Shown here: one piece after another, positions 1 to 64,000 of the stretch
How positions within the stretch are numbered: the stretch's first letter is position 1
How the letters are laid out: the number at the start of each line of letters is the position of its first letter
NCBI GenBank assembly: GCA_963849325.1
Contig: CAWKHF010000006.1
Location: forward strand, 1 to 64,000
Reading direction: 5' to 3'
From: an uncultured Planctomycetota bacterium
GTDB taxonomy: Bacteria; Planctomycetota; Planctomycetia; Gemmatales; Gemmataceae
DNA length: 64,000 bases
Program-made: the position numbers and the translations under genes
The notes under the pieces: generated by a model
What the model was told of the DNA's origin: nothing
Databases searched by the model: none
The model's input: the letters and a program-made list of their open reading frames with translations, nothing else

Positions 1-178
1 ATCGTCCAACTGTCCCGGATCAGTAGAATACCCCTTGAAAATCCCGCGTTTTTCAGTGGCTCAGGCGAAAAGAAAACTGAAAAGAATGGCGAAAAAACGC
101 GGGAAAACGGGCCAAAACGATGGGAACGGTGGGAACCATGAAAAACTACAACAACTTGAAAATACAGGAGTTGCGTCA

Positions 179-1239
179 ATGATAAGGATCGGCATAGTGG
201 GCGTCGGGTTCATGGGCATGATCCATTACCTGGCTTCGACCAAGCTGCGCAGGGCGCGGGTCACGGCCATTTGCACGCGCGATCCGAAGAAACTCGCCGG
301 CGACTGGCGCGGCATCCGCGGCAACTTCGGGCCGCTGGGCACGAAAATGGACCTCGGCAAGATCAAACGCTACGTCGACTTCGACGACCTCTGCGCCGAC
401 TCCGACATCGATCTCGTCGACATTTGCACTCCGACCCATCTGCATCCAGACATGGCCCGCGCCGCCCTGCGCGCGGGCAAGCACGTCCTGGTCGAAAAGG
501 CGATCGCCCTGACGCGCAAGGACGCCGACGCCATGCTGCAAGCGTCGGCCCGAGCGGGCAAGTTGCTCCTGGTGGCCCACGTGTTGCCATTCGTCCCCGA
601 GTTCGCCTTCGCCGCCGAGGCGATCCGCGCCGGCACCTATGGCCGGCTTCTCGGCGGACATTTCAAGCGCATCATCGCCCAGCCGGACTGGTCGGCGGAG
701 ATCGCCGACGTCGGCAAAACAGGCGGGCCCGCTATCGATCTGCACATCCACGATACGCACTTCATCGGCCTGATCGCCGGCATACCGCACAAGGTCTTCT
801 CCACTGGCATCGCCGCCGACGACAAGACCGTCACTTACCTGACGACGCAATACTTGTACGGATCGAAAGGCGGCGCTCCGGCCCTGTCCTGCTCCAGCGG
901 GGCGCTGGCCAAGAAGGGACGCGAGTTCGTGCATGGCTACGAACTCTATCTGGAAAAGGCGACCCTGCTCTACGAATCCGGCACACAGCCATTAACCGTG
1001 CTGACGAAGGACGGCAAGACGAAGCAGCCGAAACTCAAGGGTTCGACCGAGGCGACGGCGCCTTCACGGCGGAGATTCAGGCGGCGGTCGATGGTGTGTC
1101 CAGCGGCCGCGAACCGGACCTGCTCCGCGCCAGCCTGGCTCGCGACGCCCTGGTGCTGTGTCAAAAAGAATGTCAGTCGGTCCTGTCCGGCAACGCCGTC
1201 ACCGTGGGAGGCGAACGGCCGGCGTCAGCCGGCTGGTAG
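179..1239 (+). CDS. Gfo/Idh/MocA family oxidoreductase (frameshift near 1060)
   Basis: MIRIGIVGVGFMG Rossmann start, DLVDICTPTHLH, GKHVLVEK and DLHIHD motifs; C-terminus continues in the 271..1239 frame (AFTAEIQAAVDGV...). Confidence 0.88.
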
Positions 1240-1273
1240 AGACTACCAGCCGGCTGACGCCGGCCGTTCGCCT
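1209..1273. repeat. Perfect palindromic REP-like element between convergent genes
   Basis: aggcgaacggccggcgtcagccggctggtag-aga-ctaccagccggctgacgccggccgttcgcct. Confidence 0.85.
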
Positions 1274-2088
1274 TCACTTCTTTCCCAGGAGTTTCGAGAG
1301 ATTGACGCGCACTTCCTTGGTGTCGCCAGCCTTGACGATGAGCGGCGTCGGCCTTGGCGAGCAGTTCGCGTTCCATCGACGGCCGCCACTGCTTGACGCT
1401 GCCGCGCGCCGCATCGCCGAGCAACTTGGCCGCCTCGCCGCCCAGGCCGGCGATGTGCTCGACAACGAAATTATCGTAGCCGGACTCGGCTTGCAATACG
1501 CGCAGCCGGAACACCGCCTCCGGGAGAAGACCGCCGCTCGCGTCCAGCCGGGCCGTCGCTTCGCAGTGCAGCGTCAGCTCGCATCCGCAGACGAGCGCGG
1601 ATACTGCCGGAGTAGGTGCGCGTTCCCGAACGCCAGACCTGGCGATCGAAATCGACGTGCGTATCGAACGAGATGAAGGCCGTGAACGTCATGCGGCCCG
1701 GCTCGGGCTGACGCACCTCGCGCAGGTCAAAGACGAGCGTGTCCGCCAGGCGCTCGGCCGTCACGCGCACCTTCCACCAGCGACCGTCGTTCTTCGGCAC
1801 GTCCACGGTTTCCGGGTGGACGTGCAGACCCTTGCCGCGCCACTTGACCTCGCGCACCGGCTTTTGCAGTCCCCAGTGCCGCGTGTCTTCGTACAGCGGA
1901 GTGGGCAGGGCCTTGATGACGAAGCCGCGCAGCGTGCCGGCCAGGGCGTCCACCGAGCCGCCGCCCAGCGCCGCCAGGACGTTGCCCGCGTTGAGGGGCT
2001 TGGGCGAGGATGACACGCCCTGCGCGTGAGCCGTGAGCGGGACCAGGAGGACAAGGCCCGCCGCCATCCAGCTACCGATTGCTCTCAT
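1274..2088 (-). CDS. Hypothetical exported protein (frameshifted)
   Basis: Signal-peptide-like MRAIGSWMAAGLVLLVPLTAHA; coding-like text continues across ORFs 1471..2199, 1173..1514 and 1274..1465. Confidence 0.6.
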
Positions 2089-2379
2089 CTCCTTCGCTCC
2101 TCCGCTGTCGGATGCCGGATAATCGTCACATCCTGCCATCCAGGCGCGAACGGCCACGCCGGAGTCATGCTTATTCTCGACAGGCGCCGCATTTTCCATC
2201 CCAGCTCGTCGCCTCGCGCCAGGCTTGGCGTGTAGGCAAGATACGGCATCCGCCGAAAAAGAAAGAAGATCCGAAAGACAGTCAAGCGACGGAAAGGCGG
2301 AAGGAGCCGCCCTCCCGTCGGATGATCAGCGCCCAGCAGCCGACGACACACGATACGGCACCAGGGAAGGACGCCGAGG

Positions 2380-3257
2380 ATGACGCCACAGGGACGTTCG
2401 ACGCGCCGGCTCGCCGGGTTTTTGCTGGCGGCGGTCTGCCTGGGCACCGGCCCGGGCTGTCTCAGCTTCGTACATTCGCTCGATGTGCCGCCGAGAGAGC
2501 AGCTTCTGCAAGGCGAGATGGTCCCGGCACCCTGCCGCAATCGCGTCCACGTCTTCCTCATTCACGGCATGGACCCGCTGGACCTGGCCAACCTCAACGG
2601 CCTGACCGAATACATCCAGGCGCTAGGTTACATCAAGACGCACTACGGCCAGCTGTACCATCTGTGGGAGTTCAAAAATGAACTGCGCCGCGTCCACAAG
2701 GAAGATCCCGAGGCCCGCTTCGTGCTGATCGGCTTCAGTTTCGGCGCCAACATGGTGCGGCAGTTGGCCAACGCCGTCAAGGACGAAGGCATCGTCATCG
2801 ATTTGCTCGTCTACCTGGGCGGCAACACGCTGGAGAACACGCCTCCGAACCAGCCCGACCACGTCGTACACATCGTCAACATCCTGGCCGCGGGCTGTAT
2901 CTGGAATGGAGCGCAGATGGATCGCGCCGACAACCTTCATTTCACCAACGTCTGGCACTTCGGTTCGCCGACGCATCCGGGAACGCGGAAGGTGCTGGCC
3001 CGCGAGCTGGCGGTCGTGGCCCGACGGGTGCCGGTCGAAAAGGTACTGCCGCCGCCACCGCCGCCGTCGCCGGGGTTGGAGGAAGCGCCACGGCCGCGCC
3101 CCTGCGGACGGAGCAGGCACGGAAGGTGCCCGAGGTGGCGCCCGAATGGGACTTCCTCAGCTCGCGCGGGCCTTATCAGGAACCGCCGCGACCGGCGGCC
3201 GTCGAACCGAGCCGGAGCGCTTCCGCCCGGCGCAGGCCCTTCTCGGCCCTTCCGTGA
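2380..3257 (+). CDS. Putative lipoprotein with alpha/beta-hydrolase-like fold (frameshifted C-terminus)
   Basis: Lipobox-like GPGC, VFLIHG motif and LIGFSFGA nucleophile elbow; Pro-rich tail. Confidence 0.6.
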
Positions 3258-3268
3258 CGGGAACGGGT

Positions 3269-4131
3269 TCACTCCTGCACCACGGGATTACGCAGTACGC
3301 CGAGTCCGTCGATTTCCACTTCCACCACGTCGCCGTCCTTGAGGAAGACGGGCGGTTTGCGCGAAGCCGACGCCGGGCGGCGTGCCGGTGAAGATGAGGT
3401 CGCCCGGTTCGAGCGTGACGATCTGCGACAGGTAAGCGACGAGGTCGCCGGCGCGGAAGATCATCTGCCGCGTGTTGCTGTCCTGCATCGTCTGCCCGTT
3501 GAGGCGCAGGCGGATGCCGAGATTGTGCGGATCGGGAACCTCGTCGGCCGTGACCAGCACCGGACCGATCGGCGCGAAGGTGTCGAAGGTCTTGCCGGCC
3601 AACCATTGTTTGCCGTCCTTCTTGCAGCTGCCAGTCGCGGGCCGAAACGTCGTGGCCGATGGTGTAGCCGGCCAGGTGATCCATCGCGTCGGCGGCGCGG
3701 AGGTTGCGCCCTTTCTTGCCGACGACCAGGACCAACTCGGCCTCGTAATCGACTTCGCGGCTGACGGCCGGCAGGCGGATGGACTCGCCCGGCCCGATGA
3801 TCGCCGTGGCGAACTTGCTGAACAGGACGGGTTCTCTGGGGATGGCGGCGCCGCTCTCGGCGGCGTGATCGCGGTAGTTCAGTCCGATGCACACCACCTT
3901 GGGCGGATCGGGGATGGGCGCCAGCAGCCGAACCGATGCAGCCGGATGGCGCACGGCATCGGGACGGGCGGCCGCCTCGGCCGCGGCCCGCAGCGCGCCG
4001 GCACCGGCGGCGAGCAGACCGCGCACGCTCACAGGTAGGTCCGGCCGGCTCACATGCACATCGACGTAAGAATCACCCTGGAGCAGGGCCGCCCGAGGTC
4101 CATCCGGTGTCTGAATGGTCGCCAGTCGCAT
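3269..4131 (-). CDS. Fumarylacetoacetate hydrolase family protein (frameshifts near 3625 and 3360)
   Basis: [40 protein letters not shown] and [16 protein letters not shown] motifs. Confidence 0.92.
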
Positions 4132-4145
4132 GATGCCCTCTCTCT

Positions 4146-4215
4146 CAGTTCTGAGTTCTGAGTTCTGAGTTCTGAGTTCTGAGTGCCATTCACTCAGAAC
4201 TCAGAACTCAGAACT
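4146..4215. repeat. Heptamer tandem repeat (CTGAGTT)n followed by inverted (AACTCAG)n
   Basis: Directly visible between genes; the two arrays can pair into a hairpin. Confidence 0.9.
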
Positions 4216-4219
4216 TCTG

Positions 4220-5806
4220 CTACGCCAGCAGCAGCGATTGACGGGCGAACTGTACGAGCTGTTGCTCCAGGGAATGCAGCAGTACTGGCTTGACCCGCTG
4301 CGGGTCCGAGATCTTTTCGCCGTTCTGCTGGATGTTCAACTGACCTCCTTCGACCAGCCCGGTCAACTGCCGCACCAGGTTCGAGCGCGGGCATTGTCCG
4401 TCCAGTCGCAGCAGGACCTCGCGCGCGAAGGCGTTCAAGGTGATCGGCTCGTGACGAAGGTTCGTGACCTGCCAGGCGGATCGGGCCTGCCAGCGCGCCA
4501 GCGGCCGGACCAACGGCTGCGATCCGGCTTGCGTCGTCATCCGCAGCGGCCGCAGACGAAACTCCACCAATCCCGACGCGGTGGTGTAGAACTGCAACAA
4601 GGCTTGCCCCAGCACGCGCTCGTCTTCGGCGCTGGCCGCCGCGTCCGGGACCGCTCCTTCCTGGAGCTTGGCCCGCGCCCGCGAACACAGCTGCGGGAAC
4701 GACACCATCTGCGGCCACTCCTCGCTCAGAACCACCATCGCCGCCTTGACGATGGGGTGGATCGAAATCGCGGACGCTCCCGAAGGGGCCTGGAACTGTT
4801 CCTGCGTGGAGCCGCGGAGATTGGGCTGAGGAGAGATCGGCCGAACCGCGGAGCCGACGAAGAACGGCGTCAGGATCGCCGGGTCCAGGCGGTACTTCAC
4901 TTCGCGCTCGGTGTGGCACAACAGCGTCTGCCGGAAGGTCCGATTCCGCAGGAAGTCCAGGTACTGCTCCACCTGAACCAGGTCCGAGCCGATTCGTTGC
5001 AGGACCTGTCCGACCTGCTTGGGGAAGTGGCTGAACTCCATGGTGCTCAGCTCGGTGTCGGCCAGGTAGCGCAGCCGATGGGCGGCCGCGCGCTCGACGA
5101 ACTGATGGAAGTACAGCGGCGTATTGTGCTCCTCCAGGTGGTCGTGCAGCAGGTAGGAGTCCGGCTGCCTGCGTATCAGCTCCAATTCGGAGCGGAGATA
5201 TTGTCCATAGGGGTTCTGCTCCATGTTGATGGAGGAGACCAGGAAGTCGAGCAGGCCACGGGCCTGGGCGACCTTCTGGCGCGGATCGGGGAAGCGTTGG
5301 CCGTGGTAGAGCATCATGTCGCGGATCATGCCGCGCATGTGCCAGCCGGGCAGCGTGTTGTAACTGACGTAGGCGACGCCGTTGGCATCGAGGGACTGGC
5401 GGCAGATGGCCAGGATGCGTTCCTGCACTTCGGGCGGCACCCACGAATAAACGCCGTGGCAGATGATGAAGTCATACGTCTCCGCGCCGGCTCGAACGTC
5501 GAGGATGCTCTGGTGCCGCAGTTCGATGTTGTTCAGGCCCAGTTCCGCGATGGCCTTACGGCCCTCGTCCACCTGGCGCTGCGACAGGTCCACGCCGACG
5601 AAACGACTGTCGGGCAGTGCCTCCGCCATGGGGATGAGGTTGCTGCCGGCGGCGCTGCCCAGCTCCAGAACACGGCAGCGTTCCACCGGCGCCGGCGTCA
5701 GACCCAGGAGCGTGGCGACGGCGGCCAAGCGATCCGGATGGGTCTGCGGGAAGCAATAGCTGGGATAAGGGATCTGATCGTAGGTGGTGGAGGCGGTCTC
5801 GGGCAT
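4220..5806 (-). CDS. Class I SAM-dependent methyltransferase with methyltransferase regulatory domain
   Basis: VLELGSAAG SAM motif, YDFIICHGVYSWV, VSYNTLPGW, YLLHDHLEEHN and FRQTLLCH. Confidence 0.88.
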   Translation of the reverse strand: MPETASTTYDQIPYPSYCFPQTHPDRLAAVATLLGLTPAPVERCRVLELGSAAGSNLIPMAEALPDSRFVGVDLSQRQVDEGRKAIAELGLNNIELRHQSILDVRAGAETYDFIICHGVYSWVPPEVQERILAICRQSLDANGVAYVSYNTLPGWHMRGMIRDMMLYHGQRFPDPRQKVAQARGLLDFLVSSINMEQNPYGQYLRSELELIRRQPDSYLLHDHLEEHNTPLYFHQFVERAAAHRLRYLADTELSTMEFSHFPKQVGQVLQRIGSDLVQVEQYLDFLRNRTFRQTLLCHTEREVKYRLDPAILTPFFVGSAVRPISPQPNLRGSTQEQFQAPSGASAISIHPIVKAAMVVLSEEWPQMVSFPQLCSRARAKLQEGAVPDAAASAEDERVLGQALLQFYTTASGLVEFRLRPLRMTTQAGSQPLVRPLARWQARSAWQVTNLRHEPITLNAFAREVLLRLDGQCPRSNLVRQLTGLVEGGQLNIQQNGEKISDPQRVKPVLLHSLEQQLVQFARQSLLLA

Positions 5807-5818
5807 GGGTTGTCCCTC

Positions 5819-5890
5819 TGTCAGTTGTCAGTTGTCAGTTGTCAGTTGTCAGTTGCCTTTTCTGACAACGGACAACTGACAACTGACAAC
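5819..5890. repeat. Heptamer tandem repeat (TCAGTTG)n with inverted (CAACTGA)n
   Basis: Directly visible. Confidence 0.9.
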
Positions 5891-5970
5891 TGCGTCAGAA
5901 CGAAGGGCGATTTCGGACGCGGGCCGCGGAAAGGCCGTCGGGCCTTTTATTAGAGTAGCACAGGTTTGAA

Positions 5971-6002
5971 GGGAATAGGGAATAGGGAATAGGGAATAGG
6001 GG
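5971..6002. repeat. Heptamer tandem repeat (GGGAATA)n
   Basis: About four units downstream of the CBS gene. Confidence 0.85.
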
Positions 6003-6010
6003 CGAGAGAA

Positions 6011-6526
6011 TCAGCTCTTCTCGCACAGGCGGGTGATGTGCCGCAGCATGTCGCGCACGGAGATCATGCCCAGGGGTTGGCCGTCCTTGAGGACCGGCAG
6101 ATGGCGATAGCCGCCGCCGTCCATCTTGTGCAGCACGAACGCCAGCGTATCGGTCGGCCGCACCGTCTCCGGATTGGACGTCATGAAATCGCTCACCGGC
6201 CGCGAGGTATGATCGATGTCGGGGCTGGCCACTTTCGTCAGCAGGTCGCGCTCGCTGAAGATGCCCACCAATCGGCCGGCGTCATCGACGACCAGCACCG
6301 CCCCGATGTCATTGGACAGCATGACCTCGATGGCCTGTTTCACCGTCGCGCCCGCCGTCAGCGTCACCGCGCGCCGCGGCTTGAGCTGGCCGATGGTGTC
6401 TTCCATCAGGCTCCGCTCGACGCGGTCCTGCGCCGTCGGCCGGTCCAGCTGCGTCAGGTCGGCCTGGCAGTTGCCGCACTGCTCACTGCCCGGAAGATTG
6501 TCGAACGCGCAATGAGGACAAATCAT
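6011..6526 (-). CDS. CBS domain pair protein with N-terminal zinc ribbon
   Basis: CPHC...CGNC, then GAVLVVD..LVGIFSERDLL and YRHLPV..GMISVRD. Confidence 0.9.
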   Translation of the reverse strand: MICPHCAFDNLPGSEQCGNCQADLTQLDRPTAQDRVERSLMEDTIGQLKPRRAVTLTAGATVKQAIEVMLSNDIGAVLVVDDAGRLVGIFSERDLLTKVASPDIDHTSRPVSDFMTSNPETVRPTDTLAFVLHKMDGGGYRHLPVLKDGQPLGMISVRDMLRHITRLCEKS

Positions 6527-6528
6527 AA

Positions 6529-6622
6529 GTAGGGAGTAGGGAATAGGGAATAGGGAATAGGGAATAGGGAATAGGGAGGAGTGGCTGGCACTTCTATTCC
6601 CTATTCCCTATTCCCTATTCCC
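6529..6622. repeat. (GGGAATA)n / (TATTCCC)n inverted heptamer arrays
   Basis: Directly visible between korB and the CBS gene. Confidence 0.9.
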
Positions 6623-6624
6623 TT

Positions 6625-7647
<1,023 letters not shown>

Positions 7648-7775
7648 CGGATTAGTACCTCAAAATGGCAGGGCGTGGTCTCTTTCAGCATAACACAATC
7701 GGCTGCTGCCCCAGCAGGCGATCCTCGTAGAAGAACGGAACCCAGTAAAGCCCCGGGCGAGGAAACGGAGGAGGA

Positions 7776-9757
<1,982 letters not shown>

Positions 9758-9853
9758 GATGAAAAACGAAGCCTCCAGGCGGGACCGGGGCCAGGGGGAA
9801 CGCCGAAGGCCGAATGCGAAACCCCGTTGTCGGTTGTTTCCTTCCGCATTGGC

Positions 9854-10375
9854 TCAGGCTCCTTCGGGTTCGAGGGGCACGACGTTGGGGTCGGGGGGCT
9901 GATTGTAAATCGTGGACGGAAAATGCTCCGCCAGGTAATGGACGATACGTTTGACGGACAACACGCCCAACGGCCGTCCCGCCGGATCGACCACGGGCAA
10001 GTGCCGATAGCCTCCCTCCTCCATTCGACGCACGGCGGCGCCGATGGGTTCCTTCGGATGAACGACAACGGGGTTGCGGGTCATGCACGTGGCCACGGGC
10101 ACGGCCAGGGGCAGGCCGGCGGCCAACACACGCCGCATCAGGTCGCGCTCGGTGAAGAGTCCGACCAGTTGCTCGTCGTCGCGGCAGACCAGCACACAGC
10201 CGACTCGTTGCTGCCGCATCAAGGCGACGGCCTCGGCCACGCTCTGTTCCGGCCGGACGCGAAAGGGCGGCGTCGGGTGTAAGCGACTAACGCTTTCGGT
10301 CTTGATGTTCCGTGCAAGCTCGTGCAAGGCTCTGCTCTGCTCTGCTGTGCTATGCTCAACGCCTCGCGGCATCAC
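9854..10375 (-). CDS. CBS domain pair protein
   Basis: GCVLV..LVGLFTERDL and YRHLPVVD..GVLSV. Confidence 0.88.
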   Translation of the reverse strand: MMPRGVEHSTAEQSRALHELARNIKTESVSRLHPTPPFRVRPEQSVAEAVALMRQQRVGCVLVCRDDEQLVGLFTERDLMRRVLAAGLPLAVPVATCMTRNPVVVHPKEPIGAAVRRMEEGGYRHLPVVDPAGRPLGVLSVKRIVHYLAEHFPSTIYNQPPDPNVVPLEPEGA

Positions 10376-10546
10376 TGAATTCTGAGGAGAGTTCCTCCCG
10401 ACCCGGACACCCGATGCCTCCCATGAGTTTAGGATAGCACTTGGGCTTGCGGAGAACAGTTGAAAAAATCAACAGGCGAGATGGGGAAGGGTTGGCGGCT
10501 GTGCCGGCCAACGGGATTGCGCCGTGCGGGCTATCCAGCAAAGGGT

Positions 10547-10619
10547 CTTCGTTTCGCCGCGACGCGCAGCGGAGCGCGGGAGTCTCCCGCGCTCCGCTGC
10601 GCGTCGCGGCGAAACGAAG
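10547..10619. repeat. REP-like palindrome family A (gttt(c/a)gccgcgacgcgcagcggagcgc...)
   Basis: Perfect hairpin; six copies in the window. Confidence 0.9.
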
Positions 10620-10725
10620 TTCTTTGTGGACAAGCGAAGGACCGTAGGCGCCTCAAGATCGTCAAAGTCCGGCGTCGATACTATGGCCAAGCGTTCGTTA
10701 TCGCCGTGGAAGGTGCGGGCGAGTT

Positions 10726-11472
10726 ATGGGCTCGGGGCGAGGCCGGTCGTTGTGCTGGGCCGGACTGCTGGCATTCCTGCTCGGTTTGCCGGCCGGCTGC
10801 GTCACGTCGCGCACTCGGGTCGAGCAGGCCGTACTCGCCGGCCGTCCGCCGCCGGCCCATCTCGCCGAGATTGCCAACGCCTACCATGCTCATTGCCCCG
10901 ACGTACTCCGCGTGGACATCGCCGACGCGCCGCATTACAGCGGCGCCCAGCGCATCGGCCCGGATGGCCGCATCCATCTCGGCGACGCCTGCCGGCCACG
11001 GGTGGATGGCGAAACGGCGGCGGAGATCGTTCGCACCGTGGCCCAGTCCGTCGGCGTCTCGCCCGAGCACGTCCACGTCCAGGTTGCCGAGTACAACAGC
11101 CAGTATCTGTACCTGATTGGCCCGGTCGATGGTCTGCAGCGGGCCGTGCCGTACCGGGGGCCGGAGACGGTGCTCGACCTGCTGCGCCGCGTGGACGGCG
11201 TCACTCCCGCCACCGCCGTGCGCGACGTCAAGATCATCCGTCCCCACATCGCCGACGGCAAGACGCCGGAAGTCTTCCACATCGACCTGGCCGCCATCGT
11301 CCTTCGCAACGACCCGGAGACCAACGTCATCCTGGAACCGTACGATCAGGTCCACATCGGCCAATCGCGGCGCTCGTGCATCGACGCTTGCCTGCCTCCC
11401 TGGCTGCGCCCGCTCTATGAGCGTCTGTGCGGCATGAAACACGAACCCCAGGGAATAGGGAATAGGGAATAG
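10726..11472 (+). CDS. Polysaccharide biosynthesis/export (Wza/SLBB-like) lipoprotein; start uncertain
   Basis: Lipobox LPAGC, CPDVLRV, IGPDGRIHL, VAEYNSQ, NVILEPYDQVHI. Confidence 0.78.
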   Translation: MGSGRGRSLCWAGLLAFLLGLPAGCVTSRTRVEQAVLAGRPPPAHLAEIANAYHAHCPDVLRVDIADAPHYSGAQRIGPDGRIHLGDACRPRVDGETAAEIVRTVAQSVGVSPEHVHVQVAEYNSQYLYLIGPVDGLQRAVPYRGPETVLDLLRRVDGVTPATAVRDVKIIRPHIADGKTPEVFHIDLAAIVLRNDPETNVILEPYDQVHIGQSRRSCIDACLPPWLRPLYERLCGMKHEPQGIGNRE

Positions 11473-11546
11473 GGAATAGGGAATAGGGAATAGGGGCAGG
11501 GCTCCTTCTCTAATTCTCTATTCCCTATTCCCTATTCCCTATTCCC
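11451..11546. repeat. (GGGAATA)n / (TATTCCC)n inverted heptamer arrays
   Basis: Directly visible; overlaps the end of the upstream CDS. Confidence 0.9.
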
Positions 11547-11648
11547 TGGGAACTGTTCTTGCGGTGTCGCGCCCCGATCGCTATATCTCGCCGCCTCCAG
11601 GGGGTGAATCCGGCCGGACGGACGGCCAGGCACAGGGAGGCGAAAGGG

Positions 11649-13593
11649 ATGTCTGCTCGCAAGAAAGATCGTCGCGGTTGGCGCGGCGTCGCGGTGCTGA
11701 CGGGATGCGTCGTCGTCCTCGCCGGGGCCGGTTACTGGGTTCGTAGCGCCATGCTGCCGCGAGCCGATGCCCAGACCACGGCCACCTCCGCGCCGGCACC
11801 CGCCTCCGCGTCCGCTGGCGGCGAGGAGTTCTCCGATTACTCCCGTCGCGTCGTCGCCTACCTTTACGAGAGCGAGCCGATCACGCGCGAACAGTTCGGC
11901 GAATATCTCATCGACCGCTACGGCGACAAGATCGAGCTGCTCATCAACAAGCGCGTCATCGACGACGCCTGCCGGCAGTACAACGTCGAGGTCAGCGCCG
12001 GCGAGGTCGAGAGCGCCCTGGCCGAGGAATTGCAGGGTTTGGCCATCGACCAGAAGACCTTCGTCAATACGCTGCTGGCTCGCTATCACAAGAACCTGTA
12101 CGAGTGGAAAGAGGACGTCGTCCGTCCGCGTTTGCAGCTGACCAAGCTGTGTCGCAGCCGCGTGCAGGTCAGCGAGGAGGAGATTCGCAAGGCATTCGAG
12201 TCGGCCTACGGCGAAAAGGTCGAGTGCCAGATCATCCTCTGGCCCAAGGGCGAACGCGGCAAAGCCGACGCCCTGGCCGATTACGCTCGTCTCCGCGACA
12301 ATGCCGAGGCGTTCGATCAGAAGGCCAAGGCCCAGCCCAAGACCGAGTTGGCGGCCACCGCCGGCAAGGTCCGGCCCTTCGGCCGCTACGTCATGGGCGA
12401 CGACAATTTCGATCGCCTCGTCTTCCGCTTGCAGCCCAATGAGGTCAGCGAGGTCTTCGAGACCGTGGACGGGCCGGTCGTCGTCAAGTGCCTGCGTCAC
12501 TATCCGCCCGACAGCTCCGTCCACCTCGATTCGGTCCGCGACCAGCTCATTAAGCCGATCGCGGATCGCAAGGTGGCCGCTGAAATGCAGAAGGCGTTCC
12601 TGGTGTTGAAAAAGAAGGCCGACCCGCACGTCGCGCTCAAGAAGAAGGACAAGGCCGAGGACGCCGACGGTTTGTCGGCGGACGGCGGCCCGCGCTCGCG
12701 CCAGGTCGTCGCCGTCTATAATGGCCAAACGTCAATCACGCGCGAAGATCTCGGCGAGTTCCTCATCGCCCGTTACGGCGTCGAGCAGGTCGAATTCATC
12801 ATCAATCGGCGGATCATCGACAAGGCGTGCCGGTCCCGCGACATCAGCGTGACGGCGGCGGAAATCGAGGCGGGATTGGCCGAGGACTTGAAGAAGCTCA
12901 ACGTGGACCTCAAGGCGTTCGAGAAGGACTTTCTCGGGCCGTACAACAAGAGCCTGTACGAATGGCGCGAGGACGTGATTCGGCCACGTCTACTGCTGGC
13001 CAAGCTGTGCCGCGACAAGGTGCAGGTGTCCGAGGACGAGCTGAAGCTGGCCTTCGAGTCGCGCTATGGCGAGAAGCTGCAAGGCCGTATGATCCTGTGG
13101 CCGTCGGACCAGACGAAGTTCGCCCTGACGGAGTACGCCCGCATCCGCGACGATCCCAAGGCGTTCGACGAAGCGGCCCAGCACCAGGCGTGCAGCAGCC
13201 TGGCCGCCAAGGGCGGCCAGGTCGGACCGTTCGGCCGGCACACGCTGGGCAACGACGACCTCGAGCGCGAGGCGTTCAAGCTGCAACCGCGCGACGTGAC
13301 CACGCTGGTCGGCACGGTCGAGGGCCACGTCATGTTCAAGCTCGACAAGCGCATCCCGCCGGACACGTCGATCACGCTGGAATCGAAGCGGGCCGAGCTG
13401 ACGCGCGAGGTCTTCGAGCGCAAGGTGCAGTTGGCGATGCAGAACGTCCTTCGGCGATCTGCGCAAGACCGCCAACCCGCGCGTGATGCTGAAAAACCCC
13501 AACAAGCCGATCGACCTGGTCGAGCCGACCCGCAAGCTGCTGTCGCAGTCGCCCGGCGACATCGACCGCGGCGCGTCGGCCGGGCATCACTGA
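11649..13593 (+). CDS. SurA/PrsA-like peptidylprolyl isomerase with internally duplicated module (frameshift near 13450)
   Basis: N-terminal TM segment; two copies of ITRE..GE.LI.RYG...IN.R.ID.AC...YEW.EDV.RPRL.L.KLCR plus parvulin-like segments. Confidence 0.75.
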
Positions 13594-13606
13594 GCGCCGT
13601 CCGCAT

Positions 13607-13666
13607 TTGGTTTAGCCGCGACGCGCAGCGGAGCGCGCACTCCGCTGCGCGTCGCGGCTAAACCAA
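13607..13666. repeat. REP-like palindrome family A
   Basis: Hairpin homologous to 10547-10619. Confidence 0.9.
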
Positions 13667-13690
13667 TGGCCCCACAACAGGAGCGACCCC

Positions 13691-16377
13691 ATGCGATCCG
13701 CCGTCTGCGTCCTCGCCGGACTCTTCCTGTCCGCATGTCCCCTGACGGCCGCGAAGCCGACGGCCTGGACCATTGACGACGTGGTCCTCACCGAGTCCAT
13801 TCGTGACATCCAGGTGTCACCGGACGGACGCTGGGCCGTCTGGCTCCATCACGCCCCGGACAAGGACAAGGGCGAGGAGGTCGCCAACCTCGTGCGCCTG
13901 GACCTGGCCGACGGCCGCGAAACGGTCCTGACGCGAGGCGCCGAGAACTGTCTGCGGCCGCGCTGGTCGCCCGATGGCCGACGCCTCGCCTTCCTCCGCA
14001 CGCGCGCGGACGACGAGAAATCCCAGCTCTGGCTGCTGGACTCCACGGGCGGCGAACCGTGGCCGTTGACCGACTGGTCGCCCGGCGTCCTCCTCTATGA
14101 CTGGGCCGGGCCGGACGCCCTCGTCTTCGCCGCCCCGGAAGAGGCGACCTTGCGGGCCACCACCTTGAAGGAGGACAAGGACGACTCCGTCGTCGTCGAG
14201 GACGATCGGAACGAGCCGCCTGTCCGGCTGTTCCGCGTCGAGATGGGGTCCAAGAAGGTGACGCGCCTGAGCGACAACGGCGATCGCATCGAAAAGCTGG
14301 CCGTCTCACCCGACGGCCGGCACGCCGTCGCCATCCACAACCGCAGCCTGCGCTACGTCTACGACAACAAGATCAAGCCGGCGGTCTTCCTGTACGAGCT
14401 GGCCACGGGTCGCCGACGTCCGGTCTTCCGCGCGCCGCACTGGAACATTCAGCACGTCCGCTGGGCGCCCGATAGCAAGGGTTTCTACGCCGCCAACTGG
14501 CACAACAGCCGGCCGCAGCTCGCGCAGACCGGCATCCTCCGCCTGCACTATTTCGACCTGGCCCGCGCCGCTTCCACGCCCATCGACCTCGGCTGGGACC
14601 GAGGGTTGGGCGAGCAGGATGTCAATGACGAGGCGCTGGGTTTCGCCGTCACGCGCGACGGCTTCTTCGCCCTGCTGGCCGACGGCGTTCGCAACAAGCT
14701 CGCTCGCTATCGGCGCAGCGCCGACGGCTGGCAACGCGAGTGGCTGACCGGCGAACACGCCGCCAACGTCTTCGGTCTCCAGACCGGCGCCGACGGCCGA
14801 ACGCTGTTCTACGCCTACTCGACGGCCAGCACGCCGACGCAGTGGTATCGCGCCGAACTGGACGGCACGCACCTCGGCAAACCACGGTCGTTCGCCGTCC
14901 TCAACGAGCACCTGCGTCGGCTACCGCGCGCCGCACCGAGGTTGTCCGCTGGAAGGGAGCGCGCGGCGACGAGGTGGAAGGCATCCTCTATTATCCGCAC
15001 CGTTACCAGCCGAACCGGAAGTATCCGCTCGCGGTCATGATCCACGGCGGACCTGCCGGCGCCGACTTCGACGACTGGGACGATTGGTGGATGTATCCCG
15101 CCAACCTCGTCTGCCAGCGCGGCGCCTTCGTCCTCAAGCCGAACTATCACGGCAGCTCCAACTACGGCCTGGCATGGCTCGAATCGATTACGCGCGGACA
15201 TTACGGCGATCTGGAAACAATCGACATCGAAAAAGGCGTCGATCATCTGATCGCTCGCGGCCTGGTCGATCCGGCGCGGCTGGCCCTGTGCGGCTGGTCC
15301 AACGGCGCCATCCTGGCCAACCGTCTGACGGTAGAGACGACGCGCTACCGGGCGGCGGTCGCCGGCGCGGGCAACGTCGAGTACGTCAGCGATTGGGCCG
15401 CCTGCGAGTTCGGCGACGCCTTCGACCGCTTTTACCTCGGCGCCTCGCCGCTGGACGACCCGCTGCGCTACCTCGTCAAGTCGCCGTTCTTTCGCCTCGA
15501 CCGCGTGCGGACGCCGACGCTGATTCTCTTCGGCGACGACGATCGCACGGTGCCGGTCCACCAGGGCTGGGTGCAGTACCGCGCCTTGCAGCAACTCGGT
15601 AAGACCGACGTGCGCTTCGTGCTTTTCCCCGGCGAGAAGCACATCCTCAAGAAGCTGCCCCACCAGCGCCGCAAGGTGAAGGAAGAGCTGGCCTGGCTGG
15701 ACCGCTATCTGTTCGGCACGGCCACGGAGACAAACTCCTCCGTCAAGGAGGATTCGCCGTTGGCCCGAGCGTTGCGGCGCCGGGAGGCGCGCCGCGAGTC
15801 CGGCCGCTATGGCCTGCTGGTCAAGGGCCAACTCGTTCCCGAGACCGTGAAGCACGGCGAGCTGCAGGTCGGACGTTTCGAGGTCACGCGGGCGCAGTTC
15901 GCTCAGTTCGACAAGACCTACTCGGTCGCCGCGGGCCGAGAAAACGATCCGGCCGGCGGCATCACCTTCGAGCAAGCGAAGGATTACTGCACCTGGCTGA
16001 GCAAGCGAACCGGACATACCTACCGCCTGCCGAATGAAGACGAGGCGGAGGAACTGTATGATGGCACCGAGGGGGAGGAGAACACGCTGGATCACTGGGC
16101 CGGCTACAAGGTCAACCCGGACGATGCCGCCCGGCTGCGCGAGAAGCTGAAAGAGTTGGGGGGCGGAGCGCCGCTGTTGAAAGAGGTGGGCAGCTTTCGC
16201 GCCGCCGGCACGGAGGCGGCCGTGTTCGACCTCGGCGGCAACGTCGCCGAGTGGGTGACGACCAAGGACGGCAAGGGCGTCCTCCGCGGCGGCAGTGCCG
16301 ATACACCGGCGGATGCGAAAGCGAAGGGGACCGAGGCGGGACCGGCGTATCGTGGGTTTCGCGTGATCCGGAAATGA
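13691..16377 (+). CDS. S9 family peptidase (beta-propeller plus catalytic domain) fused to C-terminal FGE-sulfatase-like domain (frameshift near 14930)
   Basis: SPDG propeller repeats, IHGGP, GWSNG nucleophile, D..VP and EKH; C-terminal FEVT..QF, YRLP, FDLGGNVAEW, RGGS and GFRV. Confidence 0.88.
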
Positions 16378-16540
16378 GAAGAGGATTCACGAGAAACCTA
16401 TCCCGCTGTTTCCCGTTACCTAATTCTTTACCTAATTTATTCGATATTACCTAATTCAAGATTCAAGCGGCTCCGGGAAGCGGCGCAGCGTCCTCATCGT
16501 TGACTGGCTCCTCGGGCCGCCCCGAGCACCTTCTTTCAAC

Positions 16541-16987
16541 CTATCCGCTCTGTCCCTCGCCCTGCACCTGCAAGCCGAAACCTTCGAGATCGATGTCCTC
16601 GCCCTTGTCCGGCTCGCCAGGTCCGCCGCGCTCCAGGCTGACGCGGAGAAATCCCCACAGGCTGACCGGCTCGCCGGTGTGGTCGTAGCCGTCGGCGTCG
16701 GTGTCGCCCTCCAGCAGCCAGCGCCACGAGCGCCGCTCGCTGCCGGGGTCGGCCTCTTCCTGCCAGCCCTTGAGCACCCGCGCCACCGCTTGCAGGGCCG
16801 CACGGCACGTCTTGGGATCGCCGACGTGCAGGCGCAGTTCGTCCGGTCCCGCCTCGGCCACGACGCGCGGCAGGGTGCGAATGGCATCAAACAGGCGATG
16901 TTCCAGGGCCGCCGCTCGCCAGGGCGACCATAGGTAGAAGGTAACCCGGGGCGTCTCGAAGAGCAGGCCGTAGAACTCGACGCGCAT
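16541..16987 (-). CDS. Hypothetical protein
   Basis: Intact ORF MRVEFYGLLFETP... with protein-like composition. Confidence 0.65.
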   Translation of the reverse strand: MRVEFYGLLFETPRVTFYLWSPWRAAALEHRLFDAIRTLPRVVAEAGPDELRLHVGDPKTCRAALQAVARVLKGWQEEADPGSERRSWRWLLEGDTDADGYDHTGEPVSLWGFLRVSLERGGPGEPDKGEDIDLEGFGLQVQGEGQSG

Positions 16988-17056
16988 GGCTCGTGACTCC
17001 AACAAGGCCGCCCGGAGACAGTTTCCTCGCAACAGCCGCCGCGTTCGGCCGGAAGG

Positions 17057-18187
17057 TCAGCGGGCCGTACACGATTCGCTCGAAGGGTGGACGCCCGCCG
17101 CGCCGTTGCACGACGCGGCCACGACTCCGTTCGCTTGCCCCGGCCCCGGCTCGGCGGGAAGAGGGGCTGGCAGACTGGTCCGCATCCGCAGATAGACGAG
17201 ATAGCCAAGCAGGCCCCACAGCCAGTCCAGGACGCGCTTCACGAGGGAGCCGAGGGCGCCGTTGACCTCGCTGCCGCCGAAGACCTGGTACAGCTTGCTG
17301 AAGCTCCACTCGCCACCGCCGACGCCGCCCGGCGTCGGCACCAGCGCCTGCACGACCACGCCGATCGGCACCAGCAGGAAATGCTCGGCCAGCGGTGGGA
17401 TCGGCCCCAGCTCGGGACTCCACAGGGCGTTGGCGCACAACCAGAAGACGAAGACGAGACCAACGTGGCCGACCCACGACACGACGAACACGGCGGCCAC
17501 CATCGCCTGGCGACAGCGGTACATCCAGACGGCGCGCCAGAACTCGGCGGCCGAGCCGCCGACGCGCGGCAATCGTTCCAGCCGGCCGGCGAAGTGCTCG
17601 GCCCGCTCCGGCGGCAACAGACCCAGCAGCAGCCATCCCACCACCGAGACGACGACGGCGACCGCCGCGCCGACGATGACGCCCTTGGAGCGCTCGGCCA
17701 CCTGCTCGTCGAGCTGTCCCGTCGCCCAGAAGACGCCGCCCATGATCGCCACGAACCAGATCAGCGCCCACAGGGCGATGAGGCGATCCATGATGACCGT
17801 GGCCACCGCCACCGTTCGCCGGCTGTGTTCGCGGGCCAGCACCGCCGCCTTGATGATGTCGCCGCCGACCGCGCCGGGCAGGAAGGCGTTGAAGAACAGG
17901 CCGACCATCCCCAGCCGCATCGCGTCGGCCACGCGGAACGGCAGTTCGACCGCCCGCACCAGCAGATACCAGCGGAAGAACGTCAGCAGAAGCACGGCCA
18001 GGTAGATCAACGCCGCCGCCAGCAGGTAGCCGCCGTGGATCGGCTTGCCCTCGACGAGGTGCGTCTGCCAGACGTAGCCGAGACCCTTGCCGTGCTCGGG
18101 CGCCCAGTTGCTGGAGATCACCCAGGCGAGCAAGCCAATGGCCAGCAGATACTTGCCCAGGTTGAGAACGGTTTGTTTACTCACCAT
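17057..18187 (-). CDS. Lysylphosphatidylglycerol synthase TM / flippase-like (UPF0104) membrane protein
   Basis: FRWYLLV, FFNAFLPGAVGGD, DRLIAL and PTPGGVG motifs; multiple TM helices. Confidence 0.88.
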   Translation of the reverse strand: MVSKQTVLNLGKYLLAIGLLAWVISSNWAPEHGKGLGYVWQTHLVEGKPIHGGYLLAAALIYLAVLLLTFFRWYLLVRAVELPFRVADAMRLGMVGLFFNAFLPGAVGGDIIKAAVLAREHSRRTVAVATVIMDRLIALWALIWFVAIMGGVFWATGQLDEQVAERSKGVIVGAAVAVVVSVVGWLLLGLLPPERAEHFAGRLERLPRVGGSAAEFWRAVWMYRCRQAMVAAVFVVSWVGHVGLVFVFWLCANALWSPELGPIPPLAEHFLLVPIGVVVQALVPTPGGVGGGEWSFSKLYQVFGGSEVNGALGSLVKRVLDWLWGLLGYLVYLRMRTSLPAPLPAEPGPGQANGVVAASCNGAAGVHPSSESCTAR

Positions 18188-18295
18188 GCCTTCCTGTCCG
18201 TGGCTTGCGCGTGATGGCCCCGTCGCCGCGGTTCATTGTCCCGAGGGGGGGGAGTGCTGTCCAGCGGAGATTTCGCCGCCAAGCCGCGGCCCCGA

Positions 18296-18324
18296 TTGAC
18301 AGGGTGAGCGGTCTCCGCTAGGTT
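18296..18324 (+). promoter_or_regulatory. Sigma70-type promoter of tRNA-Ala
   Basis: TTGACA-17 bp-TAGGTT about 20 bp upstream of the tRNA. Confidence 0.65.
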
Positions 18325-18345
18325 ATCTCTGGTTGAGACCGATTT

Positions 18346-18836
<491 letters not shown>

Positions 18837-18875
18837 GGTGATCTCCTCCCCTCGAATCAAGAAGGAACCCCGATC

Positions 18876-20354
18876 ATGACCTCGTTTCGGTATGGGAAAC
18901 GGAGCGTTCTCGTCCTCGCGGCGCTACTGTCTCTCGCGGCCGACCTTCGCGCGGCGGAGGAGCCGAAGCCGGCCAGGCCCAATTTCATCTTCATCAACAT
19001 CGACGACCTCGGCTACGCCGACATCGGGCCGTTCGGCTCGAAGATCAACCGCACGCCGAACCTCGACCGCATGGCGAAGGAAGGGCGGAAGCTGACCTCG
19101 TTCTACGCGGCCCCGGTCTGCTCTCCCTCGCGGGCCGCGCTCATGACCGGCTGCTATCCCAAGCGCGTACTCCCCATTCCCGGCGTGCTCTTCCCGGCCA
19201 ATGCCGTGGGGCTGTCGCCGAATGAAGTGACGGTCGCCGAGATCCTCAAGGCCGAGGGTTATGCCACCGCCATTGTCGGCAAATGGCACCTCGGCGACCA
19301 GCCGGCGTTCTTGCCGAACCAGCAAGGGTTCGACCTGCACTTCGGTCTGCCCTACTCCAACGACATGGGCCCGGCCGAAGACGGAGTGAAAAGCGACCTG
19401 GGCCGGCCGCTGCCCAAGCCCAAAGGTCCGGGGCAACCGCCGTTGCCGCTGCTCCGCAACGGCACCGTGGTCAAGCGCGTACGGCCCGACGATCAACAAG
19501 CCCTCGTCGAACTGTACACGCGGGAGGCGCTGGAATTCCTCACGGCGAACAAGTCCCGGCCGTTCTTCCTCTACCTCGCTCACAACGCCGTCCACTTCCC
19601 GATCTACCCCGGCAAGAAGTGGGCCGGGAAATCGCCGCATGGTATCTTCTCGGACTGGGTGGAGGAGGTGGACGCCAGCGTCGGCCAGATCCTCGACGCT
19701 GTTCGCAAGGAGGGTCTCGCCGACCGGACCCTGGTGATTTTCACCAGCGATAACGGCGGAACGCCCCGGAGCATCAACACCCCGCTCCGCGGCCACAAGG
19801 GGAGCACGTGGGAAGGCGGTGTGCGCGTGCCCACCATCGCCTGGTGGCCGGGGAAGGTTCCCGCCGGCAGCGAAAGCGACGCCATTCTGGCGATGTTCGA
19901 CATTCTGCCCACGTTCGCCGCACTGGCGGGCGGCAACGTACCGATGGATCGCAAGATCGATGGCGTGAATGCCTGGCCGCACCTGGCGGGAGTTCCGAAC
20001 GCCAAGCCCGCGCACGAGACCTTCTATTACTATCGCGGACTCCGATTGGAAGCCGTCCGCCACGGCGACTGGAAATTGCACATCGTCAACTCGGCCGGGA
20101 AGGCGAATGCCAAAGCCCCGCCCGTGCAGGCCAGGCTCTACAACCTCCAGACCGACATCGGAGAATCCAGGGACGTTGCCGCCGCGAATCCCGAAGTCGT
20201 ACGGCAACTGCAAGGACTGGTCGCGGCCATGAAAGACGATCTCGGCCTTGACGGCATGGGCCGCGGTTGCCGCGAACTCGGCCGCGTCAAGGACGCGGCC
20301 CCGCTGATCGACAAGGACGGCAAGGTGCGGCCTGGCTTTGAACCCCGGAAGTGA
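18876..20354 (+). CDS. Sulfatase (arylsulfatase A-like)
   Basis: PNFIFINIDDLGY, CSPSR formylglycine motif, GKWHLG, FTSDNG and EGGVRVP. Confidence 0.95.
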   Translation: MTSFRYGKRSVLVLAALLSLAADLRAAEEPKPARPNFIFINIDDLGYADIGPFGSKINRTPNLDRMAKEGRKLTSFYAAPVCSPSRAALMTGCYPKRVLPIPGVLFPANAVGLSPNEVTVAEILKAEGYATAIVGKWHLGDQPAFLPNQQGFDLHFGLPYSNDMGPAEDGVKSDLGRPLPKPKGPGQPPLPLLRNGTVVKRVRPDDQQALVELYTREALEFLTANKSRPFFLYLAHNAVHFPIYPGKKWAGKSPHGIFSDWVEEVDASVGQILDAVRKEGLADRTLVIFTSDNGGTPRSINTPLRGHKGSTWEGGVRVPTIAWWPGKVPAGSESDAILAMFDILPTFAALAGGNVPMDRKIDGVNAWPHLAGVPNAKPAHETFYYYRGLRLEAVRHGDWKLHIVNSAGKANAKAPPVQARLYNLQTDIGESRDVAAANPEVVRQLQGLVAAMKDDLGLDGMGRGCRELGRVKDAAPLIDKDGKVRPGFEPRK

Positions 20355-20423
20355 CCCATGCGGACGCCCTCCGCCGCGCGGCCAATCTCTTTCCAAAAAA
20401 CTACTCCGGCAAGAAAGATACTT

Positions 20424-20516
20424 AACCACGGATAACACGGATAACACGGATGGGAAAATACCGATCATGAATGCGACGCTGTTTCTCTGCTTTCCTTATC
20501 CGTGTTATCCGTGGTT
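20424..20516. repeat. Nonamer tandem (ACACGGATA)n with inverted copy
   Basis: aaccacggataacacggataacacggat ... atccgtgttatccgtggtt. Confidence 0.85.
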
Positions 20517-20616
20517 CACTTGGTGCTGGTCTTTCGTGCCGGAGTAATAAGTGCGCACTTGGGGTCGCCGGCGCGCACTATAAAGGCGGGAAAACAACCC
20601 GAGGGAGAACGCGATC

Positions 20617-23600
20617 ATGGCGACCCCATCCCTGGCCGCCGTTTGGCGACAGGTGTACGGCCTGGCGGCGCGGCAGCGGAACCAGTCGGCGCCCGACCGT
20701 CAACTGCTGGAACGCTTCCTCGCCCAGCGCGACGAGGAGGCCTTCGCGGCCTTGGTGCGGCGGCACGGCGGCATGGTCCTGAGCGTGGCCCGCCGCATCC
20801 TGCACGATGACCACGCCGCCGAGGATGTCTTTCAGAACACGTTCCTGACGCTGGTCCGTCGCGCCGGCTCCATCCGCCAGCGCGAATCCGTCGCCGGCTG
20901 GCTGTACCGCGTGGCGGCGCGGCTGTCCTCGCAGACCCGGCTGCGCGACGCGCGGCGGTCGGCGCACGAGCGCGAGGCCGGTCCTCCTCCGGCGACGGCG
21001 GATGTGGCGGAGGCGGCGGCCTGGCGCGAGTTGAGTGCCGTGCTCGATGACGAGCTGCAGCGTTTGCCGGAGAAATATCGGACGCCGTTGGTGCTGATTT
21101 ACTTCGCCGGACAGACGCAAGAGGCCGCGGCGTCCCAGCTGGGTTGGAGCAAGGATACGCTGCGGCGCCGGCTGGAGCGCGGCAAACGTTTGCTGCACGA
21201 TCGTTTATCGCGTCGCGGCATGTCGCTGTCGGTCGGCCTGTTGACCGCAAGCATTTCCCAAAGTGTCACCGAAGCGGCGTTGCCTGTTTTGCTCGTCGGG
21301 ACGACGGTGCGAGAGGCGATGCGGACGGCCCTGCAGGCTCCGGCTGTGTGGTTCGCCGGGGCGAAGCTAACGCTGGCGGTGGGATTGTTGGTTGCCGGGG
21401 CAGGTGTGGTCGCTCTCACGACCGGCAAGCGACCGGAGACGGAGCGCGAGCCGGACGCGGCCCCGCCGGCGCAGGCGGCGAAGCAACCGCGCGTCGATCG
21501 CTTCGGCGATCCCCTGCCCGACGGCGCCCTCGCCCGGCTGGGGACCATGCGCTTTCGACATGGCCGAGGAACGACCCTGGCCTTCGCTCCGGATGGAAAA
21601 TCCATCCTGAGTTGCGGCGCCGACCGGACCCTTCGCACCTGGGAACTTGCCACGGGTCGCTTGCTCCGCGAGCAGAGAGTCCCCTCGAAACCTACCATTT
21701 CCGCATTCGTCCTATCACCCGATGGTCGGCTGCTTGCTTACCAGGACGCCACGGAAGGCAGCTTCTGCCTTTGGGACATCGCAGGCAACCAACTCCGGCG
21801 CTTTCCGTGGCTCCTCAAGGACGAGGGATGGCAAACCGGCGCCTTCAGCCCAGATAGCAAGGTCTTCGCGGCGTCTTCCTACAAAGGCTCCTTACGCGCC
21901 TGGGATGTGGCTACCGGAAAAGGTCGTAGCCTGGGCAAGAACGACAATGCGATTCTGTCGTTCACCGCGGATAGCAAGCTGCTCCTGACGCAGGGCGACC
22001 GTGGCATCGACTTCTGGGATCTAGCCGCCGGCCGACAGCAGTCGCACCTGGGATTTTCCCACAGGTTCCTGGGAGCGGACGTTTCGCCAGATGGCCACAT
22101 CGTGGCCGCTTGGAATTATCGGAATCCGGACCAGGATCAGGGGCTGCGCTTTCTGGACGCCGCCACCGGCAAACCCGCCAAGGCTTGGATTGCTCCCCGT
22201 CTGAAACAGATCCATGTGGCACGGTTCACGCCCGACGGCAAAACGATTGTCATCGCCACGGAGGACGAGATCTTGGTCTGGGATCCGGTTGCCGGGAAGC
22301 GCATCCGCACGCTTCCGGGCAAGGCGAAAGCCCATTTCACCTTCTCCCCCGACGGCAAAACCCTGGCAGCGTTAGGTTCGGGGCTTGTCTTCGATCCGCA
22401 CGGATTCTGTACTGCGTACCTGGAATGTGGAGACCGGCATCCCTCACGCCGTCACGGTGGCGGAAGCCGGCCACCTAGGCGAAGTGAGCAGCGTCGCCTT
22501 CGCGCCGGACGGCCGGACGGTTGCTTCCGCCTGCCAGGACGACGGCAGCGTGCGTCTATGGGACGCCGCCACCGGACGCCTGCTGCGATTGCTCCCCATC
22601 AAGGAGCGCCTGTCTACTCAGAACCAAGACCTGGCATTCACCCCGGATGGCAAGGATCTCCTCGCGGGGACGAGTCCCACGGTCATTCGTTGGGAAGTGG
22701 CCAGCGGTCGGGAAGTCGGCCGCTATCCTCTCTTCGAGGAGGGCAAGGAGGATCCTCAGCATTTACTCCTCCTGCAATTGACCGAGGACGGCCGCACGCT
22801 CCTCGCCGTCAGCCAAAACTTGGGGCAACCGAGAATGCCCGCAGCGGGAACGGGCTCTAACTCCGGTGTCTATGGCCTGCATGCCTGGGACATGAAAACA
22901 GGCAAACGAGTACGTTTCCTCGCGTTCACCCCGAAAGATGATCATCTGACAGCCTATGGCCGTTTCTCTCCCGATGGCCGATGGCTCGCGCTGCCCGGTG
23001 GAGGTATCTTCGACGCGGCCACAGGCAAGCAAGTGCTTCACCTCTCCGCCGACAGCAAAAAGCAGCTGGACATGCCGGTTGCCTTTTCGGCGGACGGCGC
23101 CCTGATTGCGATGGGGGTCACGGATAAGGCCCGTCGCGCCGATTACAAAGGAAAGGATATGGTCGCTGTTCAAGTTTGGGAGACGGCGACATGGCTGCCC
23201 GTGGCGCGGTTGGAGAGCGGCGAAGCGGCCCACCTCGCTTTCACGCCGGATGGCCGCCGCCTCCTTACCGCCGGCCTCGACGCCTTGAAACTGTGGGATC
23301 TCGCCTCGGGCCGAGTGATGGCTCGCCGACCTGCTCCCAGCTTGTTTCGCGGCTCCTACGGCCCCTCTTTCGCCAGTTGTCTTGCCCTGGCTCCGGACGG
23401 CCGCACCGTGGCGACCGGACAACACGACACCGTTATCCTTTTGTGGGATCTGTCGCCGCCGAGGGCCGATCGTCCACCTCCTTCGCTGACGGCGGCGCAG
23501 CGGGAAGCATACTGGAAGGATCTCGCTGGAACCGATGCCGGTCGCGCTTTTGCGGCCATCGTGCATCTGGCCGATGCGCCGGCGCAGGCGGTGGAGTTGC

Positions 23601-23990
23601 TGCGCGGCCGGTTGCAACCGGCGAAGGCCGTGCCTGCGGAAGAGCTGCGCCGCTTGCTCGCCGACCTGGACCACGAGCAGTTCCAGCGCCGCGAGTCCGC
23701 CACTCATCGTTTGAGCGAGTTGGGCGAATTGGCCGACTCCGCCTTGCGGGAGGCGTTGCAAGGCAAGCCATCGCTGGAAGTACGCCGGCGCATCGAGGGC
23801 TTGTTGGCCGAGCCGCGCCGGCTGCCAACAGCGAAGGAGCGCCGACATCTCCGTGCCATCCGCGTGCTGGAATCCATCGCCACGCCGGAGGCCCGCCGCG
23901 TGCTGGAGACGCTGGCGCAAGGGGCCGAAGCTGCTCCGCTTGACGCGCGAAGCGAAGGCGGCCCTGGCGCGATTGGCTCGTCGGCCCTGA
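20617..23990 (+). CDS. ECF RNA polymerase sigma factor fused to WD40 repeats and a C-terminal HEAT-like domain (frameshifts near 22405 and 23940)
   Basis: DRQLLERF...AFAALVRRHG..V..AEDVFQ, LDDELQRLPEKYR, RVDRFGDPLPDGALARLGT, many SPDG repeats and LRAIRVLESI. Confidence 0.88.
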
Positions 23991-23996
23991 AGGCCG

Positions 23997-24300
23997 TCAT
24001 GGCTCCGAGGACGGAGCGGCGACGTCTGGGACTGCGGAAGCGCACCGCGCGATGCCGTGTATTTCTTTCGTGCCGTTTGGCCCGCCAAGCAGGCGGCTCG
24101 GGCACTCGGAACAGCGGCAATGAAAGTACGGCCCGCCGGCCCATGCGGGCGACCAGCGGCGTCCGGCAGCACGGACAGCGCGCTTCCCCGAGGGTCTCGC
24201 TCGGATCGAGACGGCGCGTTTCGTCCGGTGCGCGCTCCGCGGCGGGGTTGCTGGCCAGAAGGACGTCAGGGGAGAGATGGCAACGGTAGGAATGATGCAT
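23997..24300 (-). CDS. Small zinc-ribbon hypothetical protein (frameshifted), distal end of phage-like cluster
   Basis: RCPCCRTPLVARM.., then FHCRC in the shifted frame. Confidence 0.45.
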
Positions 24301-24318
24301 GGGGAACTCCGGGATGGG

Positions 24319-24537
24319 TCAGGCGGCGGAGGGTCCGTCGGGGAACAGGGGGAGGCGCTGCTCGGCGCGCTCGGTGAGGCGGCGCAGGTGGGCCTCCCAT
24401 TCGGGCGTCCAGCCGCGGCGGCGCAGGTACAGCACGCGGATGCCCTTGACGGCGTGGCAGGCGGGGCAGAGATCCCGACCCGTGATGGGCGGTCTCTGCT
24501 CGCAATGAATGCAAACAGGATCGTTAAAGGGCGTCAT
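24319..24537 (-). CDS. Small zinc-finger hypothetical protein
   Basis: CIHC...CPAC followed by YLRRRGWTPEWE. Confidence 0.55.
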   Translation of the reverse strand: MTPFNDPVCIHCEQRPPITGRDLCPACHAVKGIRVLYLRRRGWTPEWEAHLRRLTERAEQRLPLFPDGPSAA

Positions 24538-24566
24538 GGGGAGGCGGCTAGGGCTGGGAGGCGGGG

Positions 24567-24782
24567 TCAGTTCTGTTCGTGGAGGCGTTTCTGGATCTGC
24601 TGGGCTTCGGGGACGAGGTTGCCCAGGGCGGTCAGCAGGGCGCGGGCGTCGCCGAGGGTCAGGGCGAAGCCGCGCGTCGAACTGCCGCCGGCGTGCTCCA
24701 GAAAGAGGATGACGTGTTCGACGCCGTCCAGCACGCCATCGGTGAGGGCGACAAACTGCATGGGGAAGGCTTCGAGGTGCAT
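24567..24782 (-). CDS. Hypothetical protein (start may lie upstream near 24857)
   Basis: Protein-like ORF in an operon-like arrangement. Confidence 0.45.
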   Translation of the reverse strand: MHLEAFPMQFVALTDGVLDGVEHVILFLEHAGGSSTRGFALTLGDARALLTALGNLVPEAQQIQKRLHEQN

Positions 24783-24939
24783 GAGAATCTCCTGGGCGGC
24801 GCGGTTCGGGGAGACCGGACGCGAATAGGTTGGGAAGAAGAGGGTCAGGCCGGGACATTGCTATTGTTCGCCGGCGAAACGAGACAATCAAGGGGTTGTT
24901 GATGTGTCAATTCGTGCCAGCGAGTGCCATTTTTCGGAA

Positions 24940-25423
24940 TCATCGCGGCGGGGTCGGTTCGGGCGGCCCGGCGAGCCAGGCGGCGAGGGCGGCGCGAGCC
25001 TCGGGGAACTCCGTCAGAGGCGGTCCACGCAGCGGCCGAAGAGGTGCAGCACTTCGGTCAGGATCTGCTCGCGGTCCACCGGCCTTCGTGGAGGCGGTGC
25101 GCGGCTTGCCGGGACCGGCCCAGCCGGGATTGTCGGCGCTGTCCTTGCCCGGACCCGCCTTGAGCCAGTCGAGCGGTTTGTCGGTCAGGGCGGTCAGCTC
25201 GGCGCGCAGCCGTGCCTGCGCCTGCGCCTCCATCACGGCCCGCGCGAACTCGCGGTAAGCCGGCGGCGCGTCCGGGCGTTGGCCGCGCTCCAGCCAGCGC
25301 GCGAACACGTCGCGCGGCAGACCGGCCGCCTCCGCCGCGACGTGAGGAAAGCCGCCGGCGCGGACGTAGGCGACGATCTGCTCCTGCAGGGCTGGCCGTC
25401 AGGCGATAGCGAGAGCGGGCCAT
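24940..25423 (-). CDS. Putative terminase small subunit-like HTH protein (frameshift near 25390)
   Basis: LT..LQEQIVAYVRAGGFPHVAAEAAGLPRDVFARWLERG...YREFARAVMEAQAQAR resembles phage TerS HTH plus coiled coil. Confidence 0.55.
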
Positions 25424-25432
25424 GCGGGCGAC

Positions 25433-26540
25433 TCACGAAGACAGCAGCAGGCGAGCCAGGCGACGCGGCAAGGCGGGACCGACGTACTCGAAGCCGGCCG
25501 TCAGGCGCGTCGTGGCGTGCCGGAGTTTCTTCAAGCGGCGTTCGCGGCCGGTCGCCAGCGACGGCGGCCGGTGCATGCGCCAGTGCGGCGACTTCTGGCG
25601 GGCGCGCATCATCGCCGGGTGCGTCGTCGTCGAGACGGCGCGGTAGCCCAGTGCCTTCCACATCGAGGCGACGACGGCCGACAGAGCGTTGCCGATGCCG
25701 ACGCCCTGAAAGTCCGGGAAGCGTGACGGTGCGGTGTTCGCGCCGCGTCGGCGGGCCGGCGCCGACGAACGGCAGCCAGGCGCTGAAGGCGACCGGCCGC
25801 TCGTTCCAGGTGGCGAGGAAACAGACGGCGCCGGGGTTGAGCTTGTGGCTCAGATAGTGGTGCGCAGCGAATAGCCGCCACGTCGATGTCCGGCAGCGAA
25901 CGATGTCGAGAGTGATGGTCGGTCGGCGTCGAAGACACCTCCAGGTGAAGGCGTTCTCGGCCGGCCGATACACCCAGTCCGGTTGCAGCCACGCCTCCAC
26001 GTCGTCATGGCAGGTCACGGCGATGAAGCGCTGGCCGCGTCCGCGGATGACCTTCGCCAGGGCCGCCGAGCCGATCTGCGCCACGGTGCGATCGACGACG
26101 CTGGTGTACTCGTCCATGACGGCCAGCTCCGGCGCCTCGGCGAGGAGACGGGCGAGCGTGACGCGGAACTGCTGGCCGGTCGAGAGGACGTGGAACGGCC
26201 GCAGCCACGCCGGCGGCGACGAGAAGCCGACCGCCGACAGCAGCGCCGTCACGTCCTTGATCGACAGCGCCGCGGGAAAGCCGTCCAGCAGCGCGGCGTC
26301 GCGCGGCCAGGAAAAATCGCGGTGGACGTGACGGGGCCAGAAGTGCCGCGCGATGGTGCTCTTGCCGCAACCCGACGGACCCGCGATCAGACCGATGTTC
26401 CACGGCCGCTCGTCGAGGGGCAGCGAAACCGTCCACTGCACGCGCGAGGTTTGCTCGATGGCGAGATCGAACATGCCGCATACCTGAGCGACGCGCGGCG
26501 AGAGGGCGATAGGCGATTCGACGGTGATGGTAGCGTGCAT
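25433..26540 (-). CDS. ABC-type ATPase fused to GNAT-like acetyltransferase (frameshift near 25720)
   Basis: Walker A GPSGCGKS, signature LSTGQQFR, Walker B MDEYTSVVDR and VTCH; then HHYLS, RTVTLPDFQGVGIG (acetyl-CoA motif across the frameshift) and TTHP. Confidence 0.85.
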
Positions 26541-26567
26541 GGGTGCGTTCCTGAGCGGGCAATCTCC

Positions 26568-26642
26568 TCCGAGCCTGAAGCGTAAGCGAAGAGCGCGATA
26601 ACCTTCGGTTATCGTTCTCTTCGCTTACGCTTCAGGCTCGGA
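26568..26642. repeat. REP-like palindrome family C (gagcctgaagcgtaagcgaag...)
   Basis: Hairpin; second copy at 39486-39531. Confidence 0.85.
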
Positions 26643-26648
26643 CACCAA

Positions 26649-27231
26649 TCACGACACGAGCGCTTTGCACTTCAACCCTTCCTCCTGGAAGCGCTGAAGC
26701 AGCTCGATCTGCGTCGCTTCGTCGGTACACTCGACGAGGATGAGGAACTGTTCGGGAATGTCTTCGGACTTGTCGCGCGGCGAACAAGCGGCGGTGAGCG
26801 CTTCCTCGACGGCGGCGTTGGCCCCGGCGATTGACGCCCACAGGTTGGCGACCGCGTCGGAGTCGGTGCGCGTCAAGGCTCCGCAGGCGATCCAGGGCGG
26901 CGTGGTCGTAGTCGGCCAGCTGGGCCAGCGGATCGAGCGACAGCAGCAAGGCGCGGGCCTCGGCGTCATCCACGTCCAGCACCTCAACCTCCACTTCCAG
27001 GTCGGGAGCGACATCCTGGCGCAGATGGCCGTCGATGAGCTTTAAGCGTCCGTCGGGCAACTCGTAGGCCAGCAGCGAGCGAGCGAAGCCGATCTCCGCG
27101 TATAGTGCGGCCAGCGCCGCTCGCTGCGCCTCGCTGTGCCGGCGCGGGTTCATCTCGTGCGGCACCAGGTCGCCGGCCCGCACGCGGACATGGGCCTTGA
27201 TGCGGTTGCGGATGGGTGTATCGGGATTCAT
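26649..27231 (-). CDS. ParB/Srx N-terminal domain protein (frameshift near 26878)
   Basis: DLVPHEMNPRRH, EIGFARSLL and LIDGHLR motifs; C-terminal ILVECTDEATQ.ELLQRFQEEGLKCKAL. Confidence 0.8.
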
Positions 27232-27232
27232 G

Positions 27233-27487
27233 TTATTTCGCGGCGATGGCCGCTCCCTTGATGTCGTCGATGGCCTGTTTGACCGCCGCTTCCACGGCGG
27301 ACTTGACGATCTGATCGATGTCGGCCTTGAGCGTCGCCATCAACGGGACGTGGCCGGACGTGGGTCCGGTTGCCGGGACAGGCTTGACGGCGCCCGGCAC
27401 CTTGACGCCGGCCCCGACGCCCAGGTGGCGCAGCAGCCAGCCTCCGAACGCCACGGCGGCATAAACGAGCAGGGATTCCAGGTTCAT
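27233..27487 (-). CDS. Small membrane protein (holin-like possibility)
   Basis: 84 aa with N-terminal TM segment; start overlaps the upstream stop. Confidence 0.55.
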   Translation of the reverse strand: MNLESLLVYAAVAFGGWLLRHLGVGAGVKVPGAVKPVPATGPTSGHVPLMATLKADIDQIVKSAVEAAVKQAIDDIKGAAIAAK

Positions 27488-28337
27488 TTGTCATCGCCTT
27501 TCCACAAGAGGAGGACCAGGAGGATCGCGCCGCCGACCCACAGCCACGGCGGAACGCCGGCGAGGCTCCGGTTCAGATCCGGGTCTTTTTCGGGTCGATA
27601 CGCGGGGTCGGCCCGGCGCAGCACTTCGGCCAGGGCTTCCGGCCCGCGATAGTCGTCTTGCCGGTGCAGCACCTTGCCGTCCGGCGCTTGACAGTAGAGA
27701 GTCGGGTTGCCGTCGCACTGGAAACCGGCGTCGCGCACGGCCCAGTGATCCGGCGGATAATCCTGCACCTTGATCTTGTCTTTCCAGGCCGCCAGCGCCG
27801 ACGCCGACGCCAGGTCGTTGACCACTTGTTTCCGCGCGGCTTCCGGGCCAATCACGGTCAGACACAGCCACTGGCTGTCGTTGGGCAGCGGAGGTTTGCC
27901 GATGGCTTGCAGGATTTCCGCCTTGCTGACCTCCTTGCCGTTGAGGAGGTGCTTGCCGGCCGAGGGCATTTTGGACAGGTCGAGTCCGAAATTAAGGGTG
28001 CCGTCCGGCTCGACTCGTGCCCGCCGACAGCAGACAGCGGCAACCCGGACAACAAGGTTTGCCCTGTGAGCACGCGCAGGCGTCGCCGCATGTACAGCCA
28101 TCGCAACAGCGGCAGGGCGGTGGACAGGCCGGCTCGCACGGCTCGCCCCAGGCACCGGGAGCCAGCAGCGGATGATAGACGCGGGTGGAGAAACGGTAAT
28201 TGCCGAGCTGGCGGCCATCGCTGCCACAGCGACACCTGGTCCGTATCGTCGGCGAAGGACCGCCATTCGTAGTCGGCGCGAAGCACGCCAGCCAGGAGAA
28301 GTCCGGCGAGGGAAGCGGAGAACAATAATTTCAACAT
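27484..28337 (-). CDS. Secreted, C-terminally membrane-anchored protein with Cys-rich segment (frameshifted)
   Basis: Signal peptide MLKLLFSASLAGLLLAG; Cys-rich stretch at about 28030-28150; C-terminal TM WLWVGGAILLVLLLW. Confidence 0.6.
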
Positions 28338-28345
28338 GGCGCACC

Positions 28346-29125
28346 TCAATTGTGGGGTGGAGGCGGGGGCGGCGATTTCAAGAGGCACACGACCCAACCT
28401 CCGCCGCCGCCCTTCCAGCGCTGGAGAAATTCATCCGAACTCATCCACACCAGTCGGCCATCGTCGGGAAAATTGTTATCGCAGACACACAGCCCAATCG
28501 GACTTCGCGATCGAAAAGGGGCAGGCAGACCATGTGGGCGATAATGCCGCCGTAATGGCAATCGCGGCCGTCGTAGGTGACGCAGGGCATGCGGCCGGTT
28601 CTGAAGGATGGCTTCCAGGATGTCGGGATCTCCCGACGTGTCCTGCAAGTACGGCACGCCGGGGGCGAAGCGGGCCAGCACCTGCTCGACCTTGTGCGGG
28701 TAGCCGCCGCCCTCGATGCCGGCCTGGACCAGCTGTTCGGGCAGGTCGTACAGCTCGTGTACCTGCTGCCAACGCGCGGCGTAGTCGATGCTGCGAAAGA
28801 CGCAGCAGCCCAGCCCCTTGCTGGCGATGTTCTTCTTGCGCTGGGAGGCGGGCAAATCGCAAACGATCTCCACGGCGCCATCCGGAGAGACGCGGCCGCC
28901 CTCGACCGGCCGAACGCCGATCTCCTTGTCTTCCAGCGGACAGGGGCCGGGTCCGGGACAGGGACGACGGGGCTTTTTCGGCCTGGGTTCATCGGGTTTT
29001 TTCGGTTCCGGTTTCGCCGGCGGCGGCGAAGGCGGCGGAGCGGGTTGGCGACGTTCGTGCCGGTCGAAATACCACCACAACAGCGCTCCGCCGATCAGCA
29101 GGGCGAGCAAGACACGATGTTTCAT
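28346..29125 (-). CDS. Membrane-anchored papain-like (C39-like) cysteine peptidase (frameshifted)
   Basis: N-terminal TM segment and Pro-rich linker; GLGCCVFRS, AHMVCL and CDNNFP give a Cys-His-Asp order. Confidence 0.55.
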   Translation of the reverse strand: MKHRVLLALLIGGALLWWYFDRHERRQPAPPPSPPPAKPEPKKPDEPRPKKPRRPCPGPGPCPLEDKEIGVRPVEGGRVSPDGAVEIVCDLPASQRKKNIASKGLGCCVFRSIDYAARWQQVHELYDLPEQLVQAGIEGGGYPHKVEQVLARFAPGVPYLQDTSGDPDILEAILQNRPHALRHLRRPRLPLRRHYRPHGLPAPFRSRSPIGLCVCDNNFPDDGRLVWMSSDEFLQRWKGGGGGWVVCLLKSPPPPPPHN

Positions 29126-29128
29126 GGT

Positions 29129-29389
29129 TCACTCCTTCACGGTTGCGGGAACGACGGCAGAGGAGGGAGGGGCAGCAGACGGAGGGAGCGCTTGCTCCAC
29201 CTGCTGAAGGACGGCGTTGCCGAGGGCCACCGCGCCGCTCGTCACGCTGCCCAGGTGGGCCTGGATTTCCGTGACGATCAATTGCCGCAGGTCTTCCAGC
29301 AGGGGATGCTTGGTTGACGGTGTGTAGAGCAGATGGCCGATCTTTGCCAGGCCGGCCTTCGCTTCCGCTTCCAGGGATGCCAGGTTCAC
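29129..29389 (-). CDS. Hypothetical protein
   Basis: Operon-coupled ORF (VNLASLEAEAK...). Confidence 0.5.
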   Translation of the reverse strand: MNLASLEAEAKAGLAKIGHLLYTPSTKHPLLEDLRQLIVTEIQAHLGSVTSGAVALGNAVLQQVEQALPPSAAPPSSAVVPATVKE

Positions 29390-29589
29390 GACTTCCCTCC
29401 TTCTCGAAAAAGGTGCTTGACGGTCAGGGCGACAACACAAGCCAGCAAGAGGACGCCGCCGGCGGCGATGCCCTGGCGGTCGGCGTGCAGGTCTTGCATC
29501 AGACGGATGGCCGGCTCGGGCAGGATGATTTCGACCTTCATCTCGCCCTTGAGCGGCTGCGGAATCAATTCATGGCGTTCCAGGGGCAT
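29386..29589 (-). CDS. Small single-TM protein
   Basis: GIAAGGVLLLACVVALTV TM segment; tight coupling to neighbours. Confidence 0.55.
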   Translation of the reverse strand: MPLERHELIPQPLKGEMKVEIILPEPAIRLMQDLHADRQGIAAGGVLLLACVVALTVKHLFREGGKS

Positions 29590-29592
29590 GGC

Positions 29593-29772
29593 TCACTCCC
29601 GGCGAAAGAGGACGAAGAGGACGGAGAAAACGGCGACGGCCACGAGCAGGCCGTCCTTGAAGCCGGCCAGGTAGGCCGTCTGCAAGGCGGCCTCGCCGGC
29701 CTTCAGGGCGTCGTGGACCACGACCGGCGGAGCGTGCGGCGCCCACGGCCAAAGCCAGGACCATGTAATCAT
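29593..29772 (-). CDS. Small single-TM protein
   Basis: MITWSWLWPW...LLVAVAVFSVLFVLFRRE. Confidence 0.55.
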   Translation of the reverse strand: MITWSWLWPWAPHAPPVVVHDALKAGEAALQTAYLAGFKDGLLVAVAVFSVLFVLFRRE

Positions 29773-29785
29773 TTTTTCGCTCTCT

Positions 29786-30096
29786 TTAGTCGGTTGAATA
29801 ATCCGCGCAAACCTTGCACTGCTCGATGGTGCAGGTGGTGTGAATCTCACAGCCGCGTAGCCATTTGCCGGGACAAGGACAATCGAGTTTGTTCAGGATC
29901 GGCCCCAGATAGACACAAGGTAGGTTCCTCACCGCGGGCAGCCTCGCCGCCACGGGTTCATGGTCGCGGCAATAACACTGGTGCAGGTGTTGGCATCCAC
30001 GCCCTCCGGGCTGACGATCAGCTTGGGCGACAGACAAAGATAGCGGCCCGGTTTCCGTTCGTGGCCGCGCCAGCGGCACAGGGGTAAGGGTTCCAT
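29786..30096 (-). CDS. Small Cys-rich protein (frameshift near 29978)
   Basis: MEPLPLCRWRG...LCLSPK...CYCRDH...CVYLG...CPCP...CEIHTTC...CKVC. Confidence 0.55.
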
Positions 30097-30100
30097 CTCG

Positions 30101-30249
30101 GAGTCTGTCTTGTAAGCCCCTCTCCCCCGGTACTCCGGGGGAGAGGGGTTGGGGTGAGGGGGTGCGGTTTCCGCGGGTTTCTCGCCCCCTCACCCCCAAC
30201 CCCTCTCCCCCGAGTACGGGGGAGAGGGGCTTGCCGGATACACTCTCAG
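30101..30249. repeat. REP/MITE-like composite hairpin element, family B
   Basis: Near-identical to 59156-59310 (cccctctcccccggtactccgggggagagggg...). Confidence 0.9.
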
Positions 30250-31256
30250 ACCGGGGTTAGAGTGGCCGTGGCCGGGTAGCCGGTGCAGTTGAGGTTCGTC
30301 GGCGTAGTCGCCAGGTTCAGCGTCAAGGGAGTTTGACAATCCCAATTAGTGGTGTCAGCCTGGTAGGTCACGTTATCCACGCCGAAGTCGAGCTGTCCCA
30401 AGATGCCGCCATTGAGAATGCTGAAGGCCACGTCTTCGCCCGGCGGATTGCAGTACAGCGCGGGCTGACTCCTCCAGCTGCAGGTATCGACGTAGGTGAG
30501 GACGGCTCCGTCGAGGTTGCCGCAGTCGGTGCAGCTGACGTTGCCGACGCCGGGCAAGCTGACCTGATATTGATTCGGCACCGTTACACAGTGGCCGCAC
30601 TGCGCTCCGATAACCTGGGTCAGACTGCATGTCGTCGTTAAAAAGCCGGAATTCGTGCCGGGCGTGAAGGTGGCCGAGACGGCATAGCTTCCGGCCGTAT
30701 TCGTGCTCCAGGTACACGCCGCCGTGCGCACATTGGTGTTGTCGGGGTCCAGCTCGGGCAGGTCCACCGTGCAGACGACCGTTCCATCCACCGAGAAACG
30801 GACCGTGCCCCAGGGGGCCGCGCCAAATCCCGGCCGGCCGTCGGTGTTGGTGATGATCGCCGTGAAGGTGATGTTCTCTCCGGGATAGGCCGGGTTGTCG
30901 CTGGAACTCAGGCTGCACTCCGTGTTGCAGTTGCCGCAAGGCTGCGGCGGCGCAATCAGGGTGTAGCCAAACTTCCGATACAGGAAGCGATGCACCCATT
31001 CGCCGGCAAAGGCCCAGACCTGGGCCAGCTCATAGAGCTGCTTGGCCAGCGGTCCTTGCGTGCCCGGATAGAGACAGCACACGCCCGGCACGCCGCCCTG
31101 TCCCCGGTACGCTCCCGGCCCGTGGTCGGCGATCTTCTTGTCCTTCTGGCCGTGGTTGAACTGCACGGCGATCCGGTTGTCACAAGTCAGGAAGACCTTG
31201 TGGACCCAGTTGGAGGGGCTGGAGGGTAGGAAACACGACTTGGCCTTGATTGCCAT
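30246..31256 (-). CDS. KTSC-like domain plus Ig-like domain plus Cys-rich C-terminus
   Basis: SNWV....IAVQF.HG...CLYP....LYE..Q....GEWVHRFLY.KFGY resembles KTSC; LSSSDNPAYPGENITFTA...GTVRFSVDG...AGSYAVSATF resembles a bacterial Ig domain. Confidence 0.6.
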   Translation of the reverse strand: MAIKAKSCFLPSSPSNWVHKVFLTCDNRIAVQFNHGQKDKKIADHGPGAYRGQGGVPGVCCLYPGTQGPLAKQLYELAQVWAFAGEWVHRFLYRKFGYTLIAPPQPCGNCNTECSLSSSDNPAYPGENITFTAIITNTDGRPGFGAAPWGTVRFSVDGTVVCTVDLPELDPDNTNVRTAACTWSTNTAGSYAVSATFTPGTNSGFLTTTCSLTQVIGAQCGHCVTVPNQYQVSLPGVGNVSCTDCGNLDGAVLTYVDTCSWRSQPALYCNPPGEDVAFSILNGGILGQLDFGVDNVTYQADTTNWDCQTPLTLNLATTPTNLNCTGYPATATLTPV

Positions 31257-31260
31257 GGAC

Positions 31261-32236
31261 TCAGCCCTGGTCGTTAGCGATGGAGCGGCGCACGTAGGGA
31301 GCGAGCAAAGCCCGCACGTCGGCCGGCGGCTGCGCTCGCGGACTGAACAGCGCCCCCCAGCCGCTGGCGGTGCCGCCGGCGGACACCTGATGCAACAAGG
31401 CCGGATCGCGCTGCGTCGCAAACCAGGCGTAAGACACCCAGCGAGCGCACGCCTCCTGCACGGCCTCGGGGACAATCGTGTACCCCGCCGTGTACTGGAT
31501 GCGGAAATTGTTGATGCCGACCGGCCAGACCAGGTCTTCGGGGTGCAATAACTCCGGGTCGGTATAAGGGATGGCGCGCAGCAGCCAGCCGCGCGCGTCC
31601 CACTGATAACCCTGCAGCTCGTAGGTGTGCATCTTCAACTCGGCGAAGCAGCCGCGCGCGTTCGCGTAGCCCTGGCTGGTCTGGACGCCCTCGATCTCCA
31701 GGGGATCGCCGTAGGAGGCCGGGACGTACAAATCAGCGGACGGCCACAAGCCGTAATCGCCCGACTGGCCGTACTGCTGGGCCGCATCGCCGACAATCTG
31801 GCCGGACCAGCCGTTGCCCAGGGCGGTGACGGCGTTCATCAGGGCGTTCAGCGTGGGATAGGCCGCCCAGGTGAGCAGCGTCTCGGTGACGGCCGTGCCC
31901 GATGCCATGCGCCGGCATTGCAGCCCCGTGGAGGTCACCTGGACGCGGGCCTGCTGATTCAGGCTCGGTGTTGTTGTTGATCACCTTCGCCACGGTGACG
32001 GGCCGATAGCGCACGCTCTGCACGCTCTGCAGGGGATACTGCCGGAGCAGCAATCTCCGGTCGCCGTTGCCGTTGTACAGTTCGTCGTAGGACGCCGTCA
32101 CGAAGCGGCGCTTGCAATACTTCTCGATGGCGTCCGAGTACGCCGTGATGAGCGCCTGCACGGTCGCATTGCCCGAGGCCAGGCCGTTCAGGTTCAGGTC
32201 CGCCCGCGCTTCGGTGATGAGGTCTTTCGCGGCCAT
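31261..32236 (-). CDS. Phage head-tail connector/adaptor (HK97 gp6-like) with large insertion (frameshift near 31965)
   Basis: LITAYSDAIEKYCKRRF, LRQYPLQSVQSV, IQYTAGY..VPEAVQEA and PADVRALLAPY. Confidence 0.75.
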
Positions 32237-32257
32237 TGTCCGTCTCCGTACACAGGG

Positions 32258-33046
32258 TCAGGGCGTTCCCCATCGGCTGCGGGCGTAGGCGAGCCATGCA
32301 GACAATTGCCAGGCCGGCAAGGGGTAATTGCAAACCACGACCTCGCCGATGTCGCCGGCGTAGAAGTCCGCCCCGCCGCGCGAACCCACTTCGAGGACGT
32401 TGGAGGGATAACTCGCCAGGCTGCTCGTGTCCGGGCTGGTCACCGTCCCGGCCCCGTCCACGTCGAGGCTGCTGGCCTGGGCGGACTGGTCGAACTGGGC
32501 GTGGTAGCAGTGCCAGCCCGAACTGGCCGAGCCAAAATCGAGTGTTCCCACTCCATCATCGATTAACCATTCGGGGGTGACTCCGCTGCTGTTACAGCGA
32601 AATTCTCGTTTGACTTCGTGGGTGACCACGATCATCCCAAAGGCATCCGCCGCGCTCCGGCTGGTGACAACGAGAATGGTTTGACCCGTCTCGCCGCTGA
32701 ATCCTTGAGGCGACGCCTGGCTCAGCCAGGTAGATGTCCCATCGAAGCGCACCACGTTTTGTCCATTCTGGATCGCTCGTTTGAGTGCGGGGCGGTCGGC
32801 GCTCGTGGTCTGCGTGACGTGGTTGCCGTGACCGGATTGGTCTTGCCACAAGCCAATCGGATCGCCGTCGGCCATGGCCGGCGTCGTACCGCCGCTGTCC
32901 TGGTACAGTCCTCGGTCGGCCAAAAGCCAGAGGACGGGTTTCAGCTGCAAGGGAGTGAAGCCGGCGAAGGTCGGACGCAGCCCCGTGTTCGGACTGGCGG
33001 CCCAGGCGGCGTTCCCCGTCATTTCCAGGCGGTGCCTGCTTGCCAT
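32258..33046 (-). CDS. LamG/concanavalin A-like virion fibre or spike protein
   Basis: LWLLAD.GLYQDSGGTTP..DGDPIGLWQDQSG.GNH..Q....RP, VRFDG and GDIGEVVV...AYARSRWG. Confidence 0.65.
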   Translation of the reverse strand: MASRHRLEMTGNAAWAASPNTGLRPTFAGFTPLQLKPVLWLLADRGLYQDSGGTTPAMADGDPIGLWQDQSGHGNHVTQTTSADRPALKRAIQNGQNVVRFDGTSTWLSQASPQGFSGETGQTILVVTSRSAADAFGMIVVTHEVKREFRCNSSGVTPEWLIDDGVGTLDFGSASSGWHCYHAQFDQSAQASSLDVDGAGTVTSPDTSSLASYPSNVLEVGSRGGADFYAGDIGEVVVCNYPLPAWQLSAWLAYARSRWGTP

Positions 33047-33056
33047 GTCGGTCCTC

Positions 33057-33323
33057 TCATTGCACGGAGATCCAGTTGACGTTGCCGGTCGCGGACGCGG
33101 TTTTGGCATAGACCTGGCTGACGTTGCCGCACGGGATGGACAGGGCCTGGCCGGGTTGGAGGACGAAATACTGGTTCGTCGCGTCGCCGACGAGGACGTT
33201 CACGGAGTTGCCGGGATCGTTTTGCACGACCACGGAGCTGCACGGTTGGCTGCCCAGTGCTGCCGCCGTGGTCGTGGCCGCCAGTTGGCCGGCCTTGGGA
33301 TTATCGCCGGAAGAAAGAGACAT
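33057..33323 (-). CDS. Small beta-rich virion protein (possible head-spike base)
   Basis: 88 aa, beta-strand-rich (SVVVQNDP.N..NVLVG...LQPGQALSI); lies between the decoration and fibre genes. Confidence 0.5.
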   Translation of the reverse strand: MSLSSGDNPKAGQLAATTTAAALGSQPCSSVVVQNDPGNSVNVLVGDATNQYFVLQPGQALSIPCGNVSQVYAKTASATGNVNWISVQ

Positions 33324-33346
33324 TTTACACCTCCGTTGCCCTATTC

Positions 33347-33398
33347 GTTTCGCCGCGACGCGCAACGGAGCGCGCTCCGTTGCGCGTCGCGGCGAAAC
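33347..33398. repeat. REP-like palindrome family A inside the capsid cluster
   Basis: Hairpin with a matched G>A / C>T change in both arms relative to the other copies. Confidence 0.88.
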
Positions 33399-33853
33399 TC
33401 AGTTGACCACGGTTTGACTGACCACGCTGGCGTCGTTCTGGCGCTGCCCGGTTTGTGGTCGGCCTCGTCGCCGAAGCCGACGACGGCGATCGGGATGGTC
33501 GGACTGGTGCCGCCCACGGTGCAGACGGCCTGGAGGCGGACATGGCGGGCGCCGCTGTTGAGCTGGTCGGCCCGAATCTCCAGCGTCGCTTGTTTGCTCG
33601 CCGCCGTCACGGTGGCGCTGGGGATGACGGCGTTGTTGGTCCACGTCGTTCCGTCCGGACTGTCCTGGATTTGCAGGGCGGCCGACAGCGTTGGACTGGT
33701 GCCACCGAAAACGCCCGTCTCGAAGAGGAAGAGGGCGCGGTGGAAGACGGACATATCGACCTTGCCACTGGTGACGGTCGCGGTCCCGGTCAGCGTTTGC
33801 GGCGATACGGGCGCCGCGAGGCCCAGGCGCTGCGTGAGTTGTTCGGTATACAT
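33399..33853 (-). CDS. Putative capsid decoration protein (frameshift near 33440)
   Basis: Immediately after MCP; VDMS.F, LQIQDSPDGTTW and RHVRL, Thr/Ala-rich. Confidence 0.6.
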
Positions 33854-33867
33854 GCGGACTCCTGAGT

Positions 33868-33978
33868 AGGGTTTAGGGTTTAGGGTTTAGGGTTTAGGGT
33901 TTAGGGGTTTGGGATACAGGGGACGGGCGCGGCCTGTTGATCTTCACCCTAAACCCTAAACCCTAAACCCTAAACCCT
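33868..33978. repeat. Heptamer tandem (GGGTTTA)n with inverted (TAAACCC)n
   Basis: Directly visible just downstream of the MCP stop. Confidence 0.9.
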
Positions 33979-33979
33979 G

Positions 33980-35295
33980 TCAGTTGAGGGCGACAAACGG
34001 CGAGACCTGCGTCGCTGGAGTCTTGCAGGGTGATGGGTTTTTCGATCCACGGCTGACCGTCCACGCGCTCCAGAGACGCGCCACGTCATCTGGTTCTTGA
34101 GGAAATTCACGTGTTCCGAGGCGGCGATCTCGATCTGCATGCGATCGCCGACGACGTACAGCGACGGATCGAGCAGCATCAGGTCGCCCTTGGTGCCCAG
34201 GGCCGGCAGCTTCTCGCTCGGGAAGGCCGGTCGGCCCAGCAGCGACCACACCGGCGATTTCGTCGCGCCCTGATCGATGCTGATGAAGATGGCCCGGTTG
34301 GCGCCGTCCTTGAGCTGCAACAGCTGCGGCACCACGCTGGGCGAGAACACCCAGATGGCCGTGCTCCACGACGACGGCAGCAGCTTCGACCACATGGTCG
34401 CCACGTCGTTGAAGCTGACCTGGTTGTTGGTGTCGCGCGTCTTGGTCAGCGTCGCTCCGGCCGTGAGCATGCCCTGCGGCTTGCCGGCGCCGTTGCCCTG
34501 CAAGAAGGCGTACTCCTCGAACCAGGCGATCGACTTGGCGAACAGCGTCATCAGGAACTTTTCCAGGCCGAGGATGCTGTCTTGCAGCAGCACGTTGGAG
34601 CTGACGCAGTAGCCGGATAGCTCCCACGCTTTCAGCTCCATCTGCTTGAACTGCGGTTCCGTCTCCTGGCGCGTCTGCGCCTCGGCCGTCCAGTACATCT
34701 GCAAGCCGCCGAAGAATGGTGAGACGCCGGCGCTCTGGGTGGTGGTGATGTCCAGGTAGGGGATTTGCAAGCTGGCCCCGGCCATCGGAATAACGAAGGT
34801 GCGCGGCCGGATGAACGTCATCTCGGCGACGATGCTCATGAGCTGCTCGAACAGCTCCGGCGGCACCGTGTAGCCGCCGCTGACGCCGGACGACTCGGCC
34901 AGCGCCGCCTTCGTCTGCCAGGCGACGAAGTTGCTGCCGTAATGCTTCTCCAGGTAGCGGGCGTCATTGCGAGCGCAGGCCAGCAGCCAGTCGCCGAAGC
35001 ACTTGCCCGGATCGCCGCTGCCGCCGGCGCCGAAGAGGGCCGGCAGGGCGTGCTTGCGGGCCAGACCCTGGGCCTGGCCGAATTGTTTCAGCGCCTCGTT
35101 GACGATGGTGTCCAGGCCGCGCGTGAAGCCGGACAGGGTGCTCTCCATCGCCTTGGTCACCAGCGGGGCGATCGGATCGTCGCTGACGGCCTTGGCGATG
35201 CCGGTGGCGATCAGCTGCCGGCCCTCGGCCTCGCCGAGATGGATGCGTTCGCCGGCCTTCTTGCCGAGGAAGTCTTTCAGTAGTTCGACAAACAT
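33980..35295 (-). CDS. HK97-type major capsid protein (frameshift near 34072)
   Basis: GGYTVP, WTAEAQ, SSNVLLQDS, AFLQGNGAGKPQG, LLGRP and DPSLYVVGDR...SEHVNF; ends SPFVAL. Confidence 0.93.
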
Positions 35296-35434
35296 GGGGG
35301 ATGCTCTCGGAGGTCCACGGATGGGAGGAGGGATCACGAAATCATCCGTCCATCTCGGAGGGGGACCGGCTGAACGCTTGGCGTCGTCCTCCGCCGGCCC
35401 GCCCGGACGGCTTCGATGAGGCAGGAATTGTATC

Positions 35435-36296
35435 TTACACCCGGCCAATCGATTTGTACCAGGTCTCTTTTATCGCTTTTTGGGCTAATGCCGGAAAGTC
35501 GATGGCAGCGATCCGGCGGAGAACGTCATTCTCGATCTCGCTCAGCGACGTGAACGGGAGGATGCGCTCGTGGGCGCCGCCGTCGCCGTCGCCGAACAGT
35601 TGTTTGTTCAGTCCCAGTGCCGTCAGCACGTCGTCGCTGAGTTCCAGGCTGCCCTTGGCGACGCTTTCGACCAGGGCGTCCTGATTGGCCGGCAGGAAGA
35701 CGCAGGCGTATTCGAGCAGCAGCCATTCGTCGATGACCAACCCGACGGCGTTGCCCCAGCCGTTCTTGTGTACTTCCTTGCTGTCGGGGACGTGCGCCTT
35801 GACCGGCAGAAAGCCGATGGACTTGCCTTGCAGCAATCCAGCCTGAATGAGAGCGAACACCTGGTCGGACGGCCACGGGTCTTGCGCCGGCCACGTCTGG
35901 GGCCGCGCGGGGTAGACGGTCTTGGCCTTGACGCCGACGCGGGCGCCGTCTTTGACGCGCTTGCGCCACAGCGATTTGCCCACCGGCGGCAGAGAGTAGG
36001 CATGGCCGAGCGTGACGATGGGGTTGGCCTGGAACTGCGCATCGTTCATGCCCCTGGCGAGGACCACTTCGCCGGTGCGGTCGGGGCTTTCGCTGCTGAT
36101 CCAGCTCGACGTCGCTGCGTTCGCCGGGGTTGATCTCCGTCGCCGCCTTGGTGGTGACGAGATGGCGATACTCGTACTCCGGCGTGCGCGGCAGCGTCTT
36201 GAGCAGCGTGTCGAGTGCATGGGCGGCGCGGTCGAGCATGGGGAAGCCGAGCGGCCCCTCGACCGGGCCGTAGTGCGAGGTGAGGAAATCGGGCAT
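35435..36296 (-). CDS. HK97-type prohead protease (frameshift near 36105)
   Basis: DRTGEVV, NPIVTLGH, PVGK, GKSIGF and LLEY.CV.LPAN. Confidence 0.85.
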
Positions 36297-36308
36297 GATG
36301 AGCAAACC

Positions 36309-37715
36309 TCAATCGAGTTTCGGATTGTCTTCAATGGGCGTATCCGGTTGGGGCGGCCGAGCGCGTCCGCTGTGGGGCATCTCATCTTGGCGCGGCATGT
36401 CGGTGCGTTCCCATTGCAGCGGCAGCCACGGCACATCGCCCCACGGTACCGGCGGCAGGCCGCGCTCGCTGCGGATCTCGTTGATCGACACCACGCCGTA
36501 CTTGAGGTCGGCGATCTGCTGTTCCACCAGCAAGTTCTGATCGACCGGCACCGGATCTTCGCTGGCGAGGAACAGTCGGCCGGTCGGGTCGAACCGCGGC
36601 ACCAGTTGGGCGTTGAGCTTTTCGTCGCGGCGCTCCAGGCGCGGACCGATGGCCAGGCTCATGTGCTGGCTTTGCGACGCTTGCAAGTTGGCCAGGTTCG
36701 TCTGCGAGGTCAGGAAGGCAATCGGGACATGGAAGGCGTTGGCGATGTCATTTTTCGTCGCCGCCATGTCGGCCAGGGCGGCGAGGTCGCCCATCGACTG
36801 GTTGAGCAGCGACACCTTCAGCGACGACTCGGCCACGACCACCTTGCCCGTACCGCCCCGACGGAAGCGGTTGTTCCACTGCGTTTCGAGGCGGTCGCGC
36901 TCCTCCTCGCCCATGACTTCGTCGGGCGAGACGATGGCGTCGGGGATGGCATGGTTCTCGAACTTGGCCTTCTTGAAGGCGGCGTATTCGCTGGTGAGGG
37001 CGGCCTGCTCGAAGCAGGCCCGCAACGGCGACAGGCCGCTGGTGTACGGGTCGCGCGGATCGGGATAGGCGAAGTGGATGACCTGTTCCGGGGCGAAGTG
37101 CTCCTCACTACGGCCATTGCGATAGAGGTAGTAATCCACCAGGTTCGGGCTGTTGGGATCGCGGCGCGGCGTGACATTCTGCGACGGCAAGATCCAGATG
37201 GCGCGCGGCACGTTCCGCACCGGATCGAGGTCGAGATACCAGTAGGCGCTGCCGTGGACCTCCTGATACAGCGTGGTCAACTCCCAGAGATCAAATGCGG
37301 TGTGTGCCTGATTGGCGTACTGGAGCAAGGTCAACAGCGGGTGGTCGGTGACTTCCTCAATGCGGGCGGCGCTCTTGGTGCGCGTAGGCAGATGCGGCAG
37401 CGAACGCAGGCGGCGCTCTGTCCGCGGCGATAGTGCTTTCGTCAGACACTTCGGCCGCGGCTGATTGTGTTCGGTAATGACATACAAACGCGGTGGATAA
37501 TTGGCGCAGGTGGCGGCGTTGACGCTGGCGCAGGTCCAGGCGGTGTTCTTCAACTCCGCCAGGATCTCATTCGGCGTCGGTTGTCGGTTGCGCCGGTAGC
37601 TATCGACGAAGCTGGTGCCGGTCCACTGCGAGCCGGCCAGCGCGAACGGCATGCTCTTGGGCCGCACCCACTGGGCCAACCGCAGCAGCGTTTGGGCGAG
37701 GAGAGTACGCATCAT
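36309..37715 (-). CDS. HK97-family portal protein
   Basis: HPLLTLL, HGSAYW, EQVIHF, GLSPL, IANAFHVP and SINEIRSERGLPP; start overlaps the TerL stop. Confidence 0.93.
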   Translation of the reverse strand: MMRTLLAQTLLRLAQWVRPKSMPFALAGSQWTGTSFVDSYRRNRQPTPNEILAELKNTAWTCASVNAATCANYPPRLYVITEHNQPRPKCLTKALSPRTERRLRSLPHLPTRTKSAARIEEVTDHPLLTLLQYANQAHTAFDLWELTTLYQEVHGSAYWYLDLDPVRNVPRAIWILPSQNVTPRRDPNSPNLVDYYLYRNGRSEEHFAPEQVIHFAYPDPRDPYTSGLSPLRACFEQAALTSEYAAFKKAKFENHAIPDAIVSPDEVMGEEERDRLETQWNNRFRRGGTGKVVVAESSLKVSLLNQSMGDLAALADMAATKNDIANAFHVPIAFLTSQTNLANLQASQSQHMSLAIGPRLERRDEKLNAQLVPRFDPTGRLFLASEDPVPVDQNLLVEQQIADLKYGVVSINEIRSERGLPPVPWGDVPWLPLQWERTDMPRQDEMPHSGRARPPQPDTPIEDNPKLD

Positions 37716-39004
37716 GACAGCTTGGTCCACAAGTCCTCAGGATCGATGCCCTGGTCCACAACCGGCTTCCGGTCGCCGTGCTCGCCGGAGCGCTTGCGAA
37801 GCCGGGCGATGAAGTGCGCGTCCAGGCGCGAGATGAGATAGCGCAGGGCGCCCAGGGCGTGATTGTGGTCGTCCACCGGGTTTTCGCCGCGCAGGAGGCG
37901 CTCGGCCGCCGTGGGATAGCGATACAGCCGCGCTTCGCGGAGAAGGTTGGGGCAGGCGTCGCGCCGCACCTTGAGCCGGCCGGTGCGCAGACGCGCCGCG
38001 ACGGCGGCGATGCCCGGCCGAATGTCGTTATCGCCGCGGCGGACGACCCGGCCGCTCGCTCGCAATTCCTCGATCTCGGTACGGCCGGCGGGATCGGCGT
38101 ACCACATCACCTCGCCCAGCTCGCGCAGGGCGGCGGCGTGTTCGTGCAGCGGCGTCTCACGGCGGTAGCGCTCGCCAGCGATCCACAGCACGTCATCGCG
38201 GTCGAGCACGCCCCACACCGCCGCGAACGGATTGCGCCAGCCGAAATCGATGCCGCCGACCAGCCGGCCAGAGACCTCCGGCCAATCGTCCACCAGTGCC
38301 TGCTCGAAATCGGGATAAACCAGACCTTCGAGAGCGGTAAAGAGACATTCGTATTCCTGCTGCACCCACGACAGGCCCATCGCGCGCGTCTCCTCGGCGA
38401 TGAACGACGGCGTGATGCGGGGGCAATCGCGCCAGGTGATGCGGACCTTTTTCCACGGCCCCTCGCTCTCCCACTCCTGCCAGAACCAGCCGCGTTGGCC
38501 GAACGGCGTGCTCAGGGCGACGAGCCGTCCCTGCGACACGGCGAGCATGGGGCGGACGCTGCGATACAGGTCGTCGGGGATGCGGGCGGCCTCGTCGAGC
38601 ACCAGCAGGTTGACGCCGCCGAAGGAGCGGATGGTGCCTTCGCGTCCGGGCAGACAGAGGACGCGCGAACCGTTGGCCAACTCCAGGCGCAGCTGCGTCT
38701 GCTGTCGCGCCGGCAGCGGTTTGCCCAGCGCCTTGTAGGCGTCGAGCACCTTGCGGAAAATCTCGCTGCTCTGCCGCTGCGACGGCGACAACAGCAGCAC
38801 CAGCGCGCCGGCCGTGAACAGGGCCGTGTGCAGCGCCAGGGCGCTGACGACGGTGCTCTTGCCGCTCTGGCGGCTGCAATTGAGTAAAATTTGACGCTCG
38901 GCGGACAAGAGGAATGCTCGCTGCCAGGGGTCGGGAGGGATGCCACGGGCCTCGAGAATGCGGGAGGGATCGAGGGCCAGGGCGAGCAGATGTTGCAGGT
39001 CCAC
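37712..39004 (-). CDS. terL: Terminase large subunit
   Basis: PWQ adenine motif, Walker A SRQSGKS, Walker B LVLDEA, STP coupling motif, QEY and RNase H-like GIDFG. Confidence 0.92.
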   Translation of the reverse strand: MDLQHLLALALDPSRILEARGIPPDPWQRAFLLSAERQILLNCSRQSGKSTVVSALALHTALFTAGALVLLLSPSQRQSSEIFRKVLDAYKALGKPLPARQQTQLRLELANGSRVLCLPGREGTIRSFGGVNLLVLDEAARIPDDLYRSVRPMLAVSQGRLVALSTPFGQRGWFWQEWESEGPWKKVRITWRDCPRITPSFIAEETRAMGLSWVQQEYECLFTALEGLVYPDFEQALVDDWPEVSGRLVGGIDFGWRNPFAAVWGVLDRDDVLWIAGERYRRETPLHEHAAALRELGEVMWYADPAGRTEIEELRASGRVVRRGDNDIRPGIAAVAARLRTGRLKVRRDACPNLLREARLYRYPTAAERLLRGENPVDDHNHALGALRYLISRLDAHFIARLRKRSGEHGDRKPVVDQGIDPEDLWTKLS

Positions 39005-39149
39005 AACTTCGATACTATCCTGATGAAGGGGGTTGTTAAGAGAGCAGATTTGACGATTTTCCTGGGTTTTTTCCGCCCGTCCAATCGGCGAGGTGGTGTA
39101 GAATGAGAGAGCGACTCGTGGGGGATGGATAGATCGCGGAGGTGCTGCG

Positions 39150-39392
39150 ATGCCGGTGCTCCATCTGAAAGACATGCCGAACGAGGTTTACGAACGGCTT
39201 CGGCAACTCGCCGCGGTTCATCAAAGTAGTCCGGAAGCGGAAGCGGTTCGTCTACTCTGCTATCTTCTACTCGAACATCCGTCCGATCGTTCCCAGGCGG
39301 AACTCCTGGCCGAGCTGCGCCGCTGTAGTTTTACTCCGCCGCCCGGCACGCCGGACAGCGTCGCGCTGCTGGCGGAGGACCGGGGACGATGA
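39150..39392 (+). CDS. FitA-like ribbon-helix-helix antitoxin
   Basis: MPVLHLKDMPNEVYERLRQLAA...S.EAE...DSVALLAEDR; overlaps the PIN gene start. Confidence 0.75.
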   Translation: MPVLHLKDMPNEVYERLRQLAAVHQSSPEAEAVRLLCYLLLEHPSDRSQAELLAELRRCSFTPPPGTPDSVALLAEDRGR

Positions 39393-39485
39393 TTGCCAGC
39401 CCCATCGCGTGCGTGGTGGATGCCAGCGTGGCCATCAAGCTGGTCATCACGGAACCTCTGTCGAATGAAGCCTTGAAGCGAACAA
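39389..39485 (+). pseudogene. Truncated VapC/PIN toxin
   Basis: VVDASVAIKL..EP.S..A PIN N-terminus; the ORF runs into a family C palindrome and loses the rest of the domain. Confidence 0.7.
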
Positions 39486-39531
39486 CGAGCCTGAAGCGTA
39501 AGCGAAGAGCTTCGCTTACGCTTCCGGCTCG
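39486..39531. repeat. REP-like palindrome family C
   Basis: Homologous to 26568-26642. Confidence 0.85.
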
Positions 39532-39551
39532 GAGAGGAATGCCTACGTCTA

Positions 39552-40202
39552 TCAAGGGGCCGATCGCAGCTCCACGATGGTGATGTCCTTGAACCACACC
39601 TCCGCCGGGCCGCCGCCGTGAATCTGCAGGCCAATCCGCCCCTGCTGGGGGATTTTCTCGTCTTTCTCCGTGTAATCGACGGCGAGCACGCCATTGATGA
39701 AGGTACGAAGGCGTCGGCCCTCGGCCCGGATCTCATATTCGTTCCAGTCGCCGCGCCGCAGCACCTTGTTGATCTTCTCCATGTCCGACTGCGCCAGCAC
39801 CTTTTTCCGCCGCGATTCGTCGTAAATGCAGCCCCACCAGCTCGGGTCGCCGAGGTCGGCCTGGTAACCGATCATCTCGCTGCCCTCCGGCGCACGCTGG
39901 CTGCGGAACTGCACGCCGGAGTTGACGAAGCCCTTCGTGGAGTTGCCCAGGAGCTTGAATTTCAGACGCAGGACGAAGTCACCGTAGCTGCGCTTGGTGG
40001 CGAGAAATTCGTTGCGGGGGACTTTCTTCGTCCGCGAACCGCCGACGATACAGCCGTCCTCGATGCGCCACGTCGTCTTGGTGTCGCCGTCCCAGCCGTC
40101 GAAGGTCTTGCCGTCGAACAGGGACACGGGCTTGTCCTCGGCAGAGGCGGCGACGCCGGCGAGGGCGAGGGCGAGAAGGATGACCGTGGTAAGTTTCCGC
40201 AT
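39552..40202 (-). CDS. DUF1080 / 3-keto-disaccharide hydrolase family protein
   Basis: LFDGKTFDGW, NSGVQFRS, GYQAD, WNEYEI and GRIGLQIH. Confidence 0.92.
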   Translation of the reverse strand: MRKLTTVILLALALAGVAASAEDKPVSLFDGKTFDGWDGDTKTTWRIEDGCIVGGSRTKKVPRNEFLATKRSYGDFVLRLKFKLLGNSTKGFVNSGVQFRSQRAPEGSEMIGYQADLGDPSWWGCIYDESRRKKVLAQSDMEKINKVLRRGDWNEYEIRAEGRRLRTFINGVLAVDYTEKDEKIPQQGRIGLQIHGGGPAEVWFKDITIVELRSAP

Positions 40203-40281
40203 GTTCCATCTCCCGGGTTCGGACCAGCGTTCGTGGTTGAGACGGGCGGTATTCTATGGCGCCGAACAACTCAAGATCCAT

Positions 40282-42033
40282 TCACGGGCCCGCCGGGGCA
40301 TCCCCCATGTCCCGCCGAACCGCATCGGTTTGCGGCAACACCGTCCGCCGCTCCGCGAGCCATCGTCCGAACAGACCGGACTTCCCCAGGCTGACGAGCA
40401 CGGCCAGGGCGAACAGGGCCAGGCCCCAGGCGATCTGGTCCAGGCCCATGACGATCTGTCTCAGCCAGCCGTAGCCGCGTCCGCCGGCCACGGACAGCCA
40501 GCAGACCACGATCAGCGCGGCCGCCGCCACCGAGAAGCGTTGGCCGAGCAGTCGGCCGTATCCCGCCAGGAGAACGGCCAGGACCAGTGGATAAAGCGCC
40601 ATCACCCACGATGGCAGACTCGCCGGCCGATCCACTCCGTCAAAGATCACGGCCAGGCCGGCCAGCAGCACCAGGACGGAGCCGGCCAGGCGCAGCCAAC
40701 GGGCCAGCGTATCGTCGAAGGCGGCGCCAACGACGAGCAGGACGAACAGGGCCAGGTGGAAGAGGACCGGGTCGAGCAAGGCGACGGGGGCGGTTTCCTT
40801 CGGCACGGCCAGGGCCGCGATGCCGCCCAGTCCGCCGGCGAGGAGCCAGCGCCAGGACTGGCGGCGCCGCAGTCCCAGCTCCAGTTGCAAGACAGCGGCG
40901 GCCAACAGCGGCGTCGGGCGCGGGGAGACCAGTTCATGCCGATCCAGCGTATCCGGGCCGACGACGGCCAGTGCAATCAGCGCCGCCGTCAACGCCTCGG
41001 TGGCCAGTGACACGCGACGCAGCGCCGCGTACCCGTAGAACCCCGCCGACATCAGCAGCGTCACGGACAGCGGATCGTCCACTCGGGCGGCGAACAGCGC
41101 CAGGAATTGACGATAAATCGGATCGTCACGGTGTCCGACCACGGTCAGGACGATGAGGACGGCCGGGAGGACCAGCGCCGTCCCGAGCACACCGGGGCGG
41201 CGCACGACGAGACCGGCTTCCAGCAGGAGCACGGCGAGGGCCAGCCCAAAAGGCACCAGGAAGAAGGGACCAAAGACCAGGTAGTCGCGGTCGTCGGCGC
41301 TGAGCAGCTGCATCGACCAGCACAGCAGGAAGGACCGCGCCGGGACCGCCAGACCGAGCAGTCCAAACAGCACCCAGGGGTACAGCGGCCAGCGCCAGGG
41401 GCTGCCGTTGTCGCGGACGTAGTCGGGGCCGCGCCGGACGGCCGGCAACAGTGTCAGGAAAACGAGGCCGGCCAGCGGCGCGAAGGCGAATAGGCCCCAC
41501 ATCAACGCCTCGCTCCGCGGATCGGCCAGCAGGGGGCGCAGGGCCAGCGGGTAGAGGAAGAACAATCCGAGGACCAGGTAATACGGCCCGCGAAACCACG
41601 CCGGCAGTATAAGTCGAGTGCCACGCAACAATCCCTCACTCACCACGACCGTGAAAAAAAGACCCGTAAGATAGCAAATCAACCCTCGTTCCGGGTCGAG
41701 GACGAGCACCTCGTCGAACGTCACCGACGTGGCCAGAAACATCAGCACAACCAGGAGCAGCACGGTCCGCACGTCGTCCCAGACGTTGCCGAACCGCACC
41801 AGCAGGCAGGCGGTGATGGCCAACAGCAGGGTGTAGCCGGCCAGCCCGGACATCAGCGCCCAGGTATCCACTTCCCGCGACTGCGCCCCGAAGGACATCC
41901 ACAGGCCAATAAGGAAAAGGCCGGCGCTGAGGACGTAAAAGGGATTGCTGGTGCAGACCCAGCGGAGCAAACCTCGCCCGCCCCGAACCGAGGGCGGCGC
42001 GGACGTGACTCGGACATCGATGTGTGGCGTCAT
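40282..42033 (-). CDS. Multi-pass membrane hypothetical protein
   Basis: Long intact ORF with many TM helices (NPFYVLSA, WDDVRT). Confidence 0.75.
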   Translation of the reverse strand: MTPHIDVRVTSAPPSVRGGRGLLRWVCTSNPFYVLSAGLFLIGLWMSFGAQSREVDTWALMSGLAGYTLLLAITACLLVRFGNVWDDVRTVLLLVVLMFLATSVTFDEVLVLDPERGLICYLTGLFFTVVVSEGLLRGTRLILPAWFRGPYYLVLGLFFLYPLALRPLLADPRSEALMWGLFAFAPLAGLVFLTLLPAVRRGPDYVRDNGSPWRWPLYPWVLFGLLGLAVPARSFLLCWSMQLLSADDRDYLVFGPFFLVPFGLALAVLLLEAGLVVRRPGVLGTALVLPAVLIVLTVVGHRDDPIYRQFLALFAARVDDPLSVTLLMSAGFYGYAALRRVSLATEALTAALIALAVVGPDTLDRHELVSPRPTPLLAAAVLQLELGLRRRQSWRWLLAGGLGGIAALAVPKETAPVALLDPVLFHLALFVLLVVGAAFDDTLARWLRLAGSVLVLLAGLAVIFDGVDRPASLPSWVMALYPLVLAVLLAGYGRLLGQRFSVAAAALIVVCWLSVAGGRGYGWLRQIVMGLDQIAWGLALFALAVLVSLGKSGLFGRWLAERRTVLPQTDAVRRDMGDAPAGP

Positions 42034-42295
42034 GACAGGGGCCTCCGGACGTGATGGGATCGACCGCGGACCCCAGACCAGAGATGATGAGACCGACAAG
42101 GCTGAGGCCCGACCGTATCGGCATCATACCCCGCCTCGCCGGGCGAACGCAACATTTGACCCCCTTGCAATCCTGTCCTACAGTTCGACAGGAACAGACT
42201 GATTCGCAACCCCCTCCCTCCCCTCGTCCCGGCAGTCTGTGCTTTCGCCACAATCTCCCGTCGCTTGAAGAGACTCGTGGAGGAGCTTTTCTTTT

Positions 42296-44257
42296 ATGCG
42301 ACGCACCACCCTGTTCGCGGGGGTGCGGGCGCCGAGGGAGCTGCGCGCCCGCCGTTTTCGTCTCGGCCTGGAAATCCTGGAAGATCGCCTCCTGCCGTCG
42401 GGCAATCCGCTCGACGCCTTCGCCGGTTTCGCCAACCCCGGCGTCGAGCTGGCCTCCGCCGGCCTGATGTCGCCGGCGGGCGGTACGGGACAGCCCTACG
42501 GCTTCAGTCCCCAGCAGATCAGCCAGGCTTACGGTTTCAACCTCATCACCTTTAACAACGGCAGCGTCGCGGGCAACGGCGCCAGCCAAACCATCGCCAT
42601 CATCGACGCCTACAATCAGCCCAACATCGCCGGAGATTTGCAGGCGTTCGACTCCATGTACGGACTGCCGGCCCCGCCGAATTTTCGCGTGGTCAACCAG
42701 AACGGCGGCGGCCCTTTGCCCGCGACCGATACGGGTTGGGGTCTGGAGATCAGCCTCGACGTGGAATGGGCGCATGCCGTGGCGCCGCAGGCCAACATCC
42801 TGCTCGTCGAGGCCAACAGCAACAGCACGCCGGACCTGCTGGCGGCGGTCAACTATGCCCGCAATCAGCCGAACGTGTCGGTCGTGTCGATGAGCTGGGG
42901 CGGCGGCGAATGGAGCGACGAAGCCTCGTATGACAGCTATTTCACCACGCCGGCCGGACACACGGGTGTCACGTTCGTGGCCTCCAGCGGCGACAACGGC
43001 TCCGGCGGCGCACCGTTGTTTCCGTCGATCTCCACCAACGTCCTGGCCGTCGGCGGCACGCAGTTGAACACCGACAGCGCGGGCAATTACCAGGGCGAGT
43101 CGGCCTGGAGCGGCAGCGGCGGCGGCATCAGTGCCTACCAATCGCAGCCGGGCTACCAGCGCGGCGTGGTGACGCAAACCAGCAGTCGCCGCGCCGTGCC
43201 GGACGTCTCCTACGACGCCTCCACCAGCACGCCGTTCGCCGTCTACGATTCGTCGGGTTACAGCGGCTGGTTGGCGGTCGGCGGCACCAGTGCGGGAGCG
43301 CCGCAGTGGGCTGGCCTCCTGGCCATCGCCAATCAGGGCCGCGCCCTGGCCGGCGAGGGCACACTCGACGGCGCCACGCAAACCCTGCCGATGCTGTATC
43401 AGCTACCGCAGAGCGATTTCCACGACGTCCTCAGCGGCAGCAACGGTGGTTATTTGGCCGGCACCGGCTACGATCTCGTCACGGGCCGCGGTTCGCCGCT
43501 GGCGAACCTGGTGGTCTCCGGCCTGGTCGGCAGCACGTCCGCCAACCCGCCGTGGGTCGTCACGCCGGCCAGCGCCACGTCTAACTCGGTGACGGGCACC
43601 ACGACCGGCCTGAGCGTTCGCGGCAACGACGACGGCGGCGCCGGCAGCCTGACGTACACGTGGTCGGTCCTCAGTGGGCCGGCCGGCGCCGCGGCGCCGA
43701 CGTTCACTGTCAACGGTAGCAACGCGGCCCAGAACACGACGGCCCTCTTTTCGCAGGCCGGCACCTACACCTTCCAGGTTGCCATCCGCGATGCCGCCGG
43801 CCTGGCCGTCACCAGTGATGTCACGGTGACGGTGAACCAGACCTGGAGCAGCGTCCTCGTCACGCCCGGCAGCTCCAGCGTGAGTACGGGTGGCGTCGTG
43901 CAGCTCACGGCCCTCGCTCGCGATCAGTTCGGCAACGCCATGAGTCAGCAGCCGACGTGGACGTGGACGCTCTCCGGCCCCGGCTCCCTGTCCGGCAACG
44001 GCGTCTATGTCGCCCCGTCCGCCGGCAGCGGCAACGCCGTCGTGCAAGCCTCCGCCGCCGGTATGTCCGGCTCCGCATCGGTTTCGTTCGCGGCCCCGAC
44101 GCCGCCTCCTTCCAGCCCGCCCAGCCCGCCCAGTCCGCCGGTCGCGTCCAGTCCCTGGGCCGCCTGGCTGCGGCTCATCGACCAGTTCATCGCTCAGTTC
44201 TCGTACTTCCAATCCTTCTGGCAATCGCTGTTCGGCGGGCGGCCGAGTGCCGGCTAA
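42296..44257 (+). CDS. Secreted S53 (sedolisin/kumamolisin-like) peptidase with planctomycete extracellular leader and PKD/Ig-like domains
   Basis: LEILEDRLLPS, EISLDVE, SMSWG, ASSGDNG, GGTSAGAP and GYDLVTGRGSP. Confidence 0.9.
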   Translation: MRRTTLFAGVRAPRELRARRFRLGLEILEDRLLPSGNPLDAFAGFANPGVELASAGLMSPAGGTGQPYGFSPQQISQAYGFNLITFNNGSVAGNGASQTIAIIDAYNQPNIAGDLQAFDSMYGLPAPPNFRVVNQNGGGPLPATDTGWGLEISLDVEWAHAVAPQANILLVEANSNSTPDLLAAVNYARNQPNVSVVSMSWGGGEWSDEASYDSYFTTPAGHTGVTFVASSGDNGSGGAPLFPSISTNVLAVGGTQLNTDSAGNYQGESAWSGSGGGISAYQSQPGYQRGVVTQTSSRRAVPDVSYDASTSTPFAVYDSSGYSGWLAVGGTSAGAPQWAGLLAIANQGRALAGEGTLDGATQTLPMLYQLPQSDFHDVLSGSNGGYLAGTGYDLVTGRGSPLANLVVSGLVGSTSANPPWVVTPASATSNSVTGTTTGLSVRGNDDGGAGSLTYTWSVLSGPAGAAAPTFTVNGSNAAQNTTALFSQAGTYTFQVAIRDAAGLAVTSDVTVTVNQTWSSVLVTPGSSSVSTGGVVQLTALARDQFGNAMSQQPTWTWTLSGPGSLSGNGVYVAPSAGSGNAVVQASAAGMSGSASVSFAAPTPPPSSPPSPPSPPVASSPWAAWLRLIDQFIAQFSYFQSFWQSLFGGRPSAG

Positions 44258-44262
44258 AAAAA

Positions 44263-44355
44263 TGAACCACGGATAACACGGATAACACGGATAAAGACAA
44301 AAGGAAGAAAGTTTTCTTTGTCTTTATCCGTGTTATCCGTGTTATCCGTGGTTCA
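44263..44355. repeat. Nonamer tandem (ACACGGATA)n with inverted copy
   Basis: Same family as 20424-20516; long hairpin. Confidence 0.88.
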
Positions 44356-44401
44356 ATTGCTTTCTTGAAACCGCAGGGGGAGCAAGCGGGTATTTTCTTT
44401 C

Positions 44402-45610
44402 ATGGCCGACCGCTTCGATGCTCTGCCCGTCCGCGATAACCCCGGCGTCATCCTGGAAGTATTGCCCGGCGACGACCGGCCGCCGCGATCCGGTGCTGCG
44501 TGTGCTGTTGTTCGGCTGGGAGTGGGTGCGAGCCGTTGGATCAATGCTGGAATGGCTGTTCGGCGTCGCGGTGCTGATGGTCGGTCTGGCGGCGCTCGCC
44601 GCCCTGCCGGTGCTGCAATTCCTCAGCCTGGGCTATCTGCTGGAAGCCGGCGCCCGGGTGGCACGGTGCGGACGCCTGCGCGACGGCTTCATCGGCGTGC
44701 GCCTGGCGGCCCGATTGGGGGGCGTCGTGCTGGGCATCTGGCTCATGCTGCTGCCGGTTCGCCTGGTCGCGGACACTGGCCCACTCGGCGCACGTCATCG
44801 ACCCCGGCGGCCGCGTGGCCGCCGGCTGGCGCATCGGCCTGCTCGTGCTCATCGGCTTGACGGCGTTCCACGTCGGCACCGCCTGCGCGCGGCGGCCGAC
44901 TGCGTTACTTTCTTCTGGCCGTTCAATTTCCTCTGGGTGCTGCGCCGCCTCGTTCGCGGCGGCTACTACGCCGAGGCACGCGATGCCGTCTGGGACGTCG
45001 CACGATCACTGCGTCTGCCGTACTATTTCTGGCTGGGCTTCCGCGGCTTCGTCGGCGCGCTGGCCTGGCTGGCCCTGCCGGTCACGCTGCTCGCCCTCGG
45101 CCAAGGCCGCTCTCCGTTCGCTTTCCTGATCGGCTTGCAGGGGCGCTGTTGCTGGCGCTCGTGCTGCTGTACCTGCCCTTCTTGCAGATGCGTCTGGCCG
45201 TCACCAATCGCCTGTCGGCGGTCTTCGAGTTCGGGGCGGTGCGCGAGGAGTTTCGCCGGGCGCCGTGGGCCTACGCCTTCGCCTTCCTGGCGACGCTGCT
45301 GTTCGCCCTGCCGCTGTACCTGCTCAAGATCGAGATGGTGCCGCGCGAGGCCGCCTGGCTGCCGAGCCTGGTGTTCATCCTCTTCATCTTCCCGGCGCGT
45401 CTGCTGACCGGCTGGGCCGTGTCGCGCGCTCGCCATCGTCGGACGCCGCGCCATTGGTTCTTCCGCTGGACCGGCCGTCTGCCGCTCGTCCCCGCGGCGC
45501 TGTTCTACGTGCTCATCGTCTTCTTCACGCAGTACACCAGCTGGAACGGCGTCTGGAGCCTGTACGAGCAGCACGCCTTCCTCGTGCCGGTGCCGTTCTT
45601 CGGGATGTGA
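44402..45610 (+). CDS. Membrane protein (multiple frameshifts)
   Basis: Hydrophobic segments across ORFs 44418, 44815 and 45149 (LGYLLEA, LPLYLLKIE, YEQHAFLVPVPF). Confidence 0.65.
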
Positions 45611-45784
45611 TGCCACTCCGGGCACTTCTTCCCGGTCGGCGACGACTCGAAGAATGGATCGCCGGCAACCTGAAAAAGAGACCGCGCCGGGTCGAAATTT
45701 CCTTGACGGCTGCGCAAGGTTGCGGATAGATAAGGATAGCCGTGCTAGGTCGCGCACGCCCTTGCTAGATCGCGCAGACCCGTG

Positions 45785-45944
45785 CTAAATAGCTCCACAC
45801 AATAGCGAAAGTGGCTGAGGTCCAGCTTCGTTGACAATTAGCAGCTACCAAACGCAGGAAAATCCGGCATTTTTGCGGTTGAGCGCCGAACTTTCGGCGC
45901 TGATACTCAACAACACACTTTCGCTATTGTGTGGTTCTATTTAG
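45785..45944. mobile_element. MITE-like element with ~29 bp terminal inverted repeats
   Basis: ctaaatag-ct-ccacacaatagcgaaagtg ... cactttcgctattgtgtgg-tt-ctatttag; no ORF. Confidence 0.55.
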
Positions 45945-46220
45945 GTTGCGCAGCAGCCGTGCTAGGTCGCGCAGACCCTTGCTAGATCGCACACGTGCGC
46001 GATATAATCAGATGTTCGGCCCGGCAAGCCCGGCTCCCGGGGAGGCAAAAAGTGGCCGGAGGGGGTTGCGGTCAAGCCCCCGGCGCGATAAGGTGCTCGG
46101 TTGGAGGCGACTATGCCGAACCAGGGCGCATCACACCGCCTGTCCGAGTAGGTGATCGAGCAAGTTCCCCCGAACTCTCGGGTGAATCCCGGTTCAATCC
46201 TGTTAACAAGGGAGATAGAG

Positions 46221-46688
46221 ATGAAGACGCTAAAGGCAATCGCAGCACAGTTATTGCACCGCCAGGTTAAAGTAGAAAGAATCAAGTCAGAGATGGCCAA
46301 ATTTGATGGCTTGAAGAGTACAAAGGAACTAGTTGACCACATTAAGCCGGGAGATTTTGGGGATAATTTTCAATGGAAATCATGGAGTTGGGGTCGATTG
46401 ACTTCGGGTGACTGCGCTTGTGTAAATTTAGGACTTGTCATTAATAACGAAGGTAATTTCGGTTTTTCGTGTAACTTAATTTCAGGTGATCCTGGTGATG
46501 ACTCATGGGGCATTCTTCACTTTGATTTTTACGAAGATAACGGTGTATTGTTATGGACGTCAGGTCAATTTTGGAGTCCTACCATAAATAGTAGTGGCGG
46601 AGATGGAGATGAGTGGGCTTCCAGTAGTGGCTTCCCTCTGTATCTGTTTGATTATATAGCCTTCGTATCGGTGACTTATCACTGTTAA
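46221..46688 (+). CDS. AT-rich hypothetical protein
   Basis: GGAG RBS and intact ORF; visibly lower GC than its surroundings. Confidence 0.65.
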   Translation: MKTLKAIAAQLLHRQVKVERIKSEMAKFDGLKSTKELVDHIKPGDFGDNFQWKSWSWGRLTSGDCACVNLGLVINNEGNFGFSCNLISGDPGDDSWGILHFDFYEDNGVLLWTSGQFWSPTINSSGGDGDEWASSSGFPLYLFDYIAFVSVTYHC

Positions 46689-46892
46689 CAAGCGAGTCCC
46701 ACGAAAGTGCTATGCGGGGAGAGGAAGGTAACAGTTTACTTTTCTCCAATCAAACTCACCTCTTGCGTTGAAAATTTACTTGCCCGCTTGGCTCGACTCA
46801 GCCGGACGCAACCGCAGAGATGCAATGCGGTACCCTGGTGATTGCTCCCGGGCGGAGAAAAGGGGTCGGGAGTCGAATTAAGACTAAAACGA

Positions 46893-46988
46893 GCCGAATA
46901 ATCCTCTGCAGCGGACGCGGCGGCGATAACGATTATTCGAGGTATGTCGCCTTGCCCGCCGCCGCGCCGCTGAGCTATGACGTTCGCC
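46893..46988 (+). other. attC-like integron recombination site
   Basis: GCCGAAT...CTGCAGCGG...GC-rich stem...CCGCTGAG...GTTCGCC, with an ATG 3 bp after. Confidence 0.7.
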
Positions 46989-46991
46989 ACC

Positions 46992-47471
46992 ATGCCTGAG
47001 CGAGTCTACATCGAGACCACTTTTGTCAGCTACTTGACAGCACGGCCCAGCCGCGACGTGGTCATTGCCGGGCACCAGCAAATCACCCACGAATGGTGGG
47101 ATACTCGCAGGACGAACTACGAGCTTTGCGTATCGCAGCTCGTTCTCGACGAGGCAGGGGCTGGTGATGCGCAGGCTGCCCAAGAACGGTTTTTGGTGTT
47201 ACAGCCCATGCTGGTGCTCGAAATGACGACGGATGCGCTGGAGTTGGCGAAGGAATTGCTTCAAGCAGGAGCGTTGCCAGCGCAGGCGGCCGACGACGCA
47301 CTGCACATCGCGGTTGCGGCCACGAAGAGGGTGCCCTATCTGTTGACGTGGAATTGCCGCCACTTGGCTAATGCCGTGATGCGACCCGCGATCGAATCCG
47401 TTTGCACAGCCAAGGGATTCAAGGCCCCTATCATCTGTACGCCCGAAGAACTACTGGAGGCCAAACCATGA
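46992..47471 (+). CDS. PIN-domain (VapC-like) protein
   Basis: VYIETTFVSYL, SQLVLDEA, DDALHIAVA and LLTWNCRHLAN. Confidence 0.85.
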   Translation: MPERVYIETTFVSYLTARPSRDVVIAGHQQITHEWWDTRRTNYELCVSQLVLDEAGAGDAQAAQERFLVLQPMLVLEMTTDALELAKELLQAGALPAQAADDALHIAVAATKRVPYLLTWNCRHLANAVMRPAIESVCTAKGFKAPIICTPEELLEAKP

Positions 47472-47710
47472 ACGATCCAATTGTCGATGAAGTTCGCCGG
47501 GTACGTGACGCGCACGCTGCTCGCTTCAACTATGATCCGGACGCCATTTTCCAGGACATCAAGGAGCGAGAAAAGAAGAGCGGCCTCCAGTTCGTTGGGG
47601 GCATCGCTCGTCAGCCTGTGCCGCCCCAGGCGCTGCAGCCGACCGAGGCCGCCACTTCGGTTCCTCCTGATTCAACGTCGCCGGAAGCGGCCCCGGCGGC
47701 TGAGCTTTAG
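47468..47710 (+). CDS. Small partner (antitoxin-like) protein of the PIN gene
   Basis: MNDPIVDEVRRVRDAHAARFNYD; ATGA overlap; tail reads through the attC site. Confidence 0.7.
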   Translation: MNDPIVDEVRRVRDAHAARFNYDPDAIFQDIKEREKKSGLQFVGGIARQPVPPQALQPTEAATSVPPDSTSPEAAPAAEL

Positions 47711-47718
47711 TGTTCGGC
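47620..47718 (+). other. attC-like integron recombination site
   Basis: GCCGCCC (degenerate)...CTGCAGCCG...GGCCGC/GCGGCC stem...CGGCTGAG...GTTCGGC. Confidence 0.68.
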
Positions 47719-47815
47719 CGAGTCTCTTTTGGGTTCGCTTGTTGCTCGTCAGGGCGATGAACGTTAGGATTTTGGGTAGACGAAGTATGACCACTACCCC
47801 AAGGGGATTGGAACG

Positions 47816-48034
47816 ATGACGCAGTTACTGGAACAAGCCCTCACCGAAGTCAAGAAGCTTCCCGAACCGGAGCAAGACGCGATTGCGTCGCTGATTCTCG
47901 ATGAACTCTCCGACGAACGGCGTTGGCAGGAAAGCTTCACCCGTTCGCAGGACCAGTTGGCGCGCCTGGCCGCGAAAGTGCGCGAGGATATTCGAGCTGG
48001 TCGGGTCCGGAGCGGAGGCTTCGATCAGCTGTGA
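47816..48034 (+). CDS. Putative antitoxin
   Basis: MTQLLEQALTEVKKLPEPEQDAIASLIL.EL.DERRW; overlaps the toxin start. Confidence 0.75.
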   Translation: MTQLLEQALTEVKKLPEPEQDAIASLILDELSDERRWQESFTRSQDQLARLAAKVREDIRAGRVRSGGFDQL

Positions 48035-48294
48035 ATTCGCAACTCACGTCCGACTTTTTGGCTTGCTTTGCCAAGTTGCCCGAGGCCGTCAAGGAGCAAG
48101 CCCGTCGGTGCTACCAGATGTGGCGCGACAACCCAGCCCATCCGAGCTTGCACTTCAAGCGGATTCACGGCCAGGAAGGACTGTATTCGGTTCGCGTCGG
48201 CTTGGGGTGGCGAGCCTTGGGTCTTGTGGAGGGCAACACGATCTCCTGGTTCTGGATCGGGTCGCATGCGGAGTACGATACGCTCATCAGTTGA
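48031..48294 (+). CDS. RelE/ParE-superfamily toxin
   Basis: F..LP......A......NPAHPSLHFKRI...YSVRVG..WRALG.....WFWIGSHAEYD. Confidence 0.85.
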   Translation: MNSQLTSDFLACFAKLPEAVKEQARRCYQMWRDNPAHPSLHFKRIHGQEGLYSVRVGLGWRALGLVEGNTISWFWIGSHAEYDTLIS

Positions 48295-48470
48295 AGGCAA
48301 GGCCGAACCATTTGCTGCAGATGTAACGTCCCCTGTCAAGTCCCGTCCCCGTGAGGACGGTCGGTAAGAACGGTTCCGCACACCTTCACGGCGTGCAACC
48401 CGGACGGCTCCCGCCCGGTGGCGGGTTCACGACACCGATGATACTCATGCGGTCATGGTAGCAAAGGAGG

Positions 48471-48526
48471 GCAACCGTAAGGGAGCGGTTTTAGTGAGTT
48501 TTCCCCTCCCTTACGGTCGCGGCTCG
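48471..48526. repeat. REP-like palindrome (accgtaagggag / ctcccttacggt)
   Basis: Imperfect hairpin downstream of the convergent oxidoreductase gene. Confidence 0.6.
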
Positions 48527-48540
48527 GCTGGTCATTCGTC

Positions 48541-49815
48541 TCACACCTTCTCCGGCAACACAAACGGTGGCCGATACGTCCGGCCGAGCAGCTGGTTGGC
48601 CTCGGCGTCGCCGCGCAGCGTCTCCGTCGAGGCGTCGAAGGTCAGACGGCGGCCGACGCGGTAGGCGATGTTGCCCAGGTGACACAGGCGCGTGCTCTTG
48701 TGCCCCTCCTCGATGTCGGCGTTGGGCCGTTTGTGACTGCGAATGCAGTCGAGGAAGTTGCGCAGGTGCGGCGCCTCGATCTCCGATGCCTTGTCCGACG
48801 CCTCGACGCCGTCCTGGACGTGCCAGCCTTTTTTATCGAAGACGAGCGTGCCCTTCTCGCCGTACAGGATGACGCCGGACGGCTCACCCTCGGCGCCGGT
48901 CTTCGACCAGATGCGATGCTCCCATACGACGGTCGTGCCGGGGAAGTCGAAGACGGCGACCTGCGTGTCGGGCGTCTGCTGATCGTCGTCGTAGAAGAGC
49001 TTGCCGCCGCCGCACGAGATGGCTCGCGGCGCGTCCAGGCCGAGCACCATGCGAGCCACGTCGAGCATGTGAATGCCGTTGTTGCCCAGCTCGCCGGTGC
49101 CGTAGTCCCAGTTCCAGTGCCAGTTGTAATGGAAGCGATTGGGGTTGAACGGCCGCTTCGGCGCCGGCCCGAGCCAGAGGTCGTAATCGACGCCGGCCGG
49201 CACGGCAGCGTCGGCCTTGTGGCCGATGGTCTTGCGATGGCCGGCGATCCAGGTGCGGACGAACGGCACCTTGCCGAGCTTGCCGGAGCGCACGAACTCG
49301 GCGGCGCTTTGGAAGTGCGCGCCGCTGCGCCGCTGCGTGCCGACCTGCACGACGCGGTCGTACTTGCGAGCGGCCTCGACCATGCGGCGGCCCTCGATCA
49401 GGTTGTGCGAGACCGGCTTCTCGACGTAGACGTGCTTGCCGGCCTGGCAGGCCCAGATGGTCGCCAGGGCGTGCCAGTGGTCCGGCGTGGCGATGGCGAC
49501 GGCGTGGATGTCGCGGTCGTCGAAGATGCGGCGGAGGTCTTGCACGACCTTCGGTGTCCGTTTTTGCTTGGAGCTGACGACCTTCAGGGCACGGTTCGCC
49601 GCGTTCTCGTCGGGATCGCAGAGGGCGGCGATCTCGACATCATCGCGGGACGAGAAGCCTTGCAGCAGACCGCGACCGCGGCCGTTGACGCCGAGGACGG
49701 CCATGACGATCTTCTCGTTGGGCTTGTCGGCGGCGCCGGCGGCGGTGACGGCCGACAGGGCGGCCACGGAGGCGGCGGAGGTTTGCAGGAAGCGACGGCG
49801 GTTGAGTGCGGACAT
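48541..49815 (-). CDS. Tat-exported Gfo/Idh/MocA oxidoreductase
   Basis: NRRRFL Tat motif, IATPDHWH, GKHVYVEKP, QVGTQRRS and GNNGIH.LD. Confidence 0.93.
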   Translation of the reverse strand: MSALNRRRFLQTSAASVAALSAVTAAGAADKPNEKIVMAVLGVNGRGRGLLQGFSSRDDVEIAALCDPDENAANRALKVVSSKQKRTPKVVQDLRRIFDDRDIHAVAIATPDHWHALATIWACQAGKHVYVEKPVSHNLIEGRRMVEAARKYDRVVQVGTQRRSGAHFQSAAEFVRSGKLGKVPFVRTWIAGHRKTIGHKADAAVPAGVDYDLWLGPAPKRPFNPNRFHYNWHWNWDYGTGELGNNGIHMLDVARMVLGLDAPRAISCGGGKLFYDDDQQTPDTQVAVFDFPGTTVVWEHRIWSKTGAEGEPSGVILYGEKGTLVFDKKGWHVQDGVEASDKASEIEAPHLRNFLDCIRSHKRPNADIEEGHKSTRLCHLGNIAYRVGRRLTFDASTETLRGDAEANQLLGRTYRPPFVLPEKV

Positions 49816-49879
49816 GGTTGGTCTCCGGTTGCGAGGCGGAAGGCGTGATGCAGCGAGTTTATCCCCTTGGCCGCCGCTG

Positions 49880-50688
49880 TCAAGCGCGGCCGCGAAGTTG
49901 CTCGGCCAGCCAGGTCGATTCTTCTTCGGTCAACGCCGGCTGCAAAGGACGCGAGTAATCGAACTCGATTGGTCATAATGGGAGCGGGCATAGATGGCCG
50001 CCACCAGAGGTTGAAGATCGAGCCGAATATCCGCGTCCGGGAGGAGCGAGGGGAATGGGAATGGCCGGCAGGGGTTGCTGGAAATGAGCCGGCCAGACTG
50101 TGCAGTAGGGCGCGCGTTGCTGCCGGCAGACGAGCAACGTGTAAGGACTGTTCGGCCACGGCGGTCATCATCGGCATACGTTCGCCGCCGCGAAGCAAAT
50201 CCAGTTCGACGAGATTGGCGACGCCCAGCAGCAGCGCCTGGCGCTTGCGGAGATAGAGCTTCCAGCCCTTCGAGCCGCGCCGTTTATTCGAGGGCGACAA
50301 CACCTCGATGCACGTGACCAGGCGCTGTTCGGCATCGTGTTCGATGGATTTCAATGAACGTCTCGCGGAAGGGTTCGGCCACGAATGCTTGCATGGTCAC
50401 CGCCTCCGGATTCGTCCGCCGCTTCGGCGACGCGGTCGAGGCACGCTTCGCGAGCGGATTCGCTCGCGGAAGTCGTCAACGCCAACATCGGGCAGAAAGG
50501 GATGGAACTCCTTGCCTTCCGCACCGGCGAAGGCGATGTAGGAGCGCTCACCCAACCGCACGAAATATGTTCTGGGGCACTACGGCGGCGAGAGCGCGCT
50601 CGATCTCGGCGATCAGCTTGGGATGAAAATCCTCCCACAGGCCGCACGCCTCGATGAAAGGATCCATCCCAGGAAAGGGAGATGGCAT
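49880..50688 (-). CDS. DUF4058 family protein (multiple frameshifts)
   Basis: MPSPFPGMDPFIE...W.DFH, VTCIEVLSPSNK, YLRKR and LVELDLLRGG. Confidence 0.78.
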
Positions 50689-50718
50689 GAGAGTATCTCC
50701 GTTCGGATGAAAAGGAGA

Positions 50719-51875
<1,157 letters not shown>

Positions 51876-51892
51876 AGCTGATCCTCCTTGTC

Positions 51893-51950
51893 GTTTAGCC
51901 GCGACGCGCAGCGGAGCGCGGGAATCTCCGCGCTCCGCTGCGCGTCGCGG

Positions 51951-51956
<6 letters not shown>
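51893..51956. repeat. REP-like palindrome family A
   Basis: Hairpin; contains the stop codon of the cbs gene. Confidence 0.9.
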
Positions 51957-53305
<1,349 letters not shown>

Positions 53306-53393
53306 CGGCTCCCCTTTCCTGTTGTGGGCGCTGTCCCACCTGGGGTTTGTATTCTGGCCGCCTCGGGGGCATTCGGGCAAGGGGAGTCTCTTT

Positions 53394-53483
53394 CCTCCCC
53401 TCTCCCCCGCTTCGGGGGAGAGGGGGCGGCTCCTCCCCCTCACCCCCTACCCCTCTCCCCCTGAGTACAGGGGGAGAGGGGAG
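53394..53483. repeat. Family B-related double hairpin (cccctctccccc...gggggagagggg)
   Basis: Divergent relative of the 30101 and 59156 elements. Confidence 0.75.
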
Positions 53484-53635
53484 AAAGCGAACCGCCTCCT
53501 TAGCGGGTTGTGTAGAGGAGCGTCGGCCCCGCGCCGAAAATGCGGGGGCGCACCAATTGCCCCCATGCCGAATCGTCGTTAGGATGGGAGCGGTTACCCT
53601 CGCTTCGGGATTCCGAGAATAGATCGTAGGTGGGC

Positions 53636-54638
53636 ATGGGTCTCGCTCCACAAACGGTCGCGCTGTTGCAAGCGGCCCGGCAGCTGGTCCACACGCTGCC
53701 GGCCGACGCCGTCCTGCTGCTGGCGGAAACCGACCTCGACTGGGAGTCCGTCCTGCAACACCTGGACGGCTGCCGACTGCTGGTCGCCGCCGAGGACGGC
53801 CCGCTGACGGCGCGCCTCAAGGCGCGGCCCAACCTGACCGTCCTCGACATCGATCCGGGCCCGACGCCGACGCAGGAACGCATGAGCCTGGCCCTGCTCG
53901 AAGCGGTGCGCAGCGACAAGCTCCGTCAAGGCGCCGACGTCGTCGCCCTGTACAACGGCATCGAGGCCGACGAGGACCGCAACGAGCCGATCGACACCCT
54001 CAGCGTCATCCACCTCGGCGAACACCTGGAACGGCTGACGGCGTCAGGACCTGCGCAAGCTCGATACGCAGGTGCCGCTGGAGACGCTGCGGGCGGTGGT
54101 CGATCTGGCCGTGGAGATCGGCCGCGAGGGCCGCGAGGGCCACCCGGTCGGCACCATGTTCGTCGTCGGCGACACGCGCAAGGTGCTGACCATGTCGCGG
54201 CCGATGAACTTCAATCCGTTCCGCGGTTACAGCGCCGAGGAGCGCGACATCCGCGATCCCAACGTCCGCGAACAGATCAAGGACATCGCCCAGCTGGAAG
54301 GGGCCATCATCATTCGCCGCGACGGCGTGGCGGTGGCCGCCTGCATGCGCATCGAGGCGCCGGACAAGGGCTTCACGCTGAGCAAGGGGCTGGGCACGCG
54401 CCACGCCGCCGCCGCCGCCATCAGCAAGAGCACCAAGGCCATCGCCGTCACCGTCAGCCAGTCGTCCGGCACCGTGCGTCTGTTCCAGAACGGCGAGGTC
54501 GTGCTGCACGTCGAGCCGCTGGCCCGGCCGGTGACGTGGGGCCGCTTCCACATGGAGTCGCGCGATCCCAATGGCCTCAATCGCGGCCTCGCCGGCCGGC
54601 CCGTTCCCGTCGCCGAGCGCACCACGACTCCGCCGTGA
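53636..54638 (+). CDS. DAC (DisA_N) domain protein, DacZ-like (frameshift near 54042)
   Basis: LAVEIGREGREG.PVGTMFVVGD, NPFRGY, IAQLEGA, GLGTRHAAA and VSQSSG. Confidence 0.85.
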
Positions 54639-54680
54639 GGACGCGGCACGGAGGGCGGGGTCAAGGCGGCCGGGCGCTTG

Positions 54681-54743
54681 GTTTAGCCGCGACGCGCAGC
54701 GGAGCGCGGGCAGCCCGCGCTCCGCTGCGCGTCGCGGCTAAAC
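54681..54743. repeat. REP-like palindrome family A
   Basis: Hairpin. Confidence 0.9.
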
Positions 54744-54790
54744 GAGAAGGAATAATTGGACGAGTCCGAAACCTCAAGGAGTTTTTTCCC

Positions 54791-56589
54791 ATGAATCGCT
54801 TGCGAATCTCCCGGATGACAACGGCCTGCTTGATGGCGCTGACAGCCGTCGGCACGGCCCGATCGGCGCCGGCGCCGTCGGAGCGTTCCGGACTCGATCA
54901 GGTGCCGGCCACGTCGCCGATCGTCATTCACGTTCGCGGCGTCCAGGGCACGCGCGACCGCTTTGTCGCCATGATGGAAAAAGCCCTGCCGCAGGTGCTC
55001 AAGAAGTTCCAGCCGCAGATGGACGACGCCCTCAAAAATGGCATCGAGGGACGCAAGCTCCGTGGACTGGTCAAGGATGGACCCATCTTCCTCGCCTTTA
55101 CCGACATGCCCAAGCCCCGAGACAATCCGCCCAAGATGGCCATTATCGTCGCCGTCAGCAATTACAAGGAATTCCGTGATAACGTGCTGACCGAGGACGA
55201 ACGCAACGGCATCAAGGCCAACGGCAACGGCGTCGAGGCAGTCGTCATCAAGAACGAGACCACCTACTTCGTCGATCGCAAGGGCTACGCCATCGTCACG
55301 CCGAATGAGGAGGTGGCCAACTCGTTCACCAAGAAGCAGCCCGGACTGGACGGCAAGCTGAGCAAGGAGCAAGCCGCCAAGCTGCTGAGCGCCAACGTCG
55401 GCGTCTACGTCGCCGTGGACGCGCTGAGCAAGGAGTACGCCGAGCAGATGAAGCAGGCCCGGCAGGGGCTGGAGCAACTCATCGACCTGGGCGCCGCCCA
55501 GGCCGGCAAGTCCGAGAAGACCGCCATCGAGATGGCCAAGAAGCTGATCGGACCCGTTTTCCAGGCCGTCGAGGACAGCCAGGGCGTCCTGCTGACGCTG
55601 GAGTTTCGGCCCGGCGGCCTGGCCCTGCATGGGCAGAGCGAGGTTCGTGCCGGCAGCCCGACGGGACAGTTCTTGCAAGACTCACGGCCGGCGGCGTTCC
55701 AGGAGCTGGCCCTCATGCCCGACGGCCGAACGTACTACACCGCGATGAAGACGACTTCGAGACTGTACAAGAACCTCGGCTCGTTCCTGCTCGGCATCCT
55801 GCCGGACAAGGACAGTCCCGAGGCGAAAGAGGTATCGGCCGCTCTGGAGGAGATGGCCAAGGCCGGGCCGGGCGTGCGCCTGGACGCCTTTTCGCTGCCG
55901 CCGGCGGGTCTGCAAGTGACGCAGTACGACGATCCGGCCAAGGCGGTCGCCGCCCAGCTCAAGCTCGTCAAGGCGATGGGGCCCGGCGGCACCATCCAGT
56001 CCGGCGTCCTCAAGGACAAGCCGGTCGTCAAGAACGCCGCCGAGAAGTACGGCGACTTTGAGCTGCACTCGGTGCAGATGGTGTGGGACCTGGACAAGAT
56101 GGCCGAGTCCGCCGCCGCCCTCCAGGGCGACGACGCGAAAAAGAAGGTCGTCGAGGGGCTGAAAGGACTGATGGGCGAGAAGCTCAACTTCTGGCTCGGC
56201 CACGACGGCAAGTCGGTCGTGCAGGTCATGGCCCCGGATTGGCCGGCCGCGCGCAAATCCTCGACCAGTATTTCAAGAACAAAAAGACGATCGGCGACGT
56301 GGCGGCATTCCGCGACGTGCGCAAGGAGATGCCGGCCCGAGCGTCCTTCCTGGGCCTGATCGATGCGGTGCAGTACCTGGGCACCGTGGCGGACGTACTC
56401 AAGCCGATGTTCGGCCAACTCATGCAACTGCCACCGGGTTGGCCAAACATGCCGGGCAAGGGCACGGCGTCCTTCATCGGCGTGTCCGTCACCTTGCAGC
56501 CGCAGCGCGGCGGCTTCGACACGTTCGTCTCGGCCGCCGCCGTTCAGGAGTTCTACAAGGCGTTCATCAAGCCGCTCACCGGGGAGTGA
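54791..56589 (+). CDS. Exported hypothetical protein (frameshift near 56255)
   Basis: Signal peptide, AAGGAG RBS and a long protein-like ORF continuing in 56083..56589. Confidence 0.7.
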
Positions 56590-56602
56590 ACGCCCGGAGG
56601 GG

Positions 56603-56654
56603 TCATTCGTTTCGCCGCGACGCGCAGCGGAGCGCGTCGCGGCGAAACGAATGA
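56603..56654. repeat. REP-like palindrome family A (internally deleted)
   Basis: Shortened hairpin. Confidence 0.85.
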
Positions 56655-56680
56655 AATTGGCGCGTGGGGAGATCGCCTGT

Positions 56681-59158
56681 ATGCCTCGGCTCATTCGGCG
56701 AAGTGCTCCGTGGTTGGTGGTGTTGACCGTCCTGGCCGCGGCGACCGCGCAGCCGCCGCGGCCCGCCGCGCGCGCCGAGAAGCGGCAGGAGACGAAGTCG
56801 GGCGTGCGCGTCGAGGAAGCGCCGGAGACAGACGAGGACACGCTCAAGGCCGCCGGCCTGGGCACCGACGCGCCGGCGCTCTTGGCCTTCTTCCGCGCCC
56901 GCAGCCGAACCGAGGTGGACCGCGATCACCTGCGCCACCTGCTGCGCCAGTTCGCCGACGCCCCTCCCCAGGAACGCGGGTCGGCGACGGCGGAGCTGCT
57001 CGGCCTGGGGCCGCTCGCCCTGCCGGGACTGCGGCAGGTCGCCAATGATCTCGATCATCCCGAGGCCGCCGAGCGAGCGAGGCGCTGTCTGCCCTGGCTC
57101 GAAGGGCCGTCCAGCTACAAGCTGCTGATCGCCGCGGCGCGCGTGCTGGCCGCGCGCAAGCCCGAGGGCGCCGCCGCCGCGCTTCTGGAATATCTGCCCT
57201 CGGCCGAGGAGGCCGAGGTGATCGTCGCCGTCAACACCGCTCTCGCCGCCGTCGCCGCTCCGCAAGGCAAGCCCGATCCGGCGCTGTTGCGCGGCCTGAG
57301 CGATCGTGTGGGCGTCCGCCGCGCCGCCGCCGGCATCGCCCTGAGCCGGGCCGCGCCGCCCGACCAGGTGCCCGCCGTCCGCAATCTCCTCAAAGATCCG
57401 GCATCCGGCGTGCGTCTGCGCACCGCCCTGGCCCTGGCCGAGGCCCACGATGCCGAGTCCATCCCCGTCCTTATCGACCTGCTGCTCGATCTGCCGATGG
57501 AGCAGCGTCAGCGCGTCGAGGAGTTTCTGACGCAGTTGGCCGGCGAATGGGCGCCGGTGCTGCCGCCGCAGAGCGAGGACCGCATCGCCCGCCGCATCCG
57601 CCACGACGCCTGGACGGCCTGGTGGCGCAATGCCGACGGCTCCTCGCTCCTGGCCGCTGTCCGCGAACACACGCTCACCGCCGAGGGACGAACGCGCATC
57701 GCCAGCCTGATCGCCCGGCTGGCCAGCGAGGAATTCACGGCCCGCGAAGGCGCCTCCAAGGAATTGTTTGCCCTGGGTCGCATCAGTCTGCCGCAGCTGG
57801 GCGAGGCGGCCCGGGACAAGGATTCCGAGGTCTCGCGCCGCGCCAAACTGCTGATGGACCGTATCGAGCAGGAGCCGGCCCACCGGCTGCCGGCCGCCGC
57901 CGTCCGACTGTTGGCCGTGCGCAAGCCGCCCGGCTCGGTCGAGGCCCTCCTCGCCTACCTGCCGTACGCGCCGGGCGAAACGATGTCCATCGAGGTGAAA
58001 AACTCGCTGGCCGTCCTGGCCCAGCACGACGGCAAACCCGACCCGGTGCTGCTCCGCGCCCTGGCCGACGCCGACGCCGCCGTCCGCGCCACCGCCGCCG
58101 AGGCGCTGGTCAAGGGCGGCGGACTCGAAGGACTTGCCGTCGTCCGCAAGCTGCTGACGGACCCCGCTCCGTCCGTCCGTCTCCGCGTCGCGCTGGCCCT
58201 GGCGGTGGCCCGCGACCGCGACGGCGTGCCGGTGCTGATTGACCTGCTCGCCACTCTCTCCGGCGATCAGCTGGGGCAGATCGAGGACGTCTTGCACCAA
58301 CTGGCCGGCGATACCAGCCCCGAGGTGTCGCTGGGCGACAAGCCGGAAGAACGCAAGAAGTGCCGCGATGCCTGGGCCGCCTGGTGGAAGATCAACGCCG
58401 GCCGCGTCGATCTGGCTCGGCTGACCGTTCGGCCCTGGTTCGGCTACACGGTCATCTGCGACCTCAACGGCAACCGCGTCTTCGAGGTGGATCGCCACGG
58501 CAAGCAGCGTTGGCTCATCAACAATGCCGGCGGGCCGGCCGACGCTCGCATTCTGCCCGGCAACCGCGTCCTCATCGCCGAGTACGGCGCCGACCGCGTC
58601 ACCGAGCGCGACTTCAAGGGCAACATCCTCTGGGAGCGGCGCGTTCCCAATCCGATCAACGTGCAGCGCCTGGCCAACGGCAACACCTTCGTCGCCACGA
58701 TCAACGGGCCGATCTTCGAGATCGACCGCAGCGGCAAGGAGGTGTCGCAGATCCACAACCTGCCCGGCAACACGCTGGCCGCCGCGCGCTCGCGCCGCGG
58801 CACCGTCGTCGGCCTGACACAGAGCGGCCAGTGCATCATCATGGATGCGAGCGGCAAACAATTGCGAACGTTCGCGTCGGGTCAGAACGCCCGTTCCCTG
58901 GGCGGCATCGATCTGCTGCCCAATGGACGCATTCTCGTGGCGCAGGCGGGCCGCAACAAGGTGGTGGAGTTCGACAGCGAAGGCAAGACGATCCTGGAGG
59001 TCGAAGCGCCCGGCGCGATGGCGGCGACGGGGCTGCCTAGCGGACGAATTCTGGTGGCCACGCAAGGAGGCCAGCGCGTCTACGAAGTGGATCGCGCCGG
59101 TAAGATTGTCTGGGAATACGGCGGCGCCGGTCAAGTTTTCCGTGCTCGGCAGCGCTGA
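56681..59158 (+). CDS. Secreted HEAT-repeat plus beta-propeller protein, paralog 1
   Basis: Signal peptide, repeated LL.D....VRLR.ALALA HEAT units and LPNG/LPGNRVLI propeller repeats. Confidence 0.8.
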   Translation: MPRLIRRSAPWLVVLTVLAAATAQPPRPAARAEKRQETKSGVRVEEAPETDEDTLKAAGLGTDAPALLAFFRARSRTEVDRDHLRHLLRQFADAPPQERGSATAELLGLGPLALPGLRQVANDLDHPEAAERARRCLPWLEGPSSYKLLIAAARVLAARKPEGAAAALLEYLPSAEEAEVIVAVNTALAAVAAPQGKPDPALLRGLSDRVGVRRAAAGIALSRAAPPDQVPAVRNLLKDPASGVRLRTALALAEAHDAESIPVLIDLLLDLPMEQRQRVEEFLTQLAGEWAPVLPPQSEDRIARRIRHDAWTAWWRNADGSSLLAAVREHTLTAEGRTRIASLIARLASEEFTAREGASKELFALGRISLPQLGEAARDKDSEVSRRAKLLMDRIEQEPAHRLPAAAVRLLAVRKPPGSVEALLAYLPYAPGETMSIEVKNSLAVLAQHDGKPDPVLLRALADADAAVRATAAEALVKGGGLEGLAVVRKLLTDPAPSVRLRVALALAVARDRDGVPVLIDLLATLSGDQLGQIEDVLHQLAGDTSPEVSLGDKPEERKKCRDAWAAWWKINAGRVDLARLTVRPWFGYTVICDLNGNRVFEVDRHGKQRWLINNAGGPADARILPGNRVLIAEYGADRVTERDFKGNILWERRVPNPINVQRLANGNTFVATINGPIFEIDRSGKEVSQIHNLPGNTLAAARSRRGTVVGLTQSGQCIIMDASGKQLRTFASGQNARSLGGIDLLPNGRILVAQAGRNKVVEFDSEGKTILEVEAPGAMAATGLPSGRILVATQGGQRVYEVDRAGKIVWEYGGAGQVFRARQR

Positions 59159-59310
59159 GAGTCTGTCCGGTAAGCCCCTCTCCCCCGGTACTCCGGGGGA
59201 GAGGGGTTGGGGTGAGGGGGTGCGTTTTCCGCGAGTTTCTCGCCCCCTCACCCCCAACCCCTCTCCCCCGAGTACGGGGGAGAGGGGGGGCTTGTGGGAC
59301 AGACTCTGAG
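59156..59310. repeat. REP/MITE-like composite hairpin element, family B
   Basis: Ends gagagtctgtc...gacagactct; near-identical to 30101-30249. Confidence 0.9.
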
Positions 59311-59350
59311 AGAAGTTATCCCTGGATGCGCCTTTTTTGGAGTCGCCTGC

Positions 59351-61765
59351 ATGAATCGGCTCATCAGGTGTGTGGCTCCCTGGCTGATAGCGTTGACCAT
59401 CGTATCCACTGTTTCGCCGAGCGTGCGCGCCGAGAGCCGAGACGACGAGCAGACGCTGCACGACGCCGGCCTGGCCGGCGATGGTCCCGCGCTGTTGGCC
59501 TTCTTCCACGCGCGGGCGCGAACCGACGTCGATCCCGATCGCCTTCGCGTCTTGCTCCGCCAGTTCGCCGCTTCTTCCAACCGCGAGCGCAGCCTGGCCA
59601 CGGCCGAATTTCTCGGTCTGGGTTCGCTCGCCGTGCCCGTGCTGCGCCGCGCCGTCAACGACCTCAACGAGCCGGAGGTCGCCCGCCGCGCGGCCCACTG
59701 CCTGCGCTGGCTGGAAGGTCCACCCGCCTCGACGCTGCCGGCCGCCGCCGCCCGCGTGCTGGCCGAACACAAGCCCGAAGGCGGCGCCGAGGCGCTGCTG
59801 GACTACCTGCCGTTCGCCGACAATGCCGAGGTGCTGCGGGCCGTCACCGCTGCTCTCGCCGCCGTTGCCGCTCCCAACGGCAAGCCCGAGCCATCGCTGC
59901 TGCGCGGCCTGAACGATCCGATCGCCGTTCGCCGCGCCGTCGCTGGCGTCGCCCTGTGCCGCGCCAATCCGCCCGACCAGATCCCCGCCGTCCGCCATCT
60001 CCTCAAAGATCCAGCTCCGGGTGTGCGTCTGCGCACCGCCCTGGCCCTGGCGGAGTCCCACGACGCCGAAGCCATCCCGGTACTTATTGAACTGCTGGCG
60101 GATTTGCCCATCGAGCCGCGGCATCGCGTTGAGGAGTTTCTGACGCAGTTGGCTGGCGAGTCGGCGCCGGCCGCCCACTTCCAGGGCGAGGACGAGATCG
60201 CCCGCAAGATCCGCCGCGACGCCTGGGCCGCCTGGTGGCGCAACACCGACGGCGACGCCCTGCTGGCCGCCATCCGCAAACGGACGTTGACGGCCGAGGA
60301 CCGCGACAAGATCCGCGGCCTGCTCGCCAAGCTCGGCTCGGAGGACTTCGCTTCGCGGGAGGCGGCCTCGAAGGAACTGTTCGCTCTCGGTCGCCGGAGC
60401 CTGCCGCAGCTGCGCGAAGCGACCACGGACAAGGACGCCGAGGTATCGCGTCGCGCCAAGCACTTGATCGAGCGCATTGAGTTGGAGCCGTCGTATCACT
60501 TGCCGGCGGCGGCTCTTCGCTTGTTGGCGGTTCGCAAGCCGGCCGGCTCGGTCGAGGCGCTGCTGGCTTATCTGCCCTACGCCGAGGACGAAACCTTCAG
60601 CGCCGAGGCGCGGAAATCTCTCCTCGTCCTGGCCCTGCGCGAGGGCAAGCTCGATGCCGCTCTGGTACGCGCCCTGTCGGATACCCAAGCGGCGATCCGC
60701 TCCACGGCGGCGGAGGCGTTGGCCAAAGGCGGCGGCGAGGCGGGGCGCAAGGCCGTCCGCAAGTTGCTCACGGATGCCGTGCCCGAGGTGCGCCTGCGCG
60801 TCGCCCTGGCCCTGGCCCGGGTCAAGGAGCGCGCGGCCATCCCCGTGATGATTGATCTGCTCCCCGTGCTGCCGGGCGAATACGTCGGACAGGTGGAGGA
60901 AGCCCTTTATCAACTGGCCGGCGACACGGCCCCGCAAGTCGCGCTGGGCACGGAGTCGGCCGACCGCCGCAAATGCCGCGATGCCTGGGCCGCCTGGTGG
61001 AAAGTCAACGCTCCGCTCGTCGATCTCGGACGCTTGACCGAGAGTCCGTTGCTCGGCTACACGCTCATCTGCGATGCCGACCGCGTTGTGGAGGTCGATC
61101 GGCAGGGCAAGACGCGCTGGAGCATCGGCAACTTGCAGTTCCCCACCGACGCCTGGGTGCTGCCCGGCAATCGCGTCCTCATCACCGAGTGGAACGCTTG
61201 CCGCGTCACGGAACGCGACAGGAAAGGCAACGTCCTGTGGAAGAAAGACGGACTGCCCAGCAACCCCGTCTACGCGCAACGCTTGCCCAATGGCCATACG
61301 TTCATTGCCGTTAAAACGGGTCTGATGCTCGAAGTGGATCGTGCCGGTAAAGAGATTTATAAGATCGACAAAATACCCGACGTGCTGTACGCCTATCGCT
61401 CGCGGCGAGGCAACATCGTCTGCCTGACGCAAAAAGGCCAATGTCTTACCTTGGACACGACCGGCAACCCGCTGCGGAATTTCGCTATCCAATACCCCAT
61501 CGTCGCACGAGGCGGTCTCGATCTGCTGTCGGATGGCCGCATACTCATCGCTTCCGAGCAGGCGGGCAAAGTGATGGAGTACGATAGCCAGGGCAAACGG
61601 CTGCACGAATGGGACGTGCCGCAGGCAACGACGGCGACCGGCTTGCCCAACGGCCACCTTCTCGTCTCCAGTCAAAATGTCAACCGGGTCGTCGAACTGG
61701 ATCGTGCGGGAAAAATCGTCTGGGAACAAACCAACGTCGCGGCTTATCGAGCGCGGCGAAGATGA
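59351..61765 (+). CDS. Secreted HEAT-repeat plus beta-propeller protein, paralog 2
   Basis: Same architecture as paralog 1. Confidence 0.82.
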   Translation: MNRLIRCVAPWLIALTIVSTVSPSVRAESRDDEQTLHDAGLAGDGPALLAFFHARARTDVDPDRLRVLLRQFAASSNRERSLATAEFLGLGSLAVPVLRRAVNDLNEPEVARRAAHCLRWLEGPPASTLPAAAARVLAEHKPEGGAEALLDYLPFADNAEVLRAVTAALAAVAAPNGKPEPSLLRGLNDPIAVRRAVAGVALCRANPPDQIPAVRHLLKDPAPGVRLRTALALAESHDAEAIPVLIELLADLPIEPRHRVEEFLTQLAGESAPAAHFQGEDEIARKIRRDAWAAWWRNTDGDALLAAIRKRTLTAEDRDKIRGLLAKLGSEDFASREAASKELFALGRRSLPQLREATTDKDAEVSRRAKHLIERIELEPSYHLPAAALRLLAVRKPAGSVEALLAYLPYAEDETFSAEARKSLLVLALREGKLDAALVRALSDTQAAIRSTAAEALAKGGGEAGRKAVRKLLTDAVPEVRLRVALALARVKERAAIPVMIDLLPVLPGEYVGQVEEALYQLAGDTAPQVALGTESADRRKCRDAWAAWWKVNAPLVDLGRLTESPLLGYTLICDADRVVEVDRQGKTRWSIGNLQFPTDAWVLPGNRVLITEWNACRVTERDRKGNVLWKKDGLPSNPVYAQRLPNGHTFIAVKTGLMLEVDRAGKEIYKIDKIPDVLYAYRSRRGNIVCLTQKGQCLTLDTTGNPLRNFAIQYPIVARGGLDLLSDGRILIASEQAGKVMEYDSQGKRLHEWDVPQATTATGLPNGHLLVSSQNVNRVVELDRAGKIVWEQTNVAAYRARRR

Positions 61766-61779
61766 CACGGTGAGGAGAG

Positions 61780-64000
61780 ATGGACATGCTGCGAAAGTCT
61801 GGTATCGGAATGGCGGTCCTTTCCGTCATGGTCACCGTGTCCTCCGCAAGGACGGAACCCCCGTCGGCGCAGGCGCGCTCCGCCCTCGCTCCCGTGGCCG
61901 ACAAGAACGACGAGCAGACGCTGCACGAGGCCGGTCTGTCCAGCGATGGCGCCGCTCTCCTTGCCTACTTCCACGCGCGCGCACGCACCGACATCGAACC
62001 GGACCACCTCCGCATCCTGCTCCGCCAGTTCGCCGCTCCTTCCAACCGCGAGCGCAGCTTGGCCACGGCCGAATTTCTCGGCCTGGGTCCGCTCGCCGTG
62101 CCCGTCCTGCGCCGCGCCGCCAACGACCTCAACGAGCCGGAGGTCGCCCGCCGCGCGGCCCACTGCCTGCGCTGGCTGGAAGGTCCGCCGGCCTCGACGC
62201 TGCCGGCCGCCGCCGCCCGCGTCCTGGCCCAACGCCAGCCCGAAGGCGGCGCCGCGGCGCTGCTGGACTACCTGCCGTTCGCCGACAATGCCGAAGTGCT
62301 GCGGGCCGTCACCGCCGCTCTCGCCGCCGTCGCCGCTCCCCACGGCAAGCCGGAGCCGTCGCTGCTGCGCGGCCTGAACGATCCGATCGCCGTTCGCCGT
62401 GCCGCCGCCGGCGTCGCCCTGTGCCGCGTCAATCCGCCTGACCAGATCCCCGCCGTCCGCCATCTCCTCCAAGATCCAGCTCCGGGCGTGCGTCTGCGCG
62501 CCGCTCTGGCCCTGGCGGAGTCCCACGACGCCGAAGCCATCCCGATACTTATTGAACTGCTGGCGGATTTGCCCATCGAGCCGCGGCATCGCGTTGAGGA
62601 GTTTCTGACGCAGTTGGCCGGCGAATGGGCGCCGGCCGCCCACTTCCAGGGCGAGGACGAGATCGCCCGCAAGATCCGCCGCGACGCCTGGGCCGCCTGG
62701 TGGCGCAACACCGACGGCGACGCTCTGCTGGCCGCCATCCGCAAACGGACGCGGACGACCGAGGACCGCGACAAGATCCGCGGCCTGCTCGCCAAGCTCG
62801 GCTCGGAGGACTTCGCTTCGCGGGAAGCGGCGACGACGGAACTGTTCGCCCTGGGTCGCCGCAGTTTGCCGCAGCTGCGCGAAGCGGCCCAAAGCAAGGA
62901 TGCCGAGATAGCGCACCGGGCCAGGGAGTTGACGGAGCGCATCGAGCAGGAGCCGAGCCATCGTCTGCCGGCGGCGGCGATCCGTCTGCTGGCCATGCGC
63001 AAGCCGGCCGGCTCGGTCGGAGCGCTCCTGGCCTACCTGCCCTTCGCCGAGGACGAGAACCTTGTCGCCGAGGTACAGAAGTCGCTGACCGCCCTGGCCC
63101 GGCGCGACGGCAAGCTCGACCCGATGCTGGTGCGGACCCTGGCGGACCCTCAGCCGCATGCTGCGGGCGACGGCGGCGGAGGCGTTGGCCAAGGGCGGCG
63201 GCGCCGACGGCCGCGACGCCGCCCGCAAGCTGCTCAAGGACGCGACGCCCACCGTCCGCCTGCGCACCGCCCTCGCCTTGGCGATGGTCAAGGACGGCGA
63301 AGGCGTTCCGGTATTGATCGACCTGCTCACCGTCCTGTCGGCCGACCACGTGGGGCAGGCCGAGGACGCTCTGTACCAGCTGGCCGGCGACACGGCCCCG
63401 GAAGTGTCGCTGGGCACCGAGGCGGCCGAGAAAAAGAAGTGCCGCGATGCCTGGGCCGCCTGGTGGAAAGTCAACGCCGCCCGCGTCGATCTGGGCCGGC
63501 TAACGTCGCGCGTCTGGCTGGGCTACACGCTGCTGTGCGATTGCAGCAACAACCGCGTCTACGAGGTCAACCGCGACGGCAAACAGCGCTGGTCCATCAA
63601 CAACGTCCCCTTCCCCGTGGACGCCTGGGTGCTGCCGGGCAATCGCGTCCTCATCGCCGAGTACAACGGCCGGCAGCATCACCGAGCGCGATTTCAAGGG
63701 CAAGGTGTTCTGGTCCAAGGAAGGTCTGCCCAGCCAGCCGGTCAACGTGCAGCGGCTGCGCAGCGGCAACACCTTCATCGCCACCGATTCGCAGCTTGTG
63801 GAGGTGGACCGCACCGGCAAGGAAGTGTACGCGATCCACAACGTGCCCGGCGGCATCACCGCCGCCTATCGGCGCGCAACGGCAACATCGTCTGTTCTGA
63901 CCCAGAACGGCCAGTGCGTGCTCATGGACACGACCGGCAAGCAGCTCAAGAGCTTCGCGTCCAACCGGCAAGCCGGTTGGACCAGCGGCATCGACCTGCT
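61780..64000 (+). CDS. Secreted HEAT-repeat plus beta-propeller protein, paralog 3 (frameshifted, runs off the window)
   Basis: N-terminal ~1 kb nearly identical to paralog 2. Confidence 0.8.

Follow-up and report, generated by a model that had tools for sequence, protein, structure and literature searches.

A single co-oriented capsid and packaging operon of about 15 kb occupies positions ~24,030-39,040, on the minus strand, of the window, i.e., the whole stretch of 64,000 nucleotides that was analysed. The host of the operon is a soil planctomycete. Read from its promoter, the operon comprises the genes for the large terminase (TerL), the portal, the protease, the HK97 capsid protein, a cement-like protein, cargo and the head-tail adaptor, followed by those for Ig-like, Cys-rich and transmembrane (TM) proteins, a papain-like peptidase, a ParB protein, an ABC-ATPase/GNAT protein, TerS and small Zn-ribbon proteins, the family assignments being Pfam and PHROG profile matches. 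This order and content had been proposed in a reading of the letters alone (the sequence-only reading) and are recovered here, on the minus strand, with the same ends: 39004 is the GTG of TerL and 23997 lies just beyond the last small ORF. For its KTSC label, Pfam returned no matching domain at E<=0.01. The GC content (0.63-0.70) matches that of the remainder of the window, in keeping with the host-like composition noticed previously. A sigma-70-type promoter (39012-39039, minus strand; -35 TTAACA, 16-nt spacer, -10 TAGTAT), the sole promoter-like match within 23600-39500 on both strands, is located 7 nt ahead of the GTG of TerL, and the operon mRNA would thus be nearly leaderless. It is kept in 7 same-genus copies, and the homology between species begins ~30 bp upstream of the -35 box.

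The head and packaging genes, all on the minus strand, start with TerL (37712-39004; phrog_7579, 1.7e-55; PF03237, PF17289; dN/dS 0.148), the sole Terminase_6N match of a genome with no TerL_ATPase match, and the portal protein (36309-37730; PF04860, 2.9e-42; phrog_2662, 1.3e-54; dN/dS 0.101), the sole Phage_portal match of the same genome. They are followed by a weakly recognized S78-like prohead protease (~35435-36296; phrog_80, 6.4e-7; PF04586, 0.006, below the cut-off; dN/dS 0.128), with one 1-base insertion near 36021-36106 that changes the frame relative to the same-genus genome G006, and by the HK97-fold major capsid protein (MCP; ~33981-35298; PF05065, 9.7e-40; dN/dS 0.072), which possesses an N-terminal extension of ~130 aa and, in this assembly, one 1-base insertion at ~34074. 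The only PDB sequence matches of the MCP are to the RcGTA capsid (2.2e-7). A candidate cement/decoration protein of ~150 aa (150-170), g150 (33341-33853; phrog_5707, 2e-6; dN/dS 0.174), sits after the MCP throughout the family; its relatives match phrog_28483 at up to 4e-36, and one of them displays a weak match to the Bbp16 cement protein (PF21190, 7e-5, below the cut-off). The head-tail adaptor (31264-32236; dN/dS 0.182) occurs as two frames matching successive halves of phrog_442, this assembly having a 1-base insertion near 31956-31967. Its intact orthologues consist of 315 aa, that of G006 matching phrog_442 at 4.7e-29, and the AlphaFold model (pLDDT 82.3) finds its best folds in the necks of DT57C/T5 (E 1.6e-4) and RcGTA. 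The TerS-like small terminase (~24900-25425; tblastn HSP 25102-25392; dN/dS 0.226) is interrupted here by about 3 frame changes, and phrog_4102, annotated as terminase small subunit, is matched by its orthologues (1.2e-10 to 3e-12).

The cement-like gene and the adaptor are set apart by a slot of variable cargo (32258-33365, minus strand, as for all the following genes). Its occupants in this genome are a LamG-domain protein (32258-33109; PF13385, 4e-4; phrog_10356, "virion structural protein", 4.9e-16) and a small beta protein (33057-33365), and in other species a GT2-like gene (G006), a 215-aa gene (G009) or five genes (G002). Beyond the adaptor, an Ig-like (Big_3_5/CARDB) protein with a Cys-rich C-terminus (30246-31256; PF16640, 1.4e-7; PF07705, 6e-7) recurs at the same place in 5 of the 8 copies of the genus (orthologues in G005, G001, G008 and G007). 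Four small ORFs devoid of family matches, one Cys-rich, two with a single TM and one of 103 aa, occupy the variable region 29129-30199, whose 5' part (~30100-30199) is a repeat dispersed across the genome; in G006, ~190 bp stand in place of window positions 29107-31398. The candidate membrane-anchored papain-like peptidase (28346-29125, orthologue of g256 of G006; dN/dS 0.272), an Atlas lead to mostly viral Peptidase_C39_2/C70 clusters (0.92), bears +1 and +2 insertions in this assembly. It is followed by a conserved protein that has a signal/TM at the N-terminus and a TM segment at the C-terminus (27484-28440, orthologue of g290 of G006 by tblastn and alignment; one 1-base insertion; dN/dS 0.289), associated with viral hypothetical clusters in the Atlas (0.96) and with a thioredoxin-like fold only at TM<0.5. 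A protein with a ParB-like N-terminal domain (26649-27231; phrog_620, 4.8e-9; phrog_498, 1e-10; one 1-base insertion at ~26877; dN/dS 0.204) and an ABC-type ATPase fused to a GNAT acetyltransferase (~25430-26540; phrog_11143, 2e-87; PF00005, with the GNAT domain PF00583 detected in orthologues; one 1-base insertion at ~25730; dN/dS 0.141) are adjacent, like the gp85/gp86 pair of phage Jace; homologues of the latter protein occur in 91 phage records, with a top identity of 44%. Three small conserved ORFs, delineated by tblastn and end alignment, close the operon (24030-24782): g71 (24567-24782), the Zn-ribbon g72 (24319-24537), found again after TerS in distant family members, and a second Zn-ribbon ORF (~24030-24290).

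In agreement with the sequence-only reading, Pfam and PHROG detected neither an integrase or repressor nor a replication or tail gene in the element. The same holds for the flanking 3-5 kb of 7 copies from the same genus, AlpA and primase are absent from all 7 of these copies, and a search for att-type direct repeats flanking the element found none. No head-closure (stopper)/connector gene was recognised in its conserved core and no sensor or regulator gene in the element as a whole; the clear HNH gene that accompanies TerL in relatives is also missing from the element of this genus, the match of g72 (phrog_20467, 0.0033) being weak. Its tail-less character appears to hold equally at the level of the genome, an 84.7%-complete and error-rich assembly scanned with a handful of HMMs: PF10145, TIGR01760 and PF06199 have no match in it, and its lone sheath match belongs to a contractile injection system (eCIS). 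In the cargo of 20 related loci, 112 ORFs in total, no tube, tape-measure or terminator match occurs, and none of the relatives examined resides in a tailed prophage.

Eight of the 10 other species of the genus have the operon, at least in part, all the relatives compared being metagenome-assembled genomes (MAGs). Seven of the 10 possess an MCP with 88-91% identity, an eighth species (G004) retaining the distal half of the operon. The locus is dispensable, since the G008 copy lacks TerL and half of the portal and no match was found in G003 and G010 (82% and 64% complete). The rpoB and element trees recover the same two fully supported clades, (G000, G002, G006, G009), where G000 is the present genome, and (G001, G005), with no supported conflict. 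Mean dS amounts to 0.69-1.0 for TerL, portal, protease, MCP, g150, ParB, ABC/GNAT and TerS and to 1.4-1.7 for the adaptor, g256 and g290, as compared to 0.75 for rpoB, and dN/dS ranges over 0.072-0.289 for 11 element genes (0.077 for rpoB), with values of 0.08-0.14 in closer pairs (dS 0.26-0.45). A tRNA-Ala(GGC) gene (18346-18419, plus strand; ARAGORN), apparently the ancestral anchor of the element, is separated from it here by 5.6 kb with PD-(D/E)XK, sulfatase and sigma70-WD40 genes. The tRNA-Ala/LPG-synthase flank is common to four species of both main clades (G000, G002, G009 and G004) and lies 25-39 bp from the element in G002. From the rpoB-matching tree, the dS and dN/dS values and this shared locus, we infer that the operon has been inherited vertically under purifying selection, without decay, and within the genus the host-maintained, domesticated behaviour previously suggested is thus borne out. 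The flanks differ in G001, G005, G006, G007 and G008, which could reflect relocation instead of rearrangement. Neither the tRNA-Ala anchor nor the conserved promoter and the frame changes discussed below (~12, of one or two bases) had been noticed in the sequence-only reading.

Outside the genus, other Gemmatales harbour relatives that keep this gene order and whose MCPs are 45-76% identical. Immediately upstream of TerL, these possess genes for a serine recombinase, AlpA, a Prim-Pol/AAA_25 primase and HNH, e.g., SerRec-AlpA-HNH-TerL...ABC in the locus L166, Prim-Pol plus HNH in L164, L179, L180 and L030, and AlpA in L026, L067 and L095. In the MCP tree, the clade of the genus nests among these satellite-type relatives. 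Owing to this nested position and to the mobility and replication genes of the relatives, the element most likely derives from satellites resembling the capsid-forming PICIs (cf-PICIs). Such cf-PICI-like elements are common in Gemmatales, and the version carried by this genus is, as far as gene content tells, stripped of the integrase/AlpA/primase/HNH module. The former interpretation as a tail-less, integrase-free and domesticated cluster accordingly stands, whereas its claim of a separate kind of system, fitting none of those known, does not.

With the cf-PICIs, whose prototype is EcCIEDL933, the element shares HK97-type TerS, TerL, portal, protease, capsid and adaptor genes, a size of ~15 kb and the lack of tail and holin genes, and its Gemmatales relatives also share integrase, AlpA, primase-replicase and HNH genes upstream of TerL, their integrase differing in being a large serine recombinase. 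In contrast to cf-PICIs, the element of this genus is devoid of integrase, AlpA, primase-replicase, clear HNH and recognised connector, possesses about 6 of 11 core components (the SatelliteFinder threshold being at least 9), adds a conserved ParB and ABC/GNAT pair, a peptidase and a TM protein, co-diverges with its host, and resides in Planctomycetota, whereas cf-PICIs are reported mostly from Proteobacteria and Firmicutes in the sources consulted. It resembles RcGTA as a phage-derived structural and packaging cluster of ~15 kb that lacks integrase and replication genes and is vertically inherited under purifying selection, and RcGTA structures rank among the best PDB matches of its adaptor fold and MCP sequence, even though these are remote (MCP E 2e-7). 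It differs from RcGTA, which has g8-g15, by the lack of any tail gene and by its descent from a satellite lineage and not straight from a phage.

On the best reading, the element would be a domesticated or immobilised capsid-forming satellite making tail-less, DNA-filled capsids: its predicted genes can suffice to build and fill a capsid, not a tail. With moderate confidence, we regard the operon as probably an intact capsid-and-DNA-packaging locus that came from cf-PICI-like satellites, lost their mobility and replication module, became fixed by tRNA-Ala(GGC) and is vertically inherited. Its own sigma-70-type promoter would drive the operon, with a nearly leaderless terL message, and a small HK97-type head would be assembled from portal, protease, MCP and cement-like protein, the 15-kb element falling in the size class of the T=4 cf-PICI, whose tail-less capsids hold a 15.5-kb genome (10.1101/2025.02.11.637232). 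TerS and TerL would fill the head with DNA, the enlarged adaptor would cap the portal, and release may involve the membrane-anchored peptidase together with its partner protein. The tail-less particles would be infectious only through tails from an infecting phage, like cf-PICI capsids, or would act in a tail-independent manner. Since the excision and replication genes are gone, packaging would most likely proceed in situ near terS into the neighbouring chromosome, which, if true, would make the element a GTA-like or lateral-transduction-like device and not a self-mobilising satellite.

Another possibility, which we deem rather unlikely, is a still selfish and transmissible satellite, induced by a helper phage that gives tails and, in trans, excision and replication functions, unless the latter come from the SerRec and AlpA of a degenerate relative that this genome carries on contig C12; the purifying selection, which includes TerS and TerL, would then serve the spread of the element inside each species. 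The full satellite toolkit of its close kin, the genes on C12, the flanks differing among five species and the size close to that of EcCIEDL933 (15.5 kb; 10.1101/2025.02.11.637232) all speak for it, but integrase, AlpA and primase are missing from all 7 same-genus copies whose flanks were covered, no att repeats accompany the element, no direct terminal repeat (DTR) or circular form occurs among 80 IMG/VR contigs, the same tRNA-Ala site is used in both clades, and tree and dS follow the host, between-species transfer not being seen. Less probable still is a host-kept anti-phage device, in which heads and adaptors capture phage tails, or the terminase cuts or competes for DNA, and the yield of the infecting phage falls, gene transfer being incidental. 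Long retention under purifying selection without mobility genes, the conserved and enlarged adaptor and the interference of satellites with helper phages (PMC10085698) are consistent with such a role; however, the same source describes the effect of the cf-PICI prototype on its helper as negligible, no recognisable sensor or regulator accompanies the genes, and 0 of 33 element and cargo proteins match known defence families, barring one local ABC-motif match.

A decaying prophage or satellite remnant, functionless today, is already disfavoured and looks very improbable. Like defective HK97-like prophage remnants, the element is a lone chromosomal head module by a tRNA gene, truncated in G008 and without a match in G003 and G010; the C12 relative, with its MCP reduced to a C-terminal fragment, is clearly degenerate, and the present copy contains ~12 frame changes, eight 1-2-base insertions checked by nucleotide alignment and about 4 more by eye. 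However, the 3,747 bp of rpoB in the same assembly contain 8 private insertions of 1-2 bases together with a 1-base deletion, so that the frameshifts of the operon are most readily taken as assembly errors; 4 frame changes, spread over 3 of the 11 host genes compared, were counted in ~8.7 kb, and the indels of the element are no commoner than those of such genes. The core genes are all open in 4 of the 5 short-read genomes, each core gene evolves under purifying selection, recent pairs included, and the promoter is conserved, unlike what is expected of remnants; none of the outcomes named as refuting in the sequence-only reading was encountered, core head genes not being inactivated beyond this general error rate. 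Hardly credible, finally, is an unusual yet complete virus or particle with an unrecognised attachment organ, the LamG, Ig-like or tail-collar proteins forming a minimal podovirus-like spike. The virion match of the LamG protein and the recurrent Ig-like gene point this way, as do a 561-aa tail-collar-fibre-like gene directly after the adaptor of the relative L080 (2e-40) and a weak fibre match in L063, but these candidates belong to the variable cargo outside the core, which includes no conserved gene of nozzle, tube or needle size, and, in the loci inspected visually, no gap between conserved core genes exceeds 6.7 kb.

Comparison across the genus shows that the tail-less head-and-packaging operon predicted in the window is real, conserved and maintained by selection, with a putative promoter of its own. 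It belongs to contig C6 of the source genome G000 (assembly of 8.16 Mb in 14 contigs), of which the window covers positions 1-64 kb, and consists of one co-oriented gene string on the minus strand, running from ~39,040 down to ~24,030 (coordinates marked "~" derive from tblastn HSPs and ORF lists). The first four genes encode, in this order, TerL, the portal, a weakly S78-like protease (phrog_80, 6e-7; Pfam score under the cut-off) and the HK97-fold major capsid protein (MCP). Directly after the MCP comes, across the family, g150, a protein of ~150 aa matching phrog_5707/28483 and, weakly, the Bbp16 cement protein. A first variable slot, occupied in the window by a small beta protein and a LamG protein, precedes a head-tail adaptor of 315 aa (phrog_442, 4.7e-29, together with a neck fold). 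A second variable slot, containing in the window an Ig-like protein, a Cys-rich ORF and small transmembrane (TM) ORFs, is followed by a candidate membrane-anchored papain-like peptidase and a signal/TM protein. The string closes with a ParB-like protein, a fused ABC-ATPase/GNAT protein (phrog_11143, 2e-87), a TerS-like protein (phrog_4102) and a trio of small ORFs, of which two are Zn-ribbons. Phages commonly carry the ParB and ABC/GNAT genes as a two-gene module, e.g., gp85/gp86 of phage Jace, located a few genes before TerS. As to an HNH nuclease, the region of the Zn-ribbon ORF g72 only weakly matches phrog_20467 (E 0.0033).

The AlphaFold model of the adaptor (pLDDT 82.3, from an input alignment of 23 sequences) has as its top fold match the T5/DT57C neck protein (E 1.6e-4, TM 0.69 by target), with RcGTA neck chains also among the best. 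PDB sequence searches with the adaptor and with the cement-like protein gave no meaningful match, and family profile searches recognised no connector or stopper in the conserved core. A sigma-70-like promoter, the sole such match in the 15.9 kb scanned, is predicted at 39012-39039, 7 nt upstream of the TerL GTG (39004), and is kept in seven species; the copies of different species become alignable ~30 bp before it, and similarity stops right past the last small ORF. The terminator scan was uninformative (14 found versus 11 expected). Gene string, promoter position and similarity limits all agree with the coordinates and gene list of the sequence-only reading, which are therefore essentially right.

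That reading had suggested a particle maintained by the host, and in its distribution the operon behaves like a host-maintained unit. Among the ten other species of the genus (G001-G010), seven possess an MCP 88-91% identical and the full 15-kb cluster in collinear order, the copy of G008 being devoid of TerL and of the N-terminal half of the portal. An eighth species, G004, shows the distal half only, on a contig ending within the element, and neither G003 (82% complete) nor G010 (64% complete) gave a match. Under maximum likelihood, the rpoB tree (11 genomes) and the tree of the TerL-to-MCP region (8 genomes) recover the same two fully supported clades, (G000, G002, G006, G009) and (G001, G005), with no supported conflict between them. 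Nei-Gojobori estimates from five short-read genomes gave dN/dS values between 0.072 and 0.289 for 11 element genes, i.e., MCP 0.072, portal 0.101, protease 0.128, ABC/GNAT 0.141, TerL 0.148, g150 0.174, adaptor 0.182, ParB 0.204, TerS 0.226, peptidase 0.272 and TM protein 0.289, to be compared with 0.077 for the host rpoB. Mean dS reaches 0.69-1.0 in eight element genes and 1.4-1.7 in the adaptor, peptidase and TM-protein genes (rpoB 0.75), and pairs of genomes rank alike for element and rpoB, the closest being G001-G005 and G006-G009. Over the head module of closer IMG/VR contig pairs (dS 0.26-0.45), dN/dS amounts to 0.08-0.14.

In G000, G002, G009 and G004, which cover both main clades, the end of the element faces tRNA-Ala(GGC) and an LPG-synthase gene, the distance to the tRNA being 25-39 bp in G002. 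The space between tRNA and element holds different genes in each of these four genomes: a PD-(D/E)XK endonuclease, a sulfatase and a sigma70-WD40 gene at 18420-24000 of the window, other genes in G004 and almost none in G002. It looks like an accretion hot spot at the tRNA. The element of G007 lies 430 kb away from the tRNA-Ala, and the flanks differ in G001, G005, G006 and G008; background synteny is low, because the neighbouring host genes of these last four genomes map to differing G000 contigs. In a search for att sites, direct repeats of at least 11 bp flanked none of five out of the seven copies; of the other two, the copy of the window gave a 13-bp match and that of G005 a palindromic repeat of the dispersed type. 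Taken together, the matching trees, the dS and dN/dS values and the shared tRNA-Ala flank indicate a single ancestral insertion at tRNA-Ala, followed by vertical inheritance with the host under purifying selection on every core gene.

A dead remnant might be suspected from the reading frames of the source genome. Eight frame changes were verified against intact orthologues, in the protease, MCP, adaptor, peptidase (two), TM protein, ParB and ABC/GNAT genes, all of them private insertions of 1 or 2 bases, and about four more were judged by eye in TerS and the last Zn-ribbon ORF. The essential rpoB of the same assembly (contig C1:334,900-338,700) is itself broken over at least four frames, its 3,747 bp containing eight private insertions of 1-2 bases and a single 1-base deletion, and three of 11 host genes with close short-read orthologues carry four frame changes in total over the ~8.7 kb compared. 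The frameshifts of the element are most readily read as assembly errors, because their density (about 1 per 1.3 kb) is not above that of host genes. The few-contig assemblies of the genus (G000, G002 and G007) are only 74-85% complete, and rpoB is fragmented in G000 and G002 and intact in G007; rpoB and the element genes are both intact in the many-contig assemblies. The matching sequencing runs listed were three soil metagenomes, each with 5-6% of the words, and no RNA run was among them. Among the alternatives considered, the dead remnant is the one most clearly disfavoured by the data. In practice, frameshifts alone in error-rich long-read assemblies do not amount to pseudogenisation, and pseudogene calls in G000 need read support. 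The G000 assembly is rich in 1-2-base insertion errors, and the sigma70-WD40 gene of the window also appears split over two overlapping frames (20617-22860 and 22385-24286).

From GTDB genomes and from IMG/VR, 80 loci each were returned, the relatives of the element being MAGs of Gemmataceae/Gemmatales. Most Gemmatales/Planctomycetota loci share the order TerL, portal, protease, MCP, g150, cargo, adaptor, a segment with cargo, peptidase and TM protein, then ParB, ABC/GNAT, TerS and g72. In several of them a mobility module occurs directly upstream of TerL, consisting of a serine recombinase, AlpA and HNH (L166), a Prim-Pol/AAA_25 primase and HNH (L164, L179, L180, L030), AlpA (L026, L067, L095) or AlpA and Prim-Pol (L087); the HNH is a clear one (PF14279, 3e-10). 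Overall, serine recombinases were found in L166, L160, L079, L103 and a remnant on contig C12, AlpA in L026, L030, L067, L087, L095 and L166, and Prim-Pol/AAA_25 in L030, L057, L087, L164, L179 and L180. The C12 remnant (329,500-334,600; L013:7526-12604) is a degenerate relative: besides a large serine recombinase, an AlpA-like HTH and an AAA_25 fragment, it keeps just a C-terminal MCP fragment (42% identical), and it exemplifies real decay of the family within the same genome. In an MCP tree computed quickly with FastTree from 125 rows, the genus forms a clade of 20 rows (support 100), nested in a larger clade that has L164 and L166 at its base. Mobility genes were matched in none of the 20 rows of the genus clade; absences elsewhere in the tree are soft, since the survey relied on tblastn from a small set of references and many of the contigs are truncated. 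This comparison shows that the operon descends from satellite-type elements, the mobility module having been lost in this genus. Permuted orders occur in L097 (ParB, ABC, TerS and g72, then directly protease and MCP) and L093 (g72, then TerL), as would result from circularisation of the ancestral element and its integration at different points. Terminal repeats (DTR) were found in none of the 80 IMG/VR contigs. Some MAGs titled Alcaligenaceae or Acidobacteriaceae (L061, L071, L077, L079, L082, L087 and others) carry Gemmataceae-type copies with MCP identities of 42-77%, and these labels are probably wrong.

The operon had been thought to fit no known class, an assessment which the relatives do not bear out: judged from gene content, the architecture of the family is that of capsid-forming PICIs (cf-PICIs). 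These satellites are defined by 11 core components, i.e., integrase, regulator, primase-replicase, HNH, TerS, TerL, portal, protease, capsid, adaptor and connector, a definition which excludes tails and holins (PMC10085698). According to one report, they release tail-less T=4 capsids with a 15.5-kb genome, which acquire tails later from phages (10.1101/2025.02.11.637232). Scored on the core components of SatelliteFinder (PMC10085698), the element possesses about six of the 11 (TerS, TerL, portal, the weak protease, capsid and adaptor) and, like cf-PICIs, shows no tail genes. In contrast to them, it has no recognised connector, no integrase, either within it or in the 3-5 kb flanks of seven same-genus copies, and no AlpA/MerR regulator or primase-replicase upstream of terL, where homology is confined to those ~30 bp before the promoter. 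The element thus falls outside formal cf-PICI membership, yet by its gene content is plainly of a related lineage. It resembles RcGTA-like gene transfer agents, which are characterised by the packaging of random host DNA in pieces shorter than their own cluster, in its vertical inheritance and purifying selection but differs by the restriction to head genes, and it departs from encapsulins, HK97-fold shells without portal or terminase, by a portal and a TerL both under selection.

Phage tail genes were not detected at the genome scale either. Two tape-measure models, Phage_tail_2 and TerL_ATPase gave no match in the source genome, in which the single portal and the single Terminase_6N are both those of the element. 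The only sheath match is no phage tail; it belongs to an extracellular contractile injection system (eCIS) on contig C4:503,300-520,400 (L046), comprising sheath, gp19-like tube, Pvc16_N, AAA ATPase, CIS_tube, VgrG-like spike and gp25, and nothing ties this system to the capsid operon. Since the eCIS is the sole tail-like machinery found in the genome, any tail would have to come from an infecting phage. No tail module occurs in any related locus examined, and gaps between conserved core genes reach at most 6.7 kb in the loci checked by eye (the largest, from g150 to the adaptor, in L154). Locus L052, considered as a carrier of tail genes after the adaptor, leads into a gene for DNA polymerase instead. 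A particle whose spike escaped recognition would agree with the tail-collar-fibre-like gene of L080 and the weak fibre match of L063, the only exceptions when 112 cargo ORFs of 20 related loci were compared with PHROG, which gave no tube, tape-measure or terminator match. Continued mobilisation of the satellite in trans would suit the mobility modules of the relatives; no helper phage was identified, the source genome having no other TerL or portal, and the shared tRNA-Ala flank speaks against it. A defence role would be compatible with the selection on the core genes, and PADLOC matched one of 33 proteins, at a local ABC motif alone. The similarity to known phages is remote, with an MCP identity of 35% in the best match, Streptomyces phage Dagobah.

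On the preferred reading, put forward tentatively, the operon would yield small DNA-filled capsids; packaging, proposed to take place in situ because of the lack of excision and replication genes, would start near terS and continue into the adjoining chromosome, with spread, if any, depending on borrowed tails. A bolder and less likely reading is that a phage satellite, and not a phage, was domesticated in Planctomycetota into a GTA-like system. A tail-less capsid and terminase operon kept by the host at tRNA-Ala would then package DNA in situ, starting near terS, into heads of ~15 kb. The adjacent fast-changing island region would thereby be moved between cells, with tails of passing phages or without any. 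In the literature searched, neither such elements in Gemmataceae or Planctomycetes nor any domesticated satellite are reported; the main text of the NAR survey makes no mention of Planctomycetes, and its supplementary tables may list cfPICI in other phyla (PMC10085698). Rated as new are the cf-PICI-like lineage, found in a new phylum, and its stripped derivative, which is inherited vertically, GTA-like in its evolution and tail-less. Phage satellites have been described mostly from Proteobacteria and Firmicutes, and here a large capsid-forming tail-less family extends across Gemmatales. To our knowledge, this group has almost no known phages. One of its lineages shows a satellite after the loss of its mobility genes, kept by selection across the divergence of a whole genus, along the same evolutionary route as proposed for gene transfer agents but with a satellite as the starting point. 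Should particles be made, they would offer a testable case of host-maintained tail-less DNA-filled capsids, and raise the question of whether gene exchange, defence or another benefit pays for them.

Two further features were observed in the window. A sequence of ~100 bp, located at 30100-30199 in the variable region of the element and again at 59159-59257, has at least 20 genomic copies (60-94% identity translated) and probably represents a dispersed REP/MITE-like repeat. The segment 45000-48300 has a low GC content (0.55-0.57 versus ~0.65) and encodes toxins of the PIN-domain and ParE-like kinds; it probably represents a small toxin-antitoxin islet of acquired origin.
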